From positions 12,958,001 through 13,022,000 of the forward strand of contig OZ024756.1 in assembly GCA_964016885.1 (NCBI GenBank): DNA of 64,000 nucleotides. The letters are read 5' to 3'. Both the position numbers and the translations under genes were made by a program. Of this stretch, positions 1 through 64,000 are shown in pieces. Position 1 is the stretch's first letter. The number at the start of each line of letters is the position of its first letter. This stretch comes from Eledone cirrhosa (Eukaryota). The notes under the pieces are model-generated. The model was not told the origin of the DNA. It made no database searches and worked only from the letters and a program-made list of their open reading frames with translations.

Positions 1-3000
1 CCCCCCTGTAATCAACACCCCCTCTACACACTTCCACTTGCCCCTCCCCCCTGTAATCCACACCCCTCTACACACTTCACTTGCCCCTCCCCCCTGTAAT
101 CAACACCCCCTCTACACACTTCCACTTGCCCCTCCCCCCTGTAATCACACCCCTCTACACACTTCACTTGCCCCTCCCCCCTGTAATCAACACCCCCTCT
201 ACACACTTCCACTTGCCCCTCCCCCCTGTAATCCACACCCCCTCTACACACTTCACTTGCCCCTCCCCCCTGTAATCAACACCCCCTCTACACACTTCCA
301 CTTGCCCCTCCCCCCTGTAATCCACACCCCCTCTACACACTTCACTTGCCCCTCCCCCCTGTAATCAACACCCCCTCTACACACTTCCACTTGCCCCTCC
401 CCCCTGTAATCACACCCCTCTACACACTTCACTTGCCCCTCCCCCCTGTAATCAACACCCCTCTACACACTTCACTTGCCCCTCCCCCCTGTAATCAACA
501 CCCCCTCTACACACTTCACTTGCCCCTCCCCCCTGTAATCAACACCCCCTCTACACACTTCCACTTGCCCCTCCCCCCTGTAATCCACACCCCTCTACAC
601 ACTTCCACTTGCCCCTCCCCCCTGTAATCCACACCCCCTCTACACACTTCACTTGCCCATCCCCCCTGTAATCAACACCCCCTCTACACACTTCCACTTG
701 CCCCTCCCCTCTGTAATCAACACCCCCTCTACACACTTCCACTTGCCCCTCCCCCCTGTAATCCACACCCCCTCTACACACTTCCACTTGCCCCTCCCCT
801 CTGTAATCAACACCCCCTCTACACACTTCCACTTGCCCCTCCCCCCTGTAATCCACACCCCCTCTACACACTTCCACTTGCCCCTCCCCTCTGTAATCAA
901 CACCCCCTCTACACACTTCCACTTGCCCCTCCCCCCTGTAATCCACACCCCCTCTACACACTTCCACTTGCCCCTCCCCCCTGTAATCAACACCCCCTCT
1001 ACACACTTCCACTTGCCCCTCCCCCCTGTAATCCACACCCCCTCTACACACTTCCACTTGCCCCTCCCCTCTGTAATCAACACCCCCTCTACACACTTCC
1101 ACTTGCCCCTCCCCCTGTAATCCACACCCCCTCTACACACTTCCACTTGCCCCTCCCCTCTGTAATCCACACCCCCTCTACACACTTCCACTTGCCCCTC
1201 CCCCCTGTAATCCACACCCCCTCTACACACTTCCACTTGCCCCTCCCCCCTGTAATCCACACCCCCTCTACACACTTCCACTTGCCCCTCCCCCCTGTAA
1301 TCCACACCCCCTCTACACACTTCACTTGCCCCTCCCCCCTGTAATCAACACCCCCTCTACACACTTCCACTTGCCCCTCCCCTCTGTAATCCACACCCCC
1401 TCTACACACTTCACTTGCCCCTCCCCCCTGTAATCCACACCCCCTCTACACACTTCCACTTGCCCCTCCCCCCTGTAATCCACACCCCCTCTACACACTT
1501 CCACTTGCCCCTCCCCTCTGTAATCAACACCCCCTCTACACACTTCCACTTGCCCCTCCCCCCTGTAATCCACACCCCCTCTACACACTTCACTTGCCCC
1601 TCCCCCCTGTAATCCACACCCCCTCTACACACTTCACTTGCCCCTCCCCCCTGTAATCCACACCCCCTCTACACACTTCACTTGCCCCTCCCCCCTGTAA
1701 TCAACACCCCCTCTACACACTTCACTTGCCCCTCCCCCCTGTAATCCACACCCCCTCTACACACTTCCACTTGCCCCTCCCCCCTGTAATCCACACCCCC
1801 TCTACACACTTCACTTGCCCCTCCCCCCTGTAATCCACACCCCCTCTACACACTTCACTTGCCCCTCCCCTCTGTAATCAACACCCCCTCTACACACTTC
1901 CACTTGCCCCTCCCCTCTGTAATCAACACCCCCTCTACACACTTCACTTGCCCCTCCCCTCTGTAATCCACACCCCCTCTACACACTTCCACTTGCCCCT
2001 CCCCCCTGTAATCCACACCCCCTCTACACACTTCACTTGCCCCTCCCCCCTGTAATCCACACCCCCTCTACACACTTCACTTGCCCCTCCCCCCTGTAAT
2101 CCACACCCCCTCTACACACTTCCACTTGCCCCTCCCCTCTGTAATCCACACCCCCTCTACACACTTCCACTTGCCCCTCCCCCCTGTAATCCACACCCCC
2201 TCTACACACTTCCACTTGCCCCTCTCCTCTGTAATCCACACCCCCTCTACACACTTCACTTGCCCCTCCCCTCTGTAATCCACACCCCCTCTACACACTT
2301 CCACTTGCCCCTCCCCCCTGTAATCCACACCCCCTCTACACACTTCCACTTGCCCCTCCCCTCTGTAATCCACACCCCCTCTACACACTTCACTTGCCCC
2401 TCCCCTCTGTAATCCACACCCCCTCTACACACTTCACTTGCCCCTCCCCCCTGTAATCCACACCCCCTCTACACACTTCCACTTGCCCCTCCCCCCTGTA
2501 ATCCACACCCCCTCTACACACTTCCACTTGCCCCTCCCCTCTGTAATCCACACCCCCTCTACACACTTCCACTTGCCCCTCCCCCCTGTAATCCACACCC
2601 CCTCTACACACTTCCACTTGCCCCTCCCCCCTGTAATCCACACCCCCTCTACACACTTCCACTTGCCCCTCCCCTCTGTAATCCACACCCCCTCTACACA
2701 CTTCCACTTGCCCCTCCCCCCTGTAATCCACACCCCCTCTACACACTTCCACTTGCCCCTCTCCTCTGTAATCCACACCCCCTCTACACACTTCCACTTG
2801 CCCCTCCCCCCTGTAATCAACACCCCCTCTACACACTTCCACTTGCCCCTCCCCCCTGTAATCCACACCCCCTCTACACACTTCCACTTGCCCCTCCCCC
2901 CTGTAATCCACACCCCCTCTACACACTTCCACTTGCCCCTCCCCCCTGTAATCAACACCCCCTCTACACACTTCCACTTGCCCCTCCCCCCTGTAATCCA

Positions 3001-6000
3001 CACCCCCTCTACACACTTCCACTTGCCCCTCCCCCCTGTAATCCACACCCCCTCTACACACTTCCACTTGCCCCTCCCCCCTGTAATCCACACCCCCTCT
3101 ACACACTTCCACTTGCCCCTCCCCTCTGTAATCCACACCCCCTCTACACACTTCCACTTGCCCCTCCCCCCTGTAATCCACACCCCCTCTACACACTTCC
3201 ACTTGCCCCTCCCCCCTGTAATCCACACCCCCTCTACACACTTCCACTTGCCCCTCCCCCCTGTAATCCACACCCCCTCTACACACTTCCACTTGCCCCT
3301 CCCCCCTGTAATCCACACCCCCTCTACACACTTCCACTTGCCCCTCCCCCCTGTAATCCACACCCCCTCTACACACTTCCACTTGCCCCTCCCCTCTGTA
3401 ATCCACACCCCCTCTACACACTTCCACTTGCCCCTCCCCCCCTGTAATCCACACCCCCTCTACACACTTCCACTTGCCCCTCCCCTCTGTAATCCACACC
3501 CCCTCTACACACTTCCACTTGCCCCTCCCCTCTGTAATCCACACCCCCTCTACACACTTCCACTTGCCCCTCCCCTCTGTAATCCACACCCCCTCTACAC
3601 ACTTCCACTTGCCCCTCTCCTCTGTAATCCACACCCCCTCTACACACTTCCACTTGCCCCTCCCCTCTGTAATCCACACCCCCTCTACACACTTCCACTT
3701 GCCCCTCCCCTCTGTAATCCACACCCCCTCTACACACTTCCACTTGCCCCTCCCCTCTGTAATCCACACCTCCTCTACACACTTCCACTTGCCCCTCCCC
3801 TCTGTAATCCACACCCCCTCTACACACTTCCACTTGCCCCTCCCCTCTGTAATCCACACCTCCTCTACACACTTCCACTTGCCCCTCCCCTCTGTAATCC
3901 ACACCCCCTCTACACACTTCCACTTGCCCCTCCCCTCTGTAATCCACACCTCCTCTACACACTTCCACTTGCCCCTCTCCTCTGTAATCCACACCCCCTC
4001 TACACACTTCCACTTGCCCCTCCCCTCTGTAATCCACACCTCCTCTACACACTTCCACTTGCCCCTCCCCTCTGTAATCCACACCCCCTCTACACACTTC
4101 CACTTGCCCCTCCCCTCTGTAATCCACACCCCCTGTACACACTTCCACTTGCCCCTCCCCTCTGTAATCCACACCCCCTCTACACACTTCCACTTGCCCC
4201 TCCCCTCTGTAATCCACACCTCCTCTACACACTTCCACTTGCCCCTCCCCTCTGTAATCCACACCCCCTCTACACACTTCCACTTGCCCCTCCCCTCTGT
4301 AATCAACACCCCCTCTACACACTTCACTTGCCCCTCCCCTCTGTAATCAACACCCCTCTACACACTTCACTTGCCCCTCCCCTCTGTAATCCACACCCCC
4401 TCTACACACTTCACTTGCCCCTCCCCTCTGTAATCCACACCCCCTGTACACACTTCCACTTGCCCCTCCCCTCTGTAATCCACACCCCCTCTACACACTT
4501 CACTTGCCCCTCTCCTCTGTAATCCACACCCCTTCTACACACTTCCACTTGCCCCTCCCCTCTGTAATCCACACCCCCTCTACACACTTCCACTTGCCCC
4601 TCCCCTCTGTAATCCACACCCCCTCTACACACTTCCACTTGCCCCTCTCCTCTGTAATCCACACCCCTTCTACACACTTCCACTTGCCCCTCCCCTCTGT
4701 AATCCACACCCCCTCTACACACTTCACTTGCCCATCCCCCCTGTAATCAACACCCCCTCTACACACTTCCACTTGCCCCTCCCCTCTGTAATCCACACCC
4801 CATCTACACACTTCCACTTGCCCCTCCCCTCTGTAATCCACACCCCTTCTACACACTTCCACTTGCCCCTCCCCTCTGTAATCCACACCCCCTCTACACA
4901 CTTCACTTGCCCCTCCCCCCTGTAATCCACACCCCCTGTACACACTTCCACTTGCCCCTCCCCTCTGTAATCCACACCCCCTCTACACACTTCCACTTGC
5001 CCCTCCCCTCTGTAATCCACACCCCTTCTACACACTTCCACTTGCCCCTCCCCTCTGTAATCCACACCCCCTCTACACACTTCCACTTGCCCCTCCCCTC
5101 TGTAATCCACACCCCCTCTACACACTTCCACTTGCCCCTCCCCTCTGTAATCCACACCCCCTCTACACACTTCCACTTGCCCCTCCCCTCTGTAATCCAC
5201 ACCCCCTCTACACACTTCCACTTGCCCCTCCCCTCTGTAATCCACACCCCCTCTACACACTTCCACTTGCCCCTCCCCTCTGTAATCCACACCCCCTCTA
5301 CACACCTCCACTTGCCCCTCCCCTCTGTAATCCACACCCCCTCTACACACTTCCACTTGCCCCTCCCCTCTGTAATCCACACCCCCTCTACACACTTCCA
5401 CTTGCCCCTCCCCTCTGTAATCCACACCCCCTCTACACACTTCCACTTGCCCCTCCCCCCTGTAATCCACACCCCCTCTACACACTTCCACTTGCCCCTC
5501 CCCTCTGTAATCCACACCCCCTCTACACACCTCCACTTGCCCCTCCCCTCTGTAATCCACACCCCCTCTACACACTTCCACTTGCCCCTCCCCTCTGTAA
5601 TCCACACCCCCTCTACACACTTCCACTTGCCCCTCCCCTCTGTAATCCACACCCCCTCTACACACTTCCACTTGCCCCTCCCCCCTGTAATCCACACCCC
5701 CTCTACACACTTCCACTTGCCCCTCCCCTCTGTAATCCACACCCCCTCTACACACCTCCACTTGCCCCTCCCCTCTGTAATCCACACCCCCTCTACACAC
5801 TTCCACTTGCCCCTCCCCTCTGTAATCCACACCCCCTCTACACACTTCCACTTGCCCCTCCCCTCTGTAATCCACACCCCCTCTACACACTTCCACTTGC
5901 CCCTCCCCTCTGTAATCCACACCCCCTCTACACACTTCCACTTGCCCCCCTCCCCTCTGTAATCCACACCCCCTCTACACACTTCCATTTGCCCCTCCCC

Positions 6001-6803
6001 TCTGTAATCCACACCCCCTCTACACACTTCCACTTGCCCCTCCCCTCTGTAATCCACACCCCCTCTACACACTTCCACTTGCCCCTCCCCTCTGTAATCC
6101 ACACCCCCTCTACACACTTCCACTTGCCCCTCCCCTCTGTAATCCACACCCCCTCTACACACTTCCACTTGCCCCTCCCCCCTGTAATCCACACCCCCTC
6201 TACACACTTCCACTTGCCCCTCCCCTCTGTAATCCACACCCCCTCTACACACTTCCACTTGCCCCTCCCCTCTGTAATCCACACCCCCTCTACACACTTC
6301 CACTTGCCCCTCCCCTCTGTAATCCACACCCCCTCTACACACTTCCATTTGCCCCTCCCCTCTGTAATCCACACCCCCTCTACACACTTCCACTTGCCCC
6401 TCCCCTCTGTAATCCACACCCCCTCTACACACTTCCACTTGCCCCTCTCCTCTGTAATCCACACCCCCTCTACACACTTCCATTTGCCCCTCCCCTCTGT
6501 AATCCACACCCCCTCTACACACTTCCACTTGCCCCTCCCCTCTGTAATCCACACCCCCTGTACACACTTCCACTTGCCCCTCCCCTCTGTAATCCACACC
6601 CCCTCTACACACTTCCACTTGCCCCTCCCCTCTGTAATCCACACCCCCTGTACACACTTCCACTTGCCCCTCCCCTCTGTAATCCACACCCCTCTACACA
6701 CTTCCACTTGCCCCTCCCCTCTGTAATCCACACCCCCTCTACACACTTCCACTTGCCCCTCCCTTCTGTAATCCACACCTCCTCTACACACTTCCACTTG
6801 CCC
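1..6803. repeat. 45-bp C-rich tandem satellite (unit CCCCTCTGTAATCCACACCCCCTCTACACACTTCCACTTGCCCCT), about 150 copies, continues off the window start
   Basis: 45-nt periodicity read directly, with 44-nt deletion variants; the ORFs here are translated repeats. Confidence 0.98.
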
Positions 6804-6945
6804 TGCCTCTATTTCAAGATTGTCCACTGCCTGTCAAGTAACCTTCGATAGTTTTTATATATCTTGTAATGTACCCCTCTTGTTCTAGAAGCTGAACTTG
6901 ACCACTCACTGGACATCCTTTCTGTTGGGTTTCAGAGTTGGTGTG

Positions 6946-9900
6946 AACAGATTAAGGACTTACAATGACCCAGGTCTTATTCCCTGGATTTAACACTGTC
7001 AGTTTCAACAGATTAAGGTCTTACAATGACCCAGGTCTTATTCCCTGGATTTAACACTGTCAGTTGCAACAGATTAAGGACTTACAATGACCCAGGTCTT
7101 ATTCCCTGGATTTAACACTGTCAGTTTCAACAGATTAAGGTCTTACAATGACCCAGGTCTTATTCCCTGGATTTAACACTGTCAGTTTCAACAGATTAAG
7201 GACTTACAATGACCCAGGTCTTATTCCCTGGATTTAACACTGTCAGTTTCAACAGATTAAGGGCTTACTGTGACCCAGGTCTTATTCCCTGGATTTAACA
7301 CTGTCAGTTTCAACAGATTAAGGGCTTACAATGACCCAGGTCTTATTCCCTGGATTTAACACTGTCAGTTTCAACAGATTAAGGGCTTACAATGACCCAG
7401 GTCTTATTCCCTGGATTTAACACTGTCAGTTTCAACAGATTAAGGTCTTACTGTGACCCAGGTCTTATTCCCTGGATTTAACACTGTCAGTTTCAACAGA
7501 TTAAGGACTTACAATGACCCACGTTTTATTCCCTGGATTTAACACTGTCAGTTTCAACAGATTAAGGGCTTACTGTGACCCAGGTCTTATTCCCTGGATT
7601 TAACACTGTCAGTTTCAACAGATTAAGGACTTACAATGACCCACGTTTTATTCCCTGGATTTAACACTGTCAGTTTCAACAGATTAAGGGCTTACTGTGA
7701 CCCAGGTCTTATTCCCTGGATTTAACACTGTCAGTTTCAACAGATTAAGGACTTACAATGACCCAGGTCTTATTCCCTGGATTTAACACTGTCAATTTCA
7801 ACAGATTAAGGGCTTACAATGACCCAGGTCTTATTCCCTGTATTGAACACTGTCAGTTTCAACAGATTAAGGTCTTACTGTGACCCAGGTCTTATTCCCT
7901 GGATTTAACACTGTCAGTTTCAACAGATTAAGGGCTTACTGTGACTCAGGTCTTATTCCCTGGATTTAACACTGTCAGTTTCAACAGATTAAGGACTTAC
8001 AATGACCCACGTTTTATTCCCTGGATTTAACACTGTCAGTTTCAACAGATTAAGGGCTTACAATGACCCAGGTCTTATTCCCTGGATTTAACACTGTCAG
8101 TTGCAACAGATTAAGGACTTACAATGACCCAGGTCTTATTCCCTGGATTTAACACTGTCAGTTTCAACAGATTAAGGTCTTACTGTGACCCAGGTCTTAT
8201 TCCCTGGATTGAACACTGTCAGTTTCAACAGATTAAGGGCTTACAATGACCCAGGTCTTATTCCCTGGATTTAACACTGTCAGTTTCAACAGATTAAGGG
8301 CTTACAATGACCCAGGTCTTATTCCCTGGATTTAATACTGTCAGTTTCAACAGATGAAGGGCTTACAATGACCCAGGTCTTATTCCCTGGATTTAATACT
8401 GTCAGTTTCAACAGATTAAGGGCTTACTGTGACCCAGGTCTTATTCCCTGGATTTAACACTGTCAGTTTCAACAGATTAAGGGCTTACAATGACCCAGGT
8501 CTTATTCCCTGGATTTAATACTGTCAGTTTCAACAGATGAAGGGCTTACAATGACCCAGGTCTTATTCCCTGGATTTAACACTGTCAGTTTCAACAGATT
8601 AAGGGCTTACAATGACCCAGGTCTTATTCCCTGGATTTAATACTGTCAGTTTCAACAGATGAAGGGCTTACAATGACCCAGGTCTTATTCCCTGGATTGA
8701 ACACTGTCAGTTTCAACAGATTAAGGGCTTACAATGACCCAGGTCTTATTCCCTGGATTTAACACTGTCAGTTGCAACAGATTAAGGACTTACAATGACC
8801 CAGGTCTTATTCCCTGGATTTAACACTGTCAGTTTCAACAGATTAAGGACTTACAATGACCCAGGTCTTATTCCCTGGATTTAACACTGTCAGTTGCAAC
8901 AGATTAAGGACTTACAATGACCCAGGTCTTATTCCCTGGATTTAACACTGTCAGTTGCAACAGATTAAGGACTTACAATGACCCAGGTCTTATTCCCTGG
9001 ATTTAACACTGTCAGTTTCAACAGATTAAGGGCTTACAATGACCCAGGTCTTATTCCCTGGATTTAACACTGTCAGTTGCAACAGATTAAGGACTTACAA
9101 TGACCCAGGTCTTATTCCCTGGATTTAACACTGTCAGTTGCAACAGATTAAGGACTTACAATGACCCAGGTCTTATTCCCTGGATTTAACACTGTCAGTT
9201 TCAACAGATTAAGGACTTACAATGACCCAGGTCTTATTCCCTGGATTTAACACTGTCAGTTTCAACAGATTAAGGGCTTACAATGACCCAGGTCTTATTC
9301 CCTGGATTTAACACTGTCAGTTGCAACAGATTAAGGACTTACAATGACCCAGGTCTTATTCCCTGGATTTAACACTGTCAGTTTCAACAGATTAAGGGCT
9401 TACAATGACCCAGGTCTTATTCCCTGGATTTAACACTGTCAGTTGCAACAGATTAAGGACTTACAATGACCCAGGTCTTATTCCCTGGATTTAACACTGT
9501 CAGTTGCAACAGATTAAGGACTTACAATGACCCAGGTCTTATTCCCTGGATTTAACACTGTCAGTTTCAACAGATTAAGGGCTTACAATGACCCAGGTCT
9601 TATTCCCTGGATTTAACACTGTCAGTTGCAACAGATTAAGGACTTACAATGACCCAGGTCTTATTCCCTGGATTTAACACTGTCAGTTTCAACAGATTAA
9701 GGGCTTACAATGACCCAGGTCTTATTCCCTGCATTTAACACTGTCAGTTTCAACAGATTAAGGACTTACAATGACCCAAGTCTTATTCCCCGGATTTAAC
9801 ACTGTCACTTTCAACAGATTAAGGACTTACAATGACCCAGGTCTTATTCCCTGGATTTAACACTGTCAGTTTCAACAGATTAAGGGCTTACAATGACCCA

Positions 9901-12900
9901 GGTCTTATTCCCTGCATTTAACACTGTCAGTTTCAACAGATTAAGGACTTACAATGACCCAAGTCTTATTCCCTGGATTTAACACTGTCAGTTTCAACAG
10001 ATTAAGGACTTACAATGACCCAGGTCTTATTCCCTGGATTTAACACTGTCAGTTGCAACAGATTAAGGACTTACAATGACCCAGGTCTTATTCCCTGGAT
10101 TTAACACTGGCACTTTCAACAGATTAAGGTCTTACAATGACCCAGGTCTTATTCCCTGGATTTAACACTGGCACTTTCAACAGATTAAGGACTTACAATG
10201 ACCCAGGTCTTATTCCCTGGATTTAACACTGTCAGTTGCAACAGATTAAGGACTTACAATGACCCAGGTCTTATTCCCTGGATTTAACACTGTCAGTTTC
10301 AACAGATTAAGGGCTTACAATGACCCAGGTCTTATTCCCTGGATTTAACACTGTCAGTTGCAACAGATTAAGGACTTACAATGACCCAGGTCTTATTCCC
10401 CGGATTTAACACTGTCAGTTTCAACAGATTAAGGGCTTACAATGACCCAGGTCTTATTCCCTGGATTTAACACTGTCAGTTTCAACAGATTAAGGGCTTA
10501 CAATGACCCAGGTCTTATTCCCTGGATTTAACACTGTCAGTTGCAACAGATTAAGGACTTACAATGACCCAGGTTTTATTCCCTGGATTTAACACTGTCA
10601 GTTTCAACAGATTAAGGACTTACAATGACCCAGGTCTTATTCCCTGGATTTAACACTGTCAGTTTCAACAGATTAAGGGCTTACAATGACCCAGGTCTTA
10701 TTCCCTGGATTTAACACTGTCAGTTTCAACAGATTAAGGACTTACAATGACCCAGGTCTTATTCCCTGGATTTAACACTGTCAGTTGCAACAGATTAAGG
10801 ACTTACAATGACCCAGGTCTTATTCCCTGGATTTAACACTGTCAGTTTCAACAGATTAAGGACTTACAATGACCCAGGTCTTATTCCCTGGATTTAACAC
10901 TGTCAGTTTCAACAGATTAAGGACTTACAATGACCCAAGTCTTATTCCCTGGATTTAACACTCTCAGTTTCAACAGATTAAGGGCTTACAATGACCCAGG
11001 TCTTATTCCCTGGATTTAACACTGTCAGTTTCAACAGATTAAGGACTTACAATGACCCAGGTCTTATTCCCTGGATTTAACACTGTCAGTTTCAACAGAT
11101 TAAGGACTTACAATGACCCAGGTCTTATTCCCTGGATTTAATACTGTCAGTTGCAACAGATTAAGGACTTACAATGACCCAGGTCTTATTCCCTGGATTT
11201 AACACTGTCAGTTGCAACAGATTAAGGACTTACAATGACCCAGGTCTTATTCCCTGGATTTAACACTGTCAGTTTCAACAGATTAAGGGCTTACAATGAC
11301 CCAGGTCTTATTCCCTGGATTTAACACTGTCAGTTGCAACAGATTAAGGACTTACAATGACCCAGGTCTTATTCCCTGGATTTAACACTGTCAGTTGCAA
11401 CAGATTAAGGACTTACAATGACCCAGGTCTTATTCCCTGGATTTAACACTGTCAGTTTCAACAGATTAAGGACTTACAATGACCCAGGTCTTATTCCCTG
11501 GATTTAACACTGTCAGTTTCAACAGATTAAGGGCTTACAATGACCCAGGTCTTATTCCCTGGATTTAACACTGTCAGTTGCAACAGATTAAGGACTTACA
11601 ATGACCCAGGTCTTATTCCCTGGATTTAACACTGTCAGTTTCAACAGATTAAGGGCTTACAATGACCCAGGTCTTATTCCCTGGATTTAACACTGTCAGT
11701 TGCAACAGATTAAGGACTTACAATGACCCAGGTCTTATTCCCTGGATTTAACACTGTCAGTTGCAACAGATTAAGGACTTACAATGACCCAGGTCTTATT
11801 CCCTGGATTTAACACTGTCAGTTTCAACAGATTAAGGGCTTACAATGACCCAGGTCTTATTCCCTGGATTTAACACTGTCAGTTGCAACAGATTAAGGAC
11901 TTACAATGACCCAGGTCTTATTCCCTGGATTTAACACTGTCAGTTTCAACAGATTAAGGGCTTACAATGACCCAGGTCTTATTCCCTGCATTTAACACTG
12001 TCAGTTTCAACAGATTAAGGACTTACAATGACCCAAGTCTTATTCCCCGGATTTAACACTGTCACTTTCAACAGATTAAGGACTTACAATGACCCAGGTC
12101 TTATTCCCTGGATTTAACACTGTCAGTTTCAACAGATTAAGGGCTTACAATGACCCAGGTCTTATTCCCTGCATTTAACACTGTCAGTTTCAACAGATTA
12201 AGGACTTACAATGACCCAAGTCTTATTCCCTGGATTTAACACTGTCAGTTTCAACAGATTAAGGACTTACAATGACCCAGGTCTTATTCCCTGGATTTAA
12301 CACTGTCAGTTGCAACAGATTAAGGACTTACAATGACCCAGGTCTTATTCCCTGGATTTAACACTGGCACTTTCAACAGATTAAGGTCTTACAATGACCC
12401 AGGTCTTATTCCCTGGATTTAACACTGGCACTTTCAACAGATTAAGGACTTACAATGACCCAGGTCTTATTCCCTGGATTTAACACTGTCAGTTGCAACA
12501 GATTAAGGACTTACAATGACCCAGGTCTTATTCCCTGGATTTAACACTGTCAGTTTCAACAGATTAAGGGCTTACAATGACCCAGGTCTTATTCCCTGGA
12601 TTTAACACTGTCAGTTGCAACAGATTAAGGACTTACAATGACCCAGGTCTTATTCCCCGGATTTAACACTGTCAGTTTCAACAGATTAAGGGCTTACAAT
12701 GACCCAGGTCTTATTCCCTGGATTTAACACTGTCAGTTTCAACAGATTAAGGGCTTACAATGACCCAGGTCTTATTCCCTGGATTTAACACTGTCAGTTG
12801 CAACAGATTAAGGACTTACAATGACCCAGGTTTTATTCCCTGGATTTAACACTGTCAGTTGCAACAGATTAAGGACTTACAATGACCCAGGTCTTATTCC

Positions 12901-14147
12901 CTGGATTTAACACTGTCAGTTTCAACAGATTAAGGGCTTACAATGACCCAGGTCTTATTCCCTGGATTTAACACTGTCAGTTTCAACAGATTAAGGACTT
13001 ACAATGACCCAGGTCTTATTCCCTGGATTTAACACTGTCAGTTGCAACAGATTAAGGACTTACAATGACCCAGGTCTTATTCCCTGGATTTAACACTGTC
13101 AGTTTCAACAGATTAAGGACTTACAATGACCCAGGTCTTATTCCCTGGATTTAACACTGTCAGTTTCAACAGATTAAGGACTTACAATGACCCAAGTCTT
13201 ATTCCCTGGATTTAACACTCTCAGTTTCAACAGATTAAGGGCTTACAATGACCCAGGTCTTATTCCCTGGATTTAACACTGTCAGTTGCAACAGATTAAG
13301 GACTTACAATGACCCAGGTCTTATTCCCTGGATTTAACACTGTCAGTTGCAACAGATTAAGGACTTACAATGACCCAGGTCTTATTCCCTGGATTTAACA
13401 CTGTCAGTTGCAACAGATTAAGGACTTACAATGACCCAGGTCTTATTCCCTGGATTTAACACTGTCAGTTGCAACAGATTAAGGACTTACAATGACCCAG
13501 GTCTTATTCCCTGCATTTAACACTGTCAGTTTCAACAGATTAAGGACTTACAATGACCCAAGTCTTATTCCCTGGATTTAATACTGTCAGTTTCAACAGG
13601 TTAAGGGCTTACAGTGACCCAGGTCTTATTCCCTGGATTTAACACTGTCAGTTGCAACAGATTAAGGACTTACAATGACCCAGGTCTTATTCCCTGGATT
13701 TAACACTGGCACTTTCAACAGATTAAGGGCTTACAATGACCCAGGTCTTATCCCCTGGATTTAACACTGTCAGTTTCAACAGATTAAGGACTTTCAATGA
13801 CCCAGGTCTTATTCCCTGGATTTAACACTGTCAGTTTCAACAGATTAAGGGCTTACAATGACCCAGGTCTTATTCCCTGCATTTAACACTGTCAGTTTCA
13901 ACAGATTAAGGACTTACAATGACCCAGGTCTTATTCCCTGGATTTAACACTGGCACTTTCAACAGATTAAGGGCTTACAATGACCCAGGTCTTATTCCCT
14001 GCATTTAACACTGTCAGTTTCAACAAATTAAGGACTTACAATGACCCAAGTCTTATTCCCTGGATTTAATACTGTCAGTTTCAACAGGTTAAGGGCTTAC
14101 AGTGACCCATGTCTTAATCCATGGATCCATTACTCTCAGTTTCAACA
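6946..14147. repeat. 61-bp tandem satellite (GGACTTACAATGACCCAGGTCTTATTCCCTGGATTTAACACTGTCAGTTTCAACAGATTAA), about 118 copies
   Basis: Pattern shifts 1 nt per 60-nt line, giving a period of 61; rare variants recur at 2257 bp (37 monomers). Confidence 0.98.
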
Positions 14148-14160
14148 GTTTGACTTTGAC
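14101..14160 (-). CDS. Candidate 60-nt exon of an unidentified minus-strand gene (VKVKLLKLRVMDPWIKTWVT; possible ATG at 14130)
   Basis: Strong acceptor ttttagttcagttttccag|, donor cact|gtaagc, only one open frame, ATG in GTAATGG context; no homology recognised. Confidence 0.4.
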
Positions 14161-14299
14161 CTGGAAAACTGAACTAAAAACTGGAATTTCCCATGTGACA
14201 CTTGAATATATTAATAACACCATTGCTTGCGATCATGTCTTACCTCTGGTTAATTTCTATTGATTTCTTTCTGTTTTAAATCATCTGATAACAAATATG

Positions 14300-14440
14300 A
14301 ATATTATGCGGCATATAGTTACGGCCCTTTACGTTCTGAGTTCAAATCCCACCGAGGTTAGCTTTGCCTTTCATCCTTACAGGGTCGATAAAATAAACTA
14401 CCAGATAAGTACTGAGGTCGATATAATCGATTTTCCTCTC
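14300..14440 (+). mobile_element. tRNA-derived SINE family B fragment (Meta/MESC-like central domain)
   Basis: B-box GAGTTCAAATCCC followed by CTTTGCCTTTCATCCTT..GGGTCGATAAAATAAA. Confidence 0.75.
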
Positions 14441-15014
14441 CTATTGAGATTCTGTCCTAGTAGCATTGGTTAGTTAACTAGAAGGCAGCTCACTTCCTCG
14501 CCCTCTTCATTCTTCTCCTCCTCATGTGTCACAGCCCTCATAAGCTTCTCACAATCTTGAGAGAGGTTGCCTCTGGAGTAATACATTCACCATTCTATCT
14601 GCTGCAGTGGTTCCCAACCTTTTGTGTACCATGCCTCACCCGAACAGCGAAAACATTGTTATCCCCCCCCCCCCCACCTACCGTCTTTAATATGAAAACA
14701 GCAATAATTAACTGCAAAGTGTAAACAAATAGTTGGTGTGCCAGATAGAAAATAACACGCGGAAGTTGCCTTGGTGTAAAAGTAATAAAGTAAAACCTTA
14801 AGTTTGTTTTCATTAGCATCATTTTAAAATGGCCCCCTTAAATATTCAAATTGCCCCCTGTGGAGTGTGCGCCCCACGTTAGGAATCACTGGTCTCCTGA
14901 GACCCTGACAACGTCTATCTGATGTTTTATAAAGGACATGAAAGAGAGGACGGTGTTGGATAGTAACTAATTGCTAAATATTTATCACTCGTAAAGTATG
15001 ACCATTAAGTATTT

Positions 15015-15215
15015 TGGTGGATGGCAGAATCGGTAGAGCGTCAGACAACATGCTTCGTAGCATAGAGTTTACGCTCTGAGTTCAAATCCCGCCGAGGTTA
15101 ACTTTGCCTTTCATCCTTATGGGGTTGATAAAATAAAGTACCAGTAACATACTGGATTTGATTTTATCGACTTCCTCTCACCCAAAATTGCTGGCCATGA
15201 CCCTAAATCTGATAT
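15015..15215 (+). mobile_element. SINE family B copy; further copies near 15300-15410 (-) and 15758-15910 (+)
   Basis: A-box TGGCAGAATCGGTAG, B-box and the same central domain. Confidence 0.8.
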
Positions 15216-16039
15216 CATTAAAGTATTTTACTGGTCAATTGTTGGCTTTATGTATTAGATTCTTATTTAATCGAGTTTATGTGGTCTCTAGCCTTTTCTA
15301 ATAATTGTTTCTACTTTTGGCACAAGGCCAGCAAATTACTCAGTGTATTACTGGTACTTTATTTTATCCGTAAGGATGAAAGGCAAAGTTAACCTCGGCG
15401 GGATTTGAACTATTTAAACTATCAGTGAACGATATCAGGCTGGTGTGTCATTTGCCATGAATAATATATTACATCCGTGTTTTTATTTGTTAACAAAAAT
15501 TAGTATTATTTATAGAAAGAAAAAAACCCTTCTTACAAATAGATTCATAAAACTTTCACTTTTCAACCACGGAAAAAAAAAAATGATTGTTTCTTTGAAA
15601 AACAGCAGCAACAAAAACTTTGACGAAGAAAACTGAAATTTCCTGTGACACTTGATATTAATAACACCATTACTTGTAATTGTGTCTTATCTGTTCACTA
15701 CAATCGTGTCTTATTTCTGGTTAATTTCTATAGATTTCTTTCTGTTTTAAATCATCTGCCGAAGTTAACTTTGCCTTTCATCCTTAAGGGGTCGATAGAA
15801 TAGCTTTTCCCTTTATCATTAGTATAAAGTACAAGTTAAGTAGTGAGGTCGATATAATCGATTTTTTTCCACCCCTCAAATTGCTGGCCTTGTGCCTAAA
15901 TAAGAAATCATTTTTTAACGAATTTAATCGAAATTACCTCCCCTTACTTTATTGACAACTTTAGATTCATGATTAAGTTTTTTCCCCGTATTATCAGAGA
16001 AAGCAGCTGACATTTGGGGCGGTCTCTTTGTCTCCTTAC

Positions 16040-16200
16040 CTTTTTGTTAAACTGGAGGATTTCCTTCGACTTTTTGTGGAATTCTTGGAACACATGTGGC
16101 TTCGCTGAAATATTTACTCACGATTGATAAAGCAAGACGTGGCACGAGAAAACGAAAACAAAATAATTTTTTTGTTCAGTTACTTCCTGGTTTTTGAAAA
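16040..16200 (-). other. Candidate first exon of the minus-strand gene, with an ETS site
   Basis: Non-repetitive, CpG-containing sequence; CCAGGAAGTA near 16190; strong donor AAG|GTAAGG at 16040/16039; alternative donor GTGAGT near 16121. Confidence 0.35.
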
Positions 16201-16789
16201 TTTGACGAATGTATTCTCTGTACAAGTTTTCTTCTTGGGATTATAGCAGCTCACATACTGATCCAGTGCGATTCCAGCCGTCAACTCTCTTCTATCCATG
16301 TAGTGTATATAGAGAAATATATTTTTCGGAATTCCCGTAAACTGGTCTCATAGGAGTATATTATCCAGATGTGCCTTTTCCCTCGATTAAAACACTAGAA
16401 TGTAAATTGAAGATGTGGCTGCTTTTTCTAGCAGTTCGAGCCGCCACATAGATACTCCTCGAAATCCTCGAAATGATTTTTGTTGATTTTTTTATTCTCT
16501 TGATTACGTTTATATGAAGTATATGGGCCTTTTGTGTACACCATCTGTGTTGATATGGATTCTATTTTTTCGAGTACTGTTCGCATCATGCTGATCAATG
16601 AAAAGGTTGGTAAAATCCTGCTTTATTTCTATTTTTTACTGGCCTTAGTGGTGATAGTGTTTGTTGGGGTGGAATAGCAGTTAAGTTTACAATCACCTAA
16701 CATAAGATCAAAGCTACCCAAATCTTCATCATCATGTCATTATTTCGGAGACTGTATCTAGAAGCATGTTTTTGTTTTACATGGTAGGT

Positions 16790-17280
16790 CTGGAGGAAGG
16801 GGACTTGTGGTCTTCACAGATATTTCAAGACTAGAGAGATTGGTGCCTGTTAGGTCTGGAGCCAGGTTGGAAGTGGTTTCACGACTGGCAGGTGTAAAAA
16901 TAGTTGGCTGTGATCTCCGACTTACACTTGAGAGGTTTAATGCTGAATGCTGCTCGGAGATCAGAAGGCCACTCCAGGTAGAGCTGCTAATTCTCCAAAT
17001 TGAGAGATCACAGTTCTGATACTGTGGGCATGTGGTTAGAATGTCTTAGAAAGAATCGCTGGACAACAGATTTTATGGGCAAAACCAACTGCAGAAGACC
17101 AAGGGGTACACCTCGAGCAAGATGGTTGGATAACATCCATCAGCTTTGCTGGTCTCGCTTGGGGATCCAGCCAAATCAGTTGGAGACAGTTGTTTCTGAC
17201 AGGACCAGTTGGAAGGAGTGTTTGAGGACTCTGCTTCCATGTCCCTCTCCCAGGGATAAGTGGGAGAAGAAGAAATAGTG
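16790..17280 (+). mobile_element. RTE-clade LINE 3' fragment (second family); related copies near 25860-25965 (-) and 28465-28850 (-)
   Basis: Degenerate C-terminal motifs QIERSQ..RPRGTPRARWLDNI; (GAA)n tail. Confidence 0.75.
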
Positions 17281-17406
17281 ATGATAAGTATAAAGGAAAT
17301 CAGACACATTCATAACTATACGCACATACATTATAATACACACACACACATATATAATAATAAATACAAAAACCAAAATCCAAAGGAGACTTGATAAGGA
17401 TTGAAC

Positions 17407-17745
17407 ATCATCATCATCATCATCATTTCATTTTACATCCGCTTTTTCCTTGCTTGCAAGGGTGGGACAGGAACTGATTCTGGCTTGATTTCTACAGCTG
17501 GATGCCCTTCCTAACACCAACCTCATTTACAGTGAGTGCTGGGTGCTTTTTTGCCGTGGCACCTTCACAACCACTTTGCAGTGGAATGATAGGGACCCCA
17601 GTCCCTATCATCTCATTTCTACAGCTGAGTAAACTGGAGCAATGTGAAATAAAGTGTTTGCTCAAGGAAACAACACATCACCCGGTTTTAGAATTAAACT
17701 CACAACCTTTCGATTGCAAGGCCAATGCTTTAACCACTAAGCCAT
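17407..17745 (-). mobile_element. tRNA-derived SINE family A with an RTE-derived tail
   Basis: Reverse complement of the 18599 and 36479 copies; (GAT)n tail. Confidence 0.9.
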
Positions 17746-17764
17746 AAGTATATATAAAGCCGTG

Positions 17765-18000
17765 GAGTGAATATTTATTATTAGTACAGAGTAAATGTTT
17801 AAGCAAAGCGGTGTCTTCTGAAACTCATCTGTAGATGCAGAAGTAATTATTTCAAAAACGTTACAACCAAATATTGCCTTTAGAAAACAGGAAGATATAG
17901 CAGTTAACAAATGTTATTGTCTTTTAAACTCCAGATGTAGGCTGAAAGTGAAGTCATATTCCTTCTTAAAGGGTTTTTAAATGAATGAGTGCATGTGTAG
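17765..18000 (-). mobile_element. Penelope-like element GIY-YIG C-terminal remnant
   Basis: HSFKNPLRRNMTSLSAYIWSLKDNNI matches the Penelope HxxSF..TxLSxxIWxLKD motif. Confidence 0.65.
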
Positions 18001-18040
18001 CAGTAATATATATCCTTTGTAATTAAATGTATTTTCCTTC

Positions 18041-18120
18041 GGCGGAAGAAAAATGTTACGGAAGTAAATGGCTGAAGTGTGAGCCAATCAAAACCTTTGG
18101 CGTAGCGATACAAGTAACTG
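18041..18120 (+). promoter_or_regulatory. Candidate RBCK1 promoter or first non-coding exon
   Basis: Two ETS cores (GGCGGAAG, CGGAAGT), YY1-like AAATGGC, CCAAT box AGCCAATCA and possible donor caa|gtaact at 18114; motif evidence only. Confidence 0.4.
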
Positions 18121-18598
18121 GACTACTTAGACCAGAGAATGGAAGTTAAGACAGAAGACCAGTCTCCAGAAAAATCTGCTATCGTCAAAACGTTGATTCT
18201 TCGATACGCCATATCCTGTCGTATCTCACACATGGAAATACAGGCAAAATGAGTTTCACAGTGTGAAGCAAGAATAAATGAAGTACATACTTGTAATGGA
18301 GTTTGTCTATTTAATGCCTTCTGATCTAACGACTTACATTCTTCATTAAGCCTATGTAAGCCTTACTAATAGTGGGTGTGACAGCCTTACATTTGTAAAC
18401 TATATTGCATTTCCCAGCTATATATATTGAGAGAGAGAGTGTAGACTTGACAGGCTAGGTTAATTAACAGCAGCACTAATGTAGCATGATACAGAATAGA
18501 GTTACAAACGGACAAACGAAATATATATTTTTCCAATCTCTTAAATGCACCACCTGTAGAGAACTGCTCCCCATTGAATATAATTTAAACATTAACAT

Positions 18599-19034
18599 GG
18601 AGGCACATGGCTTAGTGGTTAGAGCATTGGCCTTGCAATCGAAAGGTTGTGAGTTCAATTCTCAGACCGGGTGATGTGTTGTTTCCTTGAGCAAGACACT
18701 TTATTTCACATTGCTCCAGTTTACTCAGCTATAGAAATGAGATGATAGGAACTGGGGTCCCTATCATTCCACTGCAAAGTGGTCGTGGAGGTGCCACGGA
18801 AAAAAGCACCCAGTCCACACTGTAAAGTGGACGTGTAGGCGCCACGGCAAAAAAGCACCCAGTCCACACTGTAAAGTGGACATGTAGGCGCCACGGCAAA
18901 AAAAGCACCCAGCCCACACTGTAAATGAGGTTAGTGTTAGGAAGGGCATCCAGCTGTAGAAATCAAGCCAGAATCAGTTCCCGTCCCACCCTTGCAAGCA
19001 GGGAAAAGCGGACGTAAAATGATGATGATGATGA
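18599..19034 (+). mobile_element. SINE family A, full length, with an internal ~45-bp tandem expansion
   Basis: A-box TGGCTTAGTGG, B-box GAGTTCAATTC, V-domain-like TTTCCTTGAGCAAGACACTT, RTE-like tail GCGGACGTAAAA(TGA)n. Confidence 0.9.
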
Positions 19035-19354
19035 TTAACACTAAGGCTGAAATAGTGAAGGGTATTAAAGACCCTGGGGTTGGTGACTTTCAATATATAG
19101 ACGATATTGGCAGAGTTGTAAGTAGGGTATGGCAAACATGGCTCATGACATGGATGCCACAATTTCAATGCTTGCCATAGGAGCTATTTTCCCTAGTTAG
19201 GCCTCTGCCTGTTGGAGAATGAATTTGAAAGAAATCAAAAACAACTGGGCACACTGGCTTTTCGTAAACAAGTGTTCTTAACAGAATTTACTTTTAACAG
19301 TATCTCATAAACTCATATTGACACCTGAAGAAAAGTCATTATTTTGATGCCTCT

Positions 19355-19545
19355 AGGGCGGTGGATTGGCAGTATCAGTAGACGGTCGGACGCCATGCTT
19401 TCTAGCATAGTTATGTCCCTTTATGATCTGAGTTCAAATCCCGCCGAGGTTAACTTTGCCTTTCATCCTTACGGGGTCGATAAAATAAAGTACCAGTAAT
19501 GCACTGGAATAATTGCTGGCCTTGTGCCAAAAAAGTAGAAACAAT
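19355..19545 (+). mobile_element. SINE family B copy
   Basis: A and B boxes plus central domain. Confidence 0.85.
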
Positions 19546-20016
19546 TATTTTGATGCCTCTTGTTTTCTGGAGGTATGGTCAAATTTTGGCTTTGAAACCT
19601 TGGGTAACACCTTTGTTCCATGTATGAACATAAGTAAATAATATAATTCTGCTCTCTTCCCAATTGAGCAGTTTTTCTTTTTCCTTTTCACACATATGGA
19701 TATTGCTATATATATATGTATATTTCGTTTTTGTATTTGTTTTGCGAGATTTCTTATATGAAAACATGTGTTGCAACAGTTATTGTTATACTTTGGGACA
19801 GTCATGCTGCCAATAAAAAACATGCACCTATTGGTTTTGACTTCAATTAATTACAAATTTCCAGTTGGTTGGTTCAATAACTGGATGGTTGTTTATTTAT
19901 TGTCAAAGCTCTTTCCTCACACATGCTGTGACTTCCTCAGTGAATAATTTGTTATTTTCTGTCTCTCCTTTGTTCTGTAATAGATATTTACAACGTTGTG
20001 TGGGTCACCAATTATA

Positions 20017-20158
20017 GTGACGTCATCCTTAGGCGGAAGTGACGTCATCCTCAGGCGGAAGTGACGTCATCCTTAGGCGGAAGTGACATCATCCTCAGGT
20101 GGAAGTGACGTCATCCTTAGACGGAAGTGACGTCACCCTTAGGCGGAAGTGACGTCAC
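20017..20158. promoter_or_regulatory. Tandem array of 22-bp units (GTGACGTCATCCTTAGGCGGAA) forming overlapping ETS-CRE sites
   Basis: 6 full units and 7 CRE cores (one variant, TGACATCA); most junctions read CGGAAGTGACGTCA. Confidence 0.8.
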
Positions 20159-20762
20159 TAAGGTTTTGCACATGTATCCACTACAGTTCTGTCCTACAAT
20201 AGCTTGCTATTGTGTGTTGTGTGCTGTATACTTGAGTTGAGCATGTGTTATATCCAGGTGTGTGTGTCTTTATTTATGTGTTTATTTACTATCATTAGTT
20301 GGTTGCTTTCTGTGTCTGGTTTGTTTTATTAGTTTCGTCCTTCTGTGTGTCTGTATGTCATCATCTTGTCCTTAATTACTAGTTGTGATGTTACTATTCC
20401 ACTCATGTTTACTGTTTCATTTAGGTTGGTGTTCGCTTATGTTTGTTGCTTCTGTAATTTGTCGGAGCATTGCGTCTTTTCAGTGTGTGGATATTTTATA
20501 TAAAATTATAAGTATAACAATATATATGTGTGTAATAATAATATATGTGTGTAATAATAATAATAGTGAGTAAAATAAAAGTTGCAGCTGTGATTAGCAT
20601 TTTTCGAAATCAATCTTCTAGGGCTAGTCCAAATCACTCAATGAGGTGATATTGATAAATCGCTAAATTATAGCTCAGAGTAATAACAATGCGTTAGGGT
20701 GTGACACAGTAAAAATTATTTATATATGTATGTATATACATATATATAAATGTATATACATA

Positions 20763-20807
<45 letters not shown>

Positions 20808-21450
20808 CATCATCATCATCATTTTACGTCCGCTTTTCCCTGCTTGCAAGGGTGCGACGGATCTTATTCAGCACAGCATCTCTCCACTTGTCACGGTCCT
20901 TCGTCATCTCCACTCTGAGCTTCAGCGATCTGAGGTCTGTTCTCTCCACCTCCACCCATATTTTTCGTGGTCTACCTCTACCATGTCTTCCTTCAACTGG
21001 CATTTCCTGGCACTTCTTCACCCATCGGTCATCCTCCATGCGCATCACATGTCCATACCACCTCAGTCTTCTCTCCCGCACACTACATTCTATCCCTGTC
21101 AGACACAGTTTCTCTCTCAACACATCCATGCTGGGTCGTTCACGCAGATTGACATTGCACATCCAACGGAGCATGCTTGCCTCATTTCTCTCCAGCCGTC
21201 GCATATCCTCTGCAGTTGCTGCCCAAGTCTCACTACCATGCAACATCACGTTCTTCACACAGGCATCATATAACCGGCCTTTCGTACGCAGGGAGAAACC
21301 CTTCTTCATCAGCAGAGAAAGTAGCTCCCTAAACTTCTTCCAACTCGTCCTTATTCTAGATACTATGCCCTCAGAACACCCCCCTCCCATGCTAATCTGA
21401 TCTCCTAGGTACCGGAAGCTAACCACCACTTCTATAGCACCCGCCTGCAT
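20808..21450 (-). mobile_element. RTE LINE, 5'-truncated, with an intact C-terminal ORF of 208 aa
   Basis: FRYLGD..LHGSETW..RLRWYGHVMR..GRPRK motifs; (GAT)n tail. Confidence 0.95.
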
Positions 21451-23905
21451 TTGAAAAATGTGTCTATCAATGCGACTTCATCCTGGAGAAGAAAGATCTG
21501 GAAGCTGAAAGACCCCTCGGCCAGTAACAGATTTAAAGATATTTTACTCAACGCCTACGACAGTAAAGAAGAACAGATAGAGACATTCAATGTAGAAGAA
21601 CACTGGGAGTTCCTAAAAAATAACTTACTAGAGGCGACGGATGAGATCTGTGGCTGGAATAAGACCACAAGCAGGAGGAGAGTGACTTGGTGGTGGAACA
21701 ATAAGGTAGATGAGGCAGTTAAGGCCAAGAGACAGGCATGGAAAGAATGGAAGAACGGGGGAAGCAGGGTACATTACATAGAGACCAAGAGGGAAGCTAG
21801 GCGAGGCAGTGTGTCAGAGAGAATTGTGATGTCATTGGAGAGAAGTGTATCCGGAATAATAAAGGTGAGCTTGCCCTCACAAGTGCTGAGAAGAAAGATG
21901 CATGGAAGAGCCATTATGATAGATTACTAAATGAGAAGAATGCATGGGAAAAAGAGACCCAACCCCAAGTAGACCCTATAGAGGGGCCAGCAGTACAAGT
22001 CAGCAACAGCGTAGTAAGTAAGGCAATCAAAGATATGAAGATGAGGAAGGCAACCGGTCCATTGGGTATAGCTGCCGAGATGCTGAAAGCATCTGGGTCT
22101 GTAGGTCACACTATAACCACACGTATTGTTAACCAGGTAATACTAGAAGGTGTCATACCAAAAGATTGGTGCAGTAGCATCAATGTCAACTGCTACAAAG
22201 GTAAAGGTGATGCACTAGATAGAGGAAACTATAGAGGTATAAAGCTGATAGACCAGGTCATGAAAGTAACAGAAAAAGTTATAGCACAGTTGATTAGGGA
22301 CCGGGTGAAACTAGATGAGATGCAATTTGGGTTTGTACCAGGAAGAGGCACCACTGATGCCCTCTTCCTTGTGAGGCAGTAACAGGAAAAGTACCTAGCT
22401 AAAAGTAAGCCACTCTACCTGGCATTCGTCGATCTCGAGAAAGCCTTTGACAGAGTTCCACGTGCTATAATCTGGTGGGCTCTTAGAAAACTAGGAGTAG
22501 ATGAATGGCTTGTGAAAGCTGTACAAGCCATGTATAGGGGAGCAGTCAGCAAAGTTAGGATTAGCAATGAGTATAGCGAGGAATTCAGCGTACAGGTTGG
22601 TGTCCACCAGGGCTCTGTTCTTAGCCCTCTCCTGTTCATCATAGTCCTGCAGGCAATAACGGAGGAGTTTAAGACCGGATGCCCATGGGAACTCCTGTAT
22701 GCAGATGACCTCGCACTTATAGCTGAATCTATGGTAGAACTAGAGAAGAAATTCCAAACTTGGAAGCAGGGACTAGAAAGAAAGGGTCTCAAAGTCAACA
22801 TGACAAAGACTAAGGTCCTTGTAAGTAGACGAGAAAACAGAACCCAGATCCCCTCAGGGAAATGGCCTTGCTCAGTATGTAGGAAAGGTGTAGGTAGGAG
22901 CTCCATTCTCTGCCCCAAATGCAAACAATGGGTACACAAGAGATGTAGCGGGATCTCAGGAAGCTTAATTAAGAATGTAGGCTTCACATGTAGCAGCTGT
23001 GCTGGAACAGCAAGCAGCAAACAGCCACAGGAAACAAGTACCACCAATCTCTGGGAGGGCTCTGTAGAAACAGTAGACAGCTTCTGCTACCTAGGTGACC
23101 GAATTAGCAGCGGAGGTGGGTGTCCAGAAAGTACAATAACTAGGGTAAGAACGGGATGGAAGAAGTTCAGGGAGCTACTGTTACTGCTAGCTGCAAAAGG
23201 CTTCTCCCTCAAAATGAAAGGCAGACTGTATGATGCGTGTATCCGAACAGCAATGTTACATGGTAGTGAGACCTGGGCGCTGAAGGTGGAAGACTTACGT
23301 AGATTAGAAAGAAACGAAGCCTGCATGCTCCGATGGATGTGTAATAATAATATACACGAACGGCAAAGCATAAATGAATTGAGAGAGAGACTGAGCATAA
23401 GAAGAATCAAATGCTGTGTGCAGGAGAGGCGGTTGTGTTGGTATGGACATGTGATGCGTATGAAGGATGACAGCTGCATAAAAAGGTGCAGAGCGCTAAA
23501 AGTCAATGGAAACCGCAGAGTGGAGAGACCCAAGAAGACCTCGGATGAGGTGATAAAAGCCGACCTTACCCAATTACACCTCTCAAAGGCGATGACACAC
23601 AACCTCTGGTGTCACGCAGTAATACAGAGTACCCGACCTCCCATGGGTACAAGCTGAAGCATATAGACAATATGCCTCCACACCCTCCCACTGCAAAGTG
23701 GTCGCGGAGGTGCCACGGCAAAAAAGCACCCAGCACTCACTGTAAATGAGGTTGGTGTTAGGAAGGGCATCCAGCTGTAGAAATCAAGCCAAAATCAGTT
23801 CCTGTATGAGTAAGGCATGCTCAGCCGACCAGACACTGCCCACAACAGGACAACCCGTCTAACCCATGCTAGCATGGAAGAACGGACGTAAAACGGTGAT
23901 GATGA
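21451..23905 (+). mobile_element. RTE LINE, 5'-truncated and disrupted: RT domain, internal PHD-like finger and 3'UTR
   Basis: NYRGIKL, QFGF, FVDLEKAFDRV, GVHQGSVLSP and YADD motifs; stop at 22380 and frameshifts. Confidence 0.96.
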
Positions 23906-24033
23906 TATATATATGTATGTATAGTATATTTGGCAATATACCATATGTTTAATTAAAAACATTTAGAAGACCATACACTATCGGTTTTAAAGTAGTGACT
24001 ATGTCACTTCTTTTTGGCAAAAGAAGGGAGAGA

Positions 24034-24075
24034 AGCTAACAGTCTGTTACACACTGTTTGGCGATCATCAGAGCC
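24034..24075 (-). ncRNA. Degenerate hammerhead ribozyme motif in a Penelope-like 3' remnant (~23960-24190)
   Basis: GGCT-CTGATGA-TCGCCAAACAGTGT-GTAA-CAGACTGTT-AGCT; GAAA is mutated to GTAA. Confidence 0.5.
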
Positions 24076-24873
24076 ACGCACCCCCTGCTTTCACCGAAAA
24101 TTATAGAAGCTGGATTTTGATAGAATTCCAGTAATAATCGGGAGCTGATTATACAGAGCGATTGCCGGTTCAGCAAAAAAACTTTAATCTGTTATTTTAA
24201 TATATATATATAATATTTGTGCATGTATGTGGGGTCATCAGGAGGTGTGAAGTGGACAGGAGTGTTGGAGTTGATGGTTCCTGCATGAGGGTGTGTATGT
24301 GTGTGTTCCTCTGTTACAGGTGTGTATATAGGTGTATGTGTATGAGTGTGTGGGAGGACAAAGGTGTAAGAATGTGATGTAAGAAGTAAAGGTGATGGGG
24401 TGCAAGTAAATTCCCCAGAAATCCTGCTCCAAAGAATGAAAGGACTGTGGTCAGAAGAATGTGGTATGGCCTTCCATATATGCCTGGCAGATTAAATTTA
24501 TTTGCAAAAAAAGCACGATCTCTGTTGGATAAGGTGGATTGAGTCTGTCTTTGAGGAATTGTTCCAAACACATTGTCCAATAAAAAGGAGGTGAAGGCAG
24601 GTGGCCTAGTGATTAGGATATTTGGCCGACAATTTTAAGGTTGTTTGATTCCTGGACTGGGTGGTTTGGGGTGTTCTTGAGCAAGACACTTCATTTCATA
24701 TTGCTTTTGACTGGGGCCTCTGTCATTAAAACAGCAGAAAAACCTCTAATGAGATGCAACCTCCTATGAGGTTAGCTAAACCTACATAGATGTGACCTGT
24801 AACAACAACTGTGATGAAAAAGGAGCTAAGTATATATATATATGTGACCTATCTTTTTCAGGCTGATTTGGAA

Positions 24874-25040
24874 ATGAAGGGCCAAGAAAATGAACCTGGA
24901 GCAAATATATTCCAGTTGGAGAATGCCATTGCTTCAGGTGACATTAAAACTGCCCAAGCTATTGTTGCTAACCTTGCCAAACAGAAGGCCTTAGTAAAGA
25001 TTGAACTGCTACATAAAGAACCTATTGATACAGAGTATTT
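24874..25040 (+). CDS. RBCK1: RBCK1/HOIL-1L coding exon A, LUBAC-tethering motif; acceptor at 24862, probable ATG at 24874
   Basis: tttttcag| and |gtaagt; LENAIASGDIKTAQAIVANLAKQK resembles HOIL-1L [24 protein letters not shown]; ends in phase 2. Confidence 0.85.
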
Positions 25041-25293
25041 GTAAGTATTGATTTCAGATTTTAGATGCCTTATCTTCATATCATTCTGGTTCTTGTATTT
25101 GGATGTCACTTCAGTCTCATAGACTACTGCTGGTATGTTACACTGTTGTTGAAGAGAACATGCTTCAGGCCTTCTGTAAGAGCATCCAGGTAGGGAACAG
25201 CTCTTGGGTTTGGTGGTGATGTCTATCAAGCTGAAGTTACATCCACTCAACCAAACCAACAGAGGGAGGTCAAAACATATGTAGACATGGAGT

Positions 25294-25500
25294 TTAACCC
25301 TTTAACATTTACATTACTCTGTTGAATTGTTATGGTAAACATTTTATCTCATAAAATTATTTCACATAACATAGAATCTACTACATTTTGATATTTATTT
25401 TTAGAACAATAACTTAACATAAGTATGAGCAGCCGGTTTGAACAGGAAGTGGTGAGTGAATTCTGGTCAGATACGGCCAGTTTAAATGCTAAAGGGTTAA
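25294..25500. mobile_element. piggyBac-type MITE
   Basis: TTAA-CCCTTTA ... TAAAGGG-TTAA termini; multiple copies in the window. Confidence 0.85.
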
Positions 25501-25622
25501 AAAAAAACTTAATTATTTCTCACAACTAGATTGAAGCGGGTATTCTTTTTATCAAAATGTCCCCTAACTATGTTTTTTGTCTGTGTTATTTCTGTATTAT
25601 ATTTGTTGTGATTTTATTTCAG

Positions 25623-25716
25623 TATCAAGGTTTATATAGAGGATCGAGTTTCGTCAGCCCCACCTCTTGTCATGAAAATCAATTCCAAGACCACAGTAAA
25701 AGAACTCAAGAGAATG
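25623..25716 (+). CDS. RBCK1: RBCK1 exon B, first half of the UBL domain; GC donor
   Basis: tttatttcag|; (F)IKVYIEDRVSSAPPLVMKINSKTTVKELKRM; phase matches exon A; ATG|GCAAGT. Confidence 0.85.
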
Positions 25717-25969
25717 GCAAGTTAATTTTGAAAGCATTTTGTTTTTCATTTATTTGCTAGTCTTGGAGGGAGGGCAGTGCTTATGGAATTCACAAGCCCT
25801 CTTTTGATTTTAACTTTCAGTAGGGGTGGTGGTTTGATTGTGGGAGTGAATGAAACTGTATAAACAGCGAGATTCTAATGACATGTCTGTAATATTGGAG
25901 TTGTGTTCTAACAACATGGAGAAGTAGCAGCTCTATCTGGAGTGACTCCCTCATCTCCAAGCTATGTAT

Positions 25970-27415
25970 ACCACTACACTCTAACACCACCATACCACTA
26001 CACTTTAACATCACCACCACACAACTACACCACTTCCTTCTAACAACACCACCACACCACTTCCCTCTAACAACACCACCACACCACTACACTCTAACAA
26101 CACCACCATACCACTACACTCTAACATCACCACCACACCACCACACCACCACACCACCACACCACCACACCACCTGCTTCTAACAACACCACCACACCAC
26201 CATACCACTTCCCTCTAACAACACCACCACACCACCATACCACTTCCCTCTAACAACACCACCACACCACTACACCACCTGCCTCTAACAACACCACCAC
26301 ACCACCATACCACCTGCCTCTAACAACACCACCACACCACCATACCACTTCTCTCTAACACCACCACCACACCACCATACCACTACATTCTGACAACTCC
26401 ATCATACAGGTATTTTATTTTATCAACCCCCACCCCTTCCCAAAGTTGACCTTGGTGGGGAACTCAGCTAATAGTACCTGAAGTTCCATCAATCCCCCTT
26501 CCAACCTTGTCTTTGAAATGCCAGGTTAGGTTTCAGGCTTTGTTGAGAAGAGGGGAAGAGGTATGGAGCAGAAGGCTAGCAGCCTTACCTCCATTAATCA
26601 AAATTGCTACAGAAATGATGAGCAGATTCTTGGCCTGAGGGCAGAGAGCTCAAACATTTTGCGTGGTGATGGTGGTGGTGGCCGTGGTGGTGGTGGTGGT
26701 GGTGGTGGTTTACTAAAGAAAATATTGTTATGTCAGTCAACACACAAACACTCACACACAAACTCACACCCACATACACACAAACACTCACACACAAACA
26801 CTCACACACATACACTCACACACAAACTCACACCCACATACACACAAACACTCACACACAAACACTCACACACACTCACACACTCACACACTCACACACA
26901 TACACTCACACACATACTCACACACATACTCACACCCACATACACTCACACACATACACTCATACACTCACACACATACACTCACACACATACTCACACC
27001 CACATACACTCACGCACAAACACTCACAAACATACACTCACACACAATCACTCACACACAAACACTCACACACATACACACACACAAACACTCACACACA
27101 TACACTCTAACATACCTTCATATACATATACTAAGACAGACACATGCACATACAAAATGTGATGACTACACTCTCCCATATACTCACACACATTATGTGT
27201 ATGTTATGTGTAGATGTATGTGTGTGTGTGTGTGTGTGTGTAATTCTCTGGGGCCCAACCTTTATAACGAACACATACACACACTAATGAACACATACAC
27301 ACACTAACGAACACATACACACACTAACGAACACATACACACACTAACAAACACATACACACACTAACAAACACATACACACACTAACAAACACACACAC
27401 TAACAAACATATACA
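25970..27415. repeat. CAC-rich and CA-rich simple repeats (25970-26400, 26735-27110, 27265-27415)
   Basis: Direct reading. Confidence 0.9.
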
Positions 27416-27707
27416 CACGTCTATACAAAATGTAAGTCGTTGTCATCGTGGTTTACTGTAGTTGACTATAAAAATATTATTTTAGATAAAATCTTATATT
27501 GTGTTAATCCAAATGAAAATAAAAATTACATGTTGACACTCCCTTGTAAAATTTGATTTGGTTTGTTCCAGCCGTTAGAGAATGCATAGGAACAGACAGA
27601 GAGAGGCAAAGAATTTTATATATAGAAAGATAGATTTTGATATGTTTCCTCAAGTTTGTTTAAGCAGTTTCTCATTTCCTTTTCCTGTCCTATTTGACAA
27701 TCTTCAG

Positions 27708-27903
27708 GTCTATCTCAAGTATAACTTACCTGTACAAGTCCAGCGACTAATTGTGTCACACAAAATTCCCAAAGAAAAGGATGTGCTTTCCAAATACGGC
27801 ATCAAAGAAGGAAGCGGAGTATTTATTTACCTAGTTCCTGCCAATAAAGTTAACCTGACAAAGGAACAATTTGATAAAGAAAGAACCGCAACTGAATTAC
27901 AAA
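27708..27903 (+). CDS. RBCK1: RBCK1 exon C, second half of the UBL domain
   Basis: cttcag|; VYLKYNLPVQVQRLIV...YGIKEGSGVFIYLV resembles VFLDYGFPPVLQQWVI...HGVRQNGDSAYLYL; donor a|gtaatt, phase 1. Confidence 0.9.
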
Positions 27904-28902
27904 GTAATTAAAACTTTTCTATATTTAATGGTGGTAGTTCTTTGTTTTGTTGCCTCTTTTGTTTTTATTTTATTATTTGATATGTGCATTACTCTGTGTA
28001 AGTGTATTTTTACATACAATGTTGTGTGTCCACACTGTAAAGTGGTCATGTAGGTGACATTACAAAAAGTAACTAGCACGCACTGTAAATGTGATTGACG
28101 TTAGGAAGGGCATCCAGCTGTAGAAACCAAGCCAAAATCAGCTCTGGGTGAGCAAAACACGGTCCTCTGACCTGATTCTCTCCCAAAGAGTCAGCCCATC
28201 CTACCCATCCTAGCATGGAAAATGGACGTTAAACAATGATGATGATGATGATGATGAATGTTATGTGTATGTGTATATTTCTATGTACATTGTTGTGTGT
28301 GTGTATTTGTAAATATAATATTGTCTGTGTGTGTGTGTATTTGTACATAAAATATTGTGGTGGGCATATGTCTGTTGTTATTTGAAAACTGGACAAACCA
28401 TTACCCACTGTCACTTTGAAAATAGAGTGCACATTATTTCAATACTGGACATAGCGTTATCTAATGCCTTCTTCTTCTTCACCCACTTATTCCTGAGAGG
28501 GTTGTGGAGGCAGAGTCCTCAAACTCTCCTTCAAGCAGGTCCTGTCATGAGCAACCATCTCCAACTGATCTAGCTGGATCCTCAAGCATAACCAGCCAAG
28601 CTCATGGATGTTCTCCAACCATCTTGCTCGGGGACTACCCCTAGGTCTCTTGCCGGTTGGTTTTGCCTGTAAAATCTGTCCAGCGATTCTTTCTTGAGAC
28701 ATTCTAACCACATGCCTATAGTATCGGAGCTGTGATCTCCCAATTTGGAGAATAGCGACTCTACCTGGAGTGACTCTGATCTCCGAGCTACGCACTTTAT
28801 TGAGTAACGTTACTCCAAAGACCCTTTAGAAGAATCCCATTTTGTATTTATGATTGTATTCTTTTGGTCATTACCCATTATCTAATGTTTCTTTGAAAAT
28901 AG

Positions 28903-30066
28903 ATAACCCTTTAGCATTTACATTATTTTATATATACTATTATATTTTCGTAGTAAAGGTTTTACCACACATAATTATCCCACATAATATCGAATCTATG
29001 AGATTTTGAAAGTATTTATTTTGAGAAAAATATCTTAACATCAGTTTGAGTGACCAGTTACAGCCAGTTTCAACAGAAAGTGGTAGAGAATTCTGGTCGG
29101 TTTTGGCCGGTTTGAACACTAAAGGGTTAAAGAAATGTTATTTCAATACTGGACATAGTGTTATCTAATGTTTCTTTGAAGTGATTTGAGTCACTTTGTT
29201 CCATGGAAAGCAAAAGGAGTTAAAGAAATAAACATATTGTGTATCACTAGATATAGAAAATAGTCATGCTTTTATATATACAGCTATGTTTAGCTAACAC
29301 CTTAACCCTTTAGTGTTCAAACCGGCCAGAATTCTCTACCTCTTTCTATTGAAACTGGCTGTAACTGGCCACTCAAACTGATGTTAAGATATTATTTTCA
29401 AAATAAATACTTTCAAAATCTCATAGATTCGATATTATGTGAGATAATTATGTGAGGTAAAGCATTTACCATTAAAATATAATAGTATATATAAAATAAT
29501 GTGAATGTTAAAGGGTTAATTATATATATATATATGTGTGTGTGTGTGTAGAAATATATATATATTGACAGTCAATCGATAAGATCCCAGACCTTATCAA
29601 ATCGGCCCAAGGAAACAATATTGCTAATACTATCTACCGGTCACAAATCCAGGCAGAAGGAGCAACATGGAATAAAGTGTCTTGCTCAAGGACATAACGC
29701 ATCGCCTGATCCAGGAATCAAACTCATAACCTCACGATTGCAAATCCAATTCTCTAACCACTCAGCCATGTGTCTTCACTAATATATATATGTACACACA
29801 CACACACACACGCACACATACATATACACACAGATGTAAATATTTTTAACCCTTTAGCATTTAAACTGGCTGTATCCGGCCAGAATTTCCTCACCTCTTT
29901 CTGTTCAAACCAGCCATAACTGACAACTCATACTGATGTTAAGCTATTGTTCTCAAAATAAATAACAACAAAATCTCATAGATTCGATATTATGTCAGAT
30001 ATGTAAGATAAAGCCTTAACCACAAAAGTACAATAGTAAATAGTAATGTAAATATTAAAGGGCTAA
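28903..30066. mobile_element. Three piggyBac-type MITEs (28903-29130, 29302-29519 in opposite orientation, 29846-30066) with a SINE A fragment between them
   Basis: CCCTTTAG/CTAAAGGG termini with TTAA-like flanks; shared internal sequence. Confidence 0.85.
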
Positions 30067-30492
30067 AGTGCTGCTGCCACATTTGACTAATCTCATGACA
30101 TACACCTGTTAACTAAACTGAATTTCTTTGTGGAGGGGTTTATTAATTTACACTTCCAGTTGGATAAGATATTATCCTGCCTTCAAAAGTAATATAACGT
30201 ATAATATGCATGGCAAGACATGCAGTCTTTTGTGTTGGGAAGTTGTTTTAGCTTCAGTGTTTTTAATTTGTAGATGAGATCATTCTGTTTGTGTTAGTGA
30301 TATTGTTTAGCATGAGTTCTAGTGTGTTACACTACACAGTTCTAATGTGTTACACAACGCACTTCTAGTGTGTTACACAACCCACTTCTAGTGTGTTACA
30401 CTACACACCTCTAATATGTTACACTACACACCTCTGATGTGTTACACTACCCAATTCTGATGTTTTACACTACGCACTTCTAATGCATTACA

Positions 30493-31806
30493 CTAGATTC
30501 ATGTAGCATTAAGTGACTGAGTGTACACGATTCATGTAGCATTAAGTGACTGAGTGTACACGATTCATGTAGCATTAAGTGACTGAGTGTACACAATTCA
30601 TGTAGGATTAAGTGACTGAGTGTACAAGATTCATGTAGCATTAAGTGACTGAGTGTACAAGATTCATGTAGCATTAAGTGACTGAGTGTACAAGATTCAT
30701 GTAGCATTAAGTGACTGAGTGTACACGATTCATGTAGCATTAAGTGACTGAGTGTACAAGATTCATGTAGGATTAAGTGACTGAGTGTACACGATTCATG
30801 TAGGATTAAGTGACAGAGTGTACAAGATTCATGTAGCATTAAGTGACTGAGTGTACACGATTCATGTAGCATTAAGTGACTGAGTGTACAAGATTCATGT
30901 AGCATTAAGTGACTGAGTACACGATTCATGTAGCATTAAGTGACAGTGTACAAGATTCATGTAGCATTAAGTGACTGAGTGTACACGATTCATGTAGCAT
31001 TAAGTGACAGTGTACAAGATTCATGTAGCATTAAGTGACTGAGTGTACAAGATTCATGTAGCATTAAGTGACTGAGTGTACGAGATTCATGTAGGATTAA
31101 GTGACTGAGTGTACAAGATTCATGTAGCATTAAGTGACTGAGTGTACGAGATTCATGTAGGATTAAGTGACTGAGTGTACAAGATTCATGTAGGATTAAG
31201 TGACTGAGTGTACAAGATTCATGTAGGATTAACTGACTGAGTGTACAAGATTCATGTAGGATTAACTGACTGAGTGTACAAGATTCATGTAGGATTAACT
31301 GACTGAGTGTACAAGATTCATGTAGGATTAACTGACTGAGTGTACAAGATTCATGTAGGATTAACTGACTGAGTGTACAAGATTCATGTAGGATTAAGTG
31401 ACTGAGTGTACAAGATTCATGTAGGATGAAGTGACTGAGTGTACAAGATTCATGTAGGATTAAGTGACTGAGTGTACAAGATTCATGTAGCATTAAGTGA
31501 CTGAGTGTACACAATTCATGTAGCATTAAGTGACTGAGTGTACACAATTCATGTAGGATTAAGTGACTGAGTGTACAAGATTCATGTAGGATTAACTGAC
31601 TGAGTGTACAAGATTCATGTAGGATTAAGTGACTGAGTGTACAAGATTCATGTAGGATTAACTGACTGAGTGTACAAGATTCATGTAGGATTAAGTGACT
31701 GAGTGTACAAGATTCATGTAGGATGAAGTGACTGGGTGTACAAGATTCATGTAGCATTAAGTGACTGAGTGTACAAGATTCATGTAGCATTAAATGACTG
31801 AGTGTA
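30493..31806. repeat. 33-bp minisatellite (GATTCATGTAGCATTAAGTGACTGAGTGTACAA), about 39 copies
   Basis: Direct periodicity. Confidence 0.97.
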
Positions 31807-31882
31807 AATCCGTCCATCACAAGGTTAACTACCAGCTGTTGGTGCTTTTAATTTTTTTTCAGTAAAGTGGTCTGGAGCAACA

Positions 31883-32301
31883 TTAACCCACTACCATTTA
31901 CATTACTCTATGTTTACTATTATATTTTCACATTTAACCCTTTAGTATTCACATTACTCTCTATATACTATTATATTTTCATGGTAAAGACTTTACCTCA
32001 CATAATTATCTCACATAATATCGAATCTATGAGATTTTGAAAGTATTTATTTTGAGAACAATACCTTAATATCAGTTTGAGTGACCAGTTACAGCCAGTT
32101 TCAACAGAAAGAGGTAGAGAATTCTGGCCGGTTTGAACATTAAAGGGTTAAAAGGCTTTACCTTACATAATTATCTCCCATAATATTGAATATATGAGAT
32201 TTTGATAATATTTATTTTGAGAACAATACCTTAACATAAGTATGAGCAGCCAGTTACAGCCGGTTTGGTTGGATATGGCAGTTTAAATGCTAAAGAGTTA
32301 A
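31883..32301. mobile_element. Nested piggyBac-type MITEs (inner copy 31934-32151)
   Basis: A complete TTAA-flanked copy interrupts an older copy of the same family. Confidence 0.8.
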
Positions 32302-32411
32302 ATGAAATGCCTTGCCCATGGAGGGAATACACAGCTTTGTCCCATGATCGAAACCATGACCTTACAATTGGGAGACCATCATCCTAACCACTAAGATTCA
32401 CAGCTTCATAA

Positions 32412-34570
32412 TTACTGGTCAGTGGCTGGAGATATAGCAGGTAGTGGTCAGTGGCTGGAGATATGCAGGTACTGGTCAATGGCTGGAGATATAGCAGGTA
32501 CTGGTCAGTAGCTGGAGATATAGCAGGTAATGGTCAGTAGCTGGAGATATAACAGGTACTGGTCAGTAGCTGGAGATATAGCAGGTAGTGGTCAGTAGCT
32601 GGAGATGTAGCAGGTACTGGTCAGTAGCTGGAGGTACTGGTCAGTAGCTGGAGATATAACAGGTACTGGTCAGTGGCTGGAGATATAGCAGGTACTGGTC
32701 AGTAGCTGGAGATGTAGCAGGTAATGGTCAGTAGCTGGAGATATAGCAGGTAATGGTCAGTGGCTGGAGATATAGCAGGTACTGGTCAATGGCTGGAGAT
32801 ATAGCAGGTAGTGGTCAGTGGCTGGAGATGTAGCAGGTACTGGTCAATGGCTGGAGATGTAGCAGGTACTGGTCAATGGCAGGAGATATAGCAGATAGTG
32901 GTCAGTGGCTGGAGATGTAGCAGGTACTGGTCAGTAGCTGGAGATATAGCAGGTACTGGTCAATGGCAGGAGATATAGCAGGTAGTGGTCAGTAGCTGGA
33001 GATATAGCAGGTACTGGTCAATGGCTGGAGATGTAGCAGGTACTGGTCAATGGCAGGAGATATAGCAGATAGTGGTCAGTGGCTGGAGATGTAGCAGGTA
33101 CTGGTCAGTAGCTGGAGATATAGCAGGTACTGGTCAATGGCAGGAGATGTAGCAGGTACTGGTCAATGGCAGGAGATATAACAGGTAGTGGTCAGTGGCT
33201 GGAGATGTAGCAGGTACTGGTCAGTAGCTGGAGATATAGCAGGTAATGGTCAGTGGCTGGAGATATAGAAGGTACTGGTCAATGGCTGGAGATGTAGCAG
33301 GTACTGGTCAGTGGCAGGAGATATGGCAGGTAGTGGTCAGTGGCTGGAGATGTAGCAGGTACTGGTCAATGGCTGGAGATGTAGCAGGTAGTGGTCAGTG
33401 GCTGGAGATGTAGCAGGTACTGGTCAATGGCTGGAGATATAGCAGGTAGTGGTCAGTGGCTGGAGATATAACAGGTACTGGTCAGTAGCTGGAGATATAG
33501 CAGGTACTGGTCAATGGCTGGAGATGTAGCAGGTACTGATCAATGGCTGGAGATGTAGCAGGTACTGGTCAGTAGCTGGAGATATAGGGGTAGTGGTCAG
33601 TGGCTGGAGATATAGCAGGTACTGGTCAGTAGCTGGAGATATAGCATGTACTGGTCAATGGCAGGAGATATAGCATGTACTGGTCAATGGCAGGAGATAT
33701 AGGAAGTACTGGTCAATGGCAGGAGATGTAGCAGGTACTGGTCAATGGCTGGATATATTGCAGGTAGTGGTCAGTGGCTGGAGATATTGCAGGTAGTGGT
33801 CAGTGGCTGGAGATATGCAGGTACTGGTCAGTGGCTGGAGATGAAGCAGGTACTGGTCAATGGTTGGAGATGTGGCAGGTACTGGTCAGTGGTTGGAGAT
33901 ATAGGAGGTGCTGGTGAGTGACTGGAGATATAGCTGGTACCGGTCAGTGGCTGGAGATATAGCAGGTACCGGTCAGTGGCTGGAGATGTAGTAGTTACTG
34001 GTCAATGGCTGGAGATATAGCAAGTACTGGTCAGTGGCTGGAGTTGTAGTAGTTACTGGTGAGTGGCTGGAGATGTTGCAGGTACTGGTCAGTAGCTGGA
34101 GATATAGGGGTAGTGGTCAGTGGCTGGAGATATAGCAGGTACGGGTCAGTAGTTGGAGATATAGCAGGTACTGGTGAGTGGCTGGAGATATAGGAGTAGT
34201 GGTCAGTGGCTGGAGATATAGGGGTAGTGGTCAGTGGCTGGAGATATAGGGGTAGTGGTCAGTGGTTGGAGATATAGGAGGTACTGATCAGTGGTTGGAG
34301 ATATAGGAGGTACTGGTTAGTGGCCTGAGATATAGGGGTAGTGGTCAGTGGCTGGAAATATAGGGGGTACTGGTTAGTGGCTGGAGATATAGGGGTAGTG
34401 GTCAGTGGCTGGAGATATAGGGGTAGTGGTCAGGTCAGTGGCTGGATATATAGGAGGTACTGCTCAGTGGCTGGAGATATAGGGGGGTACTGGTCAGTGG
34501 TTGGAGATATAGCAGGTACTGGTCATCACTGGAGATATATGGGGTTTGGGTCAGTGGTTAGAGACATAGG
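32412..34570. repeat. 29-bp minisatellite (TGGTCAGTGGCTGGAGATATAGCAGGTAC), about 74 copies; inverted block at 35553-35823
   Basis: Direct periodicity; reverse-complement units CAGTACCTCCTATATCTCCAGCCACTGAC downstream. Confidence 0.96.
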
Positions 34571-34724
34571 GGTCATCAGAGACTGAATGAATAAACTGTG
34601 AAGTGACCAGCTTAGAGTATAGGAACTGTTAAGAGAAATAAAGAGGAAGGTGTCAGGAAAATAGTATTGACTGATATGAGATATACATTCGTGGAAATGT
34701 CTAAAGTAAACTATAGAATAGCAG

Positions 34725-35366
34725 GGTTGATCAGGAAATCTGGTGTAGTAATCTCTTGTTGAAGTGGACATTGTGGATCAGGACATCTGGTGTGATACAT
34801 TGTTGAAGGACAGTCATCGTGGCTCAGGACATCTGGTGTAACACATGTCTTGAAGAAGGACTGTCATTGTGGATCAGGAGATCTGGTGTAACACATGTCT
34901 TGTTGAAGGACAGTCATTGTGGCTCAGGACATCTGGTGTAACACATGTCTTGTTGAAAGACAGTCGTTGTGGCTCAGGACATCTGGTGTAACACATGTCT
35001 TGTTGAAAGACAGTCGTTGTGGATCAGGAGATCTGGTGTAACACATGTCTTATTGAAGGACAGTCATTGTGGATCAGGAGATCTGGTGTAACACATGTCT
35101 TGTTGAAGGACAGTCATTGTGGATCTGGTGTAACACATGTCTTGTTGAAAGATAGTCATTGTGGCTCAGGACATCTGGTGTAATATATCTGTTGTTGAAG
35201 GACAGTCATTGTGGATCAGGAGATCTGGTGTAACACATGTCTTGTTGAAGGACAGTCATTGTGGCTCAGGATATCTGGTGTAACACATGTCTTATTGAAG
35301 GACAGTCATTGTGGATCAGGACATCTGGTGTAATATATCTGTTGTTGAAGGACAGTCATTGTGGAT
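34725..35366. repeat. 50-bp minisatellite, about 12 copies
   Basis: ATCTGGTGTAACACATGTCT recurs at 34881, 34931 and 34981. Confidence 0.95.
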
Positions 35367-35942
35367 GAAGAAACCTCTGCCCAATATACCCTGTTTGAAT
35401 AGCAAGAAATCTTTTTAAAAATTAGTAGCAAACTTTATTTTCTAGAGTAGTTGAGTTGATAAGTTGAAACCCAGTTGTTGGGTTATGTGATCTGTATTTG
35501 TGGTGATGTCTGAAATAAACTCTGTAGTTGCAGACCTGAAGATTTCAAATAACAGTACCTCCTATATCTCCAGCCACTGACCAGTACCCCCTATATTTCC
35601 AGCTACTGAGCAGTACCTTTATATCTCCAGCCACTCACCAGTACCTCCTATATCTCCAGCCACTGACCAGTACCCCCTATATTTCCAGCCACTGACCACT
35701 ACCCCTATATCTCCAGCCACTCACCAGTACCCCCTATATCTCCAGCCACTCACCAGTACCTCCTATATCTCCAACGACTGGGCAGTACCCCCTATATATC
35801 CAGCAACTGACCAGTACTCCCTAATGACATAAGCTGTTGCCATGTCATTAGGGCAGTACATTAGCAGAATTATTGGGACATTTGAGAAAATAATTTACAT
35901 ATAGTTTTTGTTACGACCATTTTATGTCTGAGATTTCTGTCT

Positions 35943-36147
35943 TTAACCCTTTAGCATTTAAACCAGCCATATCTGTTCTCACAACTTTCTATTCAAACCA
36001 GCAGTAACTGGCCACTCATAATGATGTTAATGTATTGTTCTCAAAATCTCATAGATTCGGTACTATGTGAGATAATTATCTAAGATAAAGCCTTTACCAT
36101 GGAAATATAATAGTAAATATAGAGTAATGTAAATGTTAAAGGGTTAA
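35943..36147. mobile_element. piggyBac-type MITE ending 31 nt upstream of exon D
   Basis: TTAACCCTTTAG...TAAAGGGTTAA. Confidence 0.85.
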
Positions 36148-36178
36148 AATTGAAGAAATTATTATTTTATTCTGACAG

Positions 36179-36267
36179 TGGCACCAGATGCTGGTCTGAG
36201 AGTTCCAATTGCTGAAATGGCCTATATGCTTGGAAGTTCTCCAGTGGTAGAGAATGATTCTAGCAAG
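36179..36267 (+). CDS. RBCK1: RBCK1 exon D, UBL-NZF linker
   Basis: ttttattctgacag| and AAG|gtatgt; 89 nt bridges the phase 1 end of exon C to the phase 0 start of exon E; (M)APDAGLRVPIAEMAYMLGSSPVVENDSSK. Confidence 0.75.
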
Positions 36268-36478
36268 GTATGTTAGTTGCTCTGTTAATCTTTTCATTAT
36301 ATAAGTTCTCAGATATTCTGTTAATCACACAGTCCTTCATGTGCTTTTTGTAAACTTTTCATTGTTAAGAAAGAAATCACATACCTTGTTATCAGCTGGA
36401 CAGGTTAGTGCTGACATGGGGTTCGGATTATAAAAATATGGTATGTTATTCTTGAACAGAGGCAAATTTAAAAGCATT

Positions 36479-36800
36479 GAGGCACATGGCTTAGTGGTTA
36501 GAGCATTGGCCTTGCAATTGAAAGGTTGTGAGTTCAATTCTCAGACCGGGTGATGTGTTGTTTCCTTGAGCAAGAGACCTTATTTCACATTGCTCCAGTT
36601 TACTCAGCTGTAGAAATGAGATGATAGGGACTGGGGTCCCTATCATTCCACTGCAAAGTGGTCGTGGAGGTGCCATGGCAAAAAAGCACCCATCACTCAC
36701 TGTAAATGAGGTTGGTGTTAGGAAGGGCATCCAGCTGTAGAAATCAAGCCAGAATCAGTTCCTGTCCCGCCCTTGCAAGCAGGGAAAAGCGGACGTAAAA
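36479..36800 (+). mobile_element. SINE family A copy
   Basis: Nearly identical to the 18599 copy. Confidence 0.9.
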
Positions 36801-36809
36801 AAAAAAAGA

Positions 36810-37215
36810 ATGATGAGGAGTTGGTGCTGCCATCAGAGAAGGTTATGAAGCAAATAAAAGGTTATAAGTACTTAGGTATACTGGAAGTTGATGAGATAAT
36901 GCAGGAGGAAAGGAAAGAAAAATTTAAGGTGGAATTACATGTGCAGACTGAGACTTATTCTCAAGTCGAAACTGAATGGATAGAATAAGATAGAAGCTAT
37001 CAATACATGAGCAGTATCATTCCTTAGAATGGGACAGGGGTGATCACGTGGACAGTGGAAGAGCTAAACAGTTTAGACTGAAAGATATGGAAGATATTGA
37101 CTAGATATGGAGTATTTTACCCAAAGGGCGACATAGACAGATTATATGTACCAAGAGAGAAAGAAGAGGACTGATGGGGAGTGAAGACAACATTAGAACA
37201 GAAGAAAATAACATG
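36810..37215 (+). mobile_element. Non-LTR retrotransposon RT fragment, probably R4/Dong-like
   Basis: YKYLGILE ... KLNG*NKIEAINT*AVS motifs with stop codons. Confidence 0.65.
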
Positions 37216-37295
37216 TTACATGGCTGAATACAGTAAATGTAATCTGAGTTTTTCGAAGAGGCTGTTTGCATAATTGCAAACAAATTGAATATTAA

Positions 37296-37480
37296 GGATT
37301 GGCAGTACCAGTAGAGGGTCGGACGCCATGCTTTGACGCATAGAGTTACGGTCCTTGCCATTCTGAGTTCAAATCCCGCCGAGGTTAACTTTGCCTTTCA
37401 TCCTTTCGGGGTCGATAAAATAAGGTACCAGTAATACACTGGGTTAATTGCTGGCCTTGTGCCAAAAGTAGAAACAATTA
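37296..37480 (+). mobile_element. SINE family B copy
   Basis: A and B boxes plus central domain. Confidence 0.85.
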
Positions 37481-37766
37481 TTAATATTTTAAAAACTCTG
37501 ATTACATTTATTGTATTCAGTCATGTAGAATGATAAACTATTTGTTAGTTATTTGAATATGGCAAAGCCGGCCATTAATCGCTTGTATACATGAAACTGA
37601 CTGGCCTATCTGTTGATATGCAAATCTAGCTGATAAGTGGGCCTGCTAATATGCAGATCTGACTGATCAGGCAGTCTGTTAATATGCAAATCAGGCCGAT
37701 CAGTCACTGTATATTTGAGATAATATATATTTTTACTAGCTCTGACAGTTGGAAGGTAAGCAGTAT

Positions 37767-37813
37767 ACTGCACTGATGAAGGGTAATCACCCAGAAACAT
37801 TAGTGTCTGCAGT
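37767..37813 (+). ncRNA. Type I hammerhead ribozyme
   Basis: Stem I ACTGCA/TGCAGT, CTGATGA, stem II GGGT-AATC-ACCC, GAAA, stem III ACA-TTAG-TGT, GUC triplet with cleavage after 37807. Confidence 0.85.
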
Positions 37814-38849
37814 TCTGTTTACATGCCCAGACAAGAGCAAGAATTACGGGGTCATTCTATTGACATGGCTTAAAGAGACTGTTTGCATAATTACAAACGA
37901 ATCAAATATTATTATTAATATTCAAAAAACTCAGGTTACATATATATATCATCATCATCACCATTTTACATCCATCCTGCCATGCTAGCATGTGCTAGAC
38001 AGGTTGTCCTGTTTTGGGCAATGCCAGGTCGGGTGACCATGTCTTGCTCATACGGGAACTGATTCTGGCTTGATTTCTACAGTTGGATGCCCTTCCTAAC
38101 ACCAACCTCATTTACAGTGAGTGGTGGGTGTGTTTTTTTACCATAGTGCCTACACGACCACTTTGCAGTGGGAGGGGGTGGAGGCATATTGTCTATATGC
38201 TTCAGCTTCGGCTTGTACCCGTGGGAAGTCCGGTCTTCTGTATCACAGCTGCTACATGTAAAGCCTACATTCTTAACTAAGCTTCCTATATATATATATA
38301 TATATAAAGTTTATTGGACGGTATGACACAACCAATAATACACCTTACGATATATATATATATATATATATATATCTCGTAAAAAATAAAAATGGTATTT
38401 ATAGGTCTCTACAAGTGGTAGGAGAGGGTGGGGAGTGGGATGGGTGCAGGTCATTGGTTGATAGAAAAGGGAATTCATTAAAAGCTAATTCTACAAAGCT
38501 ATAGTTTATTTTTTTTTATGTTTTTAGAGTAACAAGGGCAGACAGAATTCTATAAACAGGTTCAGGATGGCATACCAATCCTTGTCATTAAGTTTCTCTT
38601 AAGCTAACAGATGTCTATAAAATCAGTGGGGGGTCAGTCATGGTCGATAGAATTAAAGAAAAGGGAGATTCTTTAAAAGCTAAAATCATTAAGGTTCTAC
38701 TAAGTGACAAAGGTCTAGAGAATTCTGCAGACAGATTCAAAATACTGAGTGCATATCTTACTATTATCTTCGAACTTCTCTTAAACTAATCAACTATATG
38801 CCAAAAATCAACAGACACATTCACAAAAAAACAAAAAAACATACTCACT

Positions 38850-38960
38850 CACACACTTACGCGCAACCATAAACACACACACAAACACATATACACACAT
38901 AAAAACACACACACATATATAAAAATATATTCATATACATACATATACATACACACATAC

Positions 38961-38997
<37 letters not shown>

Positions 38998-38999
38998 AG

Positions 39000-39031
<32 letters not shown>

Positions 39032-39196
39032 TATATATACACATACACACACACATACACATACATACACACACACACACATATATACACATATAAATAC
39101 ACTCACACACATACATACAAACACAAATATACATGTGTATACATATACACACAAATACATATAGACATATATACATACATATACACAGACACATAT

Positions 39197-39248
<52 letters not shown>

Positions 39249-39486
39249 ACATACACACATACATACATACACATATATATACACACACATACGTATACAA
39301 ATATATATATATATATATATACATATACACATACACACACACATATATATATATATATATAAAAAACCACATACACACATATATACATATACACACACAT
39401 ACACACAAACACATACACACATATATATACATATACATATATATATATACATTCATATATATAACCATATACATATATACATATAT

Positions 39487-39525
<39 letters not shown>

Positions 39526-39562
39526 AACAAATATATACACATACAAACACACACACATACAT

Positions 39563-39605
<43 letters not shown>

Positions 39606-39626
39606 CATATATACACATACACACAC

Positions 39627-39669
<43 letters not shown>

Positions 39670-40101
39670 CATATACACACACATATATATATATACACGC
39701 ACACACATATATACACATATATATACACACACAAACACACACACACATACACATGCACATGTATATATATATATCCATATATATACAAACATACACATAC
39801 ATACACAGACCTATACATAAATATACACATATATATACAGACATATAACGCATATATACACACATATATACATATATATATATATACATATATATACACA
39901 TATATATACACACACGCGCATACACACATACACACACACACACACACAAATATATATACACACTCTCTCTCACGCACATATATATATATATATATATACA
40001 TATATACATATACACACACACACACACATACATATACACATATATATATATATATACATATATACACATACATATATATACACATATACATATATATATA
40101 C

Positions 40102-40148
<47 letters not shown>

Positions 40149-40189
40149 CAAATACACACACACATATATATATACACACCTGCCCACAC

Positions 40190-40245
<56 letters not shown>

Positions 40246-40263
40246 GCACACACATACACACAT

Positions 40264-40314
<51 letters not shown>

Positions 40315-40315
40315 T
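38850..40315. repeat. Compound (AT)n/(AC)n microsatellite tract
   Basis: Direct reading. Confidence 0.97.
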
Positions 40316-40445
40316 GGAAAGTTATATTTAAAATTGTTGGGTTACAACTAGTAAATATTTATAACTGATATAAAAGCACTCGACAAATATTTGGAGTATA
40401 TTTACAATATTAAATAAATGGAAACTATATTTATAAAACCATATT

Positions 40446-40511
40446 TATTTCATTATATATATTTCGGGGATATCATATTAACAATATGCTATGCCTTCAT
40501 CAGACAAAATA
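40446..40511 (-). ncRNA. Type I minimal hammerhead ribozyme (antisense copy)
   Basis: Reverse complement of 42816-42881 with one change in stem I. Confidence 0.7.
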
Positions 40512-42815
40512 CAATATAAACAGTTTTATAGATAAATATATTCGACATACCGTTATAACACCGATTTGCATTTGAAGAGGTTAAGCTGGCAGTGAAAAAA
40601 TTTTACACAGAGAGAAAGAAAGAGAGAAAAAAAGAAAGAAAGACAGAAAACGAAGAAAAGGAAGAAAAAGAAGAAATGCATGGAACAAAATAGAGAGATG
40701 GAAAGATAGATAAAGAGAAGAACTTCATGTAAAGAAACAGAAAGAGATATATATAAATATATAGAGAGGAAATAGAGATAGATAGATATATATATAGAAA
40801 ATTAGGTAGTGGGAGGTCATTTTGAGTAAATGTATCAATGATACATTTATTTATTTATTTATTTATTTAGCTCTAGTATTAATGTAAGGGAGATATATAG
40901 AGAGAGAAAAAAATATAGAGAGAGAAAAAAAATAGCGAGAGAAAAAAATTTAAAAATAGCCAGATATATTCGAGGCGTAAAAACCCTATGTTTTAATGTA
41001 TTAGTATTTATAAAACTTCCACTATATTGTAAATATCAGTATTCCTGAATGAGACAAGTATCCATAGTGTGTGAAAATTAAATCATCTTATGTTTAGCTT
41101 CTCAAAAAAACCCATATGTCTATGTGACAGCCACAAACATCCATGTGAATCCACACGAACAACCCTGCAAACTCTAAGTTCACGGAAAACATTCTCAATG
41201 TGGTATAAAAACCCGAGTATACATATATGTGTATTATTTTTCCTGTCTTTACTCTACAAGACCATCTATCAAGCAGAAATAGAGAGCAGACCTCAATATA
41301 CTAATAAAAATATATATCAGAAACAAAATTTAAAAAAATAAAAAGATAACAATAATAATAATAAGTAATAATAAAATAGAAAACTAAAAAAATATTACGA
41401 AAGAATATTACATATTAAAAATATTACATATTAAAAAATATTACGTATTAAAAAATATTACGTATTAAAAAATTTACATATTAAAGATATTAAAAATAAA
41501 AATAAAAATATTATAAAATACTACAATAATAAAAAAATAAAAAAATAAAAATAAACCACAAAGATCAACCCTTCAAAATTAATTGACAATATATTGCCAA
41601 GTTCATTATAAGACAAAGCCAAAATTATCTATCAAATCACATCTAGCAAAGATCATTTCAAAAAGTTTATGATGTCCAATTTGGTCTACATGTGCTCTTA
41701 TATTCAATATAGAAGTTTATCTAGTGTAAGGTTTATTCAAAATATTTGGAGCATCAGCTTTTAGGGTAGCTTAATTTTTCATGAGGAATGTTTAAATAAA
41801 AATTGTAGTATTTTATAATATTTTTATTTTTATTTTTAATATCTTTAATATGTAAATTTTTTAATACGTAATATTTTTTAATACGTAATATTTTTTAATA
41901 TGTAATATTTTTAATATGTAATATTCTTTCGTAATATTTTTTTAGTTTTCTATTTTATTATTACTTATTATTATTATTGTTATCTTTTTATTTTTTTAAT
42001 TTTGTTTCTGATATATATTTTTATTAGTATATTGAGGTCTGCTCTCTATTTCTGCTTGATAGATGGTCTTGTAGAGTAAAGACAGGAAAAATAATACACA
42101 TATATGTATACTCGGGTTTTTATACCACATTGAGAATGTTTTCCGTGAACTTAGAGTTTGCAGGGTTGTTCGTGTGGATTCACATGGATGTTTGTGGCTG
42201 TCACATAGACATATGGGTTTTTTTGAGAAGCTAAACATAAGATGATTTAATTTTCACACACTATGGATACTTGTCTCATTCAGGAATACTGATATTTACA
42301 ATATAGTGGAAGTTTTATAAATACTAATACATTAAAACATAGGGTTTTTACGCCTCGAATATATCTGGCTATTTTTAAATTTTTTCTCTCGCTATTTTTT
42401 TTCTCTCTCTATATTTTTTTCTCTCTCTATATATCTCCCTTACATTAATACTAGAGCTAAATAAATAAATAAATAAATAAATGTATCATTGATACATTTA
42501 CTCAAAATGACCTCCCACTACCTAATTTTCTATATATATATCTATCTATCTCTATTTCCTCTCTATATATTTATATATATCTCTTTCTGTTTCTTTACAT
42601 GAAGTTCTTCTCTTTATCTATCTTTCCATCTCTCTATTTTGTTCCATGCATTTCTTCTTTTTCTTCCTTTTCTTCGTTTTCTGTCTTTCTTTCTTTTTTT
42701 CTCTCTTTCTTTCTCTCTGTGTAAAATTTTTTCACTGCCAGCTTAACCTCTTCAAATGCAAGTCGGTGTTATAACGGTATGTCGAATATATTTATCTATA
42801 AAACTGTTTATATTG

Positions 42816-42881
42816 TATTTCGTCTGATGAAGGCATAGCATATTGTTAATATGATATCCCCGAAATATATATAATGAAATA
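42816..42881 (+). ncRNA. Type I minimal hammerhead ribozyme
   Basis: Stem I TATTTCGT/ATGAAATA, CTGATGA, long stem II containing CATATT-GTT-AATATG, GAAA, palindromic stem III, AUA triplet with cleavage after 42873. Confidence 0.75.
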
Positions 42882-42947
42882 AATATGGTTTTATAAATAT
42901 AGTTTCCATTTATTTAATATTGTATATACATATATATATATATATCT

Positions 42948-44412
42948 GGTGCAATAAGTAGCAGCAAGTGCCCACAAAATACTAGCTCCTTCAACTGCGC
43001 AGAGGGTTCTATAGAAATAGTGGACAGCTTCCGTTACCTGGGTGACAAAATCAGCAGTGGGGGAGGGTGCTCTGAAAGTACAGTAGCTAGAGTCAGAACT
43101 GGATGGAAAAAGTTCAGAGAGCTTATACCACTATTAGCCGCTAGAGGGTTCTCCCTAAAAATGAAAGGCAGGTTATACGATGCCTGCATACGAACAGCAA
43201 TGCTGCATGGCAGTGAGACCTGGGCATTGTGTGCAGAGGATATACGCAGACTAGAGAGGGACGAAGCTTGCATGCTCCGCTGGATGTGCAATAGTAATAT
43301 ACGTGAACGGCAAAGCATAAACGAACTAAGGAAAAAATTAGAAATAAGAGGGATCAGATGTTGTTTACTCGAGAGAAGGCTACGTTGGTACGGTCACGTG
43401 ATGCGCATGAAAGACGACAGCTGTATAACAAAGTGCAGGGCAATAAAGGTAGACGGTAGCCACGGAGTAGGCAGACCCAGAAAAACATGGGACGAGCTGA
43501 TAAATTCCGACCTCACACGCTTACACCTCTCCAAGACAATGTCACTGGACCGAGACCTTTGGCGGTACTCAGTAATAGAGAAGACCCGCCTTACCTAAAT
43601 ACAAAGTAAAAACCTACTACAGTCAGTAGGCATCTCTACCCCCCCCCCCCCCCCCCCCCCTCCCACCACCTCCACCCCATCCACACCGCCCCTTTCAATG
43701 TACAGTTATGTTGGTCCCACAACATCCAGGCCGAAACAAATGAGATCGTGTAGGTGTCATGACAAAAAACACACAGTCCACGCTGTAAATGTGGCCGTGT
43801 AGGCAACACGGTAAAAACCTCCCAGCCCCACACTGTAAATGTGGTTGGTGTTAGGAAGGGCATCCAGCTGTAGAAAACCCGCCAGACAGTCCACGCTGTA
43901 ATGTGGCCGTGTAGGCAACACGGTAAAAACCTCCCAGCCCCACACTGTAAATGTGGTTGGTGTTAGGAAGGGCATCCAACTGTAGAAAACCCGCCAGACA
44001 GTCCTATGCGAGCAAGACAACCACTCTTGCCTCAAGTGGGAAAACCCCCGTCCAAACCCATGCAAGCGTGGAACACGGACGCTAAACCTGATGATGATGA
44101 TGATGATGATATATATATATATATATATATATAGTAAGCCACAACATCCAGGCCGAAACAAATGAGGTCGTGTAGGTGTCACGACAAAAAAAACACACAG
44201 TCCACGCTGTAATGTGGCCGTGTAGGTAACACGGTAAAAACCTCCCAGTCCCACACTGTAAATGTGGTTGGTGTTCGGAAGGGCATGCAGCCGTAGAAAA
44301 CCCACCGGACAGTCCTATACGAGCAAGACAACCAAACTTGCCTCAAGTGGGAAAATTACCGTCCAAACACATGCTAGCGTGGAAGATGGACGTTAAACGA
44401 TGATGATGATGA
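42948..44412 (+). mobile_element. RTE LINE 3' portion with a duplicated 3'UTR and tail
   Basis: ORF 43020-43598 has RTE C-terminal motifs; two (GAT)n tails near 44100 and 44405. Confidence 0.93.
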
Positions 44413-44539
44413 TAAGGTTATTATTGGTTGTGTCATACGGTCCAATAAACTTTTGTTAGCAATATTAAGTTCTCTACGCTTTTGTATATCTCCAATTCCA
44501 TTTATGGGAACAGCTAGATGATGTAAAATGGAGTATTTG

Positions 44540-44814
44540 TATCAAAATAAAGATCCGAATTTCCAATCATTTTAATCACGACACATGTTTCAATAAGCGA
44601 TAGATCAATCGTGTGGCCATGATCGATCATCACTGATCTCGTCAGGTGAAAATTTTCTCCCTCATATCAAGGATTTGAAGACAATTCATTTTCACCTGAC
44701 GAGATCAGTGATAATCGATCATGGCCGCACGATTGATCTATCTCTTATGGAAACATGTGTCGTGATTAAAATGATTGGAAATTTATACCATGCCTTCGGA
44801 TCTTTATTTTGATA
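44540..44814. mobile_element. Palindromic MITE / fold-back element
   Basis: ~110-nt near-perfect inverted arms (CACGACACATGTTTC..TCGTCAGGTGAAAAT and its reverse complement). Confidence 0.85.
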
Positions 44815-44975
44815 TATATATATATATATATATAAAATTGCAAGTTGAAGAATTATTAGATAAAATATATACAGTCTTTCCTCTCCCTAGTCCATTTTAG
44901 ACCTCTCTCCCTTTCTTTTCCTCCCTCCATCCTCTCCTCTCCCTAAATATTATATCCACCTGTTTCTACTTGCAG

Positions 44976-45149
44976 CCTGGTTGGAAGTGTAATAAATGTA
45001 CATATTACAACCTTCCATTGCGGCCTGGTTGTGAGATGTGTACAGCACCACGGCCTCTCGACTATGAAGTACCAGATAACTACTCTATGAGCTCGACAGA
45101 GAAACACTGGAAAAAACAAGAGGAAGATGCAGAATTAGTCCAAAAAGAG
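44976..45149 (+). CDS. RBCK1: RBCK1 exon E, NZF (RanBP2-type) zinc finger
   Basis: ttgcag|; PGWKCNKCTYYNLPLRPGCEMC resembles HOIL-1L [21 protein letters not shown]; GAG|gtacag. Confidence 0.95.
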
Positions 45150-45914
45150 GTACAGATTTCTCTTTACAGCATGTTCATGTCTATATTTGCTAATGTTGTA
45201 TACTTCCTGAGAAAAAAAAAAGTTAGTCGTGAATATATGTATCATATATGGCGAGGTATAAGTCGACCTGGTGCATAGGTCGACCCCTAATATTCTGAGG
45301 TGTAATTCAGGTTTAGGCTTATATTCACTGGATAAGACAACCCCCACCAAAAATAAGGCAGTTGCAGGGTAAATAATTAAAAAAACTTAGTGGTGTGCTA
45401 AAGGCTAAGACACTTCTTCTAAAACACTTCAGTTGCAAGTAAGTTCTAACTCACTGAGTAAGCCAGTCTAACCTTAACGAACCTATGATAACCTACCCTA
45501 TAGTAACCTACTCTTTGGTAACCTACCCTATGTTGACCTACTCTAGGATAACCTACCCTATGTTGACCTACTCTAGGATAACCTACCCAATCAGCTACAG
45601 TCATTGATATTATTATAATCTCTATGTTAAATAGACTTCACAAATATGATATTCAGTAGGAAATAATTGCTAGAATTATGATAAGTGGTGTACAACGAGT
45701 GTTAGGCAGGCAGTTTCACTGTTTACCCCTCAGTGGTAAAGGTTCACATTTTATATTCGGTAGGCAATTCAACCTGTGGTTTTGGAGAGATATTTTTAGG
45801 CTCCAAACGTTGTCTTGTACACCGGCATATATGGTATATATATAAATATGTGTGTGTGGATTCAGAAAGAAATGACCAAGAGTGCATAAAGGTGTATATA
45901 TATATATATTTACA

Positions 45915-47388
45915 AAAGATGTAGTGGGATCTAGTCAAGTTTAGCTAAGAATGTAGGCTTTACATGAAGCAGTTGCACCGAGACATTAAGCAGCAAACGA
46001 CCACAGGAAACAATATCAAATTCTGAGAGGGCTCTCTAGAAACAGTAGACAGATTCTGCTACCTGGGTGATCAAATTAGCAGCAGTGGTGGTGTTCTGAA
46101 AATATAGTAGCTAGAGTAAGAACGGGATGTAAAAAGTTCAGGGAGCTACTACCACTGCTAACTACAAAAGGCTTTTCCCTCAAAATGAAAGGCAGACTAT
46201 ATGATGCGTGCATACAAACAGCAATGTTACATGGTATGAGACCTGACTGCTGTATGCAAAAAACTTGTGTAGATTGGAAAGAAATGAAGCTTGCATGCTC
46301 TGATGGATGTGTAATAGTAATATACGCAAACGGCAAAGCATAAATGAACAGAGAGAGACTAGGCATAAGAGGAATCAAATGCTGTGTGCAGGAGAGGAGA
46401 TTGCGTAGGTATGGACATGTTATGCGTATGAAGGATGACATCTGTATAAAAAGGTGCAGAGCACTCAAATTTGATAGATGCTTTGGAGTGGGGAGACCCA
46501 AGAAGACCTGGGATGAGGTGATAAAAGCTGCCTTTGCCCAATTGCACTTCCCAAAGGCAATGACATAGGACCGAAATTTTTGGCGTTACACAGTAATACA
46601 GAAAACTAGACTTTCCACGATCAGAGGCCAAAGTTGAAGCATGTATATAGTGTGCACCACCCCACCCTTCCATACATCTCCCATGAGGACAGGCCAAAGT
46701 ATTCATCCAGTGAAGCCCCCAGCCTACACTGTAAAGTGTGATAATGGTGACACAACAAAAAGCATTCAACCCGCACTGTAAAGTAGTTGTATAGGTGTCA
46801 CAACAAAAAGCCCTCAGTACATACTGTAAAGTGGTCATGTAGGTGTCACGACAAAAAGCACCCAGTACACTGTAAAGTGGTCATGTAGGTGTCACGACAA
46901 AAGGCACCCAGCTCACACTGGGAAATAGTCATGTAGGTGTCATGGCAAAAAGCACCCAGTACACTGTAAAGTGGTCATGTAGGTGTCACGACAAAAGGCA
47001 CCCAGCTCACACTGGGAAATAGTCATGTAGGTGTCATGGCAAAAAGCACCCAGTACACTGTAAAGTGGTCATGTAGGTGTCATGACAAAAAGCACCCAGT
47101 TCACTGTAAAGTGGTCATGTAGGTATCATGACAAAAAGCACCCAGTACACTGTAAAGTGGTCATGTAGGTGACATGACAAAAATCACCCTGTCCACACTG
47201 TAAAGTGGTTATGTAGATGTCATGGCAAAAAGCACCCAGTCCACACTGTAAATGAGGTTGGCGTTAGGAAGGGCATCCAGCTGTAGAAATGAAGCCAAAA
47301 TCATTTCTGTATGAGCATTGCCCACAACAGGAAAACTCGTCTAACCCATGCTAACATGGAAAAATGACGTAAAATGGTGATGATGATT
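45915..47388 (+). mobile_element. Degenerate RTE 3' fragment with a 3'UTR expanded into ~45-bp tandem repeats
   Basis: RTE C-terminal motifs; CACTGTAAAGTGGTCATGTAGGTGTCA repeats; (GAT)n tail. Confidence 0.9.
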
Positions 47389-47586
47389 ACAGTATTTAGA
47401 CATGCAAACATGCCAGAGATATGTATTTGTCATTGTTTTTCATTTTTTCAATTTACTCACCACCCCTTTCTCTGTGATGTTAAACAATGATGATGATGTT
47501 TGCATTTCTATATACTAAACAGGTGTAAATTTATATACACATTTATGCAATGTCAGGTACTTTTATTTTGTATATATACATATTTA

Positions 47587-49993
47587 AATGGGTTGGGTGG
47601 AGTAGGAATCATGGTAGCAGAAAAGTGGGCAGATAAGATAATAGACATAAATAGAGTGAACGACAGAATAATTAAAATAAGACTTGTCCTAAATAGAACT
47701 ACTGTGACAATAATATCTGCGTACGCACCCCAATCCGGACTGCCTGGCGTTATAAAAGACAGATTCTATGAGTCATTAATGCTCACTACCTCCCAAATAA
47801 CCGACAGTGACTACATAATTATTGCTGGCGACCTAAATGATCACATTGGACAACATTGTGACGGCTATGACGGAATCCATGGAGACTATGGGTTTGGTAC
47901 TAGAAATGAGGAAGGCTCCAGAATCCTGGAATTTTGTGACGCAAATAACCTAACTATCTGTAACACTAACTTCAAAAAATGAGACAATCACTTGATCACC
48001 TATAGATCAGGGGAACACGCCAGTCAGATAGATTATATCCTTACCAGAAGACGTGATAGAGTGTCTGTTGTAAGCACTAAATCCCTCCCGCATGAAGAAT
48101 GCACCTCCCAACATAGACTCAAAGTTAGCGACCTCATAGTCAGGACACGACGTACTTGACAACAGTGGAGGACTATCCTCAGGAGAAAAATATGGAAGCT
48201 AAAGGACCCCACAGCCAATAATAAATTTAAAAGCATATTACTTGATGCTTTTGACAGTAAGGAAGAGCAATTAGAGTCGTACAATATGGAGGAACAGTGG
48301 GAATTCCTGAAAGCTAACCTGCTGAAGGCGGCAGATGAAGTCTGTGGCTGGAGCAAACCTATAGGCAGGAGGAGAGTAACGTGGTGGTGGAACAGTAAGG
48401 TGGAGGAGTCAATCAAGTGGTCAGGAGGGAAGCTAGGAGACAAGTGTACTTCGCAAGAAGGGAAGCAGAGGAAAGAAAGTTCAAGCATGTTCTACAACGC
48501 GAGGACCAAAAACGTGAGGTGTTCAGGACTGCTAGGCAATGTGTCAAAGAAAACCGAGATATTGTCGGGGAGAAGTGTGTCCGTAATGATGATGGTGTAC
48601 TTGCCATCACTGATGCTGATAAGAAGGTAGCTTGGAAGTGTCACTACGAAAGGCTACTAAACGAGGAGAATAAATGGGAGAAAGACAGTCTCCCCCACAT
48701 TGATCCAATAGAGGGACCAGCAATGCAAGTTGAAGGTAGTATAATAAGTAAGGCAATCAAAGATATGAAGACGGGCAAGGCGGCTGAGCCTTCGGAAATA
48801 GTTGCTGAAATGCTGAAAGCATCTGGAACGGTGAGACACACCATGGTCACCCGGATAGTAAACCAAGTCATACAGAATGGGGTCGTACTGAAGGACTGGC
48901 GTAGCAGCATCATCATTAACTGCTACAAGGGTAAAGGAGATGCCCTAGATAGGGGAAACTATAGAGGCATTAAATTAATTGACCAGGTCATGAAGGTCAC
49001 AGAAAAAGTAATAGCGCAACTAATCAGAGAGAGAATTGATCTGGATGAAATGCAGTTCAGGTTTGTGTCAGGTAAAAGTACCACAGACGCTCTTTTCATT
49101 GTACGACAACTACAGGAGAAGTACCTAGCTAAAAGTAAACCCCTATACTTAGCCTTTGTTGACTTGGAGAAAGCCTTTGACAGAGTCCCGCGCCCCATTA
49201 TCTAGTGGGCTCTCAGAAAACTAGGTGTTGATGAATGGCTTGTGAGAGCTATACAAGCCATGTATAAAGAAACAGTCAGCAAGGTTAGAATTAACAACGA
49301 ATATAGTGAAGAGTTTAGCGTAAAAGTTGGTGTTCATCAGGGCCCCGTCCTTAGCCCCCTCCTATTATTGCCCTTCAGGCTATAACAGAGGAGTTCAAGA
49401 CCTACTGCCCATGGGAACTCCTATACGCTGATGATCTAACGCTTATAGCTGAATCAATGGCTGAACTAGAGAAGAAATTCCAAACATGGAAGCATGGCCT
49501 AGAATCAAAAGGCCTTAAAATTAACCTGTCTAAGACTAAAGTGCTAGTATGTGCTAAAATAGGGCACTGGTCCAATCTGGGAAATGGCCATGCCCAGTGT
49601 GTAGGAAAGGAGTAAGCAGAAACTCCATTTTATGTCCCAAATGCAAAGTATGGGTGCATAAAAGATGTAGTGGGATCACAGGTAAGCTAACTAAGAATAT
49701 AGATTTTATATGTGGCCAGTGCTCAGGTGCAATAAGTAGCAGCAAGTGCCCACAGGTGTCACGACAAAAAAACACACAGTCCACGCTGTAATGTGGCCGT
49801 GTAGGTAACACGGTAAAAACCTCCCAGTCCACACTGTAAACGTGGTTGGTGTTAGGAAGGGCATCCAGCCGTAGAAAACCCGCCAGGTAGTCCTATACGA
49901 GCAAGACAACCAAACTTGCCTCAAGTGGGAAAATTACCGTCCAAACCCATGCTAGCGTGGAAGATGGACGTTAAACGATGATGATGATGATGA
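47587..49993 (+). mobile_element. RTE LINE (APE endonuclease, RT, PHD-like finger), internally deleted and joined to its 3' tail
   Basis: GVGI, SAYAPQ, GDLN, QIDY, DLEKAFD and YADD motifs; stops and frameshifts. Confidence 0.95.
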
Positions 49994-50084
49994 TTTAAAT
50001 TTATCATATACTTCTGCTGCTTATATGTATTATTCTGTTACGTATTCCAGCCAACAGGCTGAGGCCATGCTGGGGCACCACCAT

Positions 50085-50800
50085 ATTTATATACATGTGA
50101 AGCCTCCAGCCTATACTATAAAGTGGTTTTGATGGCGATATGGCAAAAAGTGCCCTGCCCACACTGTAAAGTGGTTGTGATGGCGACATGGCAAAAAGTG
50201 CCCTGCCCACACTGTAAAGTGGTTGTGATGGCGACATGGCAAAAAGTGCCCTTCTCACACTGTAAAGTGGTCGTGTAGGTGCCACAACAAAAAGCACCCA
50301 GCCCACACTGTAAATGAGGTTGGTGTTAAGAAGGGCATCCAGCTGTAGAAACAAAGCCAAAATCAGTATGAGCAAGACATGGTCACCACGACCTGGCATT
50401 GCTCACAAAAGGATAACTCATTTAACCCATGCCAGCATGGAAAAATGGACGTTAAACGATGATGATGATATATATATATTAAAAAGAATGAAGCATGCAT
50501 GCTTCACTGGATATATAATGTTGGTGTACATGATCATCAGAGCAGAAGGGAATTGAGAGAAAAGTTGAGCCTAAGAAGAATTGAATGTTGTGTGTAAGAG
50601 AGATGATTGCACTGGTATGGTCATGTGATGCATAAGGAGAACAAGTGTTGCATAAAAAAAAAGTGCTGAGTGCTTGAAATAGCTGGAACCTGTGGAAGAG
50701 AGAAACCAAGGAAGACATGGGAGGAAATTGTGAAGAATGGCCTAAAAAAATTGAACCTCATGAATGAGTTAACTGGTGGTATGTCATAATACAAAAGACC
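50085..50800 (+). mobile_element. RTE 3'UTR/SINE tail followed by a degenerate RTE C-terminal fragment
   Basis: GAAGGGCATCCAGCTGTAGAAA tail motif; WYGHVM remnant. Confidence 0.75.
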
Positions 50801-51413
50801 AAACTACCAGTACCAACACTGTGGCAGAGATGACACAGGACTGAGCTGGCTGGTGGTGTGTCATAATACAAAGGACCTGTCCACCTGGTGATATGTCATA
50901 ATACAAAGGACCTGTCCACCTGGTGATATATAATAATAATAATAATAATGAAATTATTGTGTACAGTGTTCAGGTGCACTACAACTCATCAAAGGTGCAT
51001 GTATAGTACATGTCATAATATAAACACTGCAACACGAAAAATAAATGTGGTGAGAGACTGAAGGTTACGGTGCTTGACTTCTAAACATCTGGTACACTGT
51101 AAGAATATGAGCGAGATGCAGGCCCCCAGCATTTGGCAGACATGAGTTCAAATACCCACAGGTGACTCTGTCTACATTTTCCCTGTCTGTAGGAGCTTCT
51201 TTGATTATTTTATAGTCAACACTGTGTTGTAGCAGCTTGTATACAAGCTAACATTTGCCCTCTGATGAAGACCCAACTAGGTTTAAAGTCAATTAAAGAT
51301 GTTTATAATTTTTTTAAATTTGCATATCTAATCTACTTATTAAAAATGTCTATATTTTTAAACGCACAAAACCAACAGGTGTGTGTTTTTATTGGCAGCA
51401 CCTCCCAAAGTAT

Positions 51414-51470
<57 letters not shown>

Positions 51471-51597
51471 ATATATATGTCTATGTGTGTGTGTGTGTAT
51501 TACTGGTACCTATTTTGTTGTTCCCTTGTATAACAATAGTTTAAGTATCACATTTTATTCTATATAGATATAATAGTATCAAATTAATGTAGTTTTT

Positions 51598-52027
51598 TTA
51601 ACCCTTTAGTATTTACATTACTCTATATATACTATTGTATTTTCACAGTAAAGGCTTTACCTCACATAATATCTCACATAACATTTACATTACTCTATAT
51701 ATACTATTGTATTTTCACAGTAAAGGCTTTATCTTACATATTTATCTTACATAACATTTACATTACTCTATATATACTATTGTATTTTCACAGTAAAGGC
51801 TTTACCTCACATAATATCTCACATAACATTTACATTACTCTATATATACTATTGTATTTTCACAGTAAAGGCTTTATCTTACATATTTATCTTACATAAT
51901 ATCGAATCTACGAGATTTTGATATTAATTATTTTGAGAACAATACCTTAATATAAGTATGAGTGACTGATTACAGTCGGTTTGAACAGAAAGAGGTGAGA
52001 GAATTCTGGTCGGATACGGCCGGTTTA
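51598..52027. mobile_element. piggyBac-type MITE with internal tandem duplications
   Basis: TTAACCCTTTAG start; a ~72-bp internal segment repeated four times. Confidence 0.8.
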
Positions 52028-52134
52028 AATGCTAAAGAAAGAGTTAAACATTTTCAATGGACACTGTTTAAATATTGGCTAGCAAAGGCAGTACAGCATC
52101 ATTCTAATTAATGTTGGTACCTAATTAAATATTG

Positions 52135-52655
52135 TTAATTAGATTGACAATAAATTAGTGTGAGATTAACTCGTACTAATTAGATTGACAGTAAATTAGA
52201 GTTAGATTAAGTAGTATTAATTAGATAGTAAATTAATGTTAGATTAACTAGTACTAATTAGATAGTAAATTAGAGTTAGATTAACTAGTACTAACTAGAT
52301 AGTAAATTAGAGTTAGATTAACTAGTACTAACTAGATAGTAAATTAATGTTAGATTAACTAGTACTAATTAGATAGTAAATTAGAGTTAGATTAACTAGT
52401 ACTAACTAGATAGTAAATTAATGTTAGATCAACTAGTACTAATTAGATAGTAAATTAGAGTTAGATCAACTAGTACTAATTAGATAGTAAATTAGAGTTA
52501 GATTAACTAGTACTAATTAGATAGTACATTAGAGTTAGATTAACTAGTACTAATTAGATAGTACATTAGAGTTAGATTAACTAGTACTAATTAGATAGTA
52601 CATTAGAGTTAGATTAACTAGTACTAATTAGATAGTACATTAGAGTTAGATTAAA
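52135..52655. repeat. 37-bp AT-rich minisatellite
   Basis: AGATAGTAAATTAGAGTTAGATTAACTAGTACTAATT repeats. Confidence 0.95.
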
Positions 52656-52979
52656 TAGAAGAAACCAAGTCATTTTTTAAACTTTCTAATCCAAATATTT
52701 CTGTTGTATTTCTCACAACATAGGACGATCAGAATTAATGGTAAGAAGATGTAGGCGCTAGACACACACAGCAGGACTATATAGAGGAACTAATGGTGTA
52801 GGCGCTAGACACAACAGGAGGATAGAGGAAGTAATGGTGTAGATGACACACAGAAGCCTCAACAAATTTAGCCAACAAAACCATAAACTTTTCCTCAATA
52901 GAAACTGAAACTGTTCTTTTTTTTACCATTTGTTTTCTGAAAGTTTGTATTTTTCTCATAATTTTATTATATTTGCAAT

Positions 52980-53340
52980 GCACCTGGTGACACTTCACAA
53001 CACACACCTGAGTGCTGTTCCCACCTGGTGACACCTCACAATACATACCTGAGTCCTGTTCCCTCCTGGTGACACCTCACAACACACACAGATGAGCTGT
53101 TCCCACCTTGTGACACCTCACAACACACACAGGTGGGCTGTTCCCACTTGGTGACACCTCACAACACACAGGTGGGCTGTTCCCACCTAGTGACACCTCA
53201 CAACACATACCTGAGTGCTGTTCCCACCTGGTGACACCTCACAATACATACCTGAGTCCTGTTCCCACCTAGTGACACCTCACAACACACAGGTGGGCTG
53301 TTCCCACCTAGTTGCACCTCACAACACACAGGTGTGTTGC
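52980..53340. repeat. ~41-bp minisatellite
   Basis: CACCTGGTGACACCTCACAACACAC repeats. Confidence 0.9.
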
Positions 53341-53557
53341 CCCCCACCCCCACCACCATTTAGAAACTACTCATACAAGTGTTTGATTGACCAATTCAAC
53401 CTTCCTGGGACCAGTGATCCCAGATATTATCATATTTGAAAGTTATAATGATGGAACAATGTCACAAACACATCCTATCATTGACATTTTATTTCCATGT
53501 GACAACGGCCATCATCGTATTCAGTGAAGCTTGACAGAAGAAAAGAATGCTGGTGAA

Positions 53558-54466
53558 GGGGAGTGGATTGGCAGTAGAATCGGTAGATTGTCGGACAAGA
53601 TGCTTTTGGCATAGAGTTACGGCCTTTTACATTCTGAGTTCCAATCCTGCCGAAGTTAGCTTTGCCTTTTGTCCTGATGGGGTTAATAAACTAAAGTACA
53701 GGTGACTAACTGGAGTTGATTTAATCAACTTTCTCCTCCTTCCCAAATTGCTGGCCTTGTGCCAAATGTAGGAACAATTCTATACCGAGGAGACAAGTTA
53801 TAAATATTTTATATAAAACTAGTCACCATTTAAACCGGCCGTTTCCAGCCGGAACTCTCTCACTGTTCAAATTGGCCGTAACTGGGCACCCATACTGATG
53901 TTAAGGTATTGTTCTCAAAATAAAAAATATCAAAATCTCATAGATTCAATATTATGTGAAATACTTATGAGAGATTCAGCCTTTACTATGAAGATACAAT
54001 TGTATATACAGAGTAATGTGAATGCTAAAGGGTTAAAATATGTAATGTATATACTTGAATATAACCCGAAGAATATGTGACCAATAAATTGATGGTAGAA
54101 TAGTGAGTGGTTATATTCAAGTCATCATTATCATCATTTCATTTTACGTCTTCTTTTCCCTGCTTGCAAGGGTGGGACAGGAACTGATTCTGGCTTGATT
54201 TCTACAGCTTGATGCCTTTCCTAACACCAACCTCATTTACAGTGAGTGCTGGGTGCTTTTTTGCCGTGGCACCTCCACGACCATTTTGCAGTGGAATGAT
54301 ATGAACCCCAGTCCCTATCATCTCATTTCTACAGCTGAGTAAATTGGAGCAATGTGAAATAAAGTGTCTTGCTCAAGGAAACAACACATCACCCGGTCTG
54401 AGAATTGAGCTCACAACCTTTCAATTGCAAGGCCAATGCTCTAACCACTAAGCCATGTGCCTCCAT
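53558..54466. mobile_element. SINE B (53558-53780 +), MITE (53828-54035) and SINE A (54125-54466 -)
   Basis: Similarity to other copies in the window. Confidence 0.85.
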
Positions 54467-54714
54467 GACTTAGTGGTTAGAGCATTGGCCTCAAGTACAT
54501 ATGGAAATTATTTTATACAAGATTAATCACCATTTAAACATATAAATTACTTTAAAGATGGCAGTAATAAGTTGTGATTGTATTAGCACTTTGTTTTCTC
54601 AAACCAATGCAGATAAGAGTATTAGTTGGTTTTATTAAATATAATAAATATATATGTGTGTGTGTATATATGTATATATAGGTATATATACAAACATACT
54701 TATATATAAATATA

Positions 54715-55720
54715 TATGAATAGAGTGAACGACAGAATAATTAAAATAAAACTAGTTCTAAATAGAACAGCTGTGTCAATAATATCTGCTTATGCAACCC
54801 AATCTGGCCTACCTGATATTATAAACGCTAATGCTCGCTACCTCCCAAATAACTGACAGTGACTACATAATTATTGCTGGTGACCTTAATGGTCACGTTG
54901 GACAACATTGTGATGACTATGACGGAATCCATGTAGGCTATGGGTTTGGTACTAGAAATGAGGAAGGCTTCAGGTTCCTGGAATTCTGTGATGTTAATAA
55001 CCTAATTACCTGTAACACAGACTTCAAAAAACGAGACAATCACTTGATCACCTATAGATCAGGGGAACTCACCAGCCAGATAGATTTTATCCCTACTAGA
55101 AGACGTGACAGGATGTTTGTTGTAAACACTAAATCCCTCCCCCGTGAAGAATGCACCTCCCAACATAGCCTAATAGTTAGTAACCCCTTAGTCAGGACTA
55201 GATGTACTCGATGACACAGGATTACCTTGAGGAGAAGAATATGGAAGTTGTAGGACCTCACAGCCAGTGACAAATTTAAAAGCATGTTATTTGATGCTTT
55301 TGACAGTAAGGAAGAGCAATTAGAGACGTACAATATAGAGGAATAGCGGGAATTTCTGAAGGTTAACCTGCTGAAGGCAACAGATGAAATCTGTGGCTGG
55401 AGCAGACCTATAGGCAGGAGGAGAGTAACTTGGTGGTGGAACGGTAAGGTGGAGGAGACAATCAAGACCAACAAGCAGGCTTGGAAAGTATGGGGGAAGT
55501 AGAGAACACTATCAAGTGGCAAGGAGAGAAGCTAGGAGATTAGTGTACTTTGCAAGAAGGGAATCAGAGAATAGAAAGTTCAAGCATGTTCTACAACGCA
55601 AAGACCAAAAACATGAGGTGTTCAGGATTGCAAGACAATGAGTCAAGGAAAACCGTGATAATGTCAGGGAGAAGTGTGTCTGTAGCATGGAAAATAGACG
55701 TTAAACGATGATGATGATGA
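54715..55720 (+). mobile_element. RTE endonuclease fragment, internally deleted and joined to its tail
   Basis: Highly similar to 47650-48590; ends GACGTTAAAC(GAT)n. Confidence 0.9.
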
Positions 55721-55964
55721 AATATATATACAGAAAATTGTTGAAGGTATTCTTTTTAAATTTAAGTTGATTCAGCTATAAGAAAGGTATTTAAAAAACA
55801 TCCTGCCATTATATACATCAAAGGTCATTTATTGAAATGGAACAAGCAGGAGGGCACTTTTACAACCCCTTCTTAAGCACTCCTTAAACACCCCAACACC
55901 ACTCCCAATCAATGATCTTGCTGTTACCATTCACTATGTTCTGTATATATATATATATATATAT

Positions 55965-56108
55965 ATCATTATCATCATTTTACGTCCACTTTTCCCTGCT
56001 TGCAAGGGTGGGACGGGTCATATTCAGCACAGCATCTCTCTACTTGTCACGGTCCTTTGTCATCTCCTTCGTAGTTTCAGCGATCTGAGGTCTGCTTTCA
56101 CCACCTCC
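55965..56108 (-). mobile_element. RTE 3' end, same subfamily as 20808-21450
   Basis: Nearly identical to 20808-20950. Confidence 0.85.
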
Positions 56109-56109
56109 G

Positions 56110-56830
56110 TGGAGGGTTATATCCGTAGTAGTAGAGCATTCAGTCCATGGGATGAGTTTGGTAGAAGTAGTTCCACAACAGTTAGTTCACCATACCGAGA
56201 GTAAATGTTTCACCTTATGCAGATCCTCAGCTCGGTCTGAATGAAGTTGTATGGAAAAGGAAAAACAACTGTACGAATACGCATGCACAGAAACAGTCAC
56301 TTCTCCTGGGCAAGGTAAACCCATGATCGATCGATGTAAAGGAGATAACTGTGGATGTCCAGAATAAAATTTTTCAGGTTATTCAGGATATTAGATTGTT
56401 GATGTAAGTCAATCTGGAGCGTTGTAACTATGTAATAGGTGTTGCCAGATGTTATTAGGTTAACTTAGCAGGATATTGATCCTTTCTTCAATGCACAGTC
56501 CACAAGATGGATTTCCCCTTGCATATGGCTTTCGATTGGATGGAGTAGTCTACGCCTGAGTCCTTGGGGGACCATACGTGGCTCGTGAGTTTCGTGGACG
56601 ATCGTTTGTCCGGGTATCTAAAGTTCGACTGATGATTCAGGAAGCATTCCTTAAACCAGCTCCCAGCCATGCCTTCATATGATTTAACCTCTTATCGATT
56701 TGGTCTGTTAGAAGTGACCACTGCTTCGTAAATTACAGCGTGGTCACTTTTAACCAACCAAACTGATCTCAGTTTGACAATCGACACCGACAAATGGAAT
56801 GCGAGAAAGTTCTCCAGGAAAGTTAACCAG
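56110..56830 (-). mobile_element. Penelope-like element remnant: GIY-YIG C-terminus plus a 3' region with a degenerate hammerhead at 56194-56236
   Basis: FKECFLNHQSNFR..STKLTSHVWSPKD motif; ACCGAG-CTGAGGA..GAAA..CTCGGT. Confidence 0.75.
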
Positions 56831-56965
56831 GAATCTTTTAAAATCTCCACACCGAAGTTAACAAAGAACTTACTAGATCTACAAAACCAAATTGTGAAAT
56901 CATAATATAAAATTAAATCAAATTGTTTAGAACTACAAGTGAAGTCATTCTTTTCCTTTTTTTAA

Positions 56966-57002
<37 letters not shown>

Positions 57003-57449
57003 GCTGTCGATATATTTAAAAAAAGGAAAAGAATATTTGCTCTTCAGTTCTTATATATTTATCCTTATCGAGCCCTCTTTGGATTTTAGTCTTCAAATTT
57101 ATTATTATTACTATATATATATATATATGTCGTTATGGATTGAGAGGAGGGCTGTGTGGTTACTGATAACAAGTGTTAGAAGGTAAGGCGACACAAACAA
57201 GAGATGGACAATCTCTCTTCGTCAGTTGTTTACTATGGGTCATGGATGTTTCAGCGCATTATAAACAATACATCTATCCATAGCGCGCCCACGAGGGATA
57301 GAAGCGATAACGAAGAGAAAGAAAAGAAGAAAAAAAGGAAAAAAAGAAGTAAACATACCGATAAAAGGGGGGAACATGGGACAGCGCCATTGTCCTATGT
57401 TCCCCCTTCTATCGGTATATTTACTTGTGGAACTGTTAGAGAGAAGAGG

Positions 57450-59690
57450 AGGAGATGTATGTTGTGTACAATAAGTGAGATGAAGGAGTGCCTCTGCAAG
57501 ACTAATCACAGGCAAACAACGGAGATATAAATTGTACTGGGTAGGAAATGACAATGGGGTAGGAGGTGTAGGTATCTTACTAGCTGAGAATTGGATAGAT
57601 AAGATGATAGAGGTAATTAGTGTAAGTGACAGAATCATCAAGCTTAGATTAACTGTAGGAAATAGAATCATCAAGCTTAGATTAACTGTAGGAAATAGAA
57701 TCATCAAGCTTAGATTAACTGTAGGAAATAGAATGGTGACAATTACATCTACCTATGTTCCCACAGGCAGGACTGGGTTAAGAACAAAAGACTGGTTCTG
57801 TGAGGAACTTTTACAGACAACTTCAGTTACTGAGGAAAGAGACCTCATCCTCCTGGCTGGTAACTTCAATGGACATGTGGGGCTATAGTTATGGTTCAAA
57901 AAAGGAACCTGGAATTCTGTTGTGTGAATGAACTAACCATTTGCAACATAAATTTCAGGAAACCAGCCAGCCAGCTGATTTCGTATCAATCAGGTGAACA
58001 CACAAGCCAAATTGATTACTTACTTTTTCTCTTTCTTTTTTTCATTTCCTTTTTCTTTCTTTTTTTCTCTTTCTATTTGTAATATTATGTTGACGGTTAT
58101 GCCTTAATAAAATATATATGAAATAAATGAACTGTAATAAACACTAAGACCTTCCTTGGGGAAGAATGACAGCCCAACACAAGTTAGTTATTAGCGACAT
58201 CAAAATAAACACAAAACAGAACAAGACATGCAGGAAAATATGGAGACGGAGGGTCTGGAATCTAAAGGAGCTCTTGATTAAATATAAGTTTAGAAGGACC
58301 CTCGGGATGCATTTGATGAGCTAGATACCGATGACGTAGAGTACAACAGGAAATTCTTATGTGACAACATTTTTCAGACTTCTGACAAGACTTGTGGCTG
58401 GAGTAAAGCACCAGCCAGTCAGAGGGTGATCTGGTGGTGGAAAAGCTCAGTGGATAGAGCCATCAAAGCCAAGAGACAGACTTGGAAAGACTAGAAATGT
58501 GGGGGTAGCAGAGACCGGTTCCATGTAGCCGAGAGAGAAGCCAGGCGACATGTATACACAGCTTGGAGAGAGGCTTAAAAAAGAAAGTTTGCCAACGTCT
58601 TGAAATATGAGTATCAGAGGCGTGAAGTGTTTTGCATTGCAAAGCAGTATGTTAGTGTAAATCGGGATGTTGTTGGTGAAAAATGTGTTAGAAATGACAC
58701 TGGTGCACTTAGCACCACTGATGCTCAAAAGAAAGAGGCCTGGAAATGTTACTATGAGAGACTGATGAATGGGAGGAAGAGAAACTACCCCCAACTTACC
58801 CAACAGAAGGGCCAGCTATTGAAGTTGACAGTTTTAGGGTTAAAGAGATGAAGAATGGTAAAGCTGCAGGACTGTCAGAGATAGTTGCTGAGGTGCTAAA
58901 AGCATCGGGAGAAGTAGGAGTCAAACTAGTAACCCTCATAGACAATCAGGTAATAGAGAGTGGTATTATTCCTAATGACTAGTATGGTACAATCATAAAT
59001 TACTACAAGGTGATGCTCTAGAAAGGAGCAACTGTAGAGGAATAAAACTAATTGTCAAAGTGTTGGAAAGTGTTATAGCGTAATTAATTAGGAAAAGAGT
59101 CAAATTAGATGAGATGCAGTTTGGTTTCATGCCCAGGAAAAGTACTATAGATGCTTTCTTTTTAGAGAGGTAAGTACAAGAGAAGTTTGTAGCCAAGAAT
59201 AAGCCACTATATGTAGCTTTTATTGATCTGGTGGTCCTTAAGGAAATTAGGTGTGGAAGACTGGCTTGTGAGAGCTGTGCAAGCTAAGTACAGAGACACT
59301 GTCAGTAAAGTGAAAGTAGGAAGTGTTTAGTGAGGAATTCAATGTACAGGTAGGAGTTAATCAAGGTTTGGTTCTTAGCTCACTGCTGTTCATCATAGTT
59401 CTCCAGGACATAACAGAGAAGTTTATAACTGGCTGCCCATGGGAACTTCTCTATGCAGATGATTTGATCCTTATAGCTGAAACCATAAAAGAACTAGAAA
59501 ATAAGTTCTGACTATGGAAATGGAATTTGGAATCTAAAGGTCTACAAGTAAACTTAACCAAAACTGAAGTGCAAGTAAGTAGGAGAGAAGATATGACCCT
59601 GATTCCTTTAAAGAAGTTTTCCTGCTCCGTATGTAGAAATAGAGTAGACATAAAATGCATACAGTGTACACAATGTAAATCCAGTCTACA
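57450..59690 (+). mobile_element. Old, heavily degraded RTE LINE (endonuclease and RT)
   Basis: GVGILLA, AGNFNGHVG, GVNQGLVLS and LYADD motifs; many stops. Confidence 0.9.
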
Positions 59691-60339
59691 CTTTAGAAAA
59701 TGGTTTGTGAAGTCAGTGGAGAAAAAAGTTTTTATCTTCAGTGTTGAAGTCTGTAATAAATGGTTATTTGGTGCAGTAAACAAACAAAAATGTAAATCGG
59801 AGAATTCTGCATATTTATATGAGAAGTCAGGGATTCTATGTAGTTGTTCTGTGAGAAATAACAGCCAAATTACCCTCAAATTACAACACCCTATCACTTT
59901 AATTAAGGACTAAGTATATTAGATAATGTAGTCATGGAATACCTTTAATTATAGGGGTCTGCTCAGGTCAGGTTACACTACAACATTGATATGAAGCAGT
60001 TGAGGAAACATAAACAGACAGCAACTTTCCAGAGGATAAGATAACCATGGTTACCGATACTGGAAATAGCTAGAATATATGATAAGTGGGTAGAGGAAAA
60101 CAATATGTTTGGTGTTACGAATTGGTAGAGTTGCTAGCAGATAGGAAGAAATGCTTTGCAGCACTTATTCCGGCTCTCTGCACTTCATTTTAGAATTCTG
60201 CTGAATTCAACTTTACCTAAGATAAAATATCAATCAAGTGCAGTGGAATGGCAGAATTGTTAAAACACTGAATGAGAATCCTTGCTGTATTTTTCTGTCT
60301 CTCAGTTCAAATGCTGTTGTGGCCTACTTTGGTGGCAGA

Positions 60340-60550
60340 TTTAACCCTTTAGCATTACTCTATATTTACTATTATATTTTCATGGTAAACACTTTACCTC
60401 GCATCATATCGAATCTATGAGATTTTGCGGTTATTTATTTTGAGAACAATACCTTACATTCAGCATAAGCAGCCAGTTATGACTAATTTGAACAGAAAGA
60501 GGTGAGAGAATTCTGGCTGGATATGGCTGGTTTAAATGCTAAAAGGTTAA
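60340..60550. mobile_element. piggyBac-type MITE
   Basis: TTAACCCTTTAGC...GCTAAAAGGTTAA. Confidence 0.8.
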
Positions 60551-61624
60551 TCTGTCACCCAGTTTAATATCTCCACCTGGTTCCTGAGTGCCTTTAGCAG
60601 AGTTCACTCTGTTGTAAATATTTGGATTAACTCTTTGGTTTAAGAATGGATCCCCACCCTCCTTCCCTGCAATCTCAGAGGCTCTGAAAAGCACTCAACA
60701 TTCCTCGTCTCTATCCCATCAGTTTTACCACTGCTACCTGCTACCACAAAACGTGATAGATACCTCACTCACTGTTTGATAAAAAAATACATATACATGG
60801 GATAGCTGATGTTTTATCCCAAGTCAGCCCTGATCAAGGAGACATACAATATAAAACATTTCAGTGATGGCCAAGCCTTGTTATTTTTAGACATAGCTTA
60901 CATAGATCTACATCATCCAACGAATCCTTGTTTTTCAAGATAATTGAGTGTAATATGAAGTTTATTTAGCTACTATTTTAGCAGAGTGTGCAACCAGCTA
61001 AATGATAATGGCTAACAAAATACATATAATGACCACTTGTGGCTCAATTGTCATCACCTGAAGACAGAAAATAAGAAAACAAAAAAAAACCCCACATAGT
61101 GTATATAGAATGAAATTATCTAATATATCCTTTTTATTTCAAGAAGATACCATGAATTTTCAGGGATATTTAGTGGCTTCTTCTTCCAATATAAGTGACC
61201 AGGTAAATATCTCCTCGTTGTTTAGTCTCAGATCAGCTCTGATTCAGGAAACATACGACTAAAAACATTTTACTGTTGCCCAAGCCACCTTGGTTTCAGA
61301 TAAAGTTTATATAGGGTGTTGGCCACCCGCAAATGTCAGCCCTGAGAGTTGGAATAACTATTTCAACACATCCCCCTCGCTATCCCACAGAGTAATATAT
61401 TCTCTATTCTGTCTGTTGAAACCACAAGAAGGCTTGCACCAGATGTTCTGTACATTGGAGAGCCTTCCCACACATTATCCAGACATGTCCCACTGGGGTA
61501 GTGATGGTGGTGGTCTAAGTATTATTCTCAGTTTTATTTAAACAATTCTGTTATATTTCCCCTTTGTGGTGACCCATGTACTGTTAACGGTGACAAGAAA
61601 TGTACTGATAGAAAAGTATGAATT

Positions 61625-62070
61625 CAGAAAATGGAGGCATGGAAATGTCATTATGAGAGACTGATGAATGTTGAGAACGAATGGGAGAGAGAGAAACTAC
61701 CCCCAGTAGACCCGACAGAGGGACCAGCTATTGAGATTGACGACTATAGGGTCAAAGAGGAAATCAAGGAAATGAAAAGTGGTAAGGCCCCTGGACTGTC
61801 AGGGATAGTTGCTGAGATGCTGAAGGCACCAGGAGAAGTAGGAACTAAACTATATATGGTGGTGTCATACCCAAAGACTGGTGCAGCAGTATTCTCATAA
61901 ATTGCTACAAAGGTAAAAGGGATGCTCTGGAGAGGAGCAATTATAGAGGCATAAAACTGATGGATCAGGTTATGAAAGTGGTAGAAAGAATACTAGCGCA
62001 ACTAATTAGAGAAAGGGTCAAATTAGATGAGATGCAGTTTGGTTTTGTGCCTGGTAAAAGTACAACAGGG
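61625..62070 (+). mobile_element. RTE RT N-terminal fragment
   Basis: MKSGKAPG, NYRGIKL and QFGF motifs. Confidence 0.88.
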
Positions 62071-62077
62071 TTTTATT

Positions 62078-62913
62078 TGGACAAATAAGTGAACGGTGGA
62101 CAAATAAGTGAACAGTGAACAAATAAGTGGACAAATAAGTGAACAGTGGACAAATAAGTGAGCAATAGACAAATAAGTGAACAGTGGACAAATAAGAGGC
62201 CAGTGGCAAATAAGTTGACAGTGGACAAATAAGTGAGCAATAGACAAATAAGTGAACAGTGGACAAATAAGTTGACAGTGGACAAATAAGCGGACAGTGG
62301 ACAAATAAGTGAACAGTGGACAAATAAGTTGACAGTGGACAAATAAGCGGACAGTGGGCAAATAAGTGAACAGTGGACAAATAAGTGAGCAATAGACAAA
62401 TAAGTGAACAGTGGACAAATAAGTGAACAGTGGGCAAATAAGAGGCCAGTGGCAAATAAGTGAACAGTGGGCAAATAAGTGAACAGTGGACAAATAAGTT
62501 GACAGTGGACAAATAAGTTGACAGTGGACAAATAAGTTGACAGTGGACAAATAAGCGGACAGTGGACAAATAAGTGAACAGTGGACAAATAAGTTGACAG
62601 TGGACAAATAAGTGAGCAATAGACAAATAAGTGAACAGTGGACAAATAAGAGGCCAGTGGCAAATAAGTGAACAGTGGGCAAATAAGAGGCCAGTAGCAA
62701 ATAAGTGAACAGTGGGCAAATAAGTCAACAGTGGACAAATAAGTTGACAGTGGATAAATAAGTTAATGGTCAACAAATAAGTGAACAGTGGACAAATAAG
62801 TGAACAGTGGGCAAATAATTTGACAGTGGACACTTATTTCTCCACTGTTCACTTATTTGTTCACTGTCCACTTATTTCTCCACTGTCCACTTATTTGTTA
62901 ACTGTTCACTTAT
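62078..62913. repeat. 19-bp minisatellite (GTGGACAAATAAGTGAACA) that switches to inverted units at ~62829-62913
   Basis: AAATAAG period of 19; then CACTTATTT..CACTGTTCAC. Confidence 0.93.
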
Positions 62914-62942
62914 CAGCCTTTCTACTCATTGTTATGTTTCAG

Positions 62943-63112
62943 ATAGAAAACCAGTCGAAAATCGAAAGAGAGAAACACAAACAACTTCTAATCAACACAT
63001 CCAATATGAGTCTTGTGGCAAACCCTGAGGCATTCAACTGTCCAGTATGTTTTGACGACATTCCTCCTAACAATGGAATCATTCTTCAGGGTTGTCTTCA
63101 TATGTTCTGCAA
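62943..63112 (+). CDS. RBCK1: RBCK1 exon F, start of RING1 of the RBR; the gene continues beyond the window
   Basis: gtttcag|; LVANPEAFNCPVCFDDIPPNNGIILQGCLHMFC resembles [33 protein letters not shown]; aa|gtaagt. Confidence 0.95.
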
Positions 63113-63254
63113 GTAAGTAATCAGACATATCATTATTGTACATGGATCTCATGTGATGTCCAGAATTTCACTCATTCTATCAATGGAACTGACCACAGCC
63201 ATTCATTCTATTCTTCTATTCTATGTGTGTATGTATATATGTAAGTAAGTTATG

Positions 63255-63650
63255 GTGCATGGCTCAGTGGTTAGAGCTTTGGGCTTGCAATCGAAAGGTT
63301 GTGAGTTCAATTCTTGGACCGGGTGATATGTTGTTTCCTTGAGCAAGACACTTTATTTCACATTGCTCCAGTTTACTCAGCTGTAGAAATGAAATGATAG
63401 GGACTGGGGTCCCTATCATTTCACTGCAAAGTGGTCGTGGAGGCGCCACGGCAAAAAAGCACCCAGCACTCACTGTAAATGAGGTTGGTGTTAGGAAGGG
63501 CATCCAGCTGTAGAAACCAAGCCAGAATCAGTTCCCGTATGAGCAAGACAAGGTCAGCCGACCTAACATTGCCCACAACAGGACAACCTGTCTAACCCAT
63601 GCTAGCGTGGAAGAACGGACGTAAAACAGTGATGATGATGATGATGATGA
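63255..63650 (+). mobile_element. SINE family A copy with an alternative RTE tail
   Basis: Same head as 18599; tail resembles 23690-23905. Confidence 0.9.
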
Positions 63651-63839
63651 GGAAGTATGTATGAACCTGTAACTCCTGGTGGAGTTGTGGTGGCACCATA
63701 GTGACATACATCATTTCATGGGCCTGTTTTAAACCCAGTGAAGCCCATCTCCTCTCCAGGTCTGATTATTTCCTCCAATGAAAGTAAGAAAGTGATAGAA
63801 TGGAAGTATGAAAGAGATATAGAGGAAGAAACAACCCCA

Positions 63840-63995
63840 GTACTAGACTGGTACTTTTTTATCGACCTTGAAAAGATGAAAGGCAAAGTTGACCTCTGCA
63901 GGATTTGAACTCAGAATGCAGAGAGCTGGAATGAATACTGCAAAGCATTCTATTTGATGTTCTATTGACTCTGCCAATTCTGCCAATTCACCGCT
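63840..63995 (-). mobile_element. SINE family B copy
   Basis: Reverse complement of the B-box and central domain. Confidence 0.8.
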
Positions 63996-64000
63996 TACTC

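Follow-up and report, generated by a model that had tools for sequence, protein, structure and literature searches.

Penelope-like elements (PLEs) are described in PMC8557442 as usually having a 5'-truncated, inverted copy at their 5' end, a one-sided tail of 30-40 bp and a bias towards (TA)n targets, and Octopus PLE families with a (TA)n preference are tabulated there as well. According to the supplement of that work, Penelope-13_HM contains an inverted copy at nt 1-966, has hammerhead ribozymes (HHRs) on both strands, and has a (TA)n target. Head-to-head inverted pLTRs with target-site duplications of 8-10 bp have been described, self-priming was proposed for them, and small RNAs arise from PLEs that carry them (excerpts of PMC3846280). 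PLEs can also contain dual minimal HHRs (min-HHRs) on opposite strands, 100-700 bp apart; a single min-HHR showed no detectable cleavage in vitro, and dimers had low activity (PMC4209133, in part). For the Poseidon hammerhead, the available text of PMC11167929 reports cleavage only together with the protein of the element, and no RNA-seq reads ending at its site. Finally, young repeats are presented as the chief ADAR targets across animals in the consulted sections of PMC9989829.

Here we describe a palindrome of about 2.5 kb from Eledone cirrhosa, which is the longest inverted repeat of the window, i.e. of the whole 64-kb stretch of DNA that was analyzed. Local alignment placed the left arm at 40403-41527 (element sense on the minus strand) and the right arm at 41802-42924 (plus strand), inverted around a spacer of 274 nt at 41528-41801. 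The identity was 99.56% over 1129 alignment columns (40399-41527 versus 41802-42928), in agreement with the arms of about 1120 bp and the 274-bp spacer of the first-pass annotation. A T/T mismatch at 40402/42925 marks the limits of the arms, and the outermost few aligned columns are only matches between AT repeats. In total, the arms differ by two substitutions and two one-base gaps, the latter at 40942 and 41329. At the first substitution, A at 40506 is opposite C at 42821, as had already been noticed; the second, which had been placed near 40566, is T at 40565 opposite G at 42762. With only two substitutions in 1125 positions, the event would seem to be young, although gene conversion between the arms could mask its age. 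No extra copy of an arm, of the spacer, or of the extension described below was found in the 64-kb window. A search for a second copy of the spacer at word size 7 was also negative in the window, so that within these 64 kb the idea of a spacer captured from local DNA found no support.

The host gene is RBCK1/HOIL-1 on the plus strand, and tblastn with two octopod proteins yielded six collinear exons between 24874 and 63113. The repeat is housed in a phase 0 intron with GT..AG borders (36268-44975), located between the exons at 36179-36267 and 44976-45149, so that its previous assignment to an RBCK1 intron turned out to be correct. The downstream exon encodes a RanBP-type zinc finger (PF00641) and matches RBCK1/HOIL-1 of Argonauta hians (90%) and Octopus bimaculoides (84%). 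Inverted alignments in the RBCK1 span were counted when the arms were at least 100 nt long, at least 85% identical, and within 5 kb. Apart from the present repeat there were 12 such alignments, representing about four distinct sites, and the present repeat clearly exceeded all other rows (13 in total) in length and in perfection of the match. RBCK1 introns also contain other inverted pairs that might form dsRNA, namely 28899-29103/29319-29523, 29302-29532/31921-32151, 32413-34521/35553-35823, and 36648-36765/38052-38171.

Near-perfect arms beside a microsatellite of 1.4 kb could indicate a fold-back artefact of the assembly or of a read, and inverted PLE structures are described as a cause of assembly trouble in the accessible part of PMC8557442. 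However, the flanking exons are collinear and on one strand, the spacer is unique, and the outer ends of the two arms are not alike and are positioned where an end makes biological sense. In addition, both internal substitutions are transitions, one of them at a CpG. On these indirect grounds, an artefact is considered to be very unlikely.

Each arm contains one minimal type I hammerhead, and both point outward. The right hammerhead (42816-42881, plus strand) is in sense orientation to RBCK1, and its cut is predicted after position 42873 from the descriptor and from folding. Descriptor, alignment and folding identified the mirror hammerhead in the left arm (40446-40511, minus strand), with a predicted cut at 40454. 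The core CUGAUGA...GAAA is intact, the cut triplet is AUA, and stem I comprises 8 bp. Further features are an additional A behind the first core box, a long helix II, and a stem III with an 8-nt palindrome that forms only 2-3 bp, as is typical of the dimer-dependent type. In the left hammerhead, stem I is weakened by a single C-to-T change at a CpG. Both motifs had been reported at these positions before, and the type I descriptor recovered them, with three matches in the window versus none in each of 50 shuffled windows. The third match (37767-37813, plus strand) lies in the same intron, in sense to RBCK1, and is a solo hammerhead-like motif of the minimal type I that is unrelated to the other two. 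It has a stem I of 6 bp, a GUC triplet and a near-palindromic stem III, and no antisense partner was found for it in the window. Rfam called neither motif of the repeat as a hammerhead at the gathering threshold or at E<=10; the Rfam miRNA matches were rejected, as they were driven by the microsatellite. A pattern scan for this hammerhead type gave no match in viral contigs, and a single match in a metagenome contig, which was without stem I and overlapped the start of a bacterial-type ORF of 1092 aa, was dismissed as chance.

The monomer hammerhead fold was predicted at -3.7 kcal/mol, and in a nearest-neighbour model that contains no tertiary contacts its share of the ensemble was 2e-4 for the right motif and 3e-5 for the left motif. 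The stable stem III and the favoured monomer fold of a canonical monomer-active hammerhead are thus not predicted by the model. A double hammerhead was predicted to be more stable than two monomers (-20.0 versus -16.4 kcal/mol), but the free two-strand fold was still stronger (-24.9 kcal/mol). The motif looks dimer-dependent, and an RBCK1 transcript contains one sense copy of it.

A comparison with the PLE min-HHRs described in the consulted part of PMC4209133 revealed an intact core, an extra nucleotide after position 9, a palindromic stem III, a G-C start of the long helix II, and dual motifs on opposite strands as common features. In contrast, stem I has 8 bp instead of 4-5, and the two motifs are 2.3 kb apart instead of 100-700 bp. 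By eye, the hammerhead also differs from those of Hydra-1_Obim and of the Hydra-clade rows in the supplement of PMC8557442. Two 10-nt motifs of the present hammerhead were absent from the Naiad/Chlamys/Hydra supplement of that source, and no family named therein was matched. Like the non-LTR retrozymes in the available text of 10.64898/2026.07.22.740005, the repeat is non-coding, has a type I hammerhead, and is apparently PLE-derived. However, those retrozymes consist of direct tandem repeats, in which cleavage as a dimer is possible, whereas the motifs of the present repeat are on opposite strands and cannot form a dimer in cis. Because its motifs are inverted and direct tandem units are lacking, the repeat is not a non-LTR retrozyme.

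The two outer ends of the palindrome are only partly alike. Each arm terminates 51 nt beyond the predicted cut site. On the left copy only, a tail-like 3' extension of 87 nt follows (40316-40402, minus strand), which is not of microsatellite sequence, so that the distance from the cut site to the end of the extension is 138 nt. Beyond it lies an (AT)n/(AC)n microsatellite tract of 1.4 kb (38915-40315), which would represent the left part of the target. The right copy, in contrast, directly joins about 20 nt of (AT)n (42923-42945), the presumed right-hand continuation of the target. Comparison of the junctions revealed a candidate target-site duplication of 13 nt at 40303-40315 and 42923-42935 (both plus strand), the right copy of which overlaps the arm end with its first 2 nt. 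When the left breakpoint was slid along the microsatellite tract, a match of 13 nt or longer occurred at 80 of 1342 tract positions (6%), and at 30 of the last 300 (10%); because of this chance level, the duplication is suggestive only. At the inner junctions, the T/A-rich character of the spacer, read on the minus strand, carries on into the left arm. From the extension on the left side only and from this continuity of spacer and arm, we infer a longer copy on the minus strand (41801 to 40316), of which the spacer would be the upstream continuation, and a shorter, 5'-truncated inverted copy formed by the right arm.

These ends also bear on the view that the repeat is not the product of one PLE insertion step, but arose when a region with a pre-existing PLE end was copied by a local inverted duplication or by a fold-back DNA element. 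The long arms are rich in low-complexity sequence resembling that of the host, the repeat yielded no coding remnant, and hammerhead-like motifs are common in the window (three descriptor matches and one decayed motif), all of which would be compatible with such an origin. However, fold-back or MITE DNA transposons have terminal inverted repeats as the very ends of the insertion, and here the symmetry is broken because the 87 nt of non-microsatellite sequence lie outside the left arm only. Furthermore, both arms stop at the same distance (51 nt) from the predicted cut site, an extension on one side makes the ends asymmetric, and a candidate duplication is found in the (TA)n flanks; this combination fits PLE insertions. 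We regard a local duplication or a fold-back DNA element as quite unlikely.

Searches for coding remnants were negative. The repeat contains no ORF of at least 120 aa, and stop codons are present in all six frames of the spacer and of the arm core, at an ordinary density (P 0.18 and 0.12). For six read-through frames of the arm core and four of the spacer, 10 in total, Pfam gave no relevant match, a word search with one spacer frame yielded none from 33 candidates, and phmmer with another spacer frame had no match among 1.84 billion. The minus strand of the spacer may resemble a GIY-YIG end. A tblastn comparison of the repeat with an endonuclease-like remnant of the window itself was also blank (best E 0.31). 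The blank searches for reverse transcriptase (RT) and GIY-YIG are weak, because Pfam and the word search also missed this PLE-like endonuclease remnant, at about 56.4-56.85 kb. On visual comparison, the frameshifted remnant as a whole (about 56170-56850, minus strand) looks similar to the C-terminal endonuclease that the supplement of PMC8557442 shows for Hydra-clade PLEs, and a decayed hammerhead-like motif comes after it near 56200. As an intact ORF with RT and GIY-YIG is absent, the repeat does not represent an autonomous PLE, and its PLE descent is grounded in structure, not in sequence homology.

Structurally, the closest counterparts are complex inverted insertions of endonuclease-positive PLEs (consulted parts of PMC3846280 and PMC8557442), especially the Repbase entry Penelope-13_HM of the Hydra clade. 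The shared features are a head-to-head inverted, 5'-truncated copy of about 1 kb, HHRs on both strands near the outer ends, a (TA)n target, a one-sided extension, and a short target-site duplication, which is a candidate in the present case. Several differences were also observed. The Eledone repeat has no ORF or recognisable remnant, as far as the weak searches go; its extension is 87 nt long, in contrast to the 30-40 bp described for PLE tails (PMC8557442, in part); the two copies are separated by a spacer of 274 nt instead of a junction palindrome; and arms of 1.1 kb are much longer than the pLTRs of 181-218 bp in the accessible portion of PMC3846280.

Taken together, we are fairly confident that the repeat is an inverted PLE insertion, likely a single one, probably recent, and non-coding, in a (TA)n microsatellite of the RBCK1 intron. 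A type I minimal hammerhead is present near the 3' end of the element, an inverted 5'-truncated copy is adjacent and head-to-head to the primary copy, which was assigned from the extension and the junction, and the target is (TA)n or AT-rich. The Penelope-like origin that had been suggested before is thus well in line with the head-to-head copies, the one-sided extension, the (TA)n target and the min-HHR traits. In the proposed course of events, an endonuclease/RT encoded by an element and acting in trans would have cut the (TA)n tract, and the 3' end of the element RNA would have been copied twice, head-to-head, giving rise to the longer minus-strand copy with the extension and to the shorter plus-strand copy. 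The 13-nt duplication of the target would probably have been formed at insertion. The head-to-head arrangement of the two copies explains why a hammerhead motif is found near each outer end.

In a RBCK1 transcript, the left arm is antisense and is made first, followed by the sense ribozyme in the right arm, exactly the order that the first-pass annotation had deduced. This order is a by-product of the head-to-head geometry and represents no fit to RBCK1, because it is equally true of a minus-strand transcript. For the 66-nt motif, the duplex was predicted at -99.0 kcal/mol for the plus-strand pair versus -3.7 kcal/mol for the hammerhead fold, and at -102.9 kcal/mol for a minus-strand transcript. 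The proposed sequestration of the sense ribozyme by the antisense arm therefore stands as a prediction of the folding model. In the RBCK1 pre-mRNA, the arms are predicted to zip into a helix of about 1.1 kb before the sense motif is transcribed, so that the motif, which already seems weak and dimer-dependent, would be expected to stay inert.

It could be argued that the inverted copy was selected for this effect, i.e. that, without it, the ribozyme would cut the RBCK1 pre-mRNA, so that the lock allowed an insertion of the same origin to persist in the intron. The predicted sequestration is overwhelming and effective on either strand, and tandem hammerhead retrozymes are under-represented in Xenopus introns after size normalisation; however, 42-44% of the Xenopus retrozymes still overlap introns (both from the available text of 10.64898/2026.07.22.740005). 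Moreover, the solo sense hammerhead-like motif at 37767-37813 is present in the same intron without an antisense partner, single min-HHRs were inactive in vitro (PMC4209133, in part), and the Poseidon HHR required the protein of the element (PMC11167929, in part). Selection for self-masking is thus an unlikely explanation for the persistence of the insertion.

The first-pass annotation had also raised the possibility that editing gates cleavage, i.e. that ADAR editing opens the helix and frees the ribozyme for a conditional cleavage of the RBCK1 pre-mRNA. The geometry allows pairing, A is abundant in the arms (394 of 898 nt in the outer left arm and 246 of 895 nt in the right arm), and young repeats are the main editing targets of animals (PMC9989829, in part). 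Editing was simulated by placing inosine randomly on both strands, with 30 draws each at 10, 25, 50 and 75%, and one run at 100%. The weakest edited duplex had -73.0 kcal/mol, calculated with approximate inosine parameters and with the 1-kb tethering helix left out, and this is still far from the -3.7 kcal/mol of the hammerhead fold. On average, at least 49 of the 66 sense bases remained paired, and a duplex in which every antisense A was edited had -79.7 kcal/mol. Assuming independent sites, all five core adenosines would escape editing with a probability of 0.24 if 25% of the adenosines are edited, and of 0.03 if 50% are. The sole A-C mismatch of the duplex (40506/42821) is in stem I, and editing of the A would convert it to an I-C pair, resulting in a tighter duplex. 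In addition, the motif is of the dimer type, and only one sense copy is present per transcript. Because the simulated duplex never became weaker than -73 kcal/mol and the core adenosines are themselves open to editing, an editing-gated cleavage is not supported, and we consider it highly improbable. Rather, editing is predicted to scar the motif instead of freeing it. In the mostly non-subscription literature that was searched, no report emerged on editing as a gate for a ribozyme, or on the masking of a ribozyme by an inverted retroelement copy.

Irrespective of the ribozyme, dsRNA of kilobase length is what ADAR would typically act on in animals, by analogy with the edited intronic repeats in the consulted sections of PMC9989829, which likewise involve young, nearby inverted copies inside a transcribed gene. 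The present case differs from those repeats in that the arms stem from one insertion and include a ribozyme motif, and its editing is a prediction only. Because young repeats are the chief ADAR targets (PMC9989829, in part), hyper-editing of the repeat hairpin is likely by the same analogy. The helix would then share the fate of other young repeat pairs, and it would probably be removed together with the intron and have no regulatory role.

The window contains additional repetitive sequences. LINE-like fragments, which we take to be RTE, are located at 42948-43598, 21409-23657 and 47497-49205 on the plus strand and at 20824-21477 on the minus strand, with RVT_1 and PHD matches at 22383-23654; one 5'-truncated LINE-like piece begins about 20 nt beyond the right arm. 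Two abutting tandem arrays with 96-97% matches consist of 152 units of 45 bp with a strong C skew (1-6803) and of 118 units of 61 bp (6946-14148). A tRNA-like sequence at 63253-63322 on the plus strand (30 bits in Rfam) is the head of a dispersed repeat, probably a tRNA-derived SINE, and similar copies are found near 36475 and at 54137-54467.

In summary, the locus offers a clean and probably young case of an insertion pattern that is already known, from a lineage in which PLE hammerheads have been little described. As a convenient single locus, it lends itself to the questions of whether host pre-mRNA is ever cut by intronic PLE hammerheads, and of whether the fold-back geometry is favoured in introns. 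A bolder generalization, to which we assign a low probability, would be an antisense lock: fold-back PLE copies would neutralise their own hammerheads on either strand, survive in introns from which solo sense copies are purged, and seed kilobase substrates for ADAR or Dicer in the heavily editing cephalopod transcriptome, in this case in the LUBAC gene RBCK1. If this were true genome-wide, it would explain the tolerance of ribozyme-bearing retroelements in genes, and it would point to an origin of long substrates for editing in cephalopods.
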